Origin: Candidatus Nomurabacteria bacterium | GTDB taxonomy: Bacteria > Patescibacteriota > Minisyncoccia > Phycocordibacterales > UBA9973 | Reading direction: 5' to 3' | Length of the DNA stretch: 49,870 bases | NCBI GenBank assembly: GCA_021413905.1 | Contig: JAIOPO010000003.1 | Span: 1-49,870, forward strand | Part shown: positions 1 through 49,870 of the stretch, in pieces | Numbering within the stretch: position 1 is the stretch's first letter | How the letters are laid out: the number at the start of each line of letters is the position of its first letter | Translations under genes and position numbers: made by a program | Notes under the pieces: generated by a model | Seen by the model: only the letters and a program-made list of their open reading frames with translations | What the model was told of the DNA's origin: nothing | The model's database searches: none

Positions 1-638
1 CGAAAATAATAAATTATATAAATAAAAATCAGCCAGATGTAATATTTTTGCAAGAAATTCAAATTGATTTTAACAAATCCCCTTTTTCACAAGTTGAAAT
101 AATCAAAGAAAAAATATCGGGATATAAATATTCAATACATTCAACAATCTATCCTAAAAACAAACAAAAAGGTGAAGAAATAAAAATACCAATCCAGCAT
201 GGCATGGCCATATTATCTAAATATCCAATTGTAAATTCTTTTGAATATTATCTACCTTTGCCTGAAAACGAAACAGAACCGCGTTCAATATTATGTTTTG
301 ATTTGGATATAAATGGCACAATTCATAAATTTGCAAATATACATTTTACAAACAAAGAAGAGATTGCAAAAAATCAACTTATGGATTTTTTGCAACTAAT
401 GAATTCAAGAAATGAAAAAAGAATCATGGCTGGAGATTTTAATATGTTTGATTTACCTCAATACAATGATTTGATTAAAGATTATGAATTATCTTTTAAT
501 TACAAAAATTACATTTCATATCCAAAAGACAATGGTACATTAGATTACATAATGATTCCGAAATCTTATAAATTTGAAAAATTAGAAATTATTGAAAATA
601 TTTCTGATCATAATGGGATATTAATTGAAATTTCTTAA
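1..638 (+). CDS. endonuclease/exonuclease/phosphatase (EEP) family protein, 5' end off-window
   Basis: The frame stays open upstream of the track start back to base 3 (KIINYINKNQPDVIFLQEI, an EEP N-terminal motif). The C-terminal SDHNGILIEIS matches the EEP catalytic SDH motif. Confidence 0.7.
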   Translation, partial: KIINYINKNQPDVIFLQEIQIDFNKSPFSQVEIIKEKISGYKYSIHSTIYPKNKQKGEEIKIPIQHGMAILSKYPIVNSFEYYLPLPENETEPRSILCFDLDINGTIHKFANIHFTNKEEIAKNQLMDFLQLMNSRNEKRIMAGDFNMFDLPQYNDLIKDYELSFNYKNYISYPKDNGTLDYIMIPKSYKFEKLEIIENISDHNGILIEIS

Positions 639-734
639 TTAATTTTCAAATACGTATATTTACTACTTTTGTATATAAATAAACCTCATTTTATTATGCC
701 CGGTAATATTTTACCAATCACCTTTTGAGAGATA

Positions 735-1163
735 TCACGAATTCAAAACAAGACTTCCAGATGAATTATTTTTGATTAAATCTACAATTATTTTCGGTTT
801 TATATTAAAATTATCAATTTCATTCACTGGCACTGCAACAAAATTATCAGGAAGATTCAATGAAAGTATTTCTTTTACTTCATAAATAAAACAAATTTCA
901 TGTACTTTTATATTATTTTTATCTGTATAAAAATTTTCCAAGATTGACTTAAATACAAAATTTTCAATATCAATTTCAATATCCAATTCTTCTTTTATTT
1001 CCCTTTGAGCTGCCTCCAATGAGGATTCATTTAATTTTATTTTTCCACCAATAGGAAAAATATATTCTTTGTTTTTTTCAAACAAATAACCATTTTCTGT
1101 TTTAACCAGAATGGCCACACGAACACGAAGAATATTATTATCTAATTTTATCAATAAATCCAT
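735..1163 (-). CDS. NUDIX hydrolase
   Basis: Nudix box GGKIKLNESSLEAAQREIKEELDI (GX5EX7REUXEEXGU pattern). Confidence 0.8.
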   Translation of the reverse strand: MDLLIKLDNNILRVRVAILVKTENGYLFEKNKEYIFPIGGKIKLNESSLEAAQREIKEELDIEIDIENFVFKSILENFYTDKNNIKVHEICFIYEVKEILSLNLPDNFVAVPVNEIDNFNIKPKIIVDLIKNNSSGSLVLNS

Positions 1164-1272
1164 AAAATTTGTATATTAATTTATAATAACTATTATAACA
1201 CAAAAAACCAATAAATACTGGCTAAAATGATATAAAATTGCATTTTTATAGATATTATGCAATAATGGAAAC

Positions 1273-1515
1273 ATGCAAATCGTAGCCAAAATATTGCCTT
1301 ATATGCAAATAGTATTCTCAATAGTGTTGATTCTAGCCATTTTGTTCCAACAATCCGGAGCTGGTGCTGGAGGCGCTTTAGGCGGTGCTGATACAGGTTC
1401 TTTTCACCAAACACGCCGAGGTTTCGAGAAATTTCTTTTTTACTTGTCCATCGTTTGTGGTATCCTCTTTGCTTTGTCTGCTTTTCTCGCTATAATTGTA
1501 AAAGCTAACAGCTAA
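1273..1515 (+). CDS. secG: preprotein translocase subunit SecG
   Basis: 80 aa with two TM segments flanking the Gly-rich loop FQQSGAGAGGALGGAD typical of SecG. Confidence 0.75.
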   Translation: MQIVAKILPYMQIVFSIVLILAILFQQSGAGAGGALGGADTGSFHQTRRGFEKFLFYLSIVCGILFALSAFLAIIVKANS

Positions 1516-1564
1516 ATTTAATTGTTTCTAAAAAAATAATATTTATTTTATTTTTTCTTAATTT

Positions 1565-3358
1565 ATGGAAAATTTATACAAATTTATACGTAATTTCAAA
1601 TTACCAACAAAAACAGAATTGAAATCTGCTTTTTCTTATTTTTCAAAAAGAGAATGGCTCATATTTTTTAGTCTTGTCATTGTTTTATTTGTCAGCACTA
1701 TTATAATTTTAGAAAAAATCAACAAATCTTTTATGACAGAAATACCAGCCCCAGGTGGCAGTATTTCAGAAGGTATCATAGGGACTCCACGTTTCGTAAA
1801 TCCGATACTTGCATTATCAGATGCTGACAGAGATTTAGTATCTTTAATATATTCAGGTCTTTTAAGAAAAGATTCTGATGGAAATTTAATTCCAGATTTA
1901 GCTGAAAGTTATGATGTTTCAAAGGACGGATTAACTTATACTTTTACATTAAAAGACAAGATATTTTTTCATGACAAAAAACCAATAACTGCTGATGATA
2001 TTGTTTTTACAATAACAAAAGCCAAAGACCCGATAATAAAAAGTCCGATAAAAGCAAATTGGGATGGTGTAACAGTAGAAAAAATAGATGAAAAAACAAT
2101 AAAGTTCACATTGAAACAACCATATGCTTCATTTTTAGAAAACATGACTTTAGGTATCATACCGATGCATATATGGGGAAATTCTACAGCAATAGAATTA
2201 AATGATGCGAACATAAATCCAATAGGATCCGGACCTTATCGTGTTACAAAAACAAATAAACAATCTTCAGGTTTGATAGATTCTTATGAACTTTCTTATT
2301 TCAAAAACTTTATATTAAAGAAACCAAATATAAAAAATATTAATTTACATTTTTATCCAAATGAAAATTATTTAATAGAAGGATTAAAAAATGGTGAAGT
2401 GGATCAAGCAAGTTCAATAACTCCACAAAATGCTGAATTATTAAAAGATAAAGGCTACAGAATCGAATCTTCTGTGTTACCTAGAGTTTTTGGTTTATTT
2501 TTTAATCAAAATCAAGCGCAAATTTTTACAGACAAACATATCATCGAAGCTATCAATCAAGCTATAGACAAAGATCAGATAATAAACGAAGTCTTGTCTG
2601 GTTATGGTGTTGTTATAAATGATCCGATACCTCCAAATATGCTCGCATATCAAAAATTAAACAAAGACGACAAATCCACTCATGAAGAAAATCTACAAAA
2701 AGCTTTGGATATATTGGCAAAAGATGGTTGGAAGAAAAATGCCGATGGAGTGCTCGAAAAAACAACAATAACAGGCAAGAAAAATTCAAAAGGAAAAACA
2801 GTTTCTACTGGAAAAAAAAGCACCAGTATTATTGAATTCTCAATCTCCACAGGCAATGCACCAGAACTCGCAAAGACAGCAGAGATCATCAGTAATGATT
2901 TAAATGCTTTGGGAATGAAAGTAGACGTGAAGACTTTTGAAACCGGAAATCTAAACCAAACAGTCATTCGCCCTCGCAAATATGATGCTTTACTTTTCGG
3001 TCAAATTATCAATCACGAATCAGATTTATTTGCATTTTGGCATTCATCTCAAAGACATGATCCGGGGTTAAATATCGCAATGTATACAAATGCAAAAGTA
3101 GATAAAATACTAGAAGATGCTCTGGTCACAACAAATGAAAACAATCGTATTAAAAAATATGCAGAATTCGAAAATGAAATAGAAAAAGACAGTCCAGCAG
3201 TTTTTTTATATAGCCCGAGTTTCATATATGTAATATCAAAAAATTTAAAAGGTCTATCAATCAATCATTTGATATCCCCTGCTGATAGATTTTTAAATTC
3301 ATATTTATGGTATACACAAACAGAAGGTGTTTGGAAAATATTCTCTAAACAGAACTAA
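1565..3358 (+). CDS. ABC transporter substrate-binding protein, family 5 (peptide/nickel type), N-terminal TM anchor
   Basis: 597 aa. N-terminal hydrophobic anchor, then SBP_bac_5-like blocks (GTPRFVNPILA, LLRKDSDGNLIPDLAES, FHDKKPITADDIVFT). No permease or ATPase gene is adjacent. Confidence 0.7.
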   Translation: MENLYKFIRNFKLPTKTELKSAFSYFSKREWLIFFSLVIVLFVSTIIILEKINKSFMTEIPAPGGSISEGIIGTPRFVNPILALSDADRDLVSLIYSGLLRKDSDGNLIPDLAESYDVSKDGLTYTFTLKDKIFFHDKKPITADDIVFTITKAKDPIIKSPIKANWDGVTVEKIDEKTIKFTLKQPYASFLENMTLGIIPMHIWGNSTAIELNDANINPIGSGPYRVTKTNKQSSGLIDSYELSYFKNFILKKPNIKNINLHFYPNENYLIEGLKNGEVDQASSITPQNAELLKDKGYRIESSVLPRVFGLFFNQNQAQIFTDKHIIEAINQAIDKDQIINEVLSGYGVVINDPIPPNMLAYQKLNKDDKSTHEENLQKALDILAKDGWKKNADGVLEKTTITGKKNSKGKTVSTGKKSTSIIEFSISTGNAPELAKTAEIISNDLNALGMKVDVKTFETGNLNQTVIRPRKYDALLFGQIINHESDLFAFWHSSQRHDPGLNIAMYTNAKVDKILEDALVTTNENNRIKKYAEFENEIEKDSPAVFLYSPSFIYVISKNLKGLSINHLISPADRFLNSYLWYTQTEGVWKIFSKQN

Positions 3359-3432
3359 TGTTTTTATAAAAAAAATTATTAATAAATTAACAATAAATAT
3401 TCTATTAAATAAAATTAGGATAAAAAAATAAA

Positions 3433-5400
3433 ATGAAGAAAAAAGACAGACTGCCGTTTAGCGCTATCAGCGTCGAACCAAATCGCAATACTCTGAATCA
3501 AAACACAGACAATGCAAAACAAAACAATAAACACCACACAGATGCGCATGTTCATAAAAAAGCTCACACAGCAGTAGATGCTCACAAAAAAAGAACTCAA
3601 AAGAGTTCCACTTTTCAATATTCAAAATTTGGAAAAGGAAGACAGCAATCCGGTGGCAGAAAGCCATCTTTCAATAGAAATTCTGATATTAAAGTTCCAA
3701 ATGTAGAGAAAGACGTAATACGTATTATTCCATTAGGTGGTGTTGAAGAAATCGGAAAAAACATGACTGCGATTGAAATCAATGATGATATCGTTGTTAT
3801 TGATGCGGGTATGCATTTCTCTACAGAAGAGACTCCGGGTGTGGACTATGTCATTCCAAATACCACATACTTGGAAGAAAATAAAAGTAAAATCCGAGCA
3901 CTTATAATAACTCACGGACATCTTGATCACGTTGGTGGAGTGCCATTGGTTTTATCTCGTATTGGCAATCCTCCAGTATATTCCAGAAATCTTTCCATCT
4001 TAATGATGAAAAAGCGCGCAGCTGAATTCACTCACCTGCCGGAAATGAAAACTGTCACAGTAGAAAAAGACGAAGTTGTAACTCTAGGTAAAATGCGTAT
4101 CAAATTTTTCGGCGTTACACATACTATACCGGATTCCATGGGTATAATCATAGAAACTCCACATGGCTGGATTGTAAACCCTGGAGATTACAAATTAGAC
4201 CAAGTCGACGGCATTGTCTCTGAATCAGAAGAAAAAGAATACAGTATTTTCGACAAAGCAAAAGTTTTGCTTTTAATGACAGACTCTACAAATATAGAAA
4301 ATGAAGGTTTTTCCTTGCCAGAAATAAAAGTGCATCAAGGATTGGAAAATATGTTAAAGAAAATAAATGGCAGAATAATAATCGCTGCTTTTGCTTCACA
4401 TATTACACGTCTTGCGCATGTAGTAAAAACTGCTGAAGCTTTAGGTAAAAAAATAGCTCTTGATGGCAGAAGCATGAAAACAAATATAGATGTGGCAATA
4501 GAAGCCGAATATTTCAAACCAAAAAAAGGTACTATTATTCCTTTAGAAGAAGTTGATAATTATCCACCAAATAAAATAGTCATACTTATGACAGGCGCTC
4601 AAGGTGAAGAATTTGCTTCACTAAATCGTGCTGCAAATAAAACACATACTAAATTTAAACTTCAAAAAGGTGACACTATTATTCTTTCTGCTTCTATAAT
4701 TCCTGGAAATGAGCTTCAAGTTCAAAAAATGAAAGACGGCTTAACTCGTCAAGGAGTACGCATCATAACATACCGAACAGGTGGTGAAGATTTTGTCCAT
4801 GCGACAGGTCACGGAAACCAAGAAGATATCAAATGGCTTCATAGGAAAACTCATCCGAAATTTTTCATACCAATTCACGGCTGGCATTCAATGCTTGTGC
4901 GACACAAAGAACTTGCGATGGAACTCGGAATGTCCGAAGAAAATATAATAGTGCCGGACAATGGATCTATTATAGAAATTTCACCTGATGGAGAGAAAAT
5001 TTCTATGCGTAAAGAAAAAGCTCCAAGCGGAGCAATGATGGTAGACGGTGCATCTATAAGTGATACTCAAGATGTAGTTATCAGAGATCGTAAAATGCTC
5101 GCGGAAGATGGTATGTTTGTCATCATGGCTTTGATAGATCAAAATACAGGTAGACTAAAAAAATCACCGGACTTGGTATCCAGAGGTTTTGTCTACTTGA
5201 AAGAAAATCAAGAACTCTTGCGACAAGTCAGAATAATAATTAAAAAATCAATCGAAGATGGAACATCTAAAATGAATACAAATGGACAACCTATTGATTT
5301 TGATTATTTGAAAAACGGACTAGGTGAAACTGTCTCAAAATATCTCTATCAAAAAACAGCAAAGAGACCTTTGGTTATACCTGTTATTTTAGCAGTATAA
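3433..5400 (+). CDS. rnj: ribonuclease J (beta-CASP metallo-beta-lactamase) with basic His/Lys-rich N-terminal extension
   Basis: IPLGGVEEIGKNMT, HxHxDH motif ITHGHLDHVGG, beta-CASP and C-terminal domain order typical of RNase J. The first ~90 aa are low complexity (KHHTDAHVHKKAHTAVDAHKKR). Confidence 0.85.
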   Translation: MKKKDRLPFSAISVEPNRNTLNQNTDNAKQNNKHHTDAHVHKKAHTAVDAHKKRTQKSSTFQYSKFGKGRQQSGGRKPSFNRNSDIKVPNVEKDVIRIIPLGGVEEIGKNMTAIEINDDIVVIDAGMHFSTEETPGVDYVIPNTTYLEENKSKIRALIITHGHLDHVGGVPLVLSRIGNPPVYSRNLSILMMKKRAAEFTHLPEMKTVTVEKDEVVTLGKMRIKFFGVTHTIPDSMGIIIETPHGWIVNPGDYKLDQVDGIVSESEEKEYSIFDKAKVLLLMTDSTNIENEGFSLPEIKVHQGLENMLKKINGRIIIAAFASHITRLAHVVKTAEALGKKIALDGRSMKTNIDVAIEAEYFKPKKGTIIPLEEVDNYPPNKIVILMTGAQGEEFASLNRAANKTHTKFKLQKGDTIILSASIIPGNELQVQKMKDGLTRQGVRIITYRTGGEDFVHATGHGNQEDIKWLHRKTHPKFFIPIHGWHSMLVRHKELAMELGMSEENIIVPDNGSIIEISPDGEKISMRKEKAPSGAMMVDGASISDTQDVVIRDRKMLAEDGMFVIMALIDQNTGRLKKSPDLVSRGFVYLKENQELLRQVRIIIKKSIEDGTSKMNTNGQPIDFDYLKNGLGETVSKYLYQKTAKRPLVIPVILAV

Positions 5401-5404
5401 AAAA

Positions 5405-6565
5405 ATGTTTAAAGATAGTCCAAAATTAAAAAACATATTCTTGATTGGATTTTTATTGTCTTTTCATCTTGCTCTTTTAGCATATATAAATTCAAGCTTC
5501 TTGTCTTCATTTATCAGTGAGAAAATGGTTGGCTTGGCTTATGCTTCAGGTTCCCTTGTTTCAATTATAGCTTTGCTCATTGCACCACACATATTCAATA
5601 GAGTCGGTGGACAAAAATTTTTAATCTATATCTCAGGGCTCAGTGCTTTGTCTTTATTGTGTTTAGCTTTTGCAAAAAGTGCATACACAGCAATACCTGT
5701 ATTCATAATTTATTTTGCAATAAACACAATGATATTCTTTTCAATAGATGAACTTTTGAAAATATTTTCAAGTAATTCTTCAACCGGAAAAATTCGTGGT
5801 CTTTATATGGCATTTGTAAATCTGGCTTGGATTATAACTCAGATATTTTCAGGCAGTATAATTGAAAATTATAAATTTAAAGAAATATATCTTATTGCTT
5901 TTAGTATAATGATATTATTTTTTATTGCATCATTATTTGGATTAAAAAATATTCAAAATCCTCCATCTGATAAAAAAAATATAATTCAATCAGTAAAAGA
6001 ATTTTTAAAAATAAAAGAAATATTTCGAATATACAAAATAAATCTTTTATTACAATTATTTTATTGTTGGATGGTGATATATACTCCGATTTATTTGTAT
6101 CATCATTTGAATTTTGAATGGAAAGAAATGGGTATAATATTTGCAATAATGCTACTACCTTTTTCTATCATCCCATATCAAATAGGAAAATATGCGGATA
6201 AAATCGGTGAAAGAAAAATGCTAATATTTGGTTTCTTTGTAATTTCATTATCGACTATTTCCCTATTCTTTATTCACCTTCATAGTATTTACATATGGGC
6301 TTTTATGCTTTTTATGACTCGTGTAGGTGCTTCAATAGCAGAAACAATGACCGATGTTTATTTCTTTAAACATATAAAAACTGAACAAGAAGAATTCGTA
6401 AGTGTGTTTCGAAGCGCCACCCCTGTGGCCTATATCATCGGTCCGATAATTGCATTTATGGTATTTGAAATCACACCAGCTTTTAAATTCATATACCTTA
6501 TTTTAGGAATAATAATGCTTTACGGCATTTATTTATCTTCAAAAATAAACAAAAAAGACATTTAA
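5405..6565 (+). CDS. MFS transporter
   Basis: 386 aa, about 12 hydrophobic segments, two-halves organisation with a central loop (NPPSDKKNIIQSVKEF). Confidence 0.65.
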   Translation: MFKDSPKLKNIFLIGFLLSFHLALLAYINSSFLSSFISEKMVGLAYASGSLVSIIALLIAPHIFNRVGGQKFLIYISGLSALSLLCLAFAKSAYTAIPVFIIYFAINTMIFFSIDELLKIFSSNSSTGKIRGLYMAFVNLAWIITQIFSGSIIENYKFKEIYLIAFSIMILFFIASLFGLKNIQNPPSDKKNIIQSVKEFLKIKEIFRIYKINLLLQLFYCWMVIYTPIYLYHHLNFEWKEMGIIFAIMLLPFSIIPYQIGKYADKIGERKMLIFGFFVISLSTISLFFIHLHSIYIWAFMLFMTRVGASIAETMTDVYFFKHIKTEQEEFVSVFRSATPVAYIIGPIIAFMVFEITPAFKFIYLILGIIMLYGIYLSSKINKKDI

Positions 6566-6569
6566 AAAA

Positions 6570-6605
6570 CACCTTGAGTAAATAAATACTCAAGGTGTTT
6601 CATTT
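6570..6605. terminator. bidirectional intrinsic terminator between convergent genes
   Basis: 11-bp perfect stem caccttgagta/tactcaaggtg (6570-6580 / 6587-6597), flanked by an A-run upstream and a T-rich run downstream. Confidence 0.75.
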
Positions 6606-6621
6606 TTAAAATATAAGCTGA

Positions 6622-7536
6622 TTAAAAATCAACCTCTATTTTGTCTTTTTTCCTGTAATTATATTTTTCCAGGAAAATTTTTAAGTACTCCTCTACCCTC
6701 AAAGAACGGGCTTCGATCAAATTAATTACTGGGTGTTTCTTTAATTGATCAATCAAATGACCATGGTCATACCCTTTTGTATTAATTAGCTGAATAATTG
6801 CATCAACACAATTACGACTTTTCCATGCATATGGATGAAAGTCTTTCATCATGTTTATTTTTTTGGCTTTTTCGTGAGCGCGAGTGATTTGTTCTGGTTC
6901 TAATTTCATCTTACCAGAACGAAAATCATCATTATTTTTTCCGGCAGTTACCCTTCTTCCAAGAATGATAATTTGAGCTGTCGTAATGTCGAACTCATAT
7001 TTATCATAAAAACTCTTAAATAAAACATAAGAGCTATTACCACTCTTGGCATGGGTATTTAAAAAATCTTCCGCCGTCCAATTACTGGAATTCACATTTA
7101 GAATTGATACATGGTCAATACCCCAATTAGGTATAATCAAAAAATAAACCGGCAGGTGTTTTCTTTTAGCTGCCTCGAATCGGTGTTGTCCATCAATAAT
7201 TTCGAGTTTTTCATTCACATAAATAATTGTAAACAAATACCCATCCTTATGATAAGACTCCATTAATTTGTGAACATGCTGTTCTTTCAAGTCCCTGTTC
7301 CCCAGCAAATGCTTAAAAGATCTATAATTTTTAGTCTTATAAACCTTAAAATCATCAATCGGCAAAATATGACAACTTTCAGATAAAAAATCAATTAACG
7401 GCGTACCATCAGAGAGTTTCCCCTCTAACATTTCATCTGTTAATCTTTCAACACGGAGAATTTTAATCTCCGCTTCATTGTTTGATGGGATGTCGACAGT
7501 AATTGTCGCACTTTCCTTTACTTTTCCTGTATTCAT
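6622..7536 (-). CDS. ParB/sulfiredoxin-fold protein with DGQHR motif (DndB-like), orphan
   Basis: LEIIDGQHRFEAAKRKHLPVYFLII carries the DGQHR signature of ParB-N / DndB-like domains. No dnd, dpd or partition partner genes are nearby. Confidence 0.5.
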   Translation of the reverse strand: MNTGKVKESATITVDIPSNNEAEIKILRVERLTDEMLEGKLSDGTPLIDFLSESCHILPIDDFKVYKTKNYRSFKHLLGNRDLKEQHVHKLMESYHKDGYLFTIIYVNEKLEIIDGQHRFEAAKRKHLPVYFLIIPNWGIDHVSILNVNSSNWTAEDFLNTHAKSGNSSYVLFKSFYDKYEFDITTAQIIILGRRVTAGKNNDDFRSGKMKLEPEQITRAHEKAKKINMMKDFHPYAWKSRNCVDAIIQLINTKGYDHGHLIDQLKKHPVINLIEARSLRVEEYLKIFLEKYNYRKKDKIEVDF

Positions 7537-7585
7537 TATTTTAAAGAACTAGATCATTTGGTCACTAGCCCAAAATAACATTAGC

Positions 7586-7603
7586 ATATATATATATATA
7601 TAT
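7586..7603. repeat. (AT)9 dinucleotide microsatellite in divergent promoter region
   Basis: atatatatatatatatat read directly at 7586-7603, between the ParB-like gene and the 7659 ORF. Confidence 0.9.
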
Positions 7604-7658
7604 TGTCAAGTTTTTAAAAATATATAAATCAATATCATTAGTTTTTATTTTTTAAATA

Positions 7659-8024
7659 TTGTATAATCTACAAAATAGTTTTTTGAAAACAATTCAAACG
7701 CCGGTAGTAAACCCTTGTAAAGGCAAGGAAATATCTTCGAGTGAAGATTCTGGCATTTTATTTTTTATGGAGAATAAAGAAAAAAACAATAAAGAAAAAT
7801 TTGACCAAATAATAAAATTTGTTCAAAAAATACAGAACAACAAGAAATGTTCAACAAAAGTTTTAAATCAAAATATGGTACAAATAATAGAAGTACCAGA
7901 AGCATACATCCCTGAAATCAAAATGGAATTTGAAAAAATCAAACTTCCTTTCAAGTTATTTGGCAATTCTTTTGGTATAGACCTAAGAAGAATAAATGAA
8001 GAACATTTAAGTATGATGAATTGA
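7659..8024 (+). CDS. hypothetical protein (start uncertain; first ATG at 7767)
   Basis: The ORF is closed by a strong terminator. The track start is TTG, and MENKEKNNKEK at 7767 is an alternative start. No recognisable motif. Confidence 0.4.
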   Translation: MYNLQNSFLKTIQTPVVNPCKGKEISSSEDSGILFFMENKEKNNKEKFDQIIKFVQKIQNNKKCSTKVLNQNMVQIIEVPEAYIPEIKMEFEKIKLPFKLFGNSFGIDLRRINEEHLSMMN

Positions 8025-8031
8025 AAATTTA

Positions 8032-8065
8032 ACAGCCCCCTGTTTTTACCAGGGGGCTGTTTTTA
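8032..8065 (+). terminator. intrinsic terminator
   Basis: Stem acagccccctg/cagggggctgt with loop tttttac, followed by TTTTT. Confidence 0.8.
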
Positions 8066-8083
8066 ATTTTAAAAAAACAACTA

Positions 8084-8476
8084 TTAAAATAATGCAACTT
8101 GCATCCAAACAAATGAAGGAATTGCGAGCATGCAAAGCAACGCACCCACGAGAGCCAAATTCTTTTTGAAGTTTATTTCTTCACCCATTTTTTGCATAGG
8201 ATCTGCGACAGTCCAGAATTGATGCATCATAAAAGTAGTAATAATTAAAAATACCACTAATAATAAGATTGAAATTTGTGTATAAATACCGAGCAATACA
8301 CCGGCACCACCCAATACCATCATAAGTCCTGTAAGGACTACAGAAGTTGCCGGCATAGGCACACCTTTTGAATCTGCATATCCAGTCAACATTTTTAAAT
8401 TTTTAAAGTGATTATAACCACTTATTAAAAAATACACGCCCAACAAAATTCTACCCACAACAAATAAATACAACAT
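8084..8476 (-). CDS. DoxX family membrane protein
   Basis: 130 aa, four TM segments. GRILLGVYFLISGYNHF is a DoxX-like N-terminal block. Confidence 0.6.
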   Translation of the reverse strand: MLYLFVVGRILLGVYFLISGYNHFKNLKMLTGYADSKGVPMPATSVVLTGLMMVLGGAGVLLGIYTQISILLLVVFLIITTFMMHQFWTVADPMQKMGEEINFKKNLALVGALLCMLAIPSFVWMQVALF

Positions 8477-8545
8477 AAATTTTATTTAATTTAAACTAAT
8501 AATATACTCTTATTATACATCAATATTTAAAATTAAAACACTTGA

Positions 8546-9157
8546 TTAAATATGAAAAAAACCGAGCAATACTGCTGTTAAATTTAAAATTGCATGAGAA
8601 ATAAAAACCAATAAAAGATTGGGATATCTTAAATAAATCCAAGCAAAAAATAGTCCGGAAATAAAAGCTAAAGGTATCCCTATTCCCAAATTTGGATAAA
8701 TTATATGAATAAATGTAAACAATATAGCGTTAACCAAAACTATTAAATATTGATTATTAAAAAGTAATTTTAATCTAGGTATCAAAAAAGAACGAAAAGC
8801 GAATTCTTGAAAAAAAGAAATTGGTAAAAACAAAAGCCAAGTTTTTACAAAAAATCTCACAGTATCTATATCAGGCATACGAACCTTATAATCAATTAAA
8901 AATAAAAAGGCCACTCCCAAAGTTGTAAAAAATAAATAATAAGGCAAAGATTTTTTTATATTGTCATGCCTTACACCCATTTCCCTGTGAGACCATTTCT
9001 CATGATGAATAATTCCATAAATAAACAATGCACTCAAAGCTAAAACTAAAATTCTCCAATCTAATGGTAAAATTTTAAAATATAATAAAAAAACAGGAAA
9101 AATAAAAATTAAGAAAATTTGTAAAAATATTAATCTTTTAGATATTTTATAGTGCAT
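8546..9157 (-). CDS. CPBP family intramembrane glutamic endopeptidase (CAAX protease-like)
   Basis: Motif 1 FQEFAFRSFL (EExxxR), motif 2 FTFIH, motif 3 SHAILN, within a polytopic membrane protein. Confidence 0.75.
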   Translation of the reverse strand: MHYKISKRLIFLQIFLIFIFPVFLLYFKILPLDWRILVLALSALFIYGIIHHEKWSHREMGVRHDNIKKSLPYYLFFTTLGVAFLFLIDYKVRMPDIDTVRFFVKTWLLFLPISFFQEFAFRSFLIPRLKLLFNNQYLIVLVNAILFTFIHIIYPNLGIGIPLAFISGLFFAWIYLRYPNLLLVFISHAILNLTAVLLGFFHI

Positions 9158-9776
9158 CTTTATATTCTACTACATTACTTGCTTGTATTTCTATGGCGTC
9201 GGCTTTGCGTAATTTATTGATATTTTTTTTATTTAAAATATCGTAATGTTTTATTTTGTCGAGTTCTTCATCTATACCCCACATATCTTGCATTTCATTT
9301 TTCCAATTATCTTCAAAAATATTCAAATCCAAAACATCAGAATATTGTCTTAAAGTTTTAGAACCATTTGTTAAAAAATATTCGTGAAAATAAGACAAAG
9401 CTAATTCACGGATATTTTTATAAATTGGATCTCGATAACGCAAAACACTATGATTTGTCTTTGACAATGCTCCCCAATACCCATCTTTTTTAAATGGTGC
9501 TACAACATGATCAAAATCATTCTTAGTAGTCTTTAAATGAAGCAATAAAGGCTTATAACCCTGCAAAGACAACATAAAAGCACCTAATACAGCACCTTCT
9601 ATACAATGAGCATTTCCCTCTCGCAATACACGCAAAGGAGATTTGAAAGTATCTTTCACAAAACCTTTTTCGTCTTTTTCAAAATTAAATTTTAAACTAT
9701 TTAAAAAGTCTTGAACTTTCAAAGGAGTATTTATCTTTTTCAAAAATGCAATTTCTTTTTTTGTAAAATTTTCCAT
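9147..9776 (-). CDS. hypothetical protein, possible transglutaminase-like Cys-His-Asp fold
   Basis: GNAHCIEGAVLGAFML (Cys) followed by DFDHVVAPF (His). Pattern match only. Confidence 0.3.
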   Translation of the reverse strand: MENFTKKEIAFLKKINTPLKVQDFLNSLKFNFEKDEKGFVKDTFKSPLRVLREGNAHCIEGAVLGAFMLSLQGYKPLLLHLKTTKNDFDHVVAPFKKDGYWGALSKTNHSVLRYRDPIYKNIRELALSYFHEYFLTNGSKTLRQYSDVLDLNIFEDNWKNEMQDMWGIDEELDKIKHYDILNKKNINKLRKADAIEIQASNVVEYKDAL

Positions 9777-9778
9777 TT

Positions 9779-10555
9779 CTATTTAAATAATAAAAAATAA
9801 AATACAATAGCTATAAAGATACGATAAAGTCCAAAAACAATAAAATTATTATTTTTTATATATTTCAACAAAAATTTAATACTAAACAAAGCTGTTATAA
9901 ATGCAACAACAAAACCTATAAGTAAAAAACCAATTTTATCAAAAGTAAAAGAAGAATGATTTTTTAATATATCCAAACCACTAGCAGCAAGCATCGTCGG
10001 TACTGCCAACAAAAAAGAAAATTCCACGATTGTCGCGCGATTCAAACCCAAAGACAAACCTCCGAAAATACTCGCAGCCGAACGTGACACTCCGGGAATA
10101 ATAGCAATAGATTGAAAAATTCCTATAATAAAAGATTGTTTATATGTTATAACATCGACACTCTCTATAAAATCTTTCTTTTGTTTTTTCTGATACCATT
10201 TTTCGAAAAAAATAAAAATGATACCTCCTATAAATAAAGAAAATAAAACAACCATTGAATTACCCAATAAATATGTTTTTGCAATTTTATAAAATACCAA
10301 ACCTATAACACCTGTAGGAATAAATGCGACGATTAATTTTTTAATATTTTCTAAATTCCAAAGTTTCTTCCAGTACAAAAATACAACGGAAAAAATAGCA
10401 CCCAATTGAATAATTATTTCAAAACTTTTAGTAAAAAGACTATTTTCTATGTTTAATAAATTACCTACCAATATCATATGACCAGTAGAAGAAATAGGCA
10501 GAAATTCTGTCACCCCTTCCACGACACCTAATATAATACTATGTAAAATATTCAT
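9779..10555 (-). CDS. uppP: undecaprenyl-diphosphate phosphatase
   Basis: GVVEGVTEFLPISSTGHMIL and PGVSRSAASI are the two conserved BacA/UppP blocks. Confidence 0.9.
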   Translation of the reverse strand: MNILHSIILGVVEGVTEFLPISSTGHMILVGNLLNIENSLFTKSFEIIIQLGAIFSVVFLYWKKLWNLENIKKLIVAFIPTGVIGLVFYKIAKTYLLGNSMVVLFSLFIGGIIFIFFEKWYQKKQKKDFIESVDVITYKQSFIIGIFQSIAIIPGVSRSAASIFGGLSLGLNRATIVEFSFLLAVPTMLAASGLDILKNHSSFTFDKIGFLLIGFVVAFITALFSIKFLLKYIKNNNFIVFGLYRIFIAIVFYFLLFK

Positions 10556-10558
10556 ATA

Positions 10559-11110
10559 TTAATTGGTCTTTTTTTGTTTAATATGAACAACCAAACATAA
10601 TACAAGCAAAGAAAAAAATACAGTCAATGCAAGCATTGGAATGGATATATACCCTCCAAATTCTGATACTAATTGTTGATAACATGACACACCTGAAGCA
10701 TCACAAGGGAGAGAAGAAGCTGACTCGCTAAAATAATACTCAAAATTATGATATACAGAAATTAAAAATCCTGCACATAATAATGGCAATGTGTAACGAA
10801 CAACTTTTTTATCTTTATCCCAAAAAGCCACTCCAAAAATAAATAACATTGGAAAAATGAAAATTCTCTGCCACCAACATAAATAACAAGGCAAAAAATT
10901 AATGATTTCAGAATATACCAAAGGAAAAACTGAAGCGCATAAAGAAATAAAAAAACCAATAGCTAAAAAATGTTTCTCAACATAATCCAAAAATATATTT
11001 TTCTTTGATCCAAAAAACAATATCAACAGAATTACAACTGAAAAAATCTGCAACAGTATTGCCCCAATTCCTAAAAAAATATTCAAATAATGGACTGTTT
11101 CAAAATTCAT
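10559..11110 (-). CDS. disulfide bond formation protein B family (DsbB/BdbC-like)
   Basis: Four TM segments, CYLCWWQRIFIFP (CxxC in the first loop) and a second Cys pair (LPCDASGVSC). Confidence 0.75.
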   Translation of the reverse strand: MNFETVHYLNIFLGIGAILLQIFSVVILLILFFGSKKNIFLDYVEKHFLAIGFFISLCASVFPLVYSEIINFLPCYLCWWQRIFIFPMLFIFGVAFWDKDKKVVRYTLPLLCAGFLISVYHNFEYYFSESASSLPCDASGVSCYQQLVSEFGGYISIPMLALTVFFSLLVLCLVVHIKQKKTN

Positions 11111-11116
11111 ATTATT

Positions 11117-11500
11117 TTATTCCGGTAAAACACAGCTGGTCTTCTCAGCCAATGTTTTCATCGGGACTTCCCCTGTCAAACGAGTTCCGTCTTTGAATTC
11201 CCATGTTGGATAACTTTCTATTTTCTTATCAATACAAATTTGTTTTTGACTTTTTGCATCAGGATTTGAACATTCAATATAATTCAATAATTTAACAGCA
11301 GGACCGAATTCAGCTTTTTGCGCTTTACAATGAGGACACCAAAATGCTCCGTAAAATACAGCTCCTTGATCTTTCAAACAAGTGGCAAAAGTGTCATATT
11401 TACTAACTTTTGGTTTACTTGAATTAGCAACAACAAAACTAATAATAGCGCCTAAAATCAAAATAACGATAATTCCAAAAAATATTGTTTGTTTTTTCAT
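11117..11500 (-). CDS. membrane-anchored thioredoxin-fold protein (DsbA/VKOR-partner-like)
   Basis: N-terminal TM segment, then FYGAFWCPHCKAQKAEF (WCPHC active site). Confidence 0.75.
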   Translation of the reverse strand: MKKQTIFFGIIVILILGAIISFVVANSSKPKVSKYDTFATCLKDQGAVFYGAFWCPHCKAQKAEFGPAVKLLNYIECSNPDAKSQKQICIDKKIESYPTWEFKDGTRLTGEVPMKTLAEKTSCVLPE

Positions 11501-11611
11501 ATATTATATTTTACCAATATATTAAATTTAAGGCAATCTACACAAAGATTTACCAAATAGATTATTTATGATACTATTAAAAACAAATTGAACGTCATTT
11601 ATTTAATCAAA

Positions 11612-11758
11612 ATGGGAACAAAAAAACAATTCCTATTAACTTTTGTTTTGGTATTATTGGGTGCATTTGCAATATTGCTTCATGCACAAGGAGTAAATAT
11701 CAAAACAAAAACACCAAAACGGTGCGCGGTTTGCCTCAAATGGCATACTGCCCGATAA
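11612..11758 (+). CDS. 48-aa small membrane protein with C-terminal CxxC (not in ORF track)
   Basis: Translated by hand: MGTKKQFLLTFVLVLLGAFAILLHAQGVNIKTKTPKRCAVCLKWHTAR. ATG start and TAA stop, with a terminator immediately downstream. No clear SD sequence. Confidence 0.3.
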   Translation: MGTKKQFLLTFVLVLLGAFAILLHAQGVNIKTKTPKRCAVCLKWHTAR

Positions 11759-11779
11759 TTTTTTTCAACTATTAATAAA

Positions 11780-11800
11780 CCGGAGAAATCTCCGGTTTTT
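11780..11800. terminator. bidirectional intrinsic terminator
   Basis: Stem ccggag/ctccgg with loop aaat, followed by TTTTT. Lies between the small ORF (+) and the dgkA-like gene (-). Confidence 0.7.
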
Positions 11801-11804
11801 ATTT

Positions 11805-12176
11805 TTATAAAATTTTCGGCAAGAAAATAATAAGCCCGACAATACCAGCGACGATAACAGACAAAGCGACGGCTCCGGCTGATAAATCTTTTGTATCTCT
11901 GGCAAAAGGATGATATTCAGAAGAAGTTAAATCAGTATTGATTTCAATTGCGGTATTAAATGCTTCAGTGATAAATACCAAACCAATCACGAACACAATA
12001 CACACCCATTCTATATTTGATATTTCAAGAATAAAACCCAGATATACTGCAAGCAATGAGAAAAAAATATGAATCCAAAGATTATGAGTATTTTTCAAAA
12101 AAAGACCCAAGCCCCGCCAAGCATGATTCGTACTCTTTAACCTTTTTTTAATTGAAAAACTTTTTTCTTTTTCCAT
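11805..12176 (-). CDS. dgkA: diacylglycerol/undecaprenol kinase (prokaryotic DAGK family)
   Basis: 123 aa, three TM segments. AWRGLGLFLK, EAFNTAIE and DLSAGAVALSVIVAGIVG blocks are typical of DgkA. Confidence 0.8.
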   Translation of the reverse strand: MEKEKSFSIKKRLKSTNHAWRGLGLFLKNTHNLWIHIFFSLLAVYLGFILEISNIEWVCIVFVIGLVFITEAFNTAIEINTDLTSSEYHPFARDTKDLSAGAVALSVIVAGIVGLIIFLPKIL

Positions 12177-12232
12177 ATTTTAACTATATCATAAATAAAA
12201 AATACTATATTTTTTTGCAAAAAGTTAAAATA

Positions 12233-12724
12233 TTACTGCTTTGCTTTTAAATATATCGGTAATGACGCTATAAACCCTCCGCAATATTTATTCTTATTTC
12301 CTTCCATATCTTTTAAAATATCTTCGGATTTTGTCCAGTAAACATCTTTCACTTCTTCAATTTGGAGTTTCCCAGGATCTGCAACACAACGAAAAATGTC
12401 AAAAACATGAGCTACTATTTTGCCAGGATATTTTTCTTCTTTAGTAGCGCCGTGACCGACATAAATTAATTCAACTCCATTTATGCCAAGCTCTTCACTA
12501 AGTTCTCTTTTTGCCGCTTCTTCGTAAGATTCTCCTTCTTCAACGTGCCCTGCGGAAGAATGATCAAGATAACCGTCAGTCCTGACTTGCACAATAATTT
12601 CATTTTGACTATTCTCAACATAAACGACAGCAATACGGTGTGGCACGCCACTTTTATGTGCCTCCTCCTTTAGCATTGTTCCTATTATTTCATCTTTATC
12701 ATTTACAACTACGACGTTAGACAT
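12233..12724 (-). CDS. NUDIX hydrolase
   Basis: Nudix box GHVEEGESYEEAAKRELSEELGI. Confidence 0.8.
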   Translation of the reverse strand: MSNVVVVNDKDEIIGTMLKEEAHKSGVPHRIAVVYVENSQNEIIVQVRTDGYLDHSSAGHVEEGESYEEAAKRELSEELGINGVELIYVGHGATKEEKYPGKIVAHVFDIFRCVADPGKLQIEEVKDVYWTKSEDILKDMEGNKNKYCGGFIASLPIYLKAKQ

Positions 12725-12772
12725 AAGTTTATTTTAACATATTTTTAGGTCTTGTAGAAAAAAATAAAAAAC

Positions 12773-12801
12773 TTGAATAAATAGCATTTTTAAGGTAATC
12801 T
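12773..12801 (+). promoter_or_regulatory. candidate sigma70-type promoter for tRNA-Gln
   Basis: TTGAAT (12773-12778), 17-nt spacer, TAATCT (12796-12801), about 15 nt before the tRNA 5' end. Confidence 0.3.
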
Positions 12802-12816
12802 AAAAGAGTGTTCCAT

Positions 12817-12887
12817 TGGGAGATCGTCTAACGGTAGGACACCTCCCTCTGGAGGAGGTTATCTTGGTTCGAGTCCAAGTCTCCCAG
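12817..12887 (+). tRNA. tRNA-Gln (anticodon CUG)
   Basis: Hand-folded cloverleaf: acceptor TGGGAGA/TCTCCCA (U1-A72), D stem GTCT/GGAC, anticodon arm CCTCC-CTCTGGA-GGAGG, T arm CTTGG-TTCGAGT-CCAAG. CCA is not encoded. Confidence 0.9.
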
Positions 12888-13056
12888 CAGTTATGTGAAA
12901 GTTTCTGGTGACCGAGACACGCGGTTATCTATCCTGAAATGGCATATCCGCTGAGAGCGGTATTGGGTTCTTTTTAGTTGATGTAAAATATGATAACATT
13001 AGTCTAAACTTATTAAGTTTTGTTCATACTAAGTTGATGGTTATATTAAAAATATT

Positions 13057-14109
13057 ATGAAAAAAATTATCATTACTGGAGGTTGTGGATTTATTGGTGC
13101 AAATACAGCAGAGTATTATCTTAAAAAAGGATATAAAGTTATTGTCCTAGATAATCTTTCTAGAGTCGGTTCTAAATACAACTTACAGTGGCTAAAAGCA
13201 TTTAAGGATAATTTAGTATTTTCTAAAATAGACATACGGAATTACAAATCTCTGTTAAAAGTTTTTAAAGAAAACGAACCTGATTTAATTTTACATTTAG
13301 CTGGGCAAACTACAGTAACTGGTTCAATCTTGAATCCAAGAGAAGATTTTGAAATTAATGCTGTTGGCACCTTCAATGTTTTAGAAGCCATGAGAAATGG
13401 AGCACATAAGGCTACTTTGATTTATTCTAGTACAAATAAGGTAATGGGTGAATTGATCGACATACCTATTCAAGAAGAAAAAAGTAGATATTCTTTCAAG
13501 AATTTAAAAGGAATTTCTGAAAATCATCCATTGAGTTTTTGTAGCCCATATGGTTGTTCAAAAGGTTGTGGCGACCAATATGTTTTAGATCATGCAAGAA
13601 TTTATAAATTAAACACTGTCGTTTTTAGGCAATCATGTATTTATGGTTCTCGGCAGTTTGGTACAGAAGAACAAGGATGGCTTGCTTGGCTCATGAGTTC
13701 CTTAATTTTTGATCAGTCTGTATCTTTGTATGGTACTGGTAAACAAGTTAGAGACATTCTACATGTCAGTGATTTAATAAGTGCTTTTGATTTGGCATTT
13801 AAAAATATTAAAACAACAAAAGGAAAAGCATATACTATTGGAGGAGGTTCAGAATTTTCTGTTTCCATTATAGAGTTCTTTAAAATTTTAGAAAGTATTT
13901 CAGGAAAGAATTTTAATTACAGTATGAAACCTTGGCGATTGGCAGATCAGAAAGTCTATATTTCCGACGTGTCTTCTGCAAAGAAAGATTTCAATTGGAT
14001 TCCAAAAGTTAGCCCAAAAGAAGGTATAAAAGACATGTATGATTGGGTTTTACAAAATAAACTCCTTATAGATAAATCTGGAATATTAAATAATAAAACA
14101 AAAAAATAA
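13057..14109 (+). CDS. NAD-dependent epimerase/dehydratase (extended SDR, CDP-paratose 2-epimerase-like)
   Basis: TGGCGFIGAN (GxxGxxG) and YGCSK (YxxxK). The N-terminal LDNLSRVGSKYNLQWLK block resembles the RfbE-like subgroup. Confidence 0.8.
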   Translation: MKKIIITGGCGFIGANTAEYYLKKGYKVIVLDNLSRVGSKYNLQWLKAFKDNLVFSKIDIRNYKSLLKVFKENEPDLILHLAGQTTVTGSILNPREDFEINAVGTFNVLEAMRNGAHKATLIYSSTNKVMGELIDIPIQEEKSRYSFKNLKGISENHPLSFCSPYGCSKGCGDQYVLDHARIYKLNTVVFRQSCIYGSRQFGTEEQGWLAWLMSSLIFDQSVSLYGTGKQVRDILHVSDLISAFDLAFKNIKTTKGKAYTIGGGSEFSVSIIEFFKILESISGKNFNYSMKPWRLADQKVYISDVSSAKKDFNWIPKVSPKEGIKDMYDWVLQNKLLIDKSGILNNKTKK

Positions 14110-14121
14110 TTGTTATTTATC

Positions 14122-15030
14122 ATGGAAAAAGGACCTGAAAATATAATAAATATCGATAGGAAATATCTACAAATTGATAGAGAAAACTTAGAGCCCCAAC
14201 TTGAAAAAATATCAGATGTTCTGTTAAAAATTTCAGAGGATGATCGTTTCGACACCTTCTCTCATTTTGCACAACTCGCAGACATCTCAGCTAACGAAAA
14301 TATTGATCCTGCTAATAGCTTGAAATTGTTAGAAAATTGGAATTATGAAAGTATAGATTTTATTCAAAAAGAAAAATCTGGTAATTGTGTTGATTTTGCA
14401 ATCTTATGTCAAAAAATGCTAGCGGATGTCGGTGTGCCTACAACAATTATTGGAAGATTTGCAGAAAAAAAGGATTACGCTCCAAGACAGGCTGACTTTT
14501 TAAAGTATCGTCATATTACCCCAATGTATGCAAATGAATCTCATGGATTAAAAGTATTTGTATTGGAGCCAAGTTGGAAATTTTCTAAACCAGTGCCCGT
14601 TGCTCTAGGGGTAACTTCTATTTATAAAGATTGGATATCAGAAGTATCAAGTGTTAACGGCGCTCAATTTACTCAGAAAACATACAATCCACAAAAAAAT
14701 AAACACAGAGAAAGATTATTCGATATTCATCCACTTGATGTTGATTTTTGTCGTCAACTAACTAAACGCTTTATTCGAGTACCTAGAGAGTTAAAAATAC
14801 TCAATACAAATGATGAAGAAATAATTCAATTCGTGAAATTTGATGCCAAAAAGCAAATGTTTGTCACAAACATAGAGGGCGTTGATCCCGAGTTTTCCCC
14901 AAATGCAATTACTCCAGAACAGTCGAGGGTATTAGAAGAAGTACTAGGAAAACCTGAATTAACTGTGTATCTGTCTAAAGTTTTTAATTTTATAAAATCA
15001 CTGCCGAATGATTTTTGGATAAAAGATTAA
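14122..15030 (+). CDS. hypothetical protein, transglutaminase/NAT-like Cys-His fold (putative)
   Basis: GNCVDFAILCQKMLADVGVPTTIIGRF resembles the transglutaminase-core Cys block. A downstream YRHITPMY supplies a candidate His. The track start at 14110 is TTG. Confidence 0.35.
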   Translation: MEKGPENIINIDRKYLQIDRENLEPQLEKISDVLLKISEDDRFDTFSHFAQLADISANENIDPANSLKLLENWNYESIDFIQKEKSGNCVDFAILCQKMLADVGVPTTIIGRFAEKKDYAPRQADFLKYRHITPMYANESHGLKVFVLEPSWKFSKPVPVALGVTSIYKDWISEVSSVNGAQFTQKTYNPQKNKHRERLFDIHPLDVDFCRQLTKRFIRVPRELKILNTNDEEIIQFVKFDAKKQMFVTNIEGVDPEFSPNAITPEQSRVLEEVLGKPELTVYLSKVFNFIKSLPNDFWIKD

Positions 15031-15048
15031 TATTAATTTAACAAAAAT

Positions 15049-16245
15049 ATGAAAATATGTATTTACGCTCATAGTTTTCCACCTATCATTGGTGGTGCCC
15101 AAACTTACCAATATAATCTAGCTATTGGTTTAGGTAAGTTAGGTCATGAGGTCTTAGTTTTGACAGGCGACATACCTGATTCCTTAAAATTAAAGATTAA
15201 AGATTATAAATCATCTTATTTCAAAGTTGTAAGAGTTCCGGGCTTTCGTGAATCTATAAAAATGAAAGCACCCTTTAGAGATTTATTGATCGATTCATTT
15301 AATATTTTAAAAAAGTTTGACCCTGATATTATTTACTCTAATGGATTTATTCCTTGCTTACTAATCTCTATGATAAAAGATAGTTTACGTGCTAAGCATA
15401 TTTTTAGCTACCACTCTACTCCAGAACTCGACGTAAACAAACTGGTTGGTATTTGGCCTGGAAATTTAGAGTTTGAATTGTCTATAGCAAAATTTATTTT
15501 CAAGCAAAGATCTTTTGATGCTTATTTGGCTTGTAGTAACAACTACCTTAATACAGTAAAAAATAATGTTGATGCGAAAATCAAAAACGCACACCGTATT
15601 TATTATGGTGTTGACATGAAAAAGTTTTCTTTTGAGATAAAAGTTAATAGAGAAAAGTATGGCTTCAGCGACAGTGATTTTATTGTTCTTTGCCCTGTTA
15701 GATTTATTGAAAGAAAAGGAATTCTAGATATTTTAAAAGCAGTCAGTATATTAAAGAAAGAAATTCCAAATATAAAGCTTTTAATCCCTACAAGCAAGCT
15801 TTCTACAAATGACAAATTTGCTCAGTCAATCCTAATGTTAATTAAAAAGTTAAAAATAGAAAATTATGTATCTATAAGAGCTGATGAATTTGGTATTGAA
15901 GATATGCCGAAGGTTTACGCTCTTTCAGATATAATGGTTTTTCCTTCATATTCAGAAGGGCTAGGGATAATATCTCTAGAATCAATGTCGATGAAAAAAC
16001 CAGTAGTGGCTACAAATATCGCTGGTATTAATGAAGTTGTTATACACAACAAAACAGGAATGTTAGTAAATATTAAAAGTCCCAAGCAAATTGCTGAATC
16101 AGTTAAGTTAATACATGATGACAAAAATTTACGAGACCGTCTGATTAAAAACGCATATTCTATAACAGAAAAGGAATTTGAATTAAATAAGCAAGTTAAA
16201 AAAGTTGAAAAACTTTTTATTGAAGTATATGGAAAAAATAAATAA
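15049..16245 (+). CDS. glycosyltransferase family 4 (GT-B fold)
   Basis: The C-terminal EX7E region FPSYSEGLGIISLESMSMKKPVVATNIAGINEVV is typical of Glycos_transf_1. Confidence 0.8.
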   Translation: MKICIYAHSFPPIIGGAQTYQYNLAIGLGKLGHEVLVLTGDIPDSLKLKIKDYKSSYFKVVRVPGFRESIKMKAPFRDLLIDSFNILKKFDPDIIYSNGFIPCLLISMIKDSLRAKHIFSYHSTPELDVNKLVGIWPGNLEFELSIAKFIFKQRSFDAYLACSNNYLNTVKNNVDAKIKNAHRIYYGVDMKKFSFEIKVNREKYGFSDSDFIVLCPVRFIERKGILDILKAVSILKKEIPNIKLLIPTSKLSTNDKFAQSILMLIKKLKIENYVSIRADEFGIEDMPKVYALSDIMVFPSYSEGLGIISLESMSMKKPVVATNIAGINEVVIHNKTGMLVNIKSPKQIAESVKLIHDDKNLRDRLIKNAYSITEKEFELNKQVKKVEKLFIEVYGKNK

Positions 16246-16849
16246 TAATTTAGTTAATAAAATAAAAAAATATTTAAAAAATGGGAAAAGGCCATTAATT
16301 ATTGTTATATCGGGTGTTAATGGTGCAGGAAAGACCACGCTAGCTTTTCATATCTCTAATATTTTAGAGATAAAACAACGTGTTAATTTAGGTGCAATTG
16401 TAAAAACATTAATTGCAATGAAGCCAAAAAATAAAGACTTTGCAAAAATGAATAATTATTTTTTGCCTCTTAGCGAAAAAGAAATCCAAAAACAATCTTT
16501 GATTATCAGTAAGGCAACTAATTCGATGATCAAGAAGTACGATGAGGGTGGGGTATCTTGTATTATAGAAGGTGTCCAGTTGCTTACTCGATATTTAGAT
16601 AGTAGAGCAATCCATTTCCATATAGTGGTTAATGATGTAAAAAAATACAAAAAACAATTGAAAAACAGCGATACAAGAAATCCGCGGAATGTGACAGATA
16701 ATGAATTTACGAATTTATTAAAAGTTAACGAAATTCTAAAAACAGAAATGAATTTCCCCACAGTTTATTTATTAGATAACAGTGAGTCGATAAACGCAAT
16801 AATCAACAAAGTATTAAAAGACATAATTATTAATCTTAATTTAAAATAA
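16229..16849 (+). CDS. P-loop kinase (2-phosphoglycerate-kinase-like / AAA_33-type)
   Basis: Walker A IIVISGVNGAGKTTLA. Small alpha/beta protein. The ATG at 16229 overlaps the GT4 stop by 17 nt (the track TTG start is at 16205). Confidence 0.55.
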   Translation: MEKINNNLVNKIKKYLKNGKRPLIIVISGVNGAGKTTLAFHISNILEIKQRVNLGAIVKTLIAMKPKNKDFAKMNNYFLPLSEKEIQKQSLIISKATNSMIKKYDEGGVSCIIEGVQLLTRYLDSRAIHFHIVVNDVKKYKKQLKNSDTRNPRNVTDNEFTNLLKVNEILKTEMNFPTVYLLDNSESINAIINKVLKDIIINLNLK

Positions 16850-16855
16850 AAATTT

Positions 16856-17839
16856 ATGCCAATTGAATTTAACGAATTAAAACAACTATCAAAACAAGCA
16901 AGAGATGTATCAAATATTCTTAGAAAAGAACTCGGAGAAATGCCACATAAAATAGAAGGTAATTTTATAGCATTCTTCGGTCGCCAATTTAATCCTGATT
17001 ATAAATGGAACAGTGCTTTAAAGCCATTATGGTCTGGTTTTTACATTAAATACAATGACTTAGAAATGATGGTTGATCCTGGAATCAACATACTAGAAAG
17101 AGCAGAGAGGATTGGTGTCAATTTAGCTCGTACCAACACCTTGTTTGTTTCTCATGGACACATTGACCATGGTCATGATGCCAATGTAATCGCTGAAATG
17201 GCCGCTTATAGAGAGGATTCTAAGTTAAGAGTACTTATGTCTGAGCGCACTCAAGAAGAGAAAATTATGAGTCATTATCACTCTCAGTCACAAGATGGAG
17301 TAGAGTTAGTTTTGATAGATAAAATGGAAGAAATTGATTTGAGTGCTAATATTAAACTCAAATCAGTAGAAGTTACGCATACAATTGCTGGATCTTTTGG
17401 CTTTGTTTTAGATATAAATGGATTAAAAATTGGGTATACAGGAGATACTGGTTTTAATGCAACATATAAAACCATTGACGGCAGAGAACTTTCAGCAACA
17501 GAAAAGATTCCAGATAAAAAAGAAATAGAAGAACCGGGAGCTTTTAATGATAAACTAAAAAAAGTTTTTAGTGAAGTTGATATCTTAGTTTTTAATTTGC
17601 ATGATGTAGAATTTAGAAAACACACAAAGCATAACTTGTATCATTCTACTGTGTCTGATGCTGTAAATGTTCTACGAGATTCAAAAGTAAAAAATTGTTT
17701 TTTTGAACACTTTAATCCTCATGGATGTTTAGGTGTAGAGTATCCACAAAAAGTAAACCAATACATTAAAGAATCAACTGGTAAGGAAACCCTACTCGTT
17801 GCTTTAAATGGACATGTTGTTAATTTGGACAATATTTAA
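16856..17839 (+). CDS. MBL-fold metallo-hydrolase
   Basis: HxHxDH motif VSHGHIDHGHD. Later VEVTHT and GDTG blocks. Confidence 0.7.
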   Translation: MPIEFNELKQLSKQARDVSNILRKELGEMPHKIEGNFIAFFGRQFNPDYKWNSALKPLWSGFYIKYNDLEMMVDPGINILERAERIGVNLARTNTLFVSHGHIDHGHDANVIAEMAAYREDSKLRVLMSERTQEEKIMSHYHSQSQDGVELVLIDKMEEIDLSANIKLKSVEVTHTIAGSFGFVLDINGLKIGYTGDTGFNATYKTIDGRELSATEKIPDKKEIEEPGAFNDKLKKVFSEVDILVFNLHDVEFRKHTKHNLYHSTVSDAVNVLRDSKVKNCFFEHFNPHGCLGVEYPQKVNQYIKESTGKETLLVALNGHVVNLDNI

Positions 17840-17841
17840 TT

Positions 17842-18894
17842 ATGCCTAACGAAAGACCTAAATTTTTTGTAGATAAGGTTATGGAGCAAAAGGAAGATGA
17901 CCCGCATCCATATGACGCCCTAATTCATGTTGAAAAAGACACAGAACGAATGGGTTTTGTACAAGATAATTTTGTGTGTGAAGTAGTAAATGAAAAAGGA
18001 CAAGAATCAAGTATTAGATTTCCTACAGCTATTACGTATTATAAAAGTAATGGGTCTGAACAGTGGGCAAAAAAGTTATATGGATACAAGGAAGCTGTAC
18101 AAACTGCTTTAGAATCAGAAGATATGAATTATTACGTTGTTTATGATCCATCATCAGAACTAAGTTTTCTCGCTATGCCTTTTGACAATAATACTAAAAT
18201 CGCACGTAGTAGAGATAATCTTAAGTTATTTTTGAAAAATGGAAAACCTGAAGACACAGAATCATTAATGAGATTAATGTCAGAATTCAAAGATGTCAAT
18301 TTTGGATTATTTGGATCTAGATTTGTAAAAGATTTTAACTATTCGAATAAACCCGATATAGATTTAATAATTTATGGTCCAGATGATTTACAAAAAGTAG
18401 TTGATTCACTTGAGAATGATGATAGTTTGAGAAATAAAATTGGTCTTAGTTTTAAAGATTCAAGTAGATTTGATCAATACGTTGCATATTACATGGAAAA
18501 GTTCAATTTAACAGAGTCGGAAGCAAAAATTATGTTTTCTAGACGTAGACGCTATATGCTAAACCCTGGAATTAAACTTTCAATCAATTGCGCCTTACCA
18601 GACAATAATCTAAATAAAAAGATTCCCATAACTATTGGCTCAAAAAAGATACATGATATTTCTATAGAAGGTACGGCACTAGACACTTCATTATCTTCAA
18701 ATATGCCAAGAGTTTTTTCCATAGAGAGCGAAGGTGGAAAAATAGATGTTGTTACCGGCATATGGTCCTTAAAAGATTTTATTAGAACTGGCGACAAAGT
18801 AAAAGTTACAGGGGCATTAAGAGAATCAAATGGTATTACTTTTATTTCTTTAGAAAAACCAAGTGATATCATAAAACCAATTACGCATGATTAA
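17842..18894 (+). CDS. Pol-beta-superfamily nucleotidyltransferase domain protein with C-terminal beta-barrel-like region
   Basis: FGLFGSRFVKDFNYSNKPDIDLIIYG fits G[SG]-x(10-13)-DxD. The C-terminal GDKVKVTGALRESNGITFISLE looks OB-like. Confidence 0.45.
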   Translation: MPNERPKFFVDKVMEQKEDDPHPYDALIHVEKDTERMGFVQDNFVCEVVNEKGQESSIRFPTAITYYKSNGSEQWAKKLYGYKEAVQTALESEDMNYYVVYDPSSELSFLAMPFDNNTKIARSRDNLKLFLKNGKPEDTESLMRLMSEFKDVNFGLFGSRFVKDFNYSNKPDIDLIIYGPDDLQKVVDSLENDDSLRNKIGLSFKDSSRFDQYVAYYMEKFNLTESEAKIMFSRRRRYMLNPGIKLSINCALPDNNLNKKIPITIGSKKIHDISIEGTALDTSLSSNMPRVFSIESEGGKIDVVTGIWSLKDFIRTGDKVKVTGALRESNGITFISLEKPSDIIKPITHD

Positions 18895-19849
18895 TAGTAA
18901 AAATAACATTGATATGGTTACAGATGAAGGAAAGTTAATTAAAAGCCTAAATACAATTAGCGGTAAATTTAATAGTGAAGCTTATTTATACAAATATCTG
19001 GATAATTATTATGTAGTCAGGAAAATAGGTAAACAATATAATTTATCACCTGAACAATTGGTTATTTTAGAAAAAAATCTACACACTTATTATGTCTTTT
19101 TAAAAAGATATGTACCCATAAATTTACCCAAGACTTTTTTTACTAAAATAGATAAAAATGATGATGCGATTTGTTTAGTAACAGAATATTTTCCTAAAGG
19201 AAAAATCACAGAAGTTAAAAATATTTCTAAGAAATTAAAATATTTTAAAATTGTCTCAAAGTTAATAATTAAACTATCTAGCTCTAATAATAATTTATAC
19301 TTAAATAAGTTGACATGTTCTATTGATCCAAATCCCGATAACTTTTTTATAAATTCTAATAGTAAAGTTGTTTATAACGATTTCACGCCGCCACTGTATA
19401 GGACAGATGGAAAATGGTTAGAGTTTAGAAGACAAGACGAATTGCATACTAAAAAAACCGACAAGGAAAAACGATACTTCACAGGATTTAATCTACTTTT
19501 AGTGTTTGTGAACAAAACAAGGATTCATTTACCTTTTTCTGACTACTTGAAATTTGTTACTTGGATATCAAAGGAAATACAAAATTCCAATTTATCAAGT
19601 GAGAATAATCTTGGAAAATTCCCAGAAGTTTTTAATGAAATTTATATTAAAAAAGGAGTTGATTTAAATGTTTTTGAGAAGTATGCTGTATTGAGAGATT
19701 TATTGAGATTTACTGTATCTTTTAATAAAGATTTAACAAGTGATCAGATCGAAGTAATTTATAAAAATTCCAAAGTGCCAGATGGTATTAAAATTTTAAC
19801 TAAAAAATTATATGCAAAAAATCAAAGTAGCAATAGTAGGGTTGGGTAA
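18887..19849 (+). CDS. protein-kinase-like (APH/choline-kinase-type) phosphotransferase, putative
   Basis: YYVVRKIGK (beta3 Lys), VTEYFPKG (hinge), SIDPNPDNFFI (catalytic loop D-x4-N) and VYNDFTPP (DFG-like). Confidence 0.45.
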   Translation: MINSKNNIDMVTDEGKLIKSLNTISGKFNSEAYLYKYLDNYYVVRKIGKQYNLSPEQLVILEKNLHTYYVFLKRYVPINLPKTFFTKIDKNDDAICLVTEYFPKGKITEVKNISKKLKYFKIVSKLIIKLSSSNNNLYLNKLTCSIDPNPDNFFINSNSKVVYNDFTPPLYRTDGKWLEFRRQDELHTKKTDKEKRYFTGFNLLLVFVNKTRIHLPFSDYLKFVTWISKEIQNSNLSSENNLGKFPEVFNEIYIKKGVDLNVFEKYAVLRDLLRFTVSFNKDLTSDQIEVIYKNSKVPDGIKILTKKLYAKNQSSNSRVG

Positions 19850-20852
19850 TTGTGCTAGTTCTCTAGTCCAGGGTATTGAGTTCTATAAAAATACTTATAA
19901 TAAAACTGGCTTAATAACCGAAGTAATTGGTGACTACAAAGTTGGCGATATAGAAATTGTAGCTGTTTTTGATGTCGATAAAAGAAAAGTCGGCAAAGAT
20001 ATATCAGAAGCTATATTTTCTGAACCGAATTGCACTAAAAAGTTTTCTGATGTTCCGCATAAAAATGTAATTGTAAGCAAAGGTCATGTTCTAGATGGAG
20101 TATCAATGTCTATGACAGATTATTTTCTAGTGGATGATAGTCAGGAGACATCTGATGTCGTTGAGATTTTAAAAAGTTCACAGGCTGAAATGTTTGTATG
20201 CTATTTACCTGTAGGTAGTACAAAAGCGGCCAGATTTTATGCTGAATGTGCCTTAGAAGCAGGAGTTGGTTTTATAAATGCAATCCCAGAGTTTATCTGC
20301 TCAGATCAAGAATGGATTAATAAATTTAAAGAGAAAGGGCTTCCATGTGCTGGTGACGATATAAAGTCACAAGTTGGAGCTACTATCTTACATAGAGTGA
20401 TCACAAGATTGATACAAGATAGAGGTTTTAAGATTGATAATACCTACCAACTAAACATAGGAGGTAATACTGATTTTAGAAATATGCTAGATGAGAGAAG
20501 ATTAGAGAGCAAGCGAATATCAAAAACTCAAGCAGTAGTATCAAATCTTGATGAAGGAGAAAATATTTCTACTCGCATAGGACCATCTGACTTTGTAAGT
20601 CATTTAAAAGATAACAAAGTTTGCTATATAAATGTAAAAGGTACTCAATTTGGGGATGTTCCTTTTGAGCTTGATTTAAAACTTTCTGTTGAAGATAGCC
20701 CGAATAGTGCAGGGTGTATTGTAGATGTTATTAGATACATGAAAGTTGCTTTAGAAAAAGGGATATCGGGTAGTTTAGAAGGAGTGAGTGCTTATTATTT
20801 TAAGTCTCCAGCAGTTCAAATGCGAGAAAATATTGCAAAAGAGAAACTATAA
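19812..20852 (+). CDS. ino1: myo-inositol-1-phosphate synthase
   Basis: KVAIVGLGNCASSLVQGIEFYK N-terminal Rossmann block, plus CAGDDIKSQVGATI, NIGGNTDFRNM and SKRISKTQ, characteristic of short bacterial/archaeal MIPS. Confidence 0.85.
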   Translation: MQKIKVAIVGLGNCASSLVQGIEFYKNTYNKTGLITEVIGDYKVGDIEIVAVFDVDKRKVGKDISEAIFSEPNCTKKFSDVPHKNVIVSKGHVLDGVSMSMTDYFLVDDSQETSDVVEILKSSQAEMFVCYLPVGSTKAARFYAECALEAGVGFINAIPEFICSDQEWINKFKEKGLPCAGDDIKSQVGATILHRVITRLIQDRGFKIDNTYQLNIGGNTDFRNMLDERRLESKRISKTQAVVSNLDEGENISTRIGPSDFVSHLKDNKVCYINVKGTQFGDVPFELDLKLSVEDSPNSAGCIVDVIRYMKVALEKGISGSLEGVSAYYFKSPAVQMRENIAKEKL

Positions 20853-21237
20853 TTGTATAAATATTAAATGGTAATTCTTTTATCTTTCAAAAGTAGCTTA
20901 CTTCTTAAGTGACTCAACAACTCTCGCTTTTCCCATATAGATCACTCACGTAATATGTATTTTGCATAATTGCGTATATCATTATTTAGCTCAATGTGGT
21001 ATACTTTAAGCGATTCAATACTATCTCCGTGTCTGTAAGCTAGATGTCGACTATCCATGCAAGACCAAAAAAAACAATTCCCGCCCATCCAGAATCAAAC
21101 GGAAAATCCGTCTCTTTTAATATTTGTCATTTTTAAATTTTAAAATCTTTTTTAAAAAAAAATATTCTAAATATTATTCTAATAAATCTAAACTTAACAT
21201 TAATTTGTAATTAAAAAATATTACAAAAAATAAAAAT

Positions 21238-22413
21238 ATGAAAAAATTCTTAAATAATAAAATCGTAACAATAACGAGCTTTGCATTAGTGCTCGGTTTT
21301 GCAGGATTGATCACAGTTTTAGCGGCCACAAATCCATCACTAGGAATGTCCAATTCATTTGGCATACTTTCCAGCACATACACAAATATATCAGCAGGCA
21401 CAGTAAATGGAGATGTAGGATACACTACCCCACCTGTAACACCAACAACTGTCACAGGATTAATACATGTAGCAGATATTACTTATAATCAAGCTGGTTT
21501 AGATCAAAACAGTTCTTTAGTAGACTTAAACAGTCAACCTTGTGATTTTAATTTTGGTTCCGCGACAGATCTTAGTCTAGAATCACAACCATTAATCCCA
21601 GGAGTTTATTGTGTCACAGGAGCTCAATCCATAGGTACTGGAGGAATAACTCTTAACGGATCCGGAACTTATATATTCAGATCTACAGGAGCTCTTACTA
21701 CAGTAACAGGTTCGTCTGTCACACTAGCCGGTGGCGCATCAGCATGTGATGTCTTTTGGACACCAATACAAGCGACAACTCTAGCTGCAAATACAGATTT
21801 CACAGGAACAGTAATAGATGCAGCAGGTATTACTGTAGGAAGCACTGTCACATGGCTTGGAAGAGCTTTAGCATTCGGAGGTACTGTAACCACAAACACA
21901 GACACAATAACAGTACCGACTTGCACAGTACCAGCACCAGCAACTCTTCATGTTATTAAAACAGTAGTCAACCATAACAGCACAGGAGTTTCTTCTGATT
22001 TTAATTTATATGTTAAACTTTCTGGAGTAAATATAGCAGGAAGTCCACTAGCTGGAGCTGTCACCCCAGGAAATACTTATACAATATCAGCTGGTACATA
22101 TGTAGTAAGCGAAGATTTAAATACAGCTTATTCATCAAGCTTCAGTGGAGATTGTAATTCAAATGGAACCATAATTTTATCTGCTAGTGATGATAAGACT
22201 TGTACAATAACAAACACATACATAGTACCAACAGTTAACAGTGGTGGGAGAAATGGAGGTGGAGGAGGTTTCTTATTAACTCAACAACAAGCGCCAACAC
22301 AACAACAAATAATTACACCAATCTCAAATACAACAACGACATCTTCTCCTGTTATATTTCCAATACCTCCTAAATTTCCAAACACAGGATTTGCCCCTAG
22401 AAATATATTTTAA
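21238..22413 (+). CDS. secreted DUF3494 (ice-binding-like beta-helix) protein with C-terminal beta-sandwich domain and PNTG tail
   Basis: Signal/anchor peptide. DUF3494 blocks LGMSNSFGILSSTYTN, GTVNGDVGY, PGVYC, TLNGSGTYIFRSTGALTT, ACDVFW, GRALAFGGTVT. Then an LHVIKTVVNHN...CTITNTY domain, a Gly run, and the C-terminal FPNTGFAPRNIF. Confidence 0.75.
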   Translation: MKKFLNNKIVTITSFALVLGFAGLITVLAATNPSLGMSNSFGILSSTYTNISAGTVNGDVGYTTPPVTPTTVTGLIHVADITYNQAGLDQNSSLVDLNSQPCDFNFGSATDLSLESQPLIPGVYCVTGAQSIGTGGITLNGSGTYIFRSTGALTTVTGSSVTLAGGASACDVFWTPIQATTLAANTDFTGTVIDAAGITVGSTVTWLGRALAFGGTVTTNTDTITVPTCTVPAPATLHVIKTVVNHNSTGVSSDFNLYVKLSGVNIAGSPLAGAVTPGNTYTISAGTYVVSEDLNTAYSSSFSGDCNSNGTIILSASDDKTCTITNTYIVPTVNSGGRNGGGGGFLLTQQQAPTQQQIITPISNTTTTSSPVIFPIPPKFPNTGFAPRNIF

Positions 22414-22431
22414 TTTTTACAAATTAAAATT

Positions 22432-23046
22432 ATGAAAAAAAAATCTATCCATTTTAAAAAACGGATTATTTTGACTTCTGTTTTACTTATATTTTTTGTT
22501 CTAATTATTTATTTATTTTTTTATGGTCAGAAAGTTGAATCAAAAAAAATAAATTCTAAAAACAATACGAGTATAAATATCACAGAAAATAAAACATCGA
22601 GCATACCAATAAATATCAAAATACCGAAAATAAATGTGAATACTAATATAGAATCAGTTGGAATTCTATCAGATGGAGCTATGGGTGTTCCCAACTCACC
22701 TGAAAATACAGCTTGGTTTAATTTAGGGGTAATACCCGGAGATATAGGCAGTGCTGTGATTGATGGTCATTCAGGATGGAAAGACAATATCCCCGCTATA
22801 TTTGATGATCTATATAAACTTAAAAAAGGAGACAAGATATATATAACAAACGATAAAGGTATCGTAAATACTTTTGTTGTTACAAAAACAAAAATTTATA
22901 AATCAAATGAAGACACAACTAGTGTATTTATTCCAAACGACAAAATATCACATCTCAATTTGATTACGTGCACTGGTATTTGGAATTCCGTAGAAAAAAG
23001 TCACACGGACAGGCTTGTGATATTTAGCGATAAAGAAATTCTATAA
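22432..23046 (+). CDS. sortase (class F/E-like)
   Basis: N-terminal TM segment, VIDGHSG (catalytic His), LNLITCTG (TLxTC Cys) and HTDRLVIF (Arg). Confidence 0.8.
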   Translation: MKKKSIHFKKRIILTSVLLIFFVLIIYLFFYGQKVESKKINSKNNTSINITENKTSSIPINIKIPKINVNTNIESVGILSDGAMGVPNSPENTAWFNLGVIPGDIGSAVIDGHSGWKDNIPAIFDDLYKLKKGDKIYITNDKGIVNTFVVTKTKIYKSNEDTTSVFIPNDKISHLNLITCTGIWNSVEKSHTDRLVIFSDKEIL

Positions 23047-24993
23047 AATAAACTTAAAGAATCTAAATACAGCAAAACCTAAACCAGAAATTACTGCTCC
23101 GAGAGCTATCGGAGTCGGTATTTTGGTTTTAGTATTTTTTACAGAAGCAGACAAAACAGAATCATTTATTTCTTTTTTTACTTCTGAAATATCTTTTTTA
23201 TTTACAACATCCACATTATTAATATTTTGATCATTAATATTAAATTTATTTATTACATCTTCTTTAACAAGATTATCTGAGATTATTTCTTTTTTTACTT
23301 CTGATACAATTACCGGTTCTATAATAATTTCTTTTTTATCTTCTGTTGCTATTGTTTTTATTTGCTCATTATTTTCAACTGATCCACCCCCAGACACAGA
23401 TAAAGGCTTGGAAACATATTGCATTATATTATTCCAAGATTTACCCAATACAGCCGATATAGCATAACTAGTAATCCAAATTCTATTCTGAATATTTTCA
23501 TTTGTTGATATTGCTCCCCCATCTGTTGCTTGCTGAAAACTCAAATAATCCAAACCAGTATGTCCATTTTTAGACCAAGACAAACCAACAGAATTCATAG
23601 CTTGCAAAACCCAACTCGTACTTGATACATTACCCCAACCTCCATCTGGATTTTGTAAATTGGATAAATAATTTTCTGCTTTTAAAAGCGCATTATTTAC
23701 ACCATCGATAGAATTAAAATTATTCAAAGCCATAATTCCGGCTGAAGTTAAATCTATACTATTTTCGAAAGACCCATCAGGGTTTTGTTTTAAAAGAAGA
23801 AAAGAAATATCTTTTTGTATAATTTCATCATTTGATGTATATCCGGAATTTGCCAAAGGAATTAAAGCAAAAATATCATCGTTTAATAAATTACTGTCAC
23901 CAAATTGAGTGCCGTCAAAACTATTAACAATATTATTTATATAATCCACACCATTAAAATTATAAGGATTTTTATTTAAAGACAATAAGGTTATCGCTCT
24001 TCGTTCATTGTCAGTCAAAATAGAACTTAAAGAATTATTTATATTTAAAAAAGAAAGTATTGAATTTATTGCATCATCATTTATATTATTCGCAGACAAA
24101 GCTATTGCAGACCAATCAGTATACATATTGCCACCAAAAGATCCGTCTGGATTTTGCTTACTCTTTAAAAAAGAAATTGCATTTGTTAAATTAAAAACAT
24201 TTGATATTAATGGTCCCCCACCCCCACCACCTGAAATCACAGGATCTGGCTTTTGTTTTACTAATAAATTATAAGAAGGAAAATAATAATCTTCTACTAT
24301 CCCAAGTGTATAAGAATCTGAATTTTCAATAATTATATTTGCAAGACCCTGATCATCTACTAGATTCGAAGATATTACTGTTGGATTCCATGCATCATCA
24401 GGATTTGGCACAGTCACGCCGACAGAAATTCCAGTCAATGGATTCCAAATATTATTTTCATAATCATATTTTTCTGCTTTTACAAAAACACTATCTCCGA
24501 CATTCATTTCATTTTTATCCAACACTAAATGGTGAGGTGTACCAAAATAAATACCGACAGTTTCTCCACCTGTGAGCAAAACATTCTCTATGCTTTCCCA
24601 TGGAGTTGTATTTCCAACTGCATATTGCCAATTGTCACAATTTTCTACCCTATCCACAGAAGAAATACATTTTAAATAAAAAGAACCAAAAGAATCATAA
24701 TATTGTAAATTTGAAACAGAAAATGAATCATTGGAAATATCTATCATTGATAAAAGACCTAACACACTTCTGGAACTCACATTATGAGGATTACCTAAAT
24801 TATCATTGATTTGCAAAATACTCTCATCGGGCAATGGTACGGAGCCTTGCCAGATAACACTGTCTCCATTACGGATAATAAAAGTTTCATTTGGAATTTC
24901 CGGAGGAACAGGTATTTCATCATCAGCTAAAACAATATTAAAATTAAAAAATAAAACAAATAAAATAACAAAAACAAATAAAAACTTTTTCAT
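23041..24993 (-). CDS. surface protein: DUF4430 domain + Ig-like domain + prenyltransferase/terpene-cyclase-like alpha/alpha toroid repeats + C-terminal TM anchor
   Basis: Signal peptide. DUF4430-like NWQYAVGNTTPW...GETVGIYFG. A GGGGGG linker. Four QxxDGxF/W repeats (KQNPDGSFGG, KQNPDGSFEN, LQNPDGGWGN, QQATDGGAIS). C-terminal hydrophobic IALGAVISGLGFAVFRFF. Confidence 0.7.
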   Translation of the reverse strand: MKKFLFVFVILFVLFFNFNIVLADDEIPVPPEIPNETFIIRNGDSVIWQGSVPLPDESILQINDNLGNPHNVSSRSVLGLLSMIDISNDSFSVSNLQYYDSFGSFYLKCISSVDRVENCDNWQYAVGNTTPWESIENVLLTGGETVGIYFGTPHHLVLDKNEMNVGDSVFVKAEKYDYENNIWNPLTGISVGVTVPNPDDAWNPTVISSNLVDDQGLANIIIENSDSYTLGIVEDYYFPSYNLLVKQKPDPVISGGGGGGPLISNVFNLTNAISFLKSKQNPDGSFGGNMYTDWSAIALSANNINDDAINSILSFLNINNSLSSILTDNERRAITLLSLNKNPYNFNGVDYINNIVNSFDGTQFGDSNLLNDDIFALIPLANSGYTSNDEIIQKDISFLLLKQNPDGSFENSIDLTSAGIMALNNFNSIDGVNNALLKAENYLSNLQNPDGGWGNVSSTSWVLQAMNSVGLSWSKNGHTGLDYLSFQQATDGGAISTNENIQNRIWITSYAISAVLGKSWNNIMQYVSKPLSVSGGGSVENNEQIKTIATEDKKEIIIEPVIVSEVKKEIISDNLVKEDVINKFNINDQNINNVDVVNKKDISEVKKEINDSVLSASVKNTKTKIPTPIALGAVISGLGFAVFRFFKFIL

Positions 24994-24994
24994 A

Positions 24995-25498
24995 CTATTT
25001 CAATTTCCACTCAATAATATCACCATCTTGTGGAATATAATAAGAAACACCGACAGATGCTTCTTTGCCATTAACATAATAAAATAAATATTTCCCATTT
25101 CCACCGTGCAAATCATTTATATCAGAAACAAAAAAACCTAAATCCGGATATGATTTACCTGAAAAATTTAATTCTCCTTTTTTTTGCTCAAACATTAAAA
25201 TATCATAAAAAGAAGTATTTTTTTCTGTTTTTATTTTTATATTATAATTACCAATTATTAAATTAACAGATATTGGATTTACGAATAGGATTTCTTGTTT
25301 TTGCTTATTTTCTATATTTTTTAATTTTTCAGTTTTTTCTATTATATTTAATTTATTTTGAATATTTAATTCCGGTTTTTTTTCCAGCACTTCTATCTCT
25401 TTATTTTTATATGAATAAAAAATAATTAATAAAATAAAAATTGCAAAAACTATCGCAAAGATTATAGAAATATTTTTTTGTATTTTACTTTTTTGCAT
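24995..25498 (-). CDS. membrane-anchored DUF4430 domain protein (transcobalamin beta-domain-like)
   Basis: N-terminal TM segment. The C-terminal GFFVSDINDLHGGNGKYLFYYVNGKEASVGVSYYIPQDGDIIEWKL fits the DUF4430 pattern. Confidence 0.7.
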   Translation of the reverse strand: MQKSKIQKNISIIFAIVFAIFILLIIFYSYKNKEIEVLEKKPELNIQNKLNIIEKTEKLKNIENKQKQEILFVNPISVNLIIGNYNIKIKTEKNTSFYDILMFEQKKGELNFSGKSYPDLGFFVSDINDLHGGNGKYLFYYVNGKEASVGVSYYIPQDGDIIEWKLK

Positions 25499-25503
25499 AT
25501 AAA

Positions 25504-25529
25504 TAAAAAAACACCTTCCGAGCGGGGTG
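25504..25529 (-). terminator. riboswitch expression-platform hairpin plus U-run
   Basis: Minus-strand RNA CACCCCGCUCGGAAGGUG followed by UUUUUUU. It contains the SD-like GGAAGGUG. Its GCUCGG can alternatively pair with CCGAGC just 3' of the aptamer. Confidence 0.5.
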
Positions 25530-25575
25530 CATTATATAAAAAATATTATAAATATTTTCCTGCTCGGGACTCATA

Positions 25576-25660
25576 TTATATTTGGCAATCGGACTTTCCT
25601 TTTTACAGGATTACCGTAGCGGCACTGTGGAGGATTTACACCTCACTTCCCCAAATATAA
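25576..25660 (-). promoter_or_regulatory. cobalamin riboswitch aptamer (compact, class-II-like)
   Basis: Minus-strand RNA is closed by a perfect 10-bp P1 (UUAUAUUUGG/CCAAAUAUAA). The core GGGAAGUGAGGUGUAAAUCCUCCACAGUGCCGCUACGGUAA matches the conserved GGGAA..GGUG.AAAUCC...CCGCUAC.GUAA block. AAGUCCGAUUGCC is B12-box-like. Confidence 0.7.
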
Positions 25661-25722
25661 AATATTAAATTTTTAAATACTCACAAAATAATTATATACC
25701 TATTGAAAAAATTTGCAATAAA

Positions 25723-26280
25723 TTAATCATAACGCGGGGCTTCTTCGGAAATACCATTGATATGATTAAACATTCTAGCAAAAGCATATAAAACGCTAGA
25801 AAGACGATTTAAATAAGCCAAAGTTTCTGGGCTTATTTTAGCCAAACCTTCATCGTGAACACCCACAACACGTCTTTCAGCTCTACGTGCGATAGTGCGG
25901 GCTATATCTGAAATACTTGCAAGCTCTGTACCACCAGATACAAAAAAAGTTTTTATAGGAGGTAAAGATTTCTCTATATTGTCTATAATATATTCTAACC
26001 ATTTTACTTTTTCTAAAGTAATATTTTTTTCTGCTCCAGCTGTTTCAGCTTGAACAATAAATAAATCTTGTTGAATTCTGTCTATTGTCTCAGGCACATT
26101 TAAATTATTTTTTTCTAAAACAAAAAAAACATCGACGGATTTTATCTTTAAAAAACCTAGAAAAGAATTTATCTCATCTAAAGTACCCAAGGCTTCAGCA
26201 ATAGCAGAACTCTTTGATATACGTTGATCGCAACCAAATGTTTTTGTTGTTCCGCTATCACCTTTCCTTGTATATAACAT
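25723..26280 (-). CDS. pduO: ATP:cob(I)alamin adenosyltransferase, PduO type
   Basis: The N-terminal YTRKGDSGTTKTFG...ISKSSAIAEALGTLDEINSFLG is the canonical PduO-type signature. Confidence 0.85.
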   Translation of the reverse strand: MLYTRKGDSGTTKTFGCDQRISKSSAIAEALGTLDEINSFLGFLKIKSVDVFFVLEKNNLNVPETIDRIQQDLFIVQAETAGAEKNITLEKVKWLEYIIDNIEKSLPPIKTFFVSGGTELASISDIARTIARRAERRVVGVHDEGLAKISPETLAYLNRLSSVLYAFARMFNHINGISEEAPRYD

Positions 26281-26285
26281 AAATT

Positions 26286-28586
26286 TTATATTTCACAAAC
26301 ACCTGCAACACAAGCAAGCTCTTTTTTGACTTCTGTTTCGTCTTTTATCTCATAAGTAATAATCTTTGAAAAATCAAATTCAGGCATTTTTTTCATGAGC
26401 TCATTGTAAGTCTTTTCATCAATAGTTTCATAAGGAGCGAGCTGGTAAATATGATTACTTCTAGGCAAGAAAGAAAGACCTCCGACAATATCCCAATTTT
26501 GATACAACCAATGTGCTACTTGAATCCATTCATTTTCACCAACAGAAATAGTAACAGAAGGATTGTGTTCAGTATAATTTACTTTTACAGTTTTCCAATG
26601 TTCAAGTTGATCAATCGCAGAAATATCATCTTTACATATTGCACCTTTAGGAGCTTTTACAGGAAAATCCAAAACAAAAGTAGTAGCATTTTCCATTGTT
26701 TGTCCAACTTCAGGATGATAAGGTACACCTTGATCTTTTAACATTCTAAACAAAGCATCGTTAGCGGAAACTCTTACACGGCGAACATAAAATGGAGCAT
26801 GACGAGGATGCATACCAGAAGAACAATCTACAGTCTGAGAAGCATTTCCGGAAGGTTTAACGCAAGTTATACAAGTTGATTCATTGATACCGAATTTTTT
26901 TGCAAAAATTTTATTTACACGAATAGATTCATGTCTTAATTTTTCAAGCATTTTTGGATCACGCACTAATTTTGAATCCCATTGTCCTGTAATAGAAACA
27001 CCGAGCAATCTTTCTGCTACACAATTATCTTTCCATTCTTTTGAAAGATATCCGAATTTTGTTAAAGTAGATTGATATGTACCCAAAATGGTAGCAATGC
27101 GCATTTTTTTCATCAAAGTATCTTCGGTATCCTCTGCTCTAGCTACTATCTCTGAAAGATTACAAAATTGTTTTGAGCGAAGAATAATTTCCCCACAAGG
27201 ATTTGTTCCCATTGAACCGATAAATTGACCAGAAGCTTCTATACGACGCTTAGGCAAAGAAGTATACAATGAACCACGATTAAATATGCCACGTTCACCA
27301 GAACCTGATTCCATCAAAGCAATCCATTCTTTCAAAAACTCTGTTTCTGTTGGTTTTGTTTCATAAACAGCAGAATTATTTGCCAACATTCTTTGAGCTT
27401 CAGAATTCCAAAATTGACCATTTTTAGAATCACGAATTTCTTGATCATCTAAATCAGAAAGAGAAATCAAAGCACTGCGACGCACTCCACCAGACACGAC
27501 ACATTCACCTATTTTGCAAATAATATCATGCGCATCGATATTTCTAAGATGTCTACCTTGTCTGCGCAAGATTCTTTCACGAGTAAAAGTTATTAAATCA
27601 ATCAAAGGTTGTGGACCAGAACTTTTTCCTCCCATTATTTTCAATCTAGCTCCAGCAGGACGAAGTTTAGAATAATCAAAATCAACATCATGACCTTCAA
27701 ACCATGTTTTCATACCATGAACAAATGCATCGGCCCAACCTTCTTTTGAATCAGGCACAACAAAAGTTGCAAGTTTTTTTCCTGTTTGTGGTTTGATTTG
27801 TGGCAATGCTTGAATATTTTTACTTTCAACAGAAAAACCAACACCAGTACCACACATTGAAATATAAATAATTTCTCCAAAATCTTGAAAGGAAGAAGGT
27901 GCAATAAAAGAACAATTATAAGCACAGACATTTGTCTTATCAGCAGCAATACCAGCAAATTGCATCAATCGCATAGAAGGTAAAGCTTCTTGTTTTAAAA
28001 TTGCTTCACGCACTTCAGCATATTCTGAATCTTTTAAACTATTACCAAGATTAACTTTCATGAAATCCATATATCTGTCGATAGTCTCAATCCAAGTTTC
28101 TCTTCTACCTTCTTCTGCAATCCATTTTGCATAAGTTCTATAATAAACAAATTCAGATAAAGCGTTACGAAAATATTTTTTACTTTCAGCAAAACGATTT
28201 TGTATCTGCTCAGGAACAAGGCCTAATTTCTTACGAGCTTCATTTCTTTCATGACGATATAAAATATAAGATTTAGCTGTTTGAGGGAAAGACAAGGCGA
28301 TTAAAACTTGTTCTACAATGTCCTGAATTTTTTCAACTGAAAACTTGTATTCTTTACTTTCTCCTTTTTTATACAAAACCAAAGCCTGATAAACTTTACT
28401 AGCTACTTTTTTAGCTTCTTTTTCACCACCCTCTTTTACAGAATCCATTGCTCTAAAAATAGCCCTTTCAACTCTAGCAAGATCAAAAGAAACAACAGAA
28501 CCGTCTCTTTTAATAATTGTTTTCAAAGAATCTGATGGAGTTTTTTTTGAAGCTTTATTAATTTTTGATTTTGTATTTTTTTTCAT
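26286..28586 (-). CDS. nrdJ: adenosylcobalamin-dependent (class II) ribonucleotide reductase with N-terminal ATP-cone
   Basis: ATP-cone IIKRDGSVVSFDLARVERAIFRAM, thiyl-radical loop GTNPCGEI, C-terminal redox pair CVAGVCEI. 766 aa. Confidence 0.85.
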   Translation of the reverse strand: MKKNTKSKINKASKKTPSDSLKTIIKRDGSVVSFDLARVERAIFRAMDSVKEGGEKEAKKVASKVYQALVLYKKGESKEYKFSVEKIQDIVEQVLIALSFPQTAKSYILYRHERNEARKKLGLVPEQIQNRFAESKKYFRNALSEFVYYRTYAKWIAEEGRRETWIETIDRYMDFMKVNLGNSLKDSEYAEVREAILKQEALPSMRLMQFAGIAADKTNVCAYNCSFIAPSSFQDFGEIIYISMCGTGVGFSVESKNIQALPQIKPQTGKKLATFVVPDSKEGWADAFVHGMKTWFEGHDVDFDYSKLRPAGARLKIMGGKSSGPQPLIDLITFTRERILRRQGRHLRNIDAHDIICKIGECVVSGGVRRSALISLSDLDDQEIRDSKNGQFWNSEAQRMLANNSAVYETKPTETEFLKEWIALMESGSGERGIFNRGSLYTSLPKRRIEASGQFIGSMGTNPCGEIILRSKQFCNLSEIVARAEDTEDTLMKKMRIATILGTYQSTLTKFGYLSKEWKDNCVAERLLGVSITGQWDSKLVRDPKMLEKLRHESIRVNKIFAKKFGINESTCITCVKPSGNASQTVDCSSGMHPRHAPFYVRRVRVSANDALFRMLKDQGVPYHPEVGQTMENATTFVLDFPVKAPKGAICKDDISAIDQLEHWKTVKVNYTEHNPSVTISVGENEWIQVAHWLYQNWDIVGGLSFLPRSNHIYQLAPYETIDEKTYNELMKKMPEFDFSKIITYEIKDETEVKKELACVAGVCEI

Positions 28587-28588
28587 AT

Positions 28589-29131
28589 TTATGCTATTTT
28601 ATTGAATAATTTATTAAATGTTTTTTGTTCTAAATAAGTATTTTGTGTAATATATTTATGAATCAAGGGGCTAATGGTTAATGCCATGGTAATATTACCG
28701 ATTAGATGCATGGCCGAAAACGGAATTTGTCCAATTAAAGCATTCATGAAACTTTGATTAAAAAATAATGGTCCAATAGTCAAACCTGTGACTGCGTCAT
28801 ATGCCAATGTTCCCATAACTGCAAAATAAGCGTAATTCAAAGCTTTTGGAGCACGATTCTTGAAAAAAAACATTGCCCAAATACCCAAAAATCCATAAGC
28901 TATCGCTGTAATGAATGTCCACATGCCAATACCAGAAGTCACAGAATCATAAACCACAATACTCATAAAACCAAAAAAGAAAGTACTAAAATATCCAAAA
29001 ACATTAGAGAAAGGCATTTGAACAGCTAAAAGAGGTTCAATATTTGGAGGTCTAAAAGGAATTAATCTAAGTAAAAAACAAGCAATGAATGCTGTAAAAT
29101 ATTTCAAAAAATTTTGCTCATTTTTTATCAT
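28589..29131 (-). CDS. small polytopic membrane protein, DUF6580-like / ECF-S-component-like putative vitamin transporter
   Basis: 180 aa, about 6 TM segments. The N-terminal LLRLIPFRPPNIEPLLAVQMPF resembles the RLxPxxPNFxPxxA block I associate with DUF6580. First gene of the cobalamin cluster. Confidence 0.35.
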   Translation of the reverse strand: MIKNEQNFLKYFTAFIACFLLRLIPFRPPNIEPLLAVQMPFSNVFGYFSTFFFGFMSIVVYDSVTSGIGMWTFITAIAYGFLGIWAMFFFKNRAPKALNYAYFAVMGTLAYDAVTGLTIGPLFFNQSFMNALIGQIPFSAMHLIGNITMALTISPLIHKYITQNTYLEQKTFNKLFNKIA

Positions 29132-29260
29132 TAAAATATAAAAATTATTTTTTAATATAACTGTATAGACTAGTATACTCCCAATGTTTAGGTAGAAGCA
29201 ATAGGTGGATAAAAGTTGTGGTATAATTATATTATTAATATTAAAATTCTTTAAAAAACC

Positions 29261-30532
29261 ATGTTTTTATATATATATTTAGAAATAATCTCAGGAGTAA
29301 TAGGTTTTATAATCATTGCAATATTGATAACTTACCTTTTAAAACACTTAGTTATCCACAATACAATTAAAAAAAGTGTAGCTTATTCTCTCTTAATACT
29401 TTTTTTAATTGCTGTGATTTCAGGATTATTAGCAAATAAAACTTATCCACCGAATTTTGCAATGCCTTTATTTATGCATTCGCATACACCAGATCAATTA
29501 CCAGCATCTATTCCATTTAATAAAATTATTTACTTTTTAATAAATAAAAATAAATTTGAAAAAGTGGACAATATTTCAGCTGATGCAAATCTTGTACCAG
29601 AAAACGATCAAAAACCAGATTCTGATGGAATTGTACGCATACATCTAACAACAAAAGAAGTTATTTCTGAAATTGCACCTGGAATATATTTTAATTACTG
29701 GACTTATAATGGACAAGTACCAGGGCCAATGTTACGCATAAAAGAAGGTGAAACAATAGAATTATCTTTAACAAATGACATAACGAGTTTACACCACCAT
29801 AACATAGATCTACATGCTGTGACCGGCCCAGGAGGTGGAGCGACCCTTACAGACGTAAATCCAGGTGAAACCAAAACAATTCGTTGGAAAGCATTAAATC
29901 CTGGTTTATATATTTATCATTGCGCAATGCCAAATGTAAGTACTCATAATTCTCACGGACAATACGGTCTTATTTTAGTTGATCCTAAAGATCCCAAATT
30001 AACATTTGAAAAAGTTGATAAAGAATTTTATATTACTCAAGGAGAATTTTATACAATCGGACAAACAGGTAAAAAAGGATTAGTACCTTTTGATTCTGAC
30101 GCTTTATTGGATGGTAAACCGAATTATGTTGTATTTAATGGAAAAATAAATAACACACCCTTGCTCCATGCAAAAGTCGGAGATAAAATAAGAATTTATA
30201 TTGGTAACGGTGGAGTAAATTTAATATCTTCTTTTCATATAATTGGCGAAATATTTGATAAAGTTTATCCAGAAGGTGCAATAGGTGAAAATTCTTCCAT
30301 ATTAAAAAATGTCCAAACAACAGCAGTCTTGCCTGGAGGATCCAGTATAGTCGAATTAAAACTTGATGTACCTGGAAAATATTTAATAGTAGATCACGCA
30401 TTAGCAAGAATGAATAAGGGCGCTTGGGCAATACTTGAAGTTTCCGGACCAGAACAAAAAGATATTTTTTCTGGTTTAGACAACAAAAGCAATACTGAAA
30501 CAAACATGCATAATGATATGCATATGGAATAA
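29261..30532 (+). CDS. nirK: copper-containing nitrite reductase (NirK-type two-domain cupredoxin) with N-terminal double-TM anchor
   Basis: HHHNIDLHAVTGPGGGA (T1 His, catalytic Asp, T2 His), YIYHCAMPNVSTHNSHGQYGLILV (T2 His, T1 Cys, T1 His), FHIIGEIFD (catalytic His) and VDHALARMNKGA (T2 His from the neighbouring subunit). Confidence 0.8.
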   Translation: MFLYIYLEIISGVIGFIIIAILITYLLKHLVIHNTIKKSVAYSLLILFLIAVISGLLANKTYPPNFAMPLFMHSHTPDQLPASIPFNKIIYFLINKNKFEKVDNISADANLVPENDQKPDSDGIVRIHLTTKEVISEIAPGIYFNYWTYNGQVPGPMLRIKEGETIELSLTNDITSLHHHNIDLHAVTGPGGGATLTDVNPGETKTIRWKALNPGLYIYHCAMPNVSTHNSHGQYGLILVDPKDPKLTFEKVDKEFYITQGEFYTIGQTGKKGLVPFDSDALLDGKPNYVVFNGKINNTPLLHAKVGDKIRIYIGNGGVNLISSFHIIGEIFDKVYPEGAIGENSSILKNVQTTAVLPGGSSIVELKLDVPGKYLIVDHALARMNKGAWAILEVSGPEQKDIFSGLDNKSNTETNMHNDMHME

Positions 30533-30536
30533 AAAA

Positions 30537-30564
30537 ACACCTTAGAAATATCTAAAGTGTTTTC
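30537..30564. terminator. hairpin terminator between convergent genes
   Basis: acaccttag/ctaaagtgt stem (8 of 9 bp) with loop aaatat. An A-run lies upstream and TTT downstream. Confidence 0.55.
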
Positions 30565-30572
30565 AATGATTT

Positions 30573-30899
30573 TTATCTCTTATGTAGTGAGATATACATC
30601 ATTCCTTTTTTATAAAAAGGCAAGTATTTAGCTTTCCCTTCCATAATTTTTTTTACTTTTTCTCTCAACTCTTTCGAGTAAGCAGAAGTTGTCACATCTT
30701 CAATTTTCAATTTCAGAATATGATTATAACCATTAATCAATGGTACTTCTGTCGAAATATTTTTTGAAACCAACAAAAAAGCTTCTTTGCTTTCTTGTTC
30801 TTTAACCAAAAAAGATAACGACCCTTTTGGATTGCGACCTTCAATTTTCTCTCTAATTTGGTCCATCGTTGGACCTTCTAAAATCTCTAAACTTTCCAT
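30573..30899 (-). CDS. hypothetical protein
   Basis: 108-aa ORF with coding-like composition and no recognisable motif. Confidence 0.4.
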   Translation of the reverse strand: MESLEILEGPTMDQIREKIEGRNPKGSLSFLVKEQESKEAFLLVSKNISTEVPLINGYNHILKLKIEDVTTSAYSKELREKVKKIMEGKAKYLPFYKKGMMYISLHKR

Positions 30900-31039
30900 A
30901 ATAAAAAGTAATTTAAATGAACAAATTGTTGAGCCATTTCTTTTGAAAACACAAAAAGGCTGGTTTCTAACCTATTTATATTATATCATAAAAATATACA
31001 AATAGTCAAATGACTTATATAATATGTAAAAAAAATTAT

Positions 31040-32689
31040 TTATTTTTTAGAAATACAAGCTTTTATAAAAGAATTAAAAAGAGGATGAGGAGAAAGAGGG
31101 CGAGCTAAAAATTCAGGATGAAATTGCGCACCTAAAAAGAAAGGATGTTTTGTTTTTGATAATTCGGCTATTTCCATCAAATCCCCTTCTGGACTTTTAC
31201 CAGAAAATACCAAACCTTTTTCTTCTAATATTTCAATAAATGCAGGATTAACTTCATATCTATGACGATGTCTTTCTATTATTTCTTTTTTACCATAAGA
31301 CTCTCTGGCTATAGTTTTATCACTCAAGATTGCTTTATAAGATCCTAGTCTCATAGAACCTCCGTATAAATTATTTTTCAAATGTTCTTTTTGGGACTCC
31401 ATCACATCTATTATTATATTTTTAGATTTTGGATTTACTTCACGAGTATTTGCGTCTTTCAGACCCAACACATTGCGAGCATATTCTATTACAAGCATTT
31501 GCATACCATAACACAAACCAAAATACGGTATTTTATTTTCTCTTACATATTGAATAACTTTTAATTGACCCTCGACTCCGCGAGCTCCAAAACCTCCAGG
31601 AATAACAACACCATTATACTTTTTCAATTCTTTTAACTTATTAGAATCTTTTTCAAAATCAACTGCATTCAACCAAGAAAAAACAGGTTTCCTATTTTGA
31701 TCATAACTAGAATATTTCAAAGCTTCAATAACAGATAAATAAGAATCAGACAATACAAAATCACCTGTTTCAAAATATTTTCCAACAATTGCGATTTTAA
31801 CAATTTCTTTTCCATTATGAACATTATTTACAAATTTCTTCCATTTATTCCATTTTTTAGAATCGGGTTTTTTACAAACAACACCCATTAAATCACAAAG
31901 TCTATCTGAAATTTTTTCTTTTTCAAAATTTAAAGGAATATCATAAATACTTTCAACATCAGGTGCTGATATTACTCTGTCTGCCGGCATATTACAAAAC
32001 AAAGAAAGTTTTTCTTTTCTTTTATCATCAAGCTTTGTTTCACCACGAGCAATCAATAAATCCGGCTGAATTCCGGAACCATTTAATATACGCACAGCAT
32101 GTTGTGTTGGTTTTGTTTTCATTTCTCCAACTTTTGAAGGTGTTGGTAAATAAGAAACCATTACAAAAAAAACATCTTTTGAATGTTCTATTTTCATCAT
32201 ACGTGCAGCTTCAAGAAAAAGCATATTTTGATATTCACCAATAGTGCCACCAATTTCCACAATCACAACATCAGCTTTAGCATTTTTACCTGCCTCTTTT
32301 ATGCGACGAATAACTTCAAGTGGTATATGAGGCACGACTTCCACACATTTACCTTTATATTCTAAATTGCGTTCTTTTTCTATGACAGTTTTATAAACTC
32401 TACCAGTGGTCATATAATTTATACTGGTCAAATCAAGATCTAGAAATCTTTCATAATTACCCATATCTTGATCTGTTTCATCTCCATCAGACAAAACAAA
32501 AACTTCGCCGTGCTCTGTGGGATTCATAGTTCCAGCATCAACATTAATATAAGGATCAATTTTTATTGCTGTTACATTCAAACCACGATTTTTTAAAATT
32601 AAACCTAAAGACGAAGAAGTAACACCTTTTCCTACTCCTGAAATAACACCACCCACAACAAAAATATATTTACAGTTACTATTTGCCAT
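31040..32689 (-). CDS. pyrG: CTP synthase
   Basis: KYIFVVGGVISGVGKG N-terminus and the glutamine amidotransferase GLCYGMQ and HRHRYEVN blocks. Confidence 0.95.
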   Translation of the reverse strand: MANSNCKYIFVVGGVISGVGKGVTSSSLGLILKNRGLNVTAIKIDPYINVDAGTMNPTEHGEVFVLSDGDETDQDMGNYERFLDLDLTSINYMTTGRVYKTVIEKERNLEYKGKCVEVVPHIPLEVIRRIKEAGKNAKADVVIVEIGGTIGEYQNMLFLEAARMMKIEHSKDVFFVMVSYLPTPSKVGEMKTKPTQHAVRILNGSGIQPDLLIARGETKLDDKRKEKLSLFCNMPADRVISAPDVESIYDIPLNFEKEKISDRLCDLMGVVCKKPDSKKWNKWKKFVNNVHNGKEIVKIAIVGKYFETGDFVLSDSYLSVIEALKYSSYDQNRKPVFSWLNAVDFEKDSNKLKELKKYNGVVIPGGFGARGVEGQLKVIQYVRENKIPYFGLCYGMQMLVIEYARNVLGLKDANTREVNPKSKNIIIDVMESQKEHLKNNLYGGSMRLGSYKAILSDKTIARESYGKKEIIERHRHRYEVNPAFIEILEEKGLVFSGKSPEGDLMEIAELSKTKHPFFLGAQFHPEFLARPLSPHPLFNSFIKACISKK

Positions 32690-32690
32690 T

Positions 32691-33611
32691 TTATTTATTT
32701 AAATATTTCCTGATTGCTAAAAACGAAGACAATGTTCCAAGAACAATACCCGAAATCAAAATTATACCGAAAATTTCAAAAAAGTTTGAAATAAAATATT
32801 CATACATATTAAAACCCAAGAAATCTGTCATATTTTTGCCAAGCCAATATGTAATAGGCCAAAATAAAAACAAAGTAATTAAAGTAGATATACAACCATA
32901 AATAACACCTTCAACCATAAAAGGACCACGTACACGCATTTTATTTGCTCCAACTAAACGCATTACGCCTATTTCTTCTTTTGCGATAAATATTGTTAAA
33001 CGAATAGTGTTAAAAGTTATAATGACAGAAATTATAATTAAAATTAATGTAATAAGAAAGCCGAGTTTTTGAGCGCCTTTGATGATGGTATCAAGTCTGT
33101 CTATTACAACTTTATTTTGATGATAATTTACTTTATCTATAATAGAAGCTGAGCCTGCAACTAAAGCATTGTCAGATTTCAAGAAATTGGCAATACTCTC
33201 ATATTGAGAAACTTCTTTTGCTTTTATATTCAAATAAGCTCCTAATGGATTTTCATTTATCTCATCCAAAGCTTGTATTGTGGGATAATCATCTGAATGT
33301 CTATCTCTAAAGATTTTTAATGCTTCATCAGCGGAAGTATAAGCAACACTAGCAACTTCTGGTAATTTTTGTATTGAAGATTTTAAAGCTAATATTTTGT
33401 CTTCACTGGCACCTGTGTTGAAATATATAGTCACATCTACCTTATCTTGAATTTGAGACAAAGAAAAATGCAAAACTGCTTGCAATAAAACAATAGTAGT
33501 TATCACAGACAAAGTAATAGTTACGATTAAAATAGCCGCCCAAGATATTAGACTACTTCTTTTAAAGTTTAAAAATCCTGATTTTATAATTCTTCTTAAT
33601 TCTGTCATCAT
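32691..33611 (-). CDS. ftsX: cell division permease-like protein FtsX
   Basis: TM segment, periplasmic-type domain, then three C-terminal TM segments (FtsX topology). Directly downstream of ftsE. Confidence 0.8.
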   Translation of the reverse strand: MMTELRRIIKSGFLNFKRSSLISWAAILIVTITLSVITTIVLLQAVLHFSLSQIQDKVDVTIYFNTGASEDKILALKSSIQKLPEVASVAYTSADEALKIFRDRHSDDYPTIQALDEINENPLGAYLNIKAKEVSQYESIANFLKSDNALVAGSASIIDKVNYHQNKVVIDRLDTIIKGAQKLGFLITLILIIISVIITFNTIRLTIFIAKEEIGVMRLVGANKMRVRGPFMVEGVIYGCISTLITLFLFWPITYWLGKNMTDFLGFNMYEYFISNFFEIFGIILISGIVLGTLSSFLAIRKYLNK

Positions 33612-33615
33612 AAAT

Positions 33616-34296
33616 TTATATTATATATTTACCATCTTTATCATCTCTAATAATTTTTCCTTTTTCTAATGTTATCACTCTTTTGCCTGCTGATTCAACC
33701 ACACCTCTATTATGTGTTGTTAAAATAACAGTAGTACCCAAATCATTTATTTTCTTTAAAATTTGCAAAACCTCAAAAGCATTTACGGGATCCAAATTGC
33801 CTGTCGGTTCATCGGCAATGATTAATTCGGGTTGATTTATGATTGCGCGAGCGATAGCTAGACGTTGTTTTTCTCCTCCAGACATTTCATTTGGAAAATG
33901 ATGAGCACGATGACTCAAATTTACAAGTTCTAATACATGAGGCACATCGCTGGCTATTTCTTCATCTGTTTTCCCTGCTACTTCCATAGCAAAAGCAATA
34001 TTTTCAGAGGCAGTCTTATTTGAAAGTAATTTAAAATCTTGAAATACAGCTCCGATTTTGCGTCTTAATTTAGTAAGTTCATTGCTATTAATTTTATGAA
34101 TATTAACAGATTCAAAAAAAACAGTACCGTCTGAAGGTTTATCATCTGCCAGAATCATTTTAATCAGAGTAGTCTTGCCCGCGCCGGAATGTCCCACAAT
34201 AGAGACAAATTCTCCCGCGGATACAGTCAAGGTGACGTCATCTAACGCTACTGAATCCTTATTGTAAATTTTTGAAACATTATTAAAATAAATCAC
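33616..34296 (-). CDS. ftsE: cell division ATP-binding protein FtsE
   Basis: Walker A GHSGAGKTT, ABC signature MSGGEKQRLAIARA, Walker B LIIADEPTGNLD. Confidence 0.9.
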   Translation of the reverse strand: MIYFNNVSKIYNKDSVALDDVTLTVSAGEFVSIVGHSGAGKTTLIKMILADDKPSDGTVFFESVNIHKINSNELTKLRRKIGAVFQDFKLLSNKTASENIAFAMEVAGKTDEEIASDVPHVLELVNLSHRAHHFPNEMSGGEKQRLAIARAIINQPELIIADEPTGNLDPVNAFEVLQILKKINDLGTTVILTTHNRGVVESAGKRVITLEKGKIIRDDKDGKYII

Positions 34297-34308
34297 CTAT
34301 CTATTCTA

Positions 34309-35196
34309 TCATAAATTCTTCTCTGCCTCAATAAATGTATCCAAATCTCCGTTTAATACTGCGTCTACATTTGAAGTCTCGATTTCTGTACGGTGATCTT
34401 TGACCATTTTATAAGGGTGTAAGACGTAAGAACGGATTTGACTACCCCATTCTATATCCGTACCTTTAGAAATCTTCATACTCTCTTCTATAGTCTTTTT
34501 TTCTTGTTCTGCTTTTTTAAAAATCTTTGCGCGAAGCATATTCATAGCTTGTTCACGATTTTGTTCTTGACTGCGTTCACCGGAAGCATAAGTGGAAAGT
34601 CCTGTGGGTATATGAACTATACGAACAGCTGTTTCCCTCTTGTTCACATTCTGTCCACCTGGACCACCGGATTTTGCAAATTCTATTTTTAAATCAGCAT
34701 CAGGGATAATAAAATCTTTTTCTTCTAATTTTGAAAATTTTGGCAACACTTCCACTAAAGAAAAAGAAGTATGTCGCAATTGTTTTGCATTAAAAGGTGA
34801 TAAACGTACAAGTCGATGCACTCCACTTTCATTTTTTAGCATTCCATACACCCCCTTGCCGGTCACTTCAAAAGAAACATTTCTATACCCATTATGATCA
34901 TTTTTATTTTCATGAATAAAAGAAATACCCCAACTTTTTTTGTCTGCATATTTCATATACATATTTAAAAGCATACTAGAAAAATCTTCAGCATCGTCCC
35001 CTCCCGCACCGGAGATTATCGTAATAATTGCATTACCTTTGTCATATTTACCAAAACCTTCTTTTTTATTTTTTAATTCGGCAAGCTCTTTTAAAATAGC
35101 CTGTGCTTGAATCTTATCAGACCAAAAATCCACCTGAATCATCTTTTCTTCCAGTTCTTTTATTCTATCTTCTATTATATTTACATCTTCTGCCAT
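34309..35196 (-). CDS. prfB: peptide chain release factor 2 (short N-terminal domain, no programmed frameshift)
   Basis: SPF tripeptide (RLSPFNAKQ), GGQ (SGGPGGQNVNKRETAVRIVHIPTG), GSQIRSYVLHPY. ATG at 35196 (the track TTG start is at 35205). Confidence 0.9.
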   Translation of the reverse strand: MAEDVNIIEDRIKELEEKMIQVDFWSDKIQAQAILKELAELKNKKEGFGKYDKGNAIITIISGAGGDDAEDFSSMLLNMYMKYADKKSWGISFIHENKNDHNGYRNVSFEVTGKGVYGMLKNESGVHRLVRLSPFNAKQLRHTSFSLVEVLPKFSKLEEKDFIIPDADLKIEFAKSGGPGGQNVNKRETAVRIVHIPTGLSTYASGERSQEQNREQAMNMLRAKIFKKAEQEKKTIEESMKISKGTDIEWGSQIRSYVLHPYKMVKDHRTEIETSNVDAVLNGDLDTFIEAEKNL

Positions 35197-35217
35197 AGAA
35201 GACAATTATACCAAAAT

Positions 35218-36216
35218 TTATCTAAACAAAGAATACGCTTTAGTAAATACAAATAAAAAACCTTGTGAAAAATGATGAACTGCTTTTTTTGTATATTTAT
35301 TGTTTTTTGTTTCTTCAACAGAAGCCGTAACATCGTTATTGGATATATTATTTTGTATTTCTACATCTTTTTTTATATTATTATTCATTATTATTTGATT
35401 ATTTTCTTTTTTATTTAATTGAGTATTAATTTCAATACTTTTATCTAATTCTATTTCTTTTGTATCGTCTGAAATTTCAGGTATTATATTTTCTGTTTGA
35501 ATATTTTGCACAGGGTTAATAGCCAACAAAATAGCACCAGCTCCTCCTCTGTGAATATTTTGTTCTGGAATATTTTCTTGATTATTATTATCAGATACAG
35601 GATCTAAGATTTGTTCAGGCTCAGATTCTATTTCAGGCTCGGGTTCAGGCTCAGGAGTAGGTGCAGGGTCCACTACAGGATCAGGTATAATTACAGGGTC
35701 TAAAATAGGTTCGGGTACTGGTGTCGGGTCTGGTATTGGATCTGGTAAAGGATTTGGTATTTCTACCGGAGGTAAAACCAAAGGAATATTTTCAGTTGTA
35801 AACTCATGATTTGATCTAGACGAATGAAGCCATCTATCAGCAGAAACCATAGAATCACCATTCAAATCTTTTATACCAGAATCTGCATAAATATAATACT
35901 GTTTATTATACTCCAAAGGATTTAACGGTTTAATATTTATCAATGTATTATTTTCTGCAAAATCAAATGCAACAGGGACAGCAGTAGCATCTACGGCAGA
36001 CACAGAAAAAATACGCAATTGCACATCCTTATCATTGATACTATCTGGATTAAATTCTTTAGAAAACTTTATAATTGGTTTTATATTTACAGAAACATTC
36101 GTGGAATTATCAACAGGGTCTGAGGATATAATAGAAAATTCACCAGCAAAAGAATATTTAAATAAAGAAAAAATTAATAAAAATACAAAACAAAAAATAA
36201 AGATTTTATTTTTCAT
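35218..36216 (-). CDS. secreted protein with SbsA-type Ig-like domain and Pro-rich (PxP) spacer
   Basis: Signal peptide, then SSDPVDNSTNVSVNIKPIIKFSKEFNPDSI (Big_5/SbsA_Ig-like), then PDPIPDPTPVPEPILDPVIIPDPVVDPAPTPEPEPEPE. Confidence 0.55.
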   Translation of the reverse strand: MKNKIFIFCFVFLLIFSLFKYSFAGEFSIISSDPVDNSTNVSVNIKPIIKFSKEFNPDSINDKDVQLRIFSVSAVDATAVPVAFDFAENNTLINIKPLNPLEYNKQYYIYADSGIKDLNGDSMVSADRWLHSSRSNHEFTTENIPLVLPPVEIPNPLPDPIPDPTPVPEPILDPVIIPDPVVDPAPTPEPEPEPEIESEPEQILDPVSDNNNQENIPEQNIHRGGAGAILLAINPVQNIQTENIIPEISDDTKEIELDKSIEINTQLNKKENNQIIMNNNIKKDVEIQNNISNNDVTASVEETKNNKYTKKAVHHFSQGFLFVFTKAYSLFR

Positions 36217-36280
36217 AATATTATTAATTATTTATAATTAATAATATTATAATATTTTAAAATAAATAGTAAATACACTG

Positions 36281-36352
36281 AGCCGTTGGTGAGGATTGAA
36301 CTCACGCTCTCCCCATTACCAATGGAGTGCTTTACCACTAAGCTACAACGGC
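36281..36352 (-). tRNA. tRNA-Thr (anticodon GGU)
   Basis: Hand-folded: acceptor GCCGTTG/CAACGGC, D arm GCTT-AGTGGTA-AAGC, anticodon arm CTCCA-TTGGTAA-TGGGG, T arm GTGAG-TTCAATC-CTCAC. Confidence 0.9.
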
Positions 36353-36361
36353 CTTAAATTA

Positions 36362-37393
36362 TTATTCTTTCTTTTTTATCATTGAATATATTTCAAATAA
36401 AACAAAAAGTAAAGATAAAATCAATGGTCCTAATAAAAACCCGATAGCTCCAAAGAAACTAATACCGCCTAAAACAGAAAGAAGTATTAAAACAGGATGT
36501 ATCATTATACCTCTTTCTATTAACTTTGGTTTCAACAAATTATCAATAAATCCGACAATTGTAATACCCCAAATTGCAAAACCAATAAAATGCAACAAAT
36601 TTGAATTTAGAAAAAGATAAATAGCAGCAGGTACAATAATAAGACCTGTACCAGCCCAAGGCATAAGAGCGGTAAAAGTAGTCACTGTACCCCACAAAAC
36701 AGCATTTGGAATTCCAAAAATAAAAAAACCTAATGAGGTCAAAGCACCCTGAAGTATTGCGATCAATAAAGTCCCTTTTACAACAGAATTTATTGCAATA
36801 CTCATTTTTTTGAAAATTAATTGATTATATTCTTCATCTAAAGGACTTAATCTGATTATATTTTTCTTTAATTCTTCTCCATCTTTAAATAAATAATAAA
36901 GAGCTATAAAAAATACTATACAACCTCCTGTGATAGCTATTGCATTTGAAAAAATAAAACCGAGATTATTTACCAACCAATTCAAACCGGATTTTAAATA
37001 TTGATTTATGTTTAAAGAAAAATCAACTTGTGTGGGTAAAAAATTATTTAAGCCATTTAATTGATTTGTGACTAATGCAGATAAATTATCAAAACCGCCA
37101 TTATTCAACATAGAAGAATATAAACTCGTGGATTCTTTAAAGATTTGAGTCGTCAATAAAATCAATGGGACCAAAAAGACAACAACAACCAAAATGGTTG
37201 TACTAATAGCCGAAAGACCTTTATTTTGTTTTGTAACTTTTAAAATTATTTTATAAATTGGATAAAAAATAGTAGCAAATACCACAGCAAGAATTGAGGC
37301 ATACAAAAATGGTTTAAATATAAAAAAAGTAAGAACCAAAGCAAATGCGATAAATCCAAATAAAAAATAAGTTTGTGATTTAAATTGTTTCAT
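36362..37393 (-). CDS. AI-2E family transporter (PerM/UPF0118)
   Basis: 343 aa, about 8 TM segments. The central soluble insert and the C-terminal GLIIVPAAIYLF...GFIDNLLKP block are typical of the family. Confidence 0.7.
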   Translation of the reverse strand: MKQFKSQTYFLFGFIAFALVLTFFIFKPFLYASILAVVFATIFYPIYKIILKVTKQNKGLSAISTTILVVVVFLVPLILLTTQIFKESTSLYSSMLNNGGFDNLSALVTNQLNGLNNFLPTQVDFSLNINQYLKSGLNWLVNNLGFIFSNAIAITGGCIVFFIALYYLFKDGEELKKNIIRLSPLDEEYNQLIFKKMSIAINSVVKGTLLIAILQGALTSLGFFIFGIPNAVLWGTVTTFTALMPWAGTGLIIVPAAIYLFLNSNLLHFIGFAIWGITIVGFIDNLLKPKLIERGIMIHPVLILLSVLGGISFFGAIGFLLGPLILSLLFVLFEIYSMIKKKE

Positions 37394-37420
37394 ATATGTC
37401 CACTATAGCAAATATATGCC

Positions 37421-37450
37421 AAAAATAAAAGCCGGGAATAAATCCCCGGC
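37421..37450 (-). terminator. intrinsic terminator after the 37470-37829 gene
   Basis: Minus-strand GCCGGG-GAUUUAUU-CCCGGC followed by UUUUAUUUUU. Confidence 0.7.
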
Positions 37451-37469
37451 CAATAAAATACTTTTTTAT

Positions 37470-37829
37470 TTACAAACTTTCTATTGCCTTTTTTACAACG
37501 GGCGTCACCTCTTCCCAACCCAGATTGCTTTTTTTTATTAAAACAAAATGGAAAACTGATGTTGTGCGTATTTCCTGAGCACAACCTGTTTCAAAAATTT
37601 TATTTAAAAAAGTTTTAACAGATTCAGATGCATCGATAGTATGCATTTCTGGCATATCTAATACATCGCTTCCATCAAAAACATACGGTGCTAAAATCTC
37701 ACCATTAAATGGAATTTTAGCTCGAAAACGAACCGGACTGTCCTTGAATAAAGGTTTTGAAGAAAAAAAAGACTTCAAGTCTTTTTGATTAATTCTTTCA
37801 ATTAATTGCATATGCTGATGAGTTTCCAT
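37470..37829 (-). CDS. hypothetical protein
   Basis: 119-aa ORF followed by its own terminator. No recognisable motif. Confidence 0.45.
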   Translation of the reverse strand: METHQHMQLIERINQKDLKSFFSSKPLFKDSPVRFRAKIPFNGEILAPYVFDGSDVLDMPEMHTIDASESVKTFLNKIFETGCAQEIRTTSVFHFVLIKKSNLGWEEVTPVVKKAIESL

Positions 37830-37960
37830 AAAAAGAACAAATTTTTAATTAATTTATAGATTTTGCACACGCCATTCATCGTATCTATAAAACGACATAA
37901 ACCTCTAGGGTTTAGACTATAGATTATTATATTTTAACAAAAAGTCAAATTTTTTCAGGG

Positions 37961-38034
37961 CGCGAACGACGGGATTTGAACCCGCAACCTCCCGCGTGAC
38001 AGGCGGGTGCTCTAACCAATTGAGCTACGTCCGC
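37961..38034 (-). tRNA. tRNA-Asp (anticodon GUC)
   Basis: Acceptor GCGGACG/CGTTCGC, D arm GCTC-AATTGGTTA-GAGC, anticodon arm CCCGC-CTGTCAC-GCGGG, T arm GCGGG-TTCAAAT-CCCGT. Confidence 0.9.
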
Positions 38035-38071
38035 AAATTAAATTTGCGAAATAATTTCCTCATATTGAGGG

Positions 38072-38145
38072 TGTCGATGGCAGGATTTGCACCTGCGACC
38101 TTCTCTTTATGAGTGAGATGCTCTAACTACCTGAGCTACATCGAC
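38072..38145 (-). tRNA. tRNA with CAU anticodon, elongator type (Met or lysidine-modified Ile2)
   Basis: Acceptor GTCGATG/CATCGAC (G1-C72 paired), D arm GCTC-AGGTAGTTA-GAGC, anticodon loop CTCATAA, T arm GCAGG-TGCAAAT-CCTGC. Confidence 0.8.
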
Positions 38146-38192
38146 AAATAAATCTTCAACAATGACACGAAGGCATGTCACTTGCCGAATTG

Positions 38193-38263
38193 TTGCGGGA
38201 CCACGAATCGAACGTGGGTCTCAAGGTTATGAGCCTTGCGAGATGCCTCTTCTCTATCCCGCT
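38193..38263 (-). tRNA. tRNA with CAU anticodon, initiator-like
   Basis: Unpaired 1:72 position (A/A), A11:U24 in the D stem (GAGA/TCTC), anticodon arm CAAGG-CTCATAA-CCTTG with G30-C40 and G31-C39, T arm CCACG-TTCGATT-CGTGG. Confidence 0.75.
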
Positions 38264-38284
38264 ATAATTTAAATATAATGCAAA

Positions 38285-38369
38285 ATTAAAATCGGTCTTT
38301 AGGCTCATAACCTTAGGTTATTCGCGCTATTAACTCCTTTCGGAGATGCCTCTTCTCTATCCCGCTATA
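38285..38369 (-). pseudogene. scrambled partial copy of the initiator-like tRNA (5' acceptor strand + D arm, then rearranged anticodon-arm sequence)
   Basis: The 27-nt exact direct repeat gagatgcctcttctctatcccgctata occurs at 38240-38266 and 38343-38369. The 13-nt anticodon-arm segment is present inverted (aaggttatgagcc at 38223-38235 vs ggctcataacctt at 38302-38314). No T arm or 3' acceptor strand is present. Confidence 0.6.
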
Positions 38370-38437
38370 TTTTATAACACCAAAATCACCCTTTTTCAGA
38401 GTATATTCATTTTAACTTAAAACCTTAAAAAAGTAAA

Positions 38438-39106
38438 CTAGATATAACCGAATTCCCTAAATACATTTTCATAAAGCATAACCACACGATTTGCTTCATG
38501 TTTTGTAATTTCATAACGAAGACCTTCATGAGCTATGCGATTACGCACAATATGCGCTTCCCAAGCATCATCTAAAGTTTTAAATTTATCTCTATTTACA
38601 GACTTCAAACGTTCACCTAAATTCTCCCCTTCGAATTCAAGTCTGTCAGTCAAATCCTCAAGCATTGAATCAGATTCCATTATAGCTAAACGCCAATCAC
38701 TCGGATTTTCAGATGATAAATAATTCAATACATGCATCCATCTTTCATTTCGCACACCCGAAACTTTATCAGTAGATGCATTTAATTTTTCTGCCTGTTT
38801 ATGAGCATACTCCTCGATCTCCTCATGTAAATGATGGTGTTCTTTTTTTCTTATTTCAAAAAGTCTGATCGTGCAATAGGTTATAATAGAAACAAAAAAA
38901 ACTATAAGAATAAAAAAAATAATTTGAAAAGTTTGATTTGAATAAATAGAAAAAATAAAATCTAAAATCTTACGAAATAAAGAAAATAAAGAATTAAAAA
39001 TATGACCCAAGTCCAAAGACGGAATATTAAATAAATCCGGATTATTATTGGCTACGATATCTGCATCGTGCACTTCTAATGGTTGTGTATAATTAAAGGA
39101 ATCCAT
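38438..39106 (-). CDS. membrane-anchored hypothetical protein with C-terminal helical domain carrying an Rx4H (RNRIAH) motif
   Basis: Central TM segment (FQIIFFILIVFFVSIITYCTIRLF). The C-terminal LGERLKSVNRDKFKTLDDAWEAHIVRNRIAHEG is HEPN/DUF4145-like by pattern only. Confidence 0.4.
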   Translation of the reverse strand: MDSFNYTQPLEVHDADIVANNNPDLFNIPSLDLGHIFNSLFSLFRKILDFIFSIYSNQTFQIIFFILIVFFVSIITYCTIRLFEIRKKEHHHLHEEIEEYAHKQAEKLNASTDKVSGVRNERWMHVLNYLSSENPSDWRLAIMESDSMLEDLTDRLEFEGENLGERLKSVNRDKFKTLDDAWEAHIVRNRIAHEGLRYEITKHEANRVVMLYENVFREFGYI

Positions 39107-39131
39107 ATCTTTATATTAACACAAAATCTTA

Positions 39132-41369
39132 TTAGATAATATCAAGTTCCATAAAAAATGTAGAACCTTTGCCTGGACCGTCAGACTCAACCCAAATATG
39201 CCCCTTATGAGCTTCTACAATTTGTTTTGCTAAATACAAACCAAGCCCAGAACCACTGGTATTCATTTTCATTCCGTCTCCACGTGCAAATTTCTTAAAC
39301 AAAGTTTCACGTATTTCTTCGGTCATTCCCATACCAGTATCAGAAACAGCCAATAAAATATTTTTTAAATTCTCATCTTTAGTCAGAGTCACTTTTATAC
39401 TTCCGGTTTTAGTATATTTAACAGAATTATCAATAAGATTTAAAACAACTTGTCGTATTTTTTCCATATCACCGTTTACTGTATATGGAGATTTATTATC
39501 AGTTTCAAAAGTTAATTTCAATCCTTTCTTTTCAGCATTTAAAGCTAAATCACTAGAAATATCTTTAACTTGTTTTTCAATATCAAAAGGACTCATGACA
39601 TATTGCATACCACCTTGCTCTATCTTGGCGACATTTAACAAATCTTCTACAACCATGGCCAAATGCTGACTTGATTGAAACACTCGATCTATGGCTTCTT
39701 TTTGTTTATCGGTAATAGCTCCAAAATCCCCTTCCAAAAGCATAGAAGAATACCCTTTAATAGCAGTAAGAGGGCTACGAAGCTGATGTGAAGCCAAAGA
39801 CAAGAATTCTGTTTTTAATTTATCAAGTGATTTTAATTTCTCATTTGCATCTTGTAAATTTTTATACAAAAATGATTTATCCAAAGCAACAGCAATAACA
39901 TCTACGAAACTTTTAATAGCATCTTTCTCATGAGCATTTAAAGATTCATAATCTCTATTGAAACCCAAAATCAACCCGCCCAAAACCTGACTTTGTGTTT
40001 GTAAAGGAAATAACATCACAGTCTTAATATGAGATTCTTGGACCAATCTTTCCAAATACTGAGGTTTCATCAATCCTCCCCATACATCTGTAATATTGTT
40101 AGTTAAATTTGATTTTTTCTCATAAATAGATTGATTAAAAAATGCATGCTTTGAAACATTCGTAATCACAACATCCTTTAAATAAAAACCAAAACTTTCA
40201 ACTGTTTTTATAAGTCTTTCTGATTTTGAAAAATTAATAGGTGTTAGAGAATCTGAATTTGAATCAAAAATCAAAACTCCAGCTGTTTCCAAATTTAAAT
40301 CAATACGTATAGCACTTGTAATTTTTTCTGACAAATTATTTACATCCAAAGAGAGTAATGATATTTGATACAATTTTCGAAGCAAAGAAAGTGTCTTGTT
40401 TTTGACAGACATTTCCACGTTTTGTTTATACAAATCTTGAGTTAAATTTTCTAATTTATTTTTCTCCTCTTCTTTTCCCAGATTACGAATCAAGAAATAT
40501 CCGAAAAATAAAATACCTATCAAGGAAACAATATTTAATATTTTACTACTCAATGTCTGAGTAAATGCAAATTGAGCTCCTGTCAAAATAACTAAAGCAA
40601 AAACCAAGGCCTTTGATGCTACCAACTGAATATTAAACATTTGTTTTTTAACAATAAGACGAATTAGAAAAATTGCCAAAATAGGCATACCAAACAATCC
40701 AAATTGAGCCATATTCCAATTTTCAGTCAATGAACCGACAATATTCCCTGAAGCAAAAAGTAAAAGAAAAAGGGATATACCTACAGACAATGAAGATATA
40801 AATTTTCTTTCTTCTTTATCTTTACAAGATATATATTTTTTAATTGCAAAAATTATGATAATAATGGAAATTAAAATTTCCAAACCATAAGCATAATATA
40901 AAGCCATAGGCCCTTCTATGGAAAGACAAGTGGACATATCAAAACCTATCAAATTAAAAATTGTCGGCAATAATAAAATCAAAGGAAGAAAAGCTGAAAA
41001 TAAAATAATTTTAAATTTATTCGGTAAATCATTTTTATTCAACATGACATAAATCAAATACAAACTGCCCACAAATACAGCCGGCTCAAATAAAAGTAAA
41101 GCTGACCAAGAGAACATTATGATATCTGGTCTATTTGAAGCCCAAATCACAGAATCAAGACCGAGCCAACACGCAAAAGCAGACAAAGTAAAGAGTAATA
41201 CATTATTTGCTAAATTTTTCTTGCCGTTCATGTAAATAAAAATCCCCAACAACAAAGAAATGACCAAAATTGGTAAATGAGAATAATACACTATCGCCGG
41301 TACATTAGGCGAAAAAAGCAAGAAATGAGGAGAAGGAATATTGCAAAATAATGTTGGATAAGAAAACAT
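39132..41369 (-). CDS. sensor histidine kinase (multi-TM N-terminal sensor, GAF-like region, HisKA, HATPase_c)
   Basis: H-box FLSLASHQLRSPLTAIKGY, N-box NLIDNSVKYT, G-boxes VSDTGMGM and GSGLGLYLAK. About 8 N-terminal TM segments. Confidence 0.85.
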   Translation of the reverse strand: MFSYPTLFCNIPSPHFLLFSPNVPAIVYYSHLPILVISLLLGIFIYMNGKKNLANNVLLFTLSAFACWLGLDSVIWASNRPDIIMFSWSALLLFEPAVFVGSLYLIYVMLNKNDLPNKFKIILFSAFLPLILLLPTIFNLIGFDMSTCLSIEGPMALYYAYGLEILISIIIIIFAIKKYISCKDKEERKFISSLSVGISLFLLLFASGNIVGSLTENWNMAQFGLFGMPILAIFLIRLIVKKQMFNIQLVASKALVFALVILTGAQFAFTQTLSSKILNIVSLIGILFFGYFLIRNLGKEEEKNKLENLTQDLYKQNVEMSVKNKTLSLLRKLYQISLLSLDVNNLSEKITSAIRIDLNLETAGVLIFDSNSDSLTPINFSKSERLIKTVESFGFYLKDVVITNVSKHAFFNQSIYEKKSNLTNNITDVWGGLMKPQYLERLVQESHIKTVMLFPLQTQSQVLGGLILGFNRDYESLNAHEKDAIKSFVDVIAVALDKSFLYKNLQDANEKLKSLDKLKTEFLSLASHQLRSPLTAIKGYSSMLLEGDFGAITDKQKEAIDRVFQSSQHLAMVVEDLLNVAKIEQGGMQYVMSPFDIEKQVKDISSDLALNAEKKGLKLTFETDNKSPYTVNGDMEKIRQVVLNLIDNSVKYTKTGSIKVTLTKDENLKNILLAVSDTGMGMTEEIRETLFKKFARGDGMKMNTSGSGLGLYLAKQIVEAHKGHIWVESDGPGKGSTFFMELDII

Positions 41370-41545
41370 ATTATGTATTTTTCTGAAGATTAATAATTGT
41401 AAAATCTTTATTTATTATATATTTATTAAAAGAAAAAAATATTGAAATAAAACCAAAAATAATAATGGTAAAGAAAAATATTTTCGCACTTCGATTAACT
41501 TGTATATCCATTGATACAATTATATATTTTATGAGAATAAAATGC

Positions 41546-41577
41546 AAAAAAAGCTGATTGTAAAAATCAGCTTTTTG
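41546..41577. terminator. bidirectional intrinsic terminator
   Basis: Stem agctgatt/aatcagct with loop gtaaa, flanked by A6 and T5 runs. Immediately downstream of the 41591-42157 gene. Confidence 0.7.
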
Positions 41578-41590
41578 TCTTATCTTTTTA

Positions 41591-42157
41591 TTAAGTGCTT
41601 CGTCCCAATATCTTTAGACAAAGCAATTCAAAGGATCTTTTTAAGGAGGTTTTGTTTAAAGACAATCCACCTGAAAGATCTCTTGACTCTATTACAATCA
41701 AATTATTGGACATTTCTTTTTCTACAAAAGAAAGTAGCGAAATGCAATCTTGCCCTACCAACTTATGAGGAACTTGCCCATAAATCAAAGCCAAGTAATT
41801 TTTATTATGAACAATATTTTCAATATGAAAAGTCTTTTTAACATTTTCATACTGGAAATGAAATTCAAAAACATCAGACGGTATACCAAAACTTTTAGCC
41901 ATACCTAAAATTTGATCACGTGGAATATTGCATTCGCCCACAATACAAATCTTTAATCTTTTATTTTTTTCAAAAAAATCAGCGACAAAATCTGATAAAA
42001 TTTCTTTTTTTCTTTCTGGTCCAGAGAGTAAAATATCAGATTGTTTGCTAATTACAATATCTAAAATCAACTCAAGATTCACAACCGCTAATTCTTTTTT
42101 TTCAGCAAGAGAATAAATCTGCATCAATTTAGATGCAATGCGCTCAAGACTAACCAT
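41591..42157 (-). CDS. hypothetical protein
   Basis: 188-aa ORF with its own terminator. The LKICIVGECNIPRDQILGMAKSFGI region looks like a small alpha/beta (Rossmann-like) unit. No confident family. Confidence 0.4.
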   Translation of the reverse strand: MVSLERIASKLMQIYSLAEKKELAVVNLELILDIVISKQSDILLSGPERKKEILSDFVADFFEKNKRLKICIVGECNIPRDQILGMAKSFGIPSDVFEFHFQYENVKKTFHIENIVHNKNYLALIYGQVPHKLVGQDCISLLSFVEKEMSNNLIVIESRDLSGGLSLNKTSLKRSFELLCLKILGRST

Positions 42158-42239
42158 ATTTCCTCCTTTTAAGAACGTTAATTACCTATTGTTATAATAC
42201 AATATTATATAGAAAAAAGCAAGAAGATATTTTATTAAC

Positions 42240-42545
42240 CTATTTTAAACTAGATGGAATATCTGCTTCTGGTAATTCCGCAATCAGATCTTGGACGGAT
42301 TCGCGAGAAACTTCGTGTGAGAGTTTACCGAAAAGTTTTTCATATTGCAAAACCAAATTATCCAAAACATCTTTTGCATTTCCATCGAAAGCAAACTCCC
42401 CTTTTTGTTTGTTGATTATATGCAAACCGGGAACTTTGAAAGCTTCATCCCAAGCCAAAGAACCGACAATATTCGCTTGTTCCATAATAATACGAAATGA
42501 AATCTGTGAGAAAATATTTAATTCATTTGTATTATTTTTTTCCAT
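42240..42545 (-). CDS. hypothetical protein
   Basis: 101-aa ORF, acidic, no recognisable motif. Confidence 0.4.
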   Translation of the reverse strand: MEKNNTNELNIFSQISFRIIMEQANIVGSLAWDEAFKVPGLHIINKQKGEFAFDGNAKDVLDNLVLQYEKLFGKLSHEVSRESVQDLIAELPEADIPSSLK

Positions 42546-42556
42546 AATTTTTTAAG

Positions 42557-43372
42557 CTAACTATTTTTTATTTTGTTAAAGGTTATACCGAAGTAAAGAA
42601 GCGCCAAGGTCATTAAAGCATAAGATAAACAATAAAAATAATCATTTATACCTCCGACTTCCCATATTCCCAAATTTTGCTGGTATAAAAAAATACAATC
42701 AGATAAATATTGAAAAATTAGAGCAACCAACAATAAAAGGACTGGTTTTTTCATCACCCCACCTAAAATATTTCTTGAAAAGAATAAAACCATAAATGTA
42801 ATAGAAACATAGATAGATTGTCCGACAGGATAAGCTAAATCGAGAAATAATTTTAAATAATTATTCCAATCAAAATAATGATTCTTTATTAGGAAAAAAT
42901 AAGATAAAAATAAAAATAATATAATTGTTAAGTATATAAAAACATGATTTATAATATTTTTTTTATATATCTTAAAACCACTAGCTTTAAACAACAAAAT
43001 AACCCCATAAATATAAGCCAGAACACTACCAAAGAAACCAATATCTGCAATTGATGGATATGGTACATCAACATGTAAAACTAAATCATAAAAACTAAAA
43101 ATAATCTGTCCTAAACTTTGAAGAAACAAACCAATACTAAAAAACATTATAGATCTACCAATAAGACTATTGTAACCACCCCATGACCTAGAAACAATAA
43201 GACCAACGATACCACCAATTAAAGCTAAAACCTGATATAAATCAGTCCAATTTAACTCTGAATTTGAACTTTTAAAAATATTCAATAAAGGTAAATCTAA
43301 CCAAGAAAGAGTAAAAAATAGAACTAAAAATAGAACTAAGGATAAAACTAATTTGAATTGATTTTTATTCAT
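42557..43372 (-). CDS. polytopic membrane protein, unknown function
   Basis: 271 aa, about 8 hydrophobic segments. Confidence 0.45.
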   Translation of the reverse strand: MNKNQFKLVLSLVLFLVLFFTLSWLDLPLLNIFKSSNSELNWTDLYQVLALIGGIVGLIVSRSWGGYNSLIGRSIMFFSIGLFLQSLGQIIFSFYDLVLHVDVPYPSIADIGFFGSVLAYIYGVILLFKASGFKIYKKNIINHVFIYLTIILFLFLSYFFLIKNHYFDWNNYLKLFLDLAYPVGQSIYVSITFMVLFFSRNILGGVMKKPVLLLLVALIFQYLSDCIFLYQQNLGIWEVGGINDYFYCLSYALMTLALLYFGITFNKIKNS

Positions 43373-43376
43373 AAGA

Positions 43377-44282
43377 CTATTTTAACATGATTAAATATTT
43401 TTTCAAAAACAAACCAGTGGAAAAACTTTTTTTATTTTGTTTTAAACCAGGTAAACCAAGATCTTGTTCAAAATTTAAAAATTTATACCCTTTATTTAAA
43501 AGTAATTTAGCATCTTCCTGGATCATCCAATCATATATACCAGGATAAGAATAATTTGCTTTTGCAAAATGAGAAATAACATAAATGTCTGATATTGTTT
43601 CATAGATTGCATAGCCTGCAATCAAATTATCAACAAATAAAAAAGTACTTATTGTGTTATTATAAATTTTTGTATTTAAAAATTTATTAATAGCATTAAA
43701 TTCATTGCTATAATCAAAAGATTTATCAATCTCCTTTTTTTTAATTTCCCACAATTTATTCACTTCTTTTATATAACTTTTAGATTGAACTGAATTTAGA
43801 TCTAAAATTTTATAATAAAAACTATTACTTTCTGCAAACTTTTTTATTACTTTTCTTTTTTTTAAAAAAAATTCTCCTTCTAATTCAGAAAGTGATTTAA
43901 TATCATACTCATAATCAAAATGATCCCTGTCTTCTTGGATTTTGAACTTAGTATTATCTAAATCTTTAATAGAATCTTCGGGAACTAATTTCAGCTCAAG
44001 TTTTAATCCTTCTTTTTTTGAAAGTTCAAGCAATTCTTCTGCTGTTTCATTTACTTTATTATTTCCCAAAAAAGAATAAAAAGGTTCACCTGTAACATAG
44101 TCAGTGAACTTTACAACTAAATTATCATTCAATTGAGAAATCAGCATATCCCCCTTTATATCCCAAGACCACATTGAAACAAAATTAAAATCCGAATATG
44201 GCGGATATTTGTGAGTGATTTTTTCGACGTCTTCTTTGTCGGAAAGTTCCAAGTTCTTAAATTGTGGAAATTGAGGAAGCAT
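43377..44282 (-). CDS. DUF2156 domain protein (MprF C-terminal-like, GNAT-fold aminoacyl-lipid synthase-like)
   Basis: The N-terminal LELSDKEDVEKITHKYPPYSDFNFVSMWSWD and the C-terminal FEQDLGLPGLKQNKKSF resemble the DUF2156 pattern. Confidence 0.45.
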   Translation of the reverse strand: MLPQFPQFKNLELSDKEDVEKITHKYPPYSDFNFVSMWSWDIKGDMLISQLNDNLVVKFTDYVTGEPFYSFLGNNKVNETAEELLELSKKEGLKLELKLVPEDSIKDLDNTKFKIQEDRDHFDYEYDIKSLSELEGEFFLKKRKVIKKFAESNSFYYKILDLNSVQSKSYIKEVNKLWEIKKKEIDKSFDYSNEFNAINKFLNTKIYNNTISTFLFVDNLIAGYAIYETISDIYVISHFAKANYSYPGIYDWMIQEDAKLLLNKGYKFLNFEQDLGLPGLKQNKKSFSTGLFLKKYLIMLK

Positions 44283-44333
44283 AAAGCGAAAAAGAGCAGG
44301 CTCTTTAACACGAGTTCATTATACCATATATAT

Positions 44334-45242
44334 TTAAAAATACAAAAAGTAACTGCCGAGTAATAAAATAATGATTGCAATAAATTTTTGAATTATTATT
44401 TCTTTGTTTAAAGTTTCTTTTCCAAAGAATGGAAAAAATAATGTGATAATTATACCTAAAACAAAAACACACATTGGTTGAAAAGCTTCAACCAATAAAA
44501 CCAAAGCTGTCGCAGGTGCCAAAGTAATAGCTTTAGAAATTAAAATATTTCCACCCAAAGTAATAGCCTCCACAGCCAAACTCCAACTTATCATACTCTT
44601 TTTATTTTTATTTTTAAAAATACTTAAAAAATCTTGTCGGTAATTCTTTATACACAAGAAACATAAACCGGCAAAAAAAGTACCCATCAATTGCCAAAAA
44701 ATGGAAACAGAAAAACTGTCGACCGCACCAGCTCGAAATAAAATCTGATATACTGCAAACAAAAAAGAAGCGAGAGCTATGAAATAAAAAGCTTTTTTAT
44801 TAAATTTTAAATTTTTAAAATCCAAAGAAATAAAAATTGCACCCAAGACAACTATCAATCCTCCTAACATTTGTGAATTTGATAATTTTTCACCAAGAAA
44901 AAAATAACCTAAAATAAAAGCGAAAAATGGAATCAGCTGGAATACCGGTGTTACGGTAGAAGCTTCGCCTTCATTTAAAGCAAATAAATAACACAATGTT
45001 GCCAACGCGGAAAGGAAACCTGAAATTAACAATAAAACTTTATGATGTAAATCAATAAATAAAACATGAGAATTAAAGATAAAAACAAAAATTAAAACAA
45101 AAAAAGAAGAAAGAGAAGAAAAAGTAATAAGTCCTTTAATACCCATACCTGTCCCAAATTTATTAATCAAATATTTATCAATATGATTTGCAAAAGCCCA
45201 TAAAAGCGGAGCCCATATAGCGATCAAAAGCCAGTGATACAT
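44334..45242 (-). CDS. EamA/DMT family transporter
   Basis: 302 aa, 10 TM segments in two EamA-like halves. Confidence 0.65.
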   Translation of the reverse strand: MYHWLLIAIWAPLLWAFANHIDKYLINKFGTGMGIKGLITFSSLSSFFVLIFVFIFNSHVLFIDLHHKVLLLISGFLSALATLCYLFALNEGEASTVTPVFQLIPFFAFILGYFFLGEKLSNSQMLGGLIVVLGAIFISLDFKNLKFNKKAFYFIALASFLFAVYQILFRAGAVDSFSVSIFWQLMGTFFAGLCFLCIKNYRQDFLSIFKNKNKKSMISWSLAVEAITLGGNILISKAITLAPATALVLLVEAFQPMCVFVLGIIITLFFPFFGKETLNKEIIIQKFIAIIILLLGSYFLYF

Positions 45243-45256
45243 AAAAATATTCTAAC

Positions 45257-45284
45257 ACAAAAAACCATATTTTAATATATGGTT
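45257..45284 (-). terminator. intrinsic terminator after 5S rRNA
   Basis: Minus-strand AACCAUAU-AUUAAA-AUAUGGUU followed by UUUUUU. Confidence 0.6.
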
Positions 45285-45307
45285 AAATTTTTAGTAAATC
45301 AAATACT

Positions 45308-45421
<114 letters not shown>

Positions 45422-45803
45422 AAAACTTGATTTCACCCGCCTTTAGCGGGTTTGGTTTTTTGCGCCTCTTCGGCGCATCCGCTGTTGAGGCGGGTTTGTG
45501 ATTTCCAAATTTCTTAACAGGAATCGAAACATTAGTACTTCTCAGCTGAACGCATTACTGCGCTTACACTTAAAGCCTATCAACGTGATCATCTCTCACG
45601 GTTCTTAACGATTCCTAATCTTAAAGCTGGCTTCCCTCTTAGATGCTTTCAGAGGTTATCCATTCCCGACATAGCTACCGAGCAGTGCCCTTGGCAGGAC
45701 AGCTCGTACACCAGAGGTCAGTTCACCCCGGTCCTCTCGTACTAGGGGCAAATCTTCTCAAGAATCAACGAGTGCAGTAGATAGGAGACCAACCTGTCTC
45801 ACG

Positions 45804-46122
45804 CATCTACGTCACACATTACTGTGTGGATTGGACTATAGCTTCATCCTGAAAAAGTTTTCACTTTTGAAGGACTGCTGACGTTTAGTCTCTACGGGTG
45901 AATTAAAAATTCTTCCCTCGGTATTGCCCTCACTTACGTGATTGGGTTCCACCGATTTTAGTCAGCTTGTTACTATATATTTCTATACAGCACCGCCGTG
46001 ATGTGTATTTTTCAACACATGGTTAATTTCGATTAAAACAGTTTAAGTTCATAATATTTTGAACTCTTAATTCCTCTGAGGATTCAGACTATCCTGAAGT
46101 TAATATAAATATTAACTGAAGG
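45804..46122 (-). ncRNA. ORF-less group I intron at 23S position equivalent to E. coli U2593 (the I-CreI-type site)
   Basis: Interrupts GGGTTCAGACCGT^CGTGAGACAGG. The 5' exon ends in U and the intron ends in G. R-like GTAGAGACTAAACG and S-like AAGCTATAGTCC core elements. P3 GCTGAC/GTCAGC. P8 with a GAAA loop and P9 with a GUAA loop. Confidence 0.7.
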
Positions 46123-46706
46123 ACGGTCTGAACCCAGCTCGCGTACCTTTTTAATTGGCGAACAGCCAAACGCTTGGCAGCTTCTCCACCGCCGCGCTAA
46201 GGTGAGCCGACATCGAGGTGCCGAACTCCGCCGTCGATATGAACTCTTGGGCGGAATGCTTGAGATGTACCTCTTACAGTCAAGCCAGCTTGTGCCTATA
46301 CACTATCGGCACGGTTTCCATTCGCGCCTAGCTGACCTTTAAACCCCTCCTTTACTCTTTAGGAGGGTACAGCCCCAGTAAAACTATCCGCCAGATACTG
46401 TCTCAATACGTTTTTGCCGTATTGGTTAGAACATGCCTTCAAAAAGAATGGTATTTCACTGTTGAGTATTACAAAGCCGAGACCTTGCACATAACCTCTC
46501 CCATCTATTCTACGCAGTCTAAAAACATGCTCAATATCAAGTTATAGTAAAGCTTCTAGGGTCTTTTCGTCTAACTGCACTTAGCCGGCATCTTCACCGG
46601 CATTGTATTTTCACCGAGCTGGTCCTCGAGACAGTTTCCCAGTCATTACACCATTCGTGCGCGTCGGAACTTACCCGACAAGGTATTTCGCTACCTTAGG
46701 ACCGTT

Positions 46707-47521
46707 CTTTTCTTAAGGTATGAATGTGTACATATTGTTTACCAAATAAAAACTTAAAACGTGTTAACTTTATGTCGCCATAAAGATCGGACTATATCAT
46801 CGTTTTCAAATCGTCGACTCCAATAATTGATTTGAAACCGTCTTGCGTTTAGTCTCTGAGGATTCTTCTACTTTATCACATCTGATAAATTGTATTTTCG
46901 TTTTCTTCCTTTTCCTTCATTTAGAGTTTCTCTTAATTGAAGTATTTTTTCAAATCCTTCTTTTTTAAGATGTTCTCCTTCTGACATAATTTCAACAATT
47001 TGTTTAAAAATTGAAAAATTTGTCTTTTTTCTTGAAGAAATAAAATTAAACTTAATAAAGAATGGAATAATTTTTTCTTTTAGTGAAGCAACATTTGTCG
47101 CTTCATAATAGACCACTCCATCTTGTCTTTCTCGTAGAGTGCCACATCCAAGGATTTTTTTAATCCAAGCAAGTATAACTCTGTCTTTTTGAGAAATATT
47201 AAACGAAGCTGTTATTTTCCATTCACCTACATAGTCATTTCTTTTTTTAAGAGAAACATTAAAGCTCCCCTCACCGTCAGTAAAACCGGCTATATAATAT
47301 CCATCTTTTGGATTAATATTTTTAAGCCATTTTTCTTCTTGATTCATTTAGAAATTGTAGTAGAAGTCTTTCCTGCTGATTGTCTGCATGATTAAATTGT
47401 CACGGCAACATCGACATGTGCTCGTATTAATCAATACTTTTTTATCCCTTGATATTATCTCGGGACCCAGAGTTTCCAGCATTTGGCAAGATTTATTTGC
47501 GTAACTACAACGGTTTTGTCT
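46707..47521 (-). mobile_element. group I intron with LAGLIDADG homing endonuclease ORF at 23S position equivalent to E. coli 1917
   Basis: Interrupts GGCCGTAACTAT^AACGGTCCTAAGG. The internal guide CCGUU-GUAGUUAC (47501-47513) pairs with the 3' exon AACGG (P10) and the 5' exon GUAACUAU (P1, with a terminal U-G wobble). R-like CAGAGACTAAACG (46846-46858), S-like GATATAGTCC (46789-46798). The intron ends in G. Confidence 0.85.
46868..47347 (-). CDS. LAGLIDADG homing endonuclease (single-motif, I-CreI-like size)
   Basis: YIAGFTDGEGSFNVSL motif. 159 aa, wholly inside the intron. Confidence 0.85.
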   Translation of the reverse strand: MNQEEKWLKNINPKDGYYIAGFTDGEGSFNVSLKKRNDYVGEWKITASFNISQKDRVILAWIKKILGCGTLRERQDGVVYYEATNVASLKEKIIPFFIKFNFISSRKKTNFSIFKQIVEIMSEGEHLKKEGFEKILQLRETLNEGKGRKRKYNLSDVIK

Positions 47522-48974
47522 ATAGTTACGGCCGACATTCACCAGGGCTTATATCAGTCACCATTAATATTGCTATTAGCAACGCCGATATTTGACCTTC
47601 TGGCATTGGTCAGGTGTCACCCCCTATACATCCTCTTGCGAGTTCGCAGGGAGCTGTGTTTTTGGTAAACAGTTGCCAGGAAAACTTTCGCTGCGCCCCA
47701 GCCGTCTTGCGACTCTGGGGAAGCCTTATCCCGAAGTTACGGCTGCTTTTTTGCCGAGTTCCTTGAGGACCACTCACTCGTTCGTCTTGGTCTACTCGAC
47801 CTGATCACCTGTGTCGGTTTGCGGTACGGTTTCCATATTCATAAGTTTAGAGACTTTTCTTGGAAGCGTGCTTTGTATCATTATCCTATCCCTAGAGATA
47901 AAACTTTTTGCTTCTCTTTCATGTGCCATCAAAGGCATTACGCGGATTTTCCTACGTAACATAATCAAGACACAAACTTCAAATCCAATAATGAGCGATA
48001 CATACTACACTCCGTCATCCCATCACAAAATACGGAAGTCAGGGAATATTAACCCTGTGTCCATCGAGTACGGTTTTCACCATCCCCTTAGGCCCGACTA
48101 ACCCTTGGCTGATTGACATTACCAAGGAAACCTTGATCTTTCGACGTGATGCGTTCTCAGCATCATTGCGGTTACTTGTGCCAACATTCTTACTTCCAAA
48201 CGCTCCAAAGGCTCTCACGAGTCCTTCTTCACTGCAGATTGGAACACTCTCCTACCACTCCGTTTTGCCTAAGCAAAACGAAATCCTCAAATTCGGTATT
48301 ATACTTAGCCCCAATTATTTTCGGCGCAGAATCTCTAGATGAGTGAGCTGTTACGCTATCTTTAAAGGATGGCTGCTTCTAAGCCAACCTCCTCATTGTC
48401 TGAGAAATTCCACCTCCTTGTCTTACACTTAGTATAAATTTAGGGACCTTATTTTGAGATCCGGGCTGTTTCCCTTTTGGCTAATGGAGCTTCGCCCCCA
48501 TAGCCTAACTGCCAAGCTATAATCTCTGGTATTCGTAGTTTGGTAGGTTTCACGAGATTGCTCCCTGTTGAAACCTTCCAGTGCTCTACCCCCAGAGGAA
48601 ACACTTGACGCTAGCCCTAAAGCTATTTCGGAGAGAACCAGCTATTACCAGGTTCGATTAGCTTTTCACTCCTTACCACAGGTCATCCGATGACGTTGTA
48701 CGATCAACCGGTTCGGGCCTCCATAATTCTTTCGAATTACTTCACCCTGCCCATGGCAAGCTCACCTGGCTTCGGGTCTTATGCATACTACCAATTACGC
48801 GCTATTAACACTCGGTTTCCCTTGGGCTTCGCTGTTTTAGCCAGCTTAGCCAAGCAGTATGAATAAACTCGTTGGCTCATTCTTCAATAGGCACGCTGTC
48901 GTTCACCCGAAGGCGAACTTCAACTCCTTGTAGACATACGGTTTCAGGTCTATTTCACCGCCCTAATCGGGCTG

Positions 48975-49011
<37 letters not shown>

Positions 49012-49701
49012 ATCTTTAAGAGTATTTAGCCTTGCCAGTTAGTTCTGGCAGATTCCCCCCGGCTATTGATGTCCTGGGGTACTCAAGAATAACAATAAAA
49101 GAGATAAATTATTTTCGTTTACGGGACTATCACCCCCTACGGTTTTGCTTTCCAGCAAATTCAACTAATAATTTATTTTTTGACTCTTCTAGTAAACTAC
49201 ATTGTTATCTTACAACCCCGTAGTATTGCTACCACGGTTTGGGCTTCTTCCTTTTCGCTCGCCGCTACTTGGGAAATACATATTTGTCTCTATTCCTCCT
49301 GGTACTGAGATGTTTCACTTCCCAGGGTCTGCTTCGTTATCATAAAGATAAAGATTATTGAGGTTTACTCAATAGGGTTTCCCCATTCGGAAATCTCCGG
49401 ATCAAAGGTTGCTAGGCACCTCCCCGAAGCTTATCGCAGCAACGCCACGTCCTTCATCGCCTCTTAAAGTCAAGGCATCCACCGTACGCCCTTAAATTTC
49501 CTGTTAAGAAATTTGAAAATCACAATTTTATTAAACTGACTTTTCAGGTCAGAAAGTCCCATCTGATATGGGACAAGCTCTCTTTTCCGGACCGCTCCGT
49601 ACTTTCGAAAGCTGCTCTGTCTGGGGTTGCGAAAAGACCTCTCAATTCTAATTGCCCCGACAGTTTTAAGTTTTCAATATTCAAGCCTTTACTTACCAAA
49701 T

Positions 49702-49723
49702 AAAAAACCGCCTTTGGGGCGGC
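49702..49723 (-). terminator. intrinsic terminator upstream of the 23S gene
   Basis: Minus-strand GCCGCC-CCAAA-GGCGGU followed by UUUUUAUUU. Confidence 0.6.
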
Positions 49724-49798
49724 TTATACAGACAAAAGAAAGTCTGCTATAGCCACCTTTTGAACTTGTTTTTTATAATTACCATACTGATAAGTCAT

Positions 49799-49827
49799 AT
49801 ACTATACTAAAGCCAAAAAGAAGTCAA
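49799..49827 (-). promoter_or_regulatory. near-consensus sigma70-type promoter candidate
   Basis: Minus strand TTGACT (49827-49822), 17-nt spacer, TAGTAT (49804-49799). Confidence 0.35.
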
Positions 49828-49870
49828 ATCCTTACCCCTACCCTAAAATGGGTATAACTTGGGGATAAAA

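Follow-up and report, generated by a model that had tools for sequence, protein, structure and literature searches.

A conserved Patescibacteria gene cluster with a frequently linked inositol-phosphate synthase, possibly for a phosphorylated glycoside

The window, a stretch of 49,870 nucleotides from Candidatus Nomurabacteria contig JAIOPO010000003.1, carries at 13057-20852 eight tightly packed open reading frames, all on the + strand, in a CPR bacterium with a tiny genome. These genes (g1 to g8) were assigned as follows:

13057..14109, +, g1: extended SDR, CDP-tyvelose 2-epimerase-like NDP-hexose C2-epimerase (Pfam, PDB)
14110..15030, +, g2: accessory protein, weakly transglutaminase/papain-like (sub-threshold Pfam)
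15049..16245, +, g3: GT4 retaining glycosyltransferase (GT-B) of the BshA/MshA class (Pfam, BshA/MshA models)
16205..16849, +, g4: P-loop small-molecule kinase, 2-phosphoglycerate kinase (2PGK) / mevalonate-3-phosphate 5-kinase family (NCBIfam)
16856..17839, +, g5: metallo-beta-lactamase (MBL)-fold hydrolase, phosphodiesterase branch (RNase Z / PhnP / Apyc1-like; Pfam)
17842..18894, +, g6: orphan three-part protein with a Pol-beta-type nucleotidyltransferase core (family profile, AF2, Foldseek)
18887..19849, +, g7: orphan protein-kinase-like (APH/ABC1-like) phosphotransferase (AF2, Foldseek)
19812..20852, +, g8: short-type myo-inositol-1-phosphate (inositol-3-phosphate) synthase, MIPS (Pfam, TIGR03450, PDB)

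All eight same-strand genes of the initial annotation were present, and each motif that it quoted was found in the translations. With mechanical ORF starts, the junctions from g1 to g8 measured 0, +18, -41, +6, +2, -8 and -38 nt. The N-termini kept by homologues (MEKGPE... and MEKINN...) suggest ATG 14122 as the likely start of g2 and ATG 16229 as that of g4; the junctions then become +12, +18, -17, +6, +2, -8 and -38 nt, with the three overlaps originally described. None of the proteins has a transmembrane segment (maximum Kyte-Doolittle 19-residue mean 1.37), and all eight are predicted to be soluble. The GC content of the cluster is that of its surroundings, and housekeeping genes flank it in the window.

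The g1 protein (motifs GGCGFIG and YGCSK) matched the Pfam families GDP_Man_Dehyd (8.9e-50) and Epimerase (1.4e-46). Comparison with the PDB gave 6.4e-98 for TaTyvE (9RL0) and 3.5e-91 for Salmonella TyvE (1ORR), against 5e-36 for the best GalE/RmlB, so that the first call of an SDR epimerase/dehydratase holds as to the SDR and narrows to a CDP-tyvelose-2-epimerase-like enzyme. A "TNK" segment (STNKV) is present, as described for TaTyvE (PMC13098431), and orthologues in the cluster loci are 60-87% identical. For g2, the proposed Cys-His transglutaminase/NAT fold survives as a weak likeness that does not reach the Pfam threshold: Transglut_core was matched at 0.0081, under the cut-off, and weakly by 6/6 family members (best 6.6e-4), and the sole PDB matches aligned GNCxxFA with the Cys277 region of TG2 (E = 1.3). 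Family invariants are GNC, RH and LEPSW (GNC...RH in g2), and Cys93-His135-Glu153 is a candidate catalytic triad. The g3 protein (E-x7-E motif EGLGIISLE) matched Glycos_transf_1 (4e-31) and Glyco_transf_4 (4.6e-17), as well as the BshA model at full length (1.9e-24) and the MshA model over the C-terminal half (1.3e-20), both scores lying far under the equivalog cut-offs; the closest solved structures are those of BshA (2JJM, 3MBO and 5D00).

From its probable start, g4 overlaps g3. It encodes the P-loop GVNGAGKTT and matched the NCBIfam 2PGK model PRK04220 at 4.4e-9, as did all 12 members of its family (best 6.2e-18); 11/12 also matched a second 2PGK model and 3/12 mevalonate-3-phosphate 5-kinase, with GxxGxGKT, IKQR..LG..KT and IIEGVQL invariant. 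Known kinases of these two kinds act on small molecules that carry one phosphate and attach another. The g5 protein matched Lactamase_B_2 (4.8e-13), its HxHxDH motif reading HGHIDH (within HGHIDHGHD). RNase Z provided its best NCBIfam and PDB matches, the RNase Z model at 2.8e-11, far under cut-off, and its orthologues have precomputed Anti-Pycsar_Apyc1 matches.

The g6 protein comprises an N-terminal beta-rich domain (residues 1-115), of unmatched fold and poorly modelled by AF2, a Pol-beta core (~120-260) and a C-terminal OB fold (~265-346); residues 120-350 had a pLDDT of 70-90, against 62 for the protein as a whole. By itself g6 reached only 0.013 against NTP_transf_2, and 25/34 members of its family and a sister family matched NTP_transf_2, Polbeta or MTPAP-like models (MTPAP-like_central in 12). 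The family profile found Trf4 best in the PDB (5.1e-4), followed by MNT and ANT, and G158, S159, D172 and D174 (GS-x12-DID) are invariant. In Foldseek the tail alone was matched, to OB folds of RPA32, RPA14, LysRS and Stn1; the Pol-beta nucleotidyltransferase call stands, and what had been termed a barrel-like tail is now an OB fold. OB folds also serve in oligosaccharide binding and oligomerisation, and no Pol-beta nucleotidyltransferase is known to synthesize NDP-sugars or NDP-alcohols. Taken on their own, the g6 OB fold (RPA, aaRS anticodon-binding), Trf4 and the RNase Z likeness of g5 are more suggestive of nucleic acids than of sugars. The g6 family numbers 33 proteins, all at least 51% identical, and its HMM gave 93 further matches in 1.84 billion representatives. 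The g7 gene, overlapping g6 by 8 nt, encodes a confidently modelled protein (AF2 pLDDT 89, pTM 0.89) with 1460 Foldseek matches to PDB kinase domains at E <= 0.001 (TM ~0.4). It matched Pfam ABC1 at 0.0016, and a distant family member matched DUF6206 at 3.8e-7; invariants are S-x-D147-x2-P-x-N152-F and Y-x-D165-F-x-PP (DPNPDNF...NDF in the window). Its 38 homologues mostly share contigs with g6, and both are orphan families restricted to Patescibacteria.

The last gene, g8, overlaps g7 by 38 nt and is a bona fide MIPS, as first proposed. It matched Pfam Inos-1-P_synth at 3e-31 (108 bits, cut-off 27), TIGR03450 over its full length at 9.7e-130 (433 bits, the mycothiol-specific cut-off being 638) and M. 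tuberculosis Ino1 (1GR0) at 5.5e-110 over residues 3-345, compared with 2.5e-55 for the five-membered-cyclitol-phosphate synthase 6K96; VAIVGLGNCASSLVQG and GGNTDF are its motifs.

Our analysis found the same genes together in ~15 distinct loci from other Paceibacterota/Nomurabacteria assemblies, where the proteins are 46-91% identical and the flanking genes differ. This recurrence shows that the arrangement is not due to chance and bears out the expected co-conservation, although these loci are phylogenetically related and their counts are not independent events. Wherever genes were called in a co-directional locus, g3 still overlaps g4 and g6 still overlaps g7. The invariant core consists of the GT4, the 2PGK-like kinase, the nucleotidyltransferase-OB protein, the protein-kinase-like (PKL) kinase, the phosphodiesterase and the SDR; in one distant module (L011) an Exo_endo_phos protein replaces g5. 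Accessories vary by lineage (His_Phos_1, methyltransferase, carbamoyltransferase, GT9, APH). His_Phos_1 orthologues lie within six clusters (L006, L008, L099, L100, L106 and L114), and no phosphatase was recognisable in the window, where tblastn with the L006, L008 and L009 His_Phos_1 gave no match. The g2 gene occurs in seven loci, upstream of the SDR in L007.

MIPS is linked in 11 of the ~15 close loci, in varying position and strand: at the end of the cluster, convergent in L007, between the MBL gene and g6 in L009, and beyond His_Phos_1 and a methyltransferase in L006. This linkage, retained across at least three rearrangements, is what selection for co-inheritance would be expected to produce. 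MIPS was not found within the available flanks of four to five of the close loci (L008/L113, L100, L114, L105/L115) or in any distant module (L010-L013), where the core is retained with carbamoyltransferase, GT9, PIG-L or APH instead, so a linked MIPS is no strict requirement of the core. MIPS is therefore a frequent add-on outside the core, and the idea of an operon built around it falls, while the conserved co-directional cluster and the real MIPS remain. A second architecture, with an NTP_transferase (NDP-sugar synthase), a GT4, a NUDIX protein and MIPS, occurs in a Moraniibacteriota MAG and a related metagenome contig (L020 and L112). Its GT4 belongs to the g3 subfamily (36-37% identity, ~225 bits; 36-49% when the GT4s of the distant modules are included) and is an independent GT4-MIPS link, which supports the "MshA-like logic" invoked for g3.

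The cluster probably serves to glycosylate inositol phosphate, with modification of the product to follow. The reading we prefer, tentatively and at somewhat below an even chance, is a Patescibacteria-specific cytoplasmic module for a phosphorylated glycoside, with MIPS recruited in this Paceibacterota branch to make inositol phosphate the base of that glycoside. By homology, g8 would convert glucose-6-P to inositol-3-P, and g1 would act as an NAD-dependent TyvE-like C2-epimerase on a donor of the NDP-glucose/NDP-mannose type, possibly CDP-linked. The hexose would then be moved by g3 onto inositol-3-P, an acceptor suggested solely by gene neighbourhood, namely the repeated GT4-MIPS linkage in two unrelated architectures. 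The translationally coupled g4 may phosphorylate the acceptor or the hexosyl-inositol-phosphate. In the weakest step of the proposal, the overlapping g7 and g6 might attach another phosphate plus a nucleotidyl group (phosphodiester or NDP), a linkage that the g5 phosphodiesterase could resolve or recycle. Lineage-specific enzymes (g2, which may acylate or trim, His_Phos_1 phosphatase, methyltransferase, carbamoyltransferase) would finish the product. Since the proteins lack transmembrane segments and the cluster encodes neither an exporter nor a lipid-carrier enzyme, the product is most likely a soluble metabolite (a solute, cofactor-like compound or signal) rather than an envelope polymer. 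It would best be read as a soluble phosphorylated hexosyl-inositol derivative, in which case it is a previously undescribed compound.

A less likely explanation is that the core makes or modifies an inositol-free glycoconjugate, such as a wall component, a protein or a different small acceptor bearing a phosphorylated sugar, by an analogy that might be drawn with LPS-core GT4/GT9, the WaaP/WaaY kinases and HldD. MIPS would then serve inositol lipids or a solute, or be one of several interchangeable acceptor suppliers. The loci without MIPS fit this, as do the GT9 heptosyltransferase-like, APH, carbamoyltransferase and PIG-L genes of the distant modules and the standalone MIPS found without the module in other Patescibacteria, including Minisyncoccus archaeiphilus. 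It sits poorly with the MIPS/g7 overlap and the retention of MIPS through rearrangement, with the presence of MIPS in 7/7 loci that carry g2, with the second GT4-MIPS architecture, and with a wholly soluble gene set devoid of membrane, export or lipid-carrier genes.

We consider it improbable that one part of the cluster, g4 to g7, acts on RNA instead of a sugar, the nucleotidyltransferase-OB protein tailing or modifying RNA or tRNA ends, the RNase-Z-like MBL protein trimming them and the kinases phosphorylating them, with the sugar genes forming a separate sub-operon or glycosylating RNA. The OB-fold, Trf4, MTPAP-like_central and RNase Z likenesses favour it, but these are weak, superfamily-level matches (E 5e-4 to 6e-3; 43 bits against a 293-bit cut-off), and OB folds have the other uses given above. 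The g4 family consists of small-molecule kinases, not polynucleotide kinases, the accessory genes all encode small-molecule enzymes (carbamoyltransferase, PIG-L, His_Phos_1, GT9), and the GT4-g4 coupling and adjacency in nearly all loci tie the sugar and phosphate halves together. There is equally little to recommend a variable conflict or secondary-metabolite island making an aminoglycoside-like pseudo-oligosaccharide or nucleotide-derived effector against hosts or competitors, with the ANT-like nucleotidyltransferase, APH-like kinase and MBL protein for tailoring or self-protection: the folds shared with ANT and APH antibiotic-modifying enzymes, the GT4-conflict and Anti-Pycsar_Apyc1 Pfam matches of orthologues, the highly variable accessories, the transposases or integrases beside some copies (L009, L105) and the differing genomic positions in relatives are set against a PADLOC search that turned up nothing but P-loop noise among defence families, the lack of the aminotransferase or inosose dehydrogenase that an aminocyclitol would call for, the absence of any exporter or resistance transporter, and the native GC content and housekeeping neighbours.

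As for known routes, profile searches found a CDP-alcohol phosphatidyltransferase, LmbE deacetylase, Cys ligase or GlmU-type nucleotidyltransferase in 0/8 proteins, and a regex scan of the whole window found no CDP-alcohol-transferase, IMPase or LmbE signature, which bears out the absence of known MIPS-route enzymes first noted for the cluster. The cluster likewise fits no characterised pathway gene for gene, and the literature searched contained no description of it. In L011, the g3-like GT4 (44% identical) lies beside a PIG-L/LmbE deacetylase, a pairing that resembles MshA/MshB and BshA/BshB. A two-step route in which a phosphorylated acceptor is first glycosylated and then dephosphorylated is known from GpgS/GpgP, TPS/TPP and MshA/MshA2, and by analogy the His_Phos_1 genes inside the clusters would fit such a route.

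Translation of the window recovered all eight same-strand ORFs claimed by the initial annotation, and every motif that it quoted was found in their products. The cluster, g1 to g8, and its immediate surroundings are laid out as follows:

12233-12724, - strand: NUDIX gene, upstream of the cluster and divergent from it
12817-12888: tRNA-Gln, upstream of the cluster
13057-14109, + strand: g1, putative SDR epimerase
14110-15030, + strand: g2, weakly transglutaminase-like protein
15049-16245, + strand: g3, predicted GT4 glycosyltransferase
16205-16849, + strand: g4, predicted P-loop kinase
16856-17839, + strand: g5, predicted MBL-fold hydrolase
17842-18894, + strand: g6, predicted nucleotidyltransferase with an OB fold (NTase-OB)
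18887-19849, + strand: g7, predicted protein-kinase-like (PKL) phosphotransferase
19812-20852, + strand: g8, predicted myo-inositol-1-phosphate synthase (MIPS)
21238-23046, + strand: ice-binding-like (PF11999) secreted protein, then a sortase, after a 385-nt gap

Mechanical ORF starts give junctions of 0, +18, -41, +6, +2, -8, and -38 nt. The N-termini conserved among homologues place the probable true starts of g2 and g4 at ATG 14122 and ATG 16229, and the junctions become +12, +18, -17, +6, +2, -8, and -38 nt, so that the three overlaps originally described are borne out (-17, -8, and -38 nt). A transmembrane-compatible hydrophobic segment was found in none of the eight proteins. The ice-binding-like/sortase genes 3' of the operon are probably a surface-protein pair with no relation to the cluster. 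A promoter consensus scan was uninformative (49 sites vs 47 expected). The 169-nt region between tRNA-Gln and g1 was considered as a riboswitch or leader RNA, but Rfam in E-value mode returned nothing credible (best E 0.34), the fold z-score was -0.93, and a GC-rich piece was conserved in no locus. The NUDIX gene was weighed as a ninth member, a copy lying near the cluster in the window and in four other loci (L001, 4159-4650; L006, 4609-5082; L009, 761-1691; L105, 8227-8967). However, identity among the Paceibacterota copies is only ~30%, one pair excepted, which leaves orthology, and hence membership of the module, unsupported.

The genome is that of a member of the Patescibacteria (CPR) with a GC content of ~30%, its nearest relatives being Candidatus Paceibacterota and Nomurabacteria MAGs. 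Elsewhere in the window, the 23S rRNA gene (45513-49506, - strand) is ~4.0 kb long where the model has 2.9 kb. Within it lie a group I intron (45812-46010, Rfam 67.7 bits) and a 159-aa ORF (46868-47347) that may encode a homing endonuclease belonging to a second insertion; such insertions are typical of CPR. An AdoCbl-II (cobalamin) riboswitch (25575-25668, - strand; 47 bits, above the gathering score) lies upstream of two minus-strand genes, 24995-25498 and 23041-24993, of which the second encodes a 650-aa secreted repeat protein.

Profile searches placed g8 inside the MIPS family, as first proposed for 19812-20852, with a Pfam Inos-1-P_synth (PF01658) score of 108.2 bits against a cut-off of 27 (E 3e-31). 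The NCBIfam model TIGR03450 "mycothiol_INO1" was matched over the full length (E 9.7e-130) at 432.8 bits, below the equivalog cut-off of 638, indicating a MIPS outside the actinobacterial mycothiol-linked subtype. The protein aligned to Mycobacterium tuberculosis Ino1 (1GR0) across residues 3-345 at 5.5e-110, with the N-terminal NAD motif VGLGNCASSLVQG and the GGNTDF segment aligned and conserved. A MIPS-like cyclitol synthase of the Ari2 type was rejected, the five-membered-cyclitol-phosphate synthase 6K96 reaching only 2.5e-55. By homology, g8 is thus predicted to be a genuine short-type (bacterial-archaeal) MIPS. A genome search with g8 found the nearest MIPS beyond the cluster clade in other Patescibacteria (66-67% identity), then in Hadarchaeota and Methanoperedens (55-59%). 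The cultivated Minisyncoccus archaeiphilus PMX.108 has a standalone MIPS 54% identical to g8 (L074, NZ_AP038758.1 836590-857654), with none of g1-g7 near it; Patescibacteria therefore appear to make inositol phosphate independently of the cluster. Two short contigs binned as a "Bacteroidales" (L015, JBBAAT010000388.1) and a "Legionella" MAG (L018, SCSO01000364.1) carry MIPS 90% and 68% identical to g8, and both are probably mis-binned Patescibacteria contigs. A 305-aa protein adjoining MIPS in another locus (L019) was dismissed as a g7 relative (hhalign probability 0.07%).

The SDR motifs of g1 were confirmed, but the generic label of epimerase/dehydratase can be narrowed. g1 matched solved CDP-tyvelose 2-epimerases over its full length (Thermodesulfatator 9RL0, 6.4e-98; Salmonella TyvE 1ORR, 3.5e-91), against 5.4e-36 for the best GalE/RmlB in the PDB search, a margin that makes it TyvE-like. 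It also contains a TNK segment (STNKV), which in TaTyvE positions the hexose (PMC13098431); that enzyme interconverts CDP-glucose and CDP-mannose (PMC13098431, PMC7851689). Given the TyvE match and the TNK segment, g1 is most likely an NDP-hexose C2-epimerase of the Glc/Man type, perhaps CDP-linked.

For g3, Glycos_transf_1 (108.3 bits) and Glyco_transf_4 (63 bits) were both above threshold and the EX7E motif reads EGLGIISLE, consistent with a GT4 retaining glycosyltransferase. Its closest solved relatives are the BshA structures 2JJM, 3MBO, and 5D00 (full-length alignments, 2.8e-20 to 3.8e-17), at 86 bits against the BshA equivalog cut-off of 273.7. The MshA equivalog TIGR03449 was matched over the C-terminal half only (73.7 bits, cut-off 462.5), and the MshA structures 3C4Q/3C48 reached only 3e-9. 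The neighboring g4 scored 36.1 bits against the 2-phosphoglycerate kinase (2PGK) model PRK04220, whose equivalog cut-off is 343. All 12 members of its family examined matched the 2PGK model (best 6.2e-18) and three matched mevalonate-3-phosphate 5-kinase, which points to a small-molecule kinase related to the 2PGK/mevalonate-3-phosphate 5-kinase family at family level only. The known members of that family phosphorylate small molecules that carry phosphate already.

Single-sequence PDB searches with g2, g4, g6, and g7 gave nothing useful, and profile searches alone helped. Taken singly, g6 matched NTP_transf_2 at E 0.013 (16.3 bits, below the Pfam cut-off of 21), but with its relatives 25 of 34 sequences matched NTP_transf_2 (best 1.8e-6) and 14 matched Polbeta. 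The family profile found Trf4 (5.1e-4), MNT (0.014), and also ANT in the PDB, and the catalytic GS...DxD residues G158, S159, D172, and D174 are invariant in the 34 sequences. The AF2 model is of mediocre confidence, with pLDDT 62 overall and mostly 70-90 for residues 120-350, and Foldseek matched the C-terminal ~90 residues only, to the OB folds of RPA32/14, LysRS, and Stn1. The tail first described as barrel-like can thus be named an OB fold, the Pol-beta core being upheld through the family profile, and together profile and model suggest that g6 is an orphan Pol-beta-type nucleotidyltransferase with an OB fold. Its N-terminal 115 residues are highly conserved. A TiaS-like reading of this domain pair was discarded, the TiaS domain matching none of the 34 members. 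The g7 model is confident (pLDDT 89) and Foldseek returned many kinase domains at probability 1.0 with TM ~0.4; the catalytic-loop residues D147 and N152 and the DFG-like D165 are invariant. No specific kinase family can be assigned because Pfam cut-offs were unmet (ABC1, 18.1 vs 22.9), and the model suggests an orphan phosphotransferase of bilobal PKL (APH/ABC1) fold.

With an HxHxDH motif (HGHIDH) and a Lactamase_B_2 score of 49.6 bits over a threshold of 27 (E 4.8e-13), g5 appears to be a Lactamase_B_2-type MBL of the phosphodiesterase branch. RNase Z and Apyc1-like enzymes are nearest, and it is an equivalog of neither (RNase Z, 43 bits against a cut-off of 293; RNase ZS1 in a single-sequence PDB search, a marginal E 0.0059). 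Finally, g2 is weakly transglutaminase-like by sequence: Transglut_core reached 16.9 bits, below its cut-off of 23, all six family members matched weakly and sub-threshold (best 6.6e-4), and the TG2 Cys277 region aligned at a weak E of 1.3 in the profile search of the PDB. The residues C93, H135, and E153 are invariant in the family.

Among 5.8 billion sequences, the g6 and g7 families comprise 33 and 38 clusters, each having at least 46-51% identity to the query, and largely the same contigs carry both. A pattern scan found the cluster in 5 of 185,579 species representatives. The eight proteins were located by tblastn in ~15 distinct loci from genomes and metagenomes, which are related, so that their counts are not independent; P0074, as a lone query in the locus search, gave one locus. 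The arrangements observed are these:

L001, L002, L003/L004, L096: complete eight-gene order, flanks differ
L007: g2 ahead of the SDR gene, MIPS convergent on the opposite strand
L009: MIPS between the MBL gene and g6
L006, L099, L106: without g2, with a His_Phos_1 phosphatase and a convergent methyltransferase, MIPS before or after both
L008/L113, L100, L114: as the preceding group, without MIPS within the available flank
L105/L115: without MIPS, GT4 truncated by a Mutator transposase

The eight-gene order therefore recurs in full beyond the window, and this conservation excludes chance adjacency. The g3/g4 and g6/g7 overlaps are kept in every co-directional locus with called genes, which suggests that g3 with g4 and g6 with g7 may form complexes. 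MIPS is linked to the cluster in 11 of the ~15 informative loci, including all seven that carry g2, and since the linkage survives at least three rearrangements we consider MIPS probably functionally coupled to the cluster, though not obligatorily. Cluster copies without a linked MIPS include those of GCA_036517375.1, the Nomurabacteria TH-11nov19-85 MAG, and JAACPR01. Some genomes show signs of decay: a frameshift near 10806-10810 splits g6 in the Nomurabacteria MAG_121 contig (L002, 10001-11054), and a Mutator-family transposase occupies the place of the N-terminal half of GT4 in L105/L115 (L105, 849-3041).

Searched with the HMM profile of g6, 1.84 billion representatives yielded 93 proteins, among them a ~337-aa sister family in other Patescibacteria. 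Five loci carry these more distant versions:

L012: carbamoyltransferase, GT4, P-loop, MBL, g6-like, g7-like, SDR
L005: extra kinase, carbamoyltransferase, GT4, P-loop, MBL, g6, SDR
L010: SDR, GT4, MBL, g6-like, P-loop, GT9, methyltransferase, on mixed strands
L013: APH, SDR, MBL, g6-like, g7-like, P-loop, GT9
L011: GT4 (44% identical to g3), PIG-L deacetylase, second GT4, Exo_endo_phos, P-loop, g6-like

MIPS was absent from all five. From these versions we take the invariant core to be a GT4 (or GT9), the 2PGK-like kinase, the NTase-OB, a phosphodiesterase, the PKL kinase, and the SDR enzyme. By this comparison MIPS, g2, His_Phos_1, the methyltransferase, the carbamoyltransferase, and PIG-L are lineage-specific additions, all of them predicted small-molecule or sugar enzymes. 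The initial description of an operon built around MIPS does not hold, as MIPS is unlinked in some close loci and missing from every distant one. The remotest g6 relative examined (P0111, 440 aa; L014, 4820-10342) has as neighbors two radical-SAM enzymes, a HAD hydrolase, and a class-Ib aminoacyl-tRNA-synthetase-like gene, and these quite different surroundings might be informative about the ligand of the NTase-OB scaffold.

A GT4 of the same subfamily also meets MIPS in a second architecture:

L020 (Moraniibacteriota), 7369-11059: NTP_transferase (NDP-sugar synthase), GT4, NUDIX (9339-9995), MIPS at the end
L112 (related metagenome contig), 6001-9563: NTP_transferase, GT4, NUDIX, MIPS at the end
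L110, 6001-8506: NTP_transferase, GT4, NUDIX, without MIPS

In full-length alignment this GT4 shares 36-37% identity with g3 (~225 bits), which puts it far closer than any solved GT4; the NUDIX protein carries an NDPSase_N domain. The strongest support at hand for inositol-3-phosphate as the acceptor of the g3 subfamily is this twofold association of its GT4 with MIPS in distinct architectures, and the small cluster resembles a pared-down form of the same GT4-on-inositol-phosphate chemistry. The position occupied in the large cluster by g4-g7 is taken here by a canonical NDP-sugar synthase; judging from two loci, some of g4-g7 may thus have a part in donor activation. The names of entries related to the L020 NDP-sugar synthase are generic and do not indicate the donor nucleotide.

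Taken together, these comparisons lead us to propose, tentatively and with a little less than even confidence, that the cluster encodes a soluble inositol-containing phosphoglycoside pathway; the individual assignments of g4-g7 are held with much less confidence than this general statement. In the proposed scheme, g8 would supply inositol-3-phosphate, g1 would provide the right epimer of an NDP-hexose, and g3 would glycosylate the inositol-3-phosphate. Phosphates may then be added by g4 and g7 and a nucleotidyl group by g6, with g5 cleaving or recycling a phosphodiester. Accessory enzymes could trim the product, His_Phos_1 by dephosphorylation as in two-step routes of the GpgS/GpgP type and g2 by a further step. 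A bolder version, which we regard as improbable, makes g6 the first Pol-beta-fold enzyme to nucleotidylate a sugar or inositol phosphate, yielding NDP-inositol or a nucleotidyl-hexosyl-inositol; the product would then be a new nucleotide-linked inositol glycoside, a cofactor, signal, or host-interaction molecule of Patescibacteria. The TyvE-like g1 might also act on a CDP-linked cyclitol itself, epimerizing C2 beside the phosphate and so converting myo- to scyllo-inositol.

The foremost alternative, unlikely in our view but the one to be weighed most seriously, is that the core yields a glycoconjugate free of inositol, with MIPS as an optional neighbor. Considerably less probable is a role of g4-g7 on RNA: the OB fold and the Trf4 and RNase Z similarities, all weak, would fit it, whereas a 2PGK-family kinase and sugar-type accessories would not. 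We give the same low standing to a conflict or secondary-metabolite island, suggested by the variable accessories, the nearby transposases, and the ANT/APH-like folds but opposed by a negative PADLOC result. An anti-phage defense system was set aside and survives only as an improbable rival, as the PADLOC scan of the eight proteins returned P-loop-level noise for g4 and no hit for the other seven.

With their minimal metabolism, Patescibacteria are believed to rely on hosts for the bulk of their building blocks, which makes six to eight conserved genes (~8 kb) for one soluble metabolite notable. If the product of the proposed phosphoglycoside pathway is an inositol glycoside, the cluster would add a new bacterial MIPS-fed pathway to mycothiol, PI/PIM, DIP, and the Bacteroides inositol lipids, and would give functions to the orphan NTase-OB and PKL kinase families and to a new branch of the 2PGK family. 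The support is purely comparative and the cluster is found in few genomes, and as it is small and lacks membrane components the question is directly testable in E. coli.

Our literature search found no published description of the cluster, or of a MIPS or inositol pathway in CPR/Patescibacteria, and as first noted no characterized pathway matches it: the MshA and BshA cut-offs are unmet, and LmbE, Cys ligase, GNAT, IPCT, and CDP-alcohol transferase are absent from the cluster. Mycothiol (Ino1, MshA, MshA2) offers the nearest parallel, with a short-type MIPS close to Ino1, a retaining GT4 of the small-acceptor class, and, in some relatives, a His_Phos_1 phosphatase recalling MshA2. The MshA-like logic invoked in the initial annotation is favored by the twofold joining of this GT4 subfamily to MIPS, although g3 itself falls far below the MshA equivalog cut-off. 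By this analogy, glycosylation of inositol-3-phosphate, as at the start of mycothiol synthesis, would be the most economical reading. However, an LmbE/PIG-L/MshB deacetylase, MshC Cys ligase, and MshD GNAT acetyltransferase were absent among the eight proteins, and no AHxDD-type motif occurs in the window. The C2-epimerase points to a donor of the Glc/Man type rather than the GlcNAc of mycothiol, and there are four extra phosphoryl/nucleotidyl enzymes. BshA, the closest solved relative of g3, is likewise a GT4 acting on a small soluble acceptor, and the BshA/BshB pairing is mirrored by the GT4 and PIG-L/LmbE deacetylase of L011. The window cluster lacks BshB and BshC, and its acceptor is presumably inositol phosphate instead of malate.

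The di-myo-inositol-phosphate pathway (MIPS, IPCT, DIPPS) shares MIPS, a nucleotidyltransferase, and possibly a soluble inositol-phosphate solute as product. Its IPCT is a GlmU-type NTP_transferase and its DIPPS a membrane CDP-alcohol phosphatidyltransferase, whereas g6 is of Pol-beta type; neither NTP_transferase nor CDP-OH_P_transf was matched among the eight proteins, and the DGxxARx8Gx3Dx3D signature is absent from all window frames. g1 resembles TyvE over its full length, but the 3,6-dideoxyhexose genes RfbF/G/H/S are not nearby; similarly, the cDPG and Thermoplasma mevalonate pathways, where 2PGK and mevalonate-3-phosphate 5-kinase act, are not accompanied here by cDPG synthetase or mevalonate genes. 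The folds of the LPS inner core (WaaG GT4, WaaC/F GT9, WaaP/WaaY PKL kinases, HldD SDR) recur in the distant loci L010 and L013, with a common logic of glycosylation first and sugar phosphorylation second. The cluster lacks lipid A, Kdo, and membrane machinery, and nothing in LPS assembly corresponds to its NTase-OB, MBL, and 2PGK-like kinase; LPS is not expected in Patescibacteria. By analogy, the cluster would thus work most like the first steps of mycothiol and bacillithiol synthesis and the two-step solute glycoside pathways while belonging to none of them, and from its sequences we rate it as a putative glycoside pathway based on MIPS and GT4, distinguished by two orphan families and a set of phosphoryl/nucleotidyl tailoring enzymes that has no precedent.

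Follow-up and report, generated by a model that had tools for sequence, protein, structure and literature searches.

Five genes and a cobalamin riboswitch were found together on the minus strand of the window (the whole 49,870-nt stretch analysed, from a CPR/Patescibacteria bacterium) and probably constitute a corrinoid (vitamin B12) salvage cluster with two transcription units. All six features lie where an earlier sequence-only reading had placed them. The central proposal of that reading, corrinoid capture and use with a transcobalamin-like surface module, is supported in that it agrees with every test that could be run: the riboswitch, the DUF4430 profile, the toroid fold and the absence of catalytic motifs all speak for a scavenging module, whose corrinoid binding is putative.

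B12-dependent enzymes and the small membrane protein

The 766-residue ribonucleotide reductase (RNR; 26286–28586, minus strand) was assigned to the AdoCbl-dependent class II, as had been claimed, on the basis of Pfam matches (N-terminal ATP-cone, 9e-21; RNR_Alpha; RNR-II insertion domain) and of TIGR02505 (RTPR; E=7e-82, 275.6 bits, under the 340-bit cut-off); its closest solved structure is Lactobacillus leichmannii RTPR (1l1l, E=2.4e-49). The 185-residue product of the adjacent gene (25723–26280, minus strand) is a PduO-type ATP:cob(I)alamin adenosyltransferase, matching PF01923 at 5.7e-44 and TIGR00636 with 151 bits, above the 108-bit cut-off.

The 180-residue membrane protein (28589–29131, minus strand) is a putative corrinoid translocator of the CbrT-like ECF S-component type, identified at family level. 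Its own match to Pfam ECF-ribofla_trS (E=1.7e-3, 18.8 bits) lies under the 26.7-bit cut-off; among 26 family members, 25 matched ECF-ribofla_trS, 7 ECF_trnsprt and 6 DUF6580. When the family profile was compared with the PDB, the sole match was 6fnp_A (ECF-CbrT; E=0.014 over 136 residues), a weak sequence match that suggests kinship with this cobalamin S-component. DUF6580, the first half of the earlier label 'DUF6580-like/ECF-S-like', gave no Pfam match in the protein of the window itself. Of the 43 related loci with an RNR, 41 have the S-component gene next to it. A Cys in TM1 is conserved in the family and recalls BtuM, a solitary S-component-like B12 transporter in which a Cys reportedly serves as ligand; BtuM itself gave no sequence match to the S-component profile at E<=10.

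Searches of the 49,870-nt window found no cob/cbi genes, BtuCDF or ECF A or T genes, in line with the earlier statement that neither B12 synthesis genes nor a canonical BtuCDF or ECF energising module are visible. Calling the B12 economy 'self-contained' is overstated, because solitary CbrT was inactive in Escherichia coli and required an ECF module, according to PMC5997447, and none is visible in the window. Of the gene families recurring in at least 8 of 80 related loci, nine were inspected through one representative sequence each, and no ABC ATPase or EcfT was seen among these nine.

Cobalamin riboswitch and its recurrence across related loci

The riboswitch aptamer (25575–25668, minus strand; Rfam RF01689, clan CL00101) scored 47.0 bits (E=2.6e-8), which exceeds the gathering score of 36.5, so the RNA passed the covariance-model check proposed for it; a model purpose-built in this analysis gave 101 bits. 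In 62 distinct sequences, 94.5% of cells were paired (slid controls, 35–48%) and both-side changes were present in 21 of 30 pairs. [quoted passage not shown] In the gap that separates the riboswitch from the stop codon of PduO, a consensus scan located a promoter-like site (TTGCAA-16-TATAAT; 25691–25718, minus strand), a pattern whose count is not above shuffled expectation in this AT-rich DNA.

Rfam placed the riboswitch on the same strand and directly 5' of the DUF4430/toroid gene pair in 7 of 9 loci. With the purpose-built model, 62 of 80 loci had it directly 5' of these two genes; 6 of the 18 remaining loci are cut off upstream, which leaves 74 evaluable loci and 12 among these from which it is absent. 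The co-occurrence that had been put forward for checking, DUF4430 plus toroid behind a cobalamin riboswitch, therefore recurs in 62/74. The small DUF4430 gene lies directly 5' of the toroid gene in 74/80 loci, and linked to the pair are an RNR (43 loci), the S-component (41) and PduO (25); in about half of the loci the riboswitch/DUF4430/toroid unit has no RNR or S-component nearby. Because the arrangement recurs in related loci and the RNA covariation is strong, the association is well beyond chance.

Surface proteins and rival explanations

The smaller protein of the pair (24995–25498, minus strand; 167 residues) was confirmed as a membrane-anchored DUF4430 protein (transcobalamin beta-domain-like SLBB), with a TM helix at about residues 10–29 and a match to PF14478 (E=1.1e-10; residues 98–167, nt 24998–25207). 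In the PDB, the sole matches of its family profile were the beta domains of intrinsic factor (0.012) and transcobalamin (0.15).

The larger protein (23041–24993, minus strand; 650 residues) begins with a putative signal peptide recognized by sequence features (residues 1–23, ...NIVLA/DD; 24925–24993). Residues 33–156 (24526–24897) form a domain with an invariant C109/C119 pair, modelled by AF2 at pLDDT 84–94 with beta-grasp-like strand order around helix 77–87. Pfam DUF4430 did not match this domain in the protein of the window; it matched 7 of 33 homologues (best E=2e-5), and a CPR DUF4430 HMM, run at a lenient threshold, matched 49 of 120 homologues in the corresponding region. Comparison with the small DUF4430 family by hhalign gave E=0.013 over 70 in-register columns, at a reported probability of just 3.3% (controls, E 0.29 and 0.59). 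These family-level matches weakly suggest a divergent DUF4430/SLBB-like domain. Residues 157–250 (24244–24525; sandwich 157–246) were modelled as an all-beta Ig-like spacer at pLDDT about 90, and homologues carry Bact_surface_Ig-like or SpaA domains. A flexible Gly6 linker (residues 255–260, 24214–24231; pLDDT <50 at 251–263) leads to the toroid, which is followed by a disordered low-complexity stalk (residues 533–624, 23122–23397; pLDDT <50) and a C-terminal transmembrane anchor (residues 627–649, 23047–23115; predicted helix and hydrophobic sequence). The proposed architecture thus held for the Ig-like domain, Gly linker, four repeats, alpha/alpha toroid and C-terminal anchor, the N-terminal DUF4430 domain being the part that is weakly indicated. 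The invariant Cys pair, signal peptide and TM anchors in the surface pair are consistent with export.

The toroid (residues 264–530, 23404–24204), a putative corrinoid-binding barrel, was modelled by AF2 with high confidence as an alpha6/alpha6 fold with 12 main helices (pLDDT 96.5, pTM 0.92); its Q-x-x-D-G repeats, four in number, lie at residues 280, 403, 447 and 488. The structural comparison suggested earlier did yield a match to the alpha domain of transcobalamin, haptocorrin and intrinsic factor (Foldseek 3e-5 to 1e-3, TMq 0.55–0.68); class II terpene cyclases matched equally or better (1e-6, TMq 0.67–0.74). In sequence, squalene-hopene cyclase (SHC) matched at 8e-16 and transcobalamin at 0.47, with only 12–15% identity to the latter. 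Pfam Cobalamin_bind (PF01122) had no significant match in the protein of the window and weak matches in 22 of 33 homologues (best 9e-7). Given these equal or better cyclase matches, the toroid is transcobalamin-like in fold and context and not demonstrably a transcobalamin homologue.

These matches raise the question of whether the protein is a surface enzyme of the terpene-cyclase/prenyltransferase superfamily acting on an isoprenoid, with an indirect link to B12. The best fold matches are drimenyl diphosphate synthase or single-domain cyclases, NCBI labels homologues 'terpene cyclase/mutase family protein', and the Asp aligned with SHC D376 is invariant. However, an intact catalytic site was not found: the segment aligned with DxDD reads S-x-D-L, any D-x-D-D occurs within the toroid in just 7/107 homologues, the toroid has no conserved His and no Cys at all, and therefore no prenyltransferase Zn site, and the thioester motif CGEQ is absent from it. 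Judged by this lack of DxDD, zinc-ligand and thioester motifs, the toroid protein is unlikely to be an enzyme. As it is also exported and tethered to the membrane, apart from the isoprenoid diphosphates of the cytoplasm, has DUF4430 domains both in fusion and in its partner protein, and is under cobalamin riboswitch control, a role on surface isoprenoids is considered extremely improbable.

Binding of heme, or of a broad range of tetrapyrroles, instead of corrinoids specifically would fit the link of split transcobalamin-like proteins to heme uptake in Lactobacillus sakei (bioRxiv 10.1101/864751), and the low identity to transcobalamin precludes residue-level mapping of B12 contacts. This ligand is nevertheless very unlikely, given that the riboswitch governing the pair in most evaluable loci is a cobalamin riboswitch, that genes for NrdJ, PduO and a CbrT-like protein are linked to it, and that hemin is apparently not among the substrates of ECF-CbrT in the competition-experiment passage of PMC5997447. 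It also seems unlikely that the module binds corrinoid mainly for a purpose other than import, be it sequestration from competitors or a host cell, a surface store, or a B12-regulated adhesin to a corrinoid-producing host. The long stalk and Ig domain of the large protein do resemble adhesins, an energising transporter module is not linked, the unit often stands without RNR or S-component, and CPR bacteria are commonly episymbionts. Against this, being shut down by B12 is what one expects of an uptake system, 41 loci have the CbrT-like S-component linked to the pair, and delivery is the role of transcobalamin and intrinsic factor as well as of the bacterial versions that have been predicted (PMC1796856).

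Proposed mechanism and comparison with known systems

In the salvage reading, the first unit (the S-component as its first gene, RNR and PduO, without a riboswitch) would supply the translocator and the enzymes: the CbrT-like S-component would carry corrinoid across the membrane and PduO would convert the imported vitamin to AdoCbl, which an RTPR-type RNR needs. The second unit, behind what is presumed to be an OFF-switch, would be shut off at sufficient corrinoid and yield two proteins that are exported and tethered to the membrane. The 650-residue protein would stand off from the membrane on its disordered stalk, some 90 residues long, with an Ig spacer and Gly6 hinge joining the SLBB domain to the toroid, and the 167-residue protein would place a second DUF4430 domain near the membrane. 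By analogy with the alpha and beta domains of transcobalamin, the toroid and an SLBB domain may clamp the corrinoid between them; the small DUF4430 protein may then relay it to the S-component, and an ECF module encoded elsewhere would energise import.

Lactobacillus delbrueckii has an nrdJ-cbrS-cbrT-pduO cluster, whose ECF-CbrT transports Cbl and Cbi (Santos et al. 2018, PMC5997447; PDB 6FNP). There as here, a small S-component adjoins an RTPR-type NrdJ and PduO; the gene order differs, the similarity to CbrT is weak, and no counterpart of the shared ECF module on which CbrT depends is visible in the present cluster. The L. sakei lsa1836-1840 ECF operon encodes a homologous split pair, transcobalamin beta-like Lsa1839 and alpha-like Lsa1840, for which the authors argue for heme and not B12 (bioRxiv 10.1101/864751). 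Both systems have neighbouring DUF4430-type and toroid genes with exported products beside an ECF S-component, but the L. sakei operon includes ECF A and T genes, its toroid protein lacks the fused SLBB and Ig domains seen here, and the present context is a cobalamin riboswitch with B12 enzymes.

The alpha6/alpha6 barrel plus SLBB beta domain is common to transcobalamin, intrinsic factor and haptocorrin (PF01122 and PF14478; PDB 2BB5, 2PMV, 4KKI). Compared with these soluble proteins, the domain order is reversed here (beta N-terminal) with an Ig spacer in between, each barrel goes with two beta-type domains, and the proteins are membrane-tethered. The same niche, in which scarce corrinoid is captured with high affinity on the cell surface and then passed to a transporter in the membrane, is occupied by BtuM (PMC6072759) and by Bacteroides BtuG/BtuH; the folds of BtuG/BtuH are unrelated and their partner is the TonB-dependent BtuB.

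Closest in design are the bacterial surface proteins in which Burroughs, Balaji, Iyer and Aravind (2007) recognized SLBB (DUF4430) domains with alpha/alpha-toroids, accompanied by a paralogous SLBB partner in the operon, and which they predicted to scavenge B12 in organisms not making it (PMC1796856); corrinoid-binding data for a bacterial member were not found in the literature searched. Shared features are the SLBB domain N-terminal to the toroid ('Bacillus-type' order), a signal peptide, surface location and Ig-fold fusion. Those proteins are from Firmicutes, carry LPXTG wall anchors in place of TM helices and, unlike the present cluster, have linked CbiO-/CbiQ-like (ECF) genes; the cluster's own cobalamin riboswitch and NrdJ/PduO linkage are in turn not part of those systems. 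The design is thus not new in kind, having been predicted for other bacteria in 2007; what is new is its occurrence without a linked ECF module, its membrane anchoring and a large CPR-specific family.

Gene order, riboswitch and distribution of the cluster

The cobalamin cluster that the sequence-only reading had placed at 23041-29131 was recovered in full, genes and riboswitch alike, on a 49.9 kb AT-rich contig. Five minus-strand genes run in the same direction across this interval with intergenic gaps of 1–5 nt, except that genes three and four are 224 nt apart; this spacer contains the riboswitch. In transcription order they encode a polytopic membrane protein of 180 aa (28589-29131), a class II ribonucleotide reductase (RNR) of 766 aa with an ATP-cone and an RNR-II insertion domain (26286-28586), a PduO-type adenosyltransferase (25723-26280), a small DUF4430 protein of 167 aa that begins with a single transmembrane (TM) helix and has DUF4430 at its C-terminus (24995-25498; 1.1e-10) and, 1 nt further downstream, a 650-aa protein that was characterized from AlphaFold models and the raw sequence (23041-24993). 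Named homologues of the window proteins were almost all from CPR/Patescibacteria (labels Nomurabacteria, Paceibacterota and Falkowbacteria).

The riboswitch aptamer (25575-25668, minus strand) scored 47.0 bits with RF01689 (Rfam clan CL00101; gathering score 36.5, E=2.6e-8, full model 1-81), so that the cobalamin riboswitch first recognized in the sequence-only reading is upheld by the covariance model. In 62 distinct RNA sequences, using an alignment that was fitted to the model itself, 94.5% of cells were paired and 21/30 pairs carried changes on both sides; slid alignments reached 35-48% and 0/500 shuffles equalled the observed score. On the 3' side of the aptamer lies a hairpin; its 3' arm overlaps the SD-like sequence GGAAGGTG, and a T7 run (U-run in the transcript) and the start codon come next. 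Hairpin and U-run together form a putative expression platform, and cobalamin is predicted to repress. Promoter and terminator scans gave no signal beyond shuffled expectation.

In species-representative genomes, 256 proteins were confirmed as relatives of the 650-aa protein, and 80 loci were kept for inspection, nearly all from CPR/Patescibacteria MAGs; a few records are titled 'uncultured Gammaproteobacteria', which we take to be mislabels. Searching representatives of 50%-identity clusters yielded 557 sequences at E<=1e-30; among the top matches listed, the majority span the N-terminal domain, the Ig domain and the toroid. The family is new, large and specific to the CPR lineage. Rfam identified a cobalamin-clan riboswitch in 7/9 loci tested, and our own covariance model, built from 6 of these, found it in 62/80 loci; in each of them it is on the coding strand, right before the DUF4430 gene. 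The DUF4430 gene lies immediately before the toroid gene in 74/80 loci, and the arrangement of riboswitch, DUF4430 gene and toroid gene recurs in related loci. Six of the 18 riboswitch-negative loci end too early upstream; in the other 12, with enough upstream sequence, no riboswitch was detectable (loci L008, L014, L018, L020, L021, L025, L031, L032, L057, L058, L075 and L077). Most of these 12 carry the DUF4430/toroid pair straight after the RNR (or PduO) gene without a spacer, as if the pair had been fused into a constitutive operon. The RNR gene was linked in 43 of the 80 loci, the S-component gene (the 180-aa membrane protein) in 41 and the PduO gene in 25. S-component, RNR and PduO genes are adjacent in the window, and the S-component gene adjoins the RNR gene in 41 related loci. 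Two gene orders were seen, S/RNR/(PduO)/riboswitch/DUF4430/toroid and RNR/S/riboswitch/DUF4430/toroid.

The surroundings of the cluster were annotated as well. On the plus strand, 21238-23046 encodes an ice-binding-like/SpaA-like surface protein of 391 aa ending in ...KFPNTGFAPRNIF, followed by a sortase of 204 aa whose gene is convergent with the toroid gene and overlaps its 3' end by 6 nt; FPNTG in the surface protein could be a sortase signal, though without the usual hydrophobic tail. Divergent from the S-component gene, 29261-30532 (plus strand) encodes a multicopper-oxidase-type protein, possibly NirK-like, that has a membrane anchor and two cupredoxin domains; its gene keeps this position in 9 loci (L003, L008, L014, L020, L021, L030, L031, L032 and L057). 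An SBP_bac_5 solute-binding protein, RNase J and an MFS transporter are encoded in a row at 1565-6565 (plus strand), and in 12-14 related loci without RNR genes all three families are again found ahead of the riboswitch/DUF4430/toroid unit, which points to conserved genome order and not to function. The 23S rRNA gene (45513-49506, minus strand) measures 3994 nt vs 2925 nt for the model and includes, at 45812-46010 and 46868-47347, a group I intron (RF00028, 67.7 bits) and, in an insertion of its own, the gene of a LAGLIDADG endonuclease (159 aa); 5S rRNA follows at 45311-45417, and no 16S rRNA was found in the 364 nt remaining upstream of 23S. Four tRNA genes lie at 36281-38263 (minus strand), three of them clustered at 37961-38263, and another tRNA gene at 12817-12887 (plus strand).

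Domains and fold of the two surface proteins

The 650-aa protein was modelled with AlphaFold from a 33-sequence alignment. A signal peptide, evident from the sequence, leads into a beta-rich domain (aa 33-156) that contains a single helix and the invariant cysteines Cys109 and Cys119. Next come an Ig-like sandwich (aa 157-250), a Gly6 hinge (aa 255-260) and an alpha/alpha toroid of 12 helices (aa 264-530), in which Q-x-x-D-G occurs four times, at 280, 403, 447 and 488. About 90 disordered residues then form a stalk, and a TM helix lies at the C-terminus (aa 627-649). The sequence suggests that the cysteine pair, with codons within window positions 24637-24669, forms a disulfide. A CxxC thioredoxin-like membrane protein is encoded after the toroid gene in 27/80 loci and a DsbB-like protein in 23/80 (e.g. 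loci L025, L044 and L070); in the window, DsbB-like and thioredoxin genes lie at 10559-11500, 12 kb from the gene of the 650-aa protein. Among the homologues P0002, P0057, P0062, P0063, P0085, P0097 and P0118, longer ones (800-1057 aa) have a tandem pair of DUF4430-like domains ahead of the toroid, and others carry additional DUF5011/Bact_surface_Ig-like domains.

DUF4430, an SLBB domain of the transcobalamin-beta type, had been proposed for both surface proteins. For the small protein this is clear from the Pfam match, and the family profile searched against PDB retrieved only gastric intrinsic factor (0.012 and 0.013) and transcobalamin (0.15), in every case through the beta domain; single-sequence phmmer searches of PDB with the small DUF4430 protein and with the membrane protein returned nothing useful, and family profiles were required. 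In the 650-aa protein the assignment stands at family level: Pfam DUF4430 did not match the N-terminal domain of the window protein, 7/33 homologues matched it (best 2e-5), and a CPR DUF4430 HMM matched the equivalent region in 49/120 homologues at a lenient threshold. When the N-terminal domain was aligned with the DUF4430 family using hhalign, 70 columns were in register with E=0.013 at a probability of only 3.3%; the Ig domain and the toroid, used as controls, gave 0.59 and 0.29. The N-terminal domain is probably a divergent DUF4430 copy, less well supported than the domain of the small protein. Both proteins are anchored in the membrane, and their DUF4430 domains either precede the barrel in the chain or are encoded apart from it.

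Foldseek matches of the full-length model to alpha2-macroglobulin and complement chains (TM <0.3, rmsd >19 A) were uninformative and came from the combination of an Ig domain with a toroid; the toroid was therefore modelled alone (pLDDT 96.5, pTM 0.92). Against PDB, class II terpene cyclases ranked first (drimenyl diphosphate synthase 1e-6, TMq 0.67; a single-domain squalene-hopene cyclase, SHC, TMq 0.74), followed by transcobalamin, haptocorrin and intrinsic factor (3e-5 to 1e-3, TMq 0.55-0.68). The predicted likeness to transcobalamin and intrinsic factor therefore holds for the fold, but terpene cyclases resemble the toroid at least as closely. By sequence profile the toroid matched SHC at 8e-16 and transcobalamin at only 0.47; full-protein and toroid profiles retrieved terpene cyclases only, with transcobalamin at a non-significant E=0.47-1.9. 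PF01122 (Cobalamin_bind) gave weak matches in 22/33 homologues (best 9e-7) and none in the window protein at E<=1. The toroid thus shares its fold class with the alpha domain of transcobalamin, and the present sequence and fold data do not suffice to place it in the transcobalamin family rather than among the cyclases.

An enzymatic role was weighed against the catalytic motifs of the fold class. A class II terpene cyclase of the SHC type, favoured by the Foldseek ranking and the profile score, would need the DxDD general-acid motif; D-x-D-D is absent from the 650-aa protein, and the segment aligned with SHC D374-D377 reads S-x-D-L. In a protein prenyltransferase, the beta subunit coordinates Zn through Asp, Cys and His; the toroid lacks such a site because it contains zero cysteines and no conserved histidine. 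For a thioester domain (TED) as in alpha2-macroglobulin and complement, the CGEQ motif is missing from the window protein and from all 107 homologues checked. The intact catalytic site that would have argued for an active cyclase or prenyltransferase was thus not found. Invariant polar and aromatic residues (D293/W294, T327/E330/R331, D372/D373, D414, W461 and W506/Y510) cluster at the N-termini of inner helices, on one face of the toroid.

Putative S-component, ribonucleotide reductase and search for a transport module

The family of the 180-aa membrane protein is CPR-wide. Pfam searches of 26 members gave ECF-ribofla_trS in 25/26, ECF_trnsprt in 7/26 and DUF6580 in 6/26, with the S-component score of the window protein under the cut-off. 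The family profile had a single match in PDB at E<=10, 6FNP chain A (E=0.014, 136 of 180 residues), which is CbrT, the cobalamin-specific S-component of Lactobacillus delbrueckii; cbrS and cbrT were reportedly defined by Rodionov et al. in 2009. Structures of several other S-components have been solved, and the profile retrieved no other of them at E<=10. The CbrT alignment has a common R-x5-P-N-(I/V)-(E/Q)-P motif and an aligned cysteine in TM1. This residue, C18 of the 180-aa protein (window 29078-29080), is nearly invariant and aligns with residue 22 of 6fnp_A; it is a candidate cobalt ligand, because BtuM is said to use a cysteine as axial cobalt ligand.

The reductase matched PF21995, PF02867 and TIGR02505 (7e-82, under the equivalog cut-off), and its closest solved structure was the RTPR of Lactobacillus leichmannii (1l1l, 2.4e-49). 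By sequence it is of the class II RTPR type, with a barrel and a B12-binding insertion domain, nearest to monomeric RTPR. The adenosyltransferase matched TIGR00636 with 151.1 bits vs a cut-off of 108.45, and PF01923.

Pfam annotation, which covered practically every window ORF from 110 aa upwards, revealed no cob/cbi genes, no BtuCDF and neither ECF A nor ECF T, in agreement with the impression from the raw sequence that B12 synthesis, BtuCDF and an ECF module are missing here. The only ABC ATPase in the window is FtsE, encoded beside FtsX. For the 80 loci, neighbouring ORFs were clustered and a representative sequence was inspected for nine recurrent families; none of these representatives was an ABC ATPase or EcfT. 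A Walker-A/LSGGQ motif scan, a crude and insensitive procedure that overlooked the FtsE of the window itself, gave no ECF candidate. The default expectation is an ECF module encoded elsewhere in the genome, because solitary CbrT gave no growth in E. coli (PMC5997447).

Probable corrinoid capture and comparison with known systems

The gene identities, the riboswitch, the folds, the synteny and the missing catalytic motifs support the proposal of the sequence-only reading that cobalamin is captured and used here, and the cluster is probably a corrinoid capture-and-use system. When corrinoid is scarce, the riboswitch would be unliganded and both surface proteins would be produced. The 650-aa protein would be exported and held by its C-terminal helix, with the stalk pushing it outward through the envelope; the Gly hinge and the Ig spacer would permit the N-terminal SLBB domain to close on the toroid face where the invariant polar and aromatic residues cluster, trapping the corrinoid between the two as B12 is held between the alpha and beta domains of transcobalamin. 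The small protein, with its N-terminal anchor and short linker, would sit nearer the membrane as a plausible relay to the CbrT-like S-component. In the cytoplasm, PduO would supply AdoCbl to the RTPR-type reductase.

A more far-reaching proposal appears improbable to us: Paceibacteria-type CPR would import corrinoids with no ECF motor dedicated or linked to the task, and a transcobalamin-like receptor of two tiers, tethered to the membrane, would pass them directly to a CbrT-like S-component that acts alone; an entire symbiont radiation would depend for its DNA synthesis on the B12 of neighbours or hosts; and the family would perhaps be sister to, or the source of, animal transcobalamin, intrinsic factor and haptocorrin. 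The outer tier would then be the stalked SLBB/Ig/toroid protein and the inner tier the small SLBB protein. For the capture-and-use system itself, binding of corrinoids by the ectodomains would be direct evidence for the bacterial transcobalamin-like B12 receptors predicted in 2007, and a large part of the CPR radiation would rely on scavenged B12. With the module beside an AdoCbl-dependent RNR in 43/80 loci, vitamin dependence becomes a concrete aspect of CPR symbiosis that can be tested, and the cluster points to DNA synthesis in many CPR bacteria depending on B12. The cluster is a clean, well-conserved test case for such receptors: its domains are small, modular and modelled with high confidence and should be easy to express.

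Burroughs et al. 2007 (PMC1796856) described SLBB domains fused to alpha/alpha toroids on either side, with signal peptides, surface anchoring and Ig-domain fusions, in organisms without B12 synthesis; they related DUF4430/SLBB to the beta domain of intrinsic factor and transcobalamin and predicted a role in B12 scavenging. The window has in common with these proteins the exported fusion of an SLBB-like domain and a toroid with signal peptide (here with a TM anchor) and a second extracellular SLBB protein as operon partner. Its 49.9 kb contain no cob/cbi genes. Unlike the predicted type, it contains no linked gene for a CbiO-like ATPase or a CbiQ-like membrane protein. In eukaryotic transcobalamin, intrinsic factor and haptocorrin the SLBB domain is C-terminal to the barrel in one soluble chain, whereas here it is N-terminal or separate and membrane-anchored. 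According to Santos et al. 2018 (PMC5997447), ECF-CbrT imports cobalamin and cobinamide and a B12 auxotroph carries an nrdJ-cbrS-cbrT-pduO cluster; this Lactobacillus S-component gene lies near nrdJ and pduO, as does the CbrT-like gene in the window. A preprint on L. sakei (10.1101/864751) reports an ECF operon in which the beta-like and the alpha-like part are split between two proteins; its authors argue for heme. In the papers found on DUF4430, on CPR with cobalamin and on CPR with ECF transporters, the CPR module was undescribed and there was no biochemical test of any bacterial member. The window cluster combines known elements and is no new kind of system but a member of one predicted almost two decades ago; it differs from the known ones in its CPR lineage, in having no linked ECF module, in TM-helix anchors instead of wall anchoring, in a riboswitch on the capture pair only and in two SLBB domains per barrel.

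What the first reader, a model, noticed from the sequence alone, without database searches (positions are those of the whole stretch)
46240..46300. 23S rRNA gene appears to lack about 90 nt of domain V, including the GGGGAUAACAGGCUGAU peptidyl-transferase strand
On the rRNA sense strand the gene reads ...GCTGGCTTGACTGTAAGAGGTACATCTCAAGC ATTCCGCCCAAGAGTTCATATCGACGGCGG...
- In E. coli and B. subtilis, about 90 nt lie between the GACUGCGAGC...GCGAGC hairpin and ACCGCCCAAGAG. Those nucleotides cover helices 86-88, the 3' strand of H74 and the universally conserved GGGGAUAACAGGCUGAU, which carries G2447, A2450, A2451 and C2452.
- I cannot find GATAACAG (ctgttatc on the plus strand) anywhere in 45507-49514.
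- The exon between the two introns is 584 nt, against 676 nt for E. coli 1918-2593. That 92-nt deficit is consistent with the missing segment.
- The flanking PTC elements are intact: CCUCGAUGUCGGCUC, the A-loop region and GGGUUCAGACCGU/CGUGAGACAG.

Possible explanations:
- an assembly or consensus deletion
- a decaying rRNA copy
- a segment supplied from elsewhere (fragmented rRNA)
- a truly divergent centre, which would be remarkable

The reference sequences were recalled from memory, so the alignment needs confirmation.
Basis: partly seen in the sequence, partly recalled or inferred. Interest (0 to 1): 0.6.

Follow-up and report, generated by a model that had tools for sequence, protein, structure and literature searches.

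The report
Likely assembly gap in 23S rRNA
The only 23S rRNA gene of this tiny genome lacks exactly 91 bases of the ribosome's catalytic centre that all its relatives keep, which is most likely an assembly error and not real biology.

Summary
The 23S rRNA gene (window 45513-49506, minus strand) lacks exactly 91 nt between window 46257 and 46256 (sense ...CTCAAGCA|TTCCGCCC...).

- The missing stretch is Rfam LSU model positions 2396-2485: two hairpins, the 3' strands of long-range helices, the GAUAACAG central-loop strand and the first bases of the next helix.
- All 16 related genomes that span the site have the segment. 15 carry 91 nt by alignment or coordinates, and one carries about 90 by coordinates.
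- The rest of the gene shows no decay: 0 substitutions at columns invariant in 7 relatives.
- It is the only LSU gene in a 691-kb, 7-contig genome.
- The segment is nowhere else in the assembly.
- The junction occurs in no other rRNA gene in two public collections.

A ribosome without this strand cannot work, so the best reading is an assembly or consensus artefact in a sample that seems to hold several near-identical strains. I put this at about 0.8. The one read-level look used contigs only and neither confirmed nor refuted the junction. Raw-read mapping or PCR across it would settle the matter. Interest is low.

The parts
45513..49506 (-). 23S (LSU) rRNA gene, the only copy in the 691-kb genome, interrupted by two insertions
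   Evidence: RF02541, 2068.7 bits, model 1-2925. It is the single LSU match in G000.
46256..46257 (-). Junction of the 91-nt gap. In sense orientation, 46257 (A) is followed directly by 46256 (T). Relatives have 91 nt between them.
   Evidence: BLAST split at query 454|455 with 91 extra bases in relatives. MAFFT shows a 91-column gap against 14 of 14 relatives. Model positions 2396-2485 are missing.
46122..46705 (-). Exon between the two insertions, 584 nt. It holds the gap and is otherwise intact.
   Evidence: Boundaries come from alignment to G034, which has no insertion at either site. There are 0 differences at columns invariant in 7 relatives.
46706..47520 (-). It is a probable group I intron with a homing-endonuclease ORF.
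   Evidence: Absent in G034 and G027. G013 and G006 have about 220-230 nt there. There is a weak RF00028 match at 46768-46945: 31.6 bits, E 4.4e-6, below the gathering score.
46868..47347 (-). 159-aa ORF, a LAGLIDADG_1 homing endonuclease, inside insertion 1
   Evidence: ORF list. Pfam PF00961, E 6.1e-20, 72.5 bits.
45804..46121 (-). Insertion 2 (318 nt), a group I intron without an ORF, at the site numbered E. coli 2593
   Evidence: RF00028 at 45812-46010, 67.7 bits, above the gathering score. Absent in G034.
45311..45417 (-). 5S rRNA gene just downstream of the 23S gene
   Evidence: RF00001, 74.5 bits.

Best explanation
The 91-nt gap is an error of assembly, consensus or curation in this metagenome-derived genome. 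It is not a property of the organism's ribosome. The real gene most likely carries the same 91 nt as its congeners.

The rRNA region is a place where several near-identical strains, and the conserved cores of unrelated bacteria in the same sample, share sequence. Assembly graphs tangle there, contigs break there, and joins or polishing steps go wrong there.

Shown:
- the gap exists;
- it is unique to this assembly;
- the gene is otherwise intact;
- no second copy or stray fragment exists in the assembly.

Inferred:
- the junction is not present in the cells' DNA;
- the exact step that made the error. The absence of any microhomology at the edges argues against a simple repeat collapse, so an end-to-end join of two contigs or a polishing or curation step is more likely.
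For: 1. All relatives that span the site keep the segment.
- 15 genomes have both flanks matched. The extra length is 91 nt in 14 of them and about 90 in G017, by coordinates.
- 14 of 14 aligned relatives have exactly 91 nt.
- G029 holds the whole segment at a contig end.
- These relatives include same-genus genomes 93-96% identical across exon 2.

2. There is no decay. G000 shows 0 differences at columns invariant in 7 relatives over exon 2. The 132 nt 3' of the junction are 100% identical to G004, G001 and G007.

3. This is the only LSU gene in a genome scored 100% complete. The deleted part includes the universally conserved GAUAACAG central-loop strand. By established knowledge (recalled), it carries the E. 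coli 2447-2452 peptidyl-transferase nucleotides. A cell with only this gene should not be viable.

4. The junction word occurs in no other rRNA gene. There were 5 hits in genome contigs and 2 in metagenome contigs, and all 7 are non-rRNA chance matches.

5. The region is hard to assemble.
- The contig ends 364 nt upstream of the 23S gene, and the 16S gene lies on another contig.
- Several relatives' contigs start or stop inside this conserved stretch: G035 1 nt before the junction, also G018, G021, G038, G007 and G015.

6. In the likely source run X1, adjacent contigs that match the window perfectly have depths of 7.87, 28 and 21.5. No listed contig bridges 46228-46301. This is a weak hint of several co-occurring strains that differ in intron content.

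7. The rest of the assembly is clean. ORFs of 100 aa or more cover 90% of it, so this is a local fault and not general poor quality.
Against: - No read-level evidence shows that the junction is false. One search used Logan contigs, not reads. It listed neither a contig bridging the junction nor an X1 contig running from the flanks into this genus's form of the missing segment. Only 6 loose ends per run and the longest pieces are printed.
- The gap has no microhomology or direct repeat at its edges. The commonest de Bruijn-graph collapse therefore does not explain it, and the step that produced it is unknown.
- X1 holds 0.94 of the sampled words of the 10-kb stretch. That neither includes nor excludes the roughly 30 junction words.
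- The total Rfam score is not diagnostic. G000 scores 2068.7 bits. G006 scores 2254 and G034 2447.1, but G027, which has the segment, scores only 2031.8.
Confidence: 0.8

Rival explanations
1. The deletion is real in DNA but sits in a non-functional copy. That copy could be a recently arisen defective allele carried next to intact copies, either in polyploid cells or in a second, collapsed rRNA locus. It could also belong to a minor, doomed subpopulation that the assembler happened to follow.
For: - The junction has no repeat at its edges, as expected for a real illegitimate-recombination or break-repair deletion.
- The perfectly conserved flanks fit a very recent event.
- Depths of adjacent perfect contigs in X1 differ (7.87, 21.5 and 28), so more than one allele of this region exists in the sample.
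- Homing endonucleases cut this gene in this lineage. There is a LAGLIDADG ORF here, and relatives have further insertions 40 nt 3' of the gap. They could provide breaks; this is inference.
Against: - Only one LSU locus is in the assembly.
- No contig is shown bridging the junction.
- The junction is absent from two public collections.
Confidence: 0.12
2. The rRNA is fragmented. The 91-nt piece, or a larger piece containing it, is encoded elsewhere in DNA that was not assembled, and it joins the ribosome in trans.
For: - The genome is in 7 contigs, so some DNA is missing.
- The gap edges fall at or near helix boundaries in the model structure.
- Scrambled, fragmented rRNA genes exist in some organelles (recalled knowledge).
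Against: - No copy of the segment is in any of the 7 contigs. A fuzzy search for the 17-mer found none with up to 3 mismatches. blastn-short with 14 relatives' segments gave only 12-17-nt chance matches. The nhmmer profile gave no hit at E<=10.
- Every relative has the segment in place, including congeners 93-96% identical. The fragmentation would therefore have to be extremely recent.
- The gap cuts 3-4 nt into the 5' strand of the next helix and does not fall at a loop.
Confidence: 0.03
3. The organism truly makes ribosomes without this strand, that is, it has a radically divergent peptidyl-transferase centre.
For: Only the bare sequence as assembled. This group of bacteria is known for reduced ribosomes (PMC9297842, passages read).
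Against: - The rRNA losses reported for the group are surface helices, not the core (PMC9297842, passages).
- The remaining centre elements are canonical and identical to those of relatives that keep the strand. There is no compensating change anywhere.
Confidence: 0.01

Closest known systems
Local misassembly or consensus errors in rRNA operons of metagenome-assembled genomes
   Same: - The gap lies in the most conserved, multi-organism-shared part of the genome.
- The contig ends next to the operon.
- Relatives' contigs break in the same stretch.
- The sample shows several depths for adjacent identical pieces.
   Different: There is no repeat or microhomology at the gap edges, so the usual repeat-collapse mechanism does not apply. 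The error has not been shown at read level.
Natural rRNA reductions in CPR/Patescibacteria (Tsurumaki et al. 2022, PMC9297842; passages read)
   Same: This genome also looks like that group: small (691 kb), with insertions bearing LAGLIDADG genes in the 23S gene. The group does lack some rRNA regions.
   Different: The reported gaps are lineage-wide and lie on the ribosome surface (the passage names h9 and h63 for 23S). This gap is private to one assembly and removes the catalytic core.
Fragmented or scrambled rRNA genes (organelles of some protists and algae; recalled, not checked here)
   Same: A contiguous block of the rRNA is absent from its normal place.
   Different: The piece is not found anywhere else in the assembly, and all relatives have a contiguous gene.
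Group I introns with homing endonucleases at 23S positions 1917 and 2593 in CPR bacteria (PMC11270868; passages read)
   Same: The two insertions that flank the affected exon sit at these published sites. One carries a LAGLIDADG_1 ORF.
   Different: These introns are ordinary for the group and do not explain the 91-nt gap, which lies 135 nt from the nearer intron (46122 versus 46256).

Membership tests
Bacterial LSU rRNA (Rfam RF02541) | Full-length match to the covariance model above the gathering score | tested here: met
   2068.7 bits against a cut-off of 50, model 1-2925.
Bacterial LSU rRNA (Rfam RF02541) | The central-loop strand of domain V (consensus GGGGAUAACAGGCug) and its neighbouring helices are present | tested here: not met
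   Model positions 2396-2485 are absent. The motif is absent from the window and the genome.
Lineage-typical rRNA reduction (CPR 'gap regions') | The same region is missing in related genomes | tested here: not met
   All 16 relatives that span the site have the segment.
Lineage-typical rRNA reduction (CPR 'gap regions') | The missing region lies on the ribosome surface | tested here: not met
   The missing part includes the conserved central-loop strand by the model structure. Its location in the catalytic core is established knowledge (recalled). The published gaps are surface helices.
rRNA pseudogene or decaying copy | Substitutions at otherwise invariant positions | tested here: not met
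   0 differences at columns invariant in 7 relatives across exon 2.
rRNA pseudogene or decaying copy | A second, intact copy in the same genome | tested here: not met
   One LSU match in G000. The assembly is in 7 contigs, so a collapsed or unassembled copy cannot be excluded.
Fragmented or scrambled rRNA gene | The missing piece is encoded elsewhere in the genome | tested here: not met
   The motif search, blastn-short and the nhmmer profile over all 7 contigs gave only chance matches.
Assembly artefact | Reads do not support the junction and show the intact sequence instead | tested here: inconclusive
   Only Logan contigs could be laid. The perfect X1 contigs stop at 46227 and start at 46302. 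No bridging contig and no own-type loose end is listed.
Group I intron (RF00028), insertion 2 | Match above the gathering score, and absence from an intron-less homologue | tested here: met
   67.7 bits against a cut-off of 50. G034 joins the two exons without it.

The most novel reading that the evidence does not exclude
The 91 nt are truly absent from this organism's single 23S gene. The catalytic-centre strand is supplied in trans from a small separate gene in unassembled DNA. That would be a fragmented bacterial 23S rRNA split inside the peptidyl-transferase centre.
Probability: 0.03. Interest if true: 0.9.

Novelty: not a real feature. Interest (0 to 1): 0.12.

Why it matters
If the gap were real, a free-standing bacterial genome without the central peptidyl-transferase strand in its only 23S gene would overturn what is known about the ribosome core.

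As it stands, the value is practical:
- This species-representative genome carries a faulty 23S sequence. The fault would damage LSU alignments, phylogenies, probe or primer design and any survey of rRNA reduction in small-genome bacteria.
- It also shows that a clean, repeat-free deletion can sit in an otherwise high-quality assembly (100% completeness, 90% coding).

Tried and rejected
- **Read-level test.** The best holder, X1 (0.94 of words), and three small-share runs were laid, but all are kept as contigs. Perfect X1 contigs cover 45776-46227 and 46302-46692, and nothing listed bridges the junction. The printed X1 loose ends at 46254 and 46257 are other bacteria's canonical form. X6 shows this genus's form (5 contigs, loose end at 46256). 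This gives no verdict on the junction.
- **Junction word in public collections.** All 7 hits are non-rRNA chance matches. The genome's own record may have been left out of the scan.
- **Search for the segment elsewhere in G000.** Only chance matches were found. One exact 10-mer on C5 is about what is expected for 1.4 Mb of two-strand sequence. I did not inspect its context.
- **Total covariance-model score as a measure of integrity.** It is not diagnostic, because G027 has the segment and scores lower than G000.
- **Microhomology or direct repeat at the gap edges.** None was found, so repeat collapse is rejected as the mechanism.
- **G012 contig C16.** Its 60 nt upstream of the junction equivalent were not fetched or examined.
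- **Organism name.** Not determined. 'CPR-like' rests on genome size, the rRNA insertions and the literature, not on a taxonomic test.

Full report
**What is there**

Rfam finds a full-length bacterial LSU rRNA gene on the minus strand at window 45513-49506 (2068.7 bits). A 5S gene follows at 45311-45417, and a group I intron lies at 45812-46010.

The window is the whole of contig C3 of a 691,430-base genome in 7 contigs, scored 100% complete. This is its only LSU match. The 16S gene lies apart on contig C1, at 15091-16660.

**Checking the observation**

- A covariance-model scan of 46120-46480 alone shows two 37-position blocks of the model deleted. The model stretch that follows, ending in the GGGGAUAACAGGCug consensus, is almost unmatched.
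- A BLAST search of exon 2 against 41 genomes (G000 plus 40 relatives) matched 25 of them, G000 included.
- In every one of the 15 relatives where both sides are matched, the match splits at query 454|455, which is window 46257|46256.
- By coordinates the relative carries 91 extra bases there in 14 of the 15: G013, G006, G004, G015, G001, G030, G034, G027, G032, G031, G007, G002, G025 and G039. G017 carries about 90.
- I aligned 14 of these 15. G017's contig was not given a locus. G000 shows one clean 91-column gap, and all 14 relatives have exactly 91 nt, ending in GGGATAACAGGCT(A/G)G.
- Partial contigs agree. G029 has the whole segment at a contig end. G018 and G038 have its last bases. G035's contig starts one base before the junction equivalent, with a G as in the intact form.
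- The remaining matched relatives (G012, G020, G021, G033, G036) do not span the site or were not examined there.

**Anatomy of the gap**

Aligning the intact relative G013 to the model places the missing bases at model positions 2396-2485 plus one inserted base. By the model's structure line, this stretch comprises:
- a short hairpin;
- the 3' side of a two-pair long-range helix;
- a longer hairpin;
- the 3' strands of two long-range helices;
- the unpaired GAUAACAG strand;
- the first 3-4 bases of the 5' strand of the next helix.

From recalled E. coli numbering this is roughly 2370-2459. That covers helices 87 and 88, the 3' strand of helix 74, the central-loop strand with G2447-C2452, and the start of helix 89.

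The gap has no microhomology at its edges. The left flank ends ...AAGCA and the lost segment ends ...GCTAG. The lost segment begins GGTGG and the right flank begins TTCCG.

**Surroundings**

Comparison with G034, which has no insertion at either site, sets the exon between the two insertions at 46122-46705.

- Insertion 1 (about 46706-47520) holds a 159-aa ORF at 46868-47347 with a LAGLIDADG_1 domain (E 6.1e-20). It also has a weak group I match at 31.6 bits, below the gathering score.
- Insertion 2 (45804-46121) is a group I intron above the gathering score.
- Passages of PMC11270868 name 23S positions 1917 and 2593 among the sites where CPR bacteria carry LAGLIDADG_1-encoding insertions. These introns are therefore ordinary for such genomes.

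**Is it a decaying gene?**

No sign of decay was found.
- Across exon 2, aligned with 7 relatives (G013, G006, G004, G001, G030, G027, G034), 437 columns are invariant among the relatives.
- G000 has a gap at 58 of these. They lie in the 91-nt gap and in the first 14 columns, which I did not extract for G000.
- G000 differs at 0 of the remaining 379 columns.
- The 132 nt 3' of the junction are 100% identical to G004, G001 and G007.
- Whole-gene model scores are not diagnostic. G000 scores 2068.7 bits, G006 2254 and G034 2447.1, but G027, which has the segment, scores 2031.8.

**Is the piece elsewhere?**

Not in the assembly.
- The 17-nt motif with up to 3 mismatches is absent from all 7 contigs.
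- blastn-short with the 14 relatives' segments gives only 12-17-nt chance matches, and an nhmmer profile of them finds nothing at E<=10.
- DNA that was not assembled cannot be searched.

**Is the junction seen anywhere else?**

A 20-letter junction pattern found 5 places in one-genome-per-species contigs and 2 in JGI metagenome contigs. All 7 are non-rRNA chance matches. The scans may leave out the window's own record.

**Reads**

One run, X1 (a freshwater metagenome), holds 0.94 of the sampled words of window 39871-49870 and is probably the source. It is kept only as Logan contigs.

Laid on 45500-47000:
- X1 contigs that match the window perfectly cover 45649-45802 (depth 27.8), 45776-46227 (21.5), 46302-46692 (28) and 46663-47000 (7.87).
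- No listed piece bridges 46228-46301.
- No joint or insertion is listed at the junction for X1.
- The printed X1 loose ends at 46254 and 46257 are the canonical form of other bacteria.
- In run X6, five contigs leave the window at 46256 into CTAGCCTGTTATCCC, which is this genus's intact form.
- Only six loose ends per run and the longest pieces are printed, so this neither confirms nor refutes the junction.
- The unequal depths of adjacent perfect contigs are a weak hint that several near-identical strains with different intron content share the sample.

**Reading**

The gene is the genome's only 23S gene and is otherwise flawless. It lacks a strand that every relative keeps and that, by established knowledge, forms the catalytic centre. 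The simplest account is an error in assembly, joining, polishing or curation. I put this at about 0.8.

The fault is local: ORFs of 100 aa or more cover 90% of the genome. The exact step is unknown, and the lack of any repeat at the edges rules out a simple repeat collapse.

The rivals are:
- a real, very recent deletion in a non-functional allele that coexists with intact copies (about 0.12);
- a fragment encoded in unassembled DNA (about 0.03);
- a truly divergent centre (about 0.01).

The rRNA reductions published for CPR bacteria are surface helices shared across lineages (PMC9297842, passages). They are not private losses of the core.

**Verdict**

The feature is most likely not biological, and interest is low. 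Raw-read mapping or a PCR across 46257|46256 would settle it.

Noticed in passing
Loci of G031 (L013), G012 (contig C16) and G039 (L024); equivalent to window about 46215/46216: Three relatives carry a further insertion in the 23S gene at query 495/496, about 40 nt 3' of the gap. By coordinates the insertions are about 312, 832 and 774 nt. G000 has none there.
   Followed up: no
L040 (G006) 4690-5178; equivalent to window 48260-48282: G006 has about 466 extra nt in 23S domain III where G000 has a short hairpin. This may be another insertion sequence.
   Followed up: no
L039 (G013) 3928-4149 and L040 (G006) 3721-3952; equivalent to window 46706-47520: At the site of G000's 815-nt, ORF-bearing insertion, these congeners have only about 220-230 nt (an ORF-less form). 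G027 and G034 have none. This pattern of homing-endonuclease gain and loss is the one described in PMC11270868.
   Followed up: partly
L010 (G029) 1-100: G029 reads GGGATCACAGG where all other relatives have GGGATAACAGG. The change is at a universally conserved base, within 30 nt of a contig end, and is probably another assembly error.
   Followed up: no
Contig ends of G035, G018, G021, G038, G007 and G015: Many relatives' contigs start or stop inside this conserved stretch of domain V. G035's contig begins one base before the junction equivalent. Assemblies of this group commonly break exactly here.
   Followed up: partly
Window 49507-49870 and G000 C1:15091-16660: The contig ends 364 nt upstream of the 23S gene. 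The 16S gene (1344.8 bits, no insertion) is on another contig, so it is either unlinked from 23S-5S or separated by an assembly break.
   Followed up: partly
Window 45500-47000 in run X1: Adjacent contigs identical to the window have k-mer depths of 7.87 (insertion 1), 28 (exon 2) and 21.5 (insertion 2 plus flanks). This suggests at least three co-occurring strains that differ in intron content.
   Followed up: no
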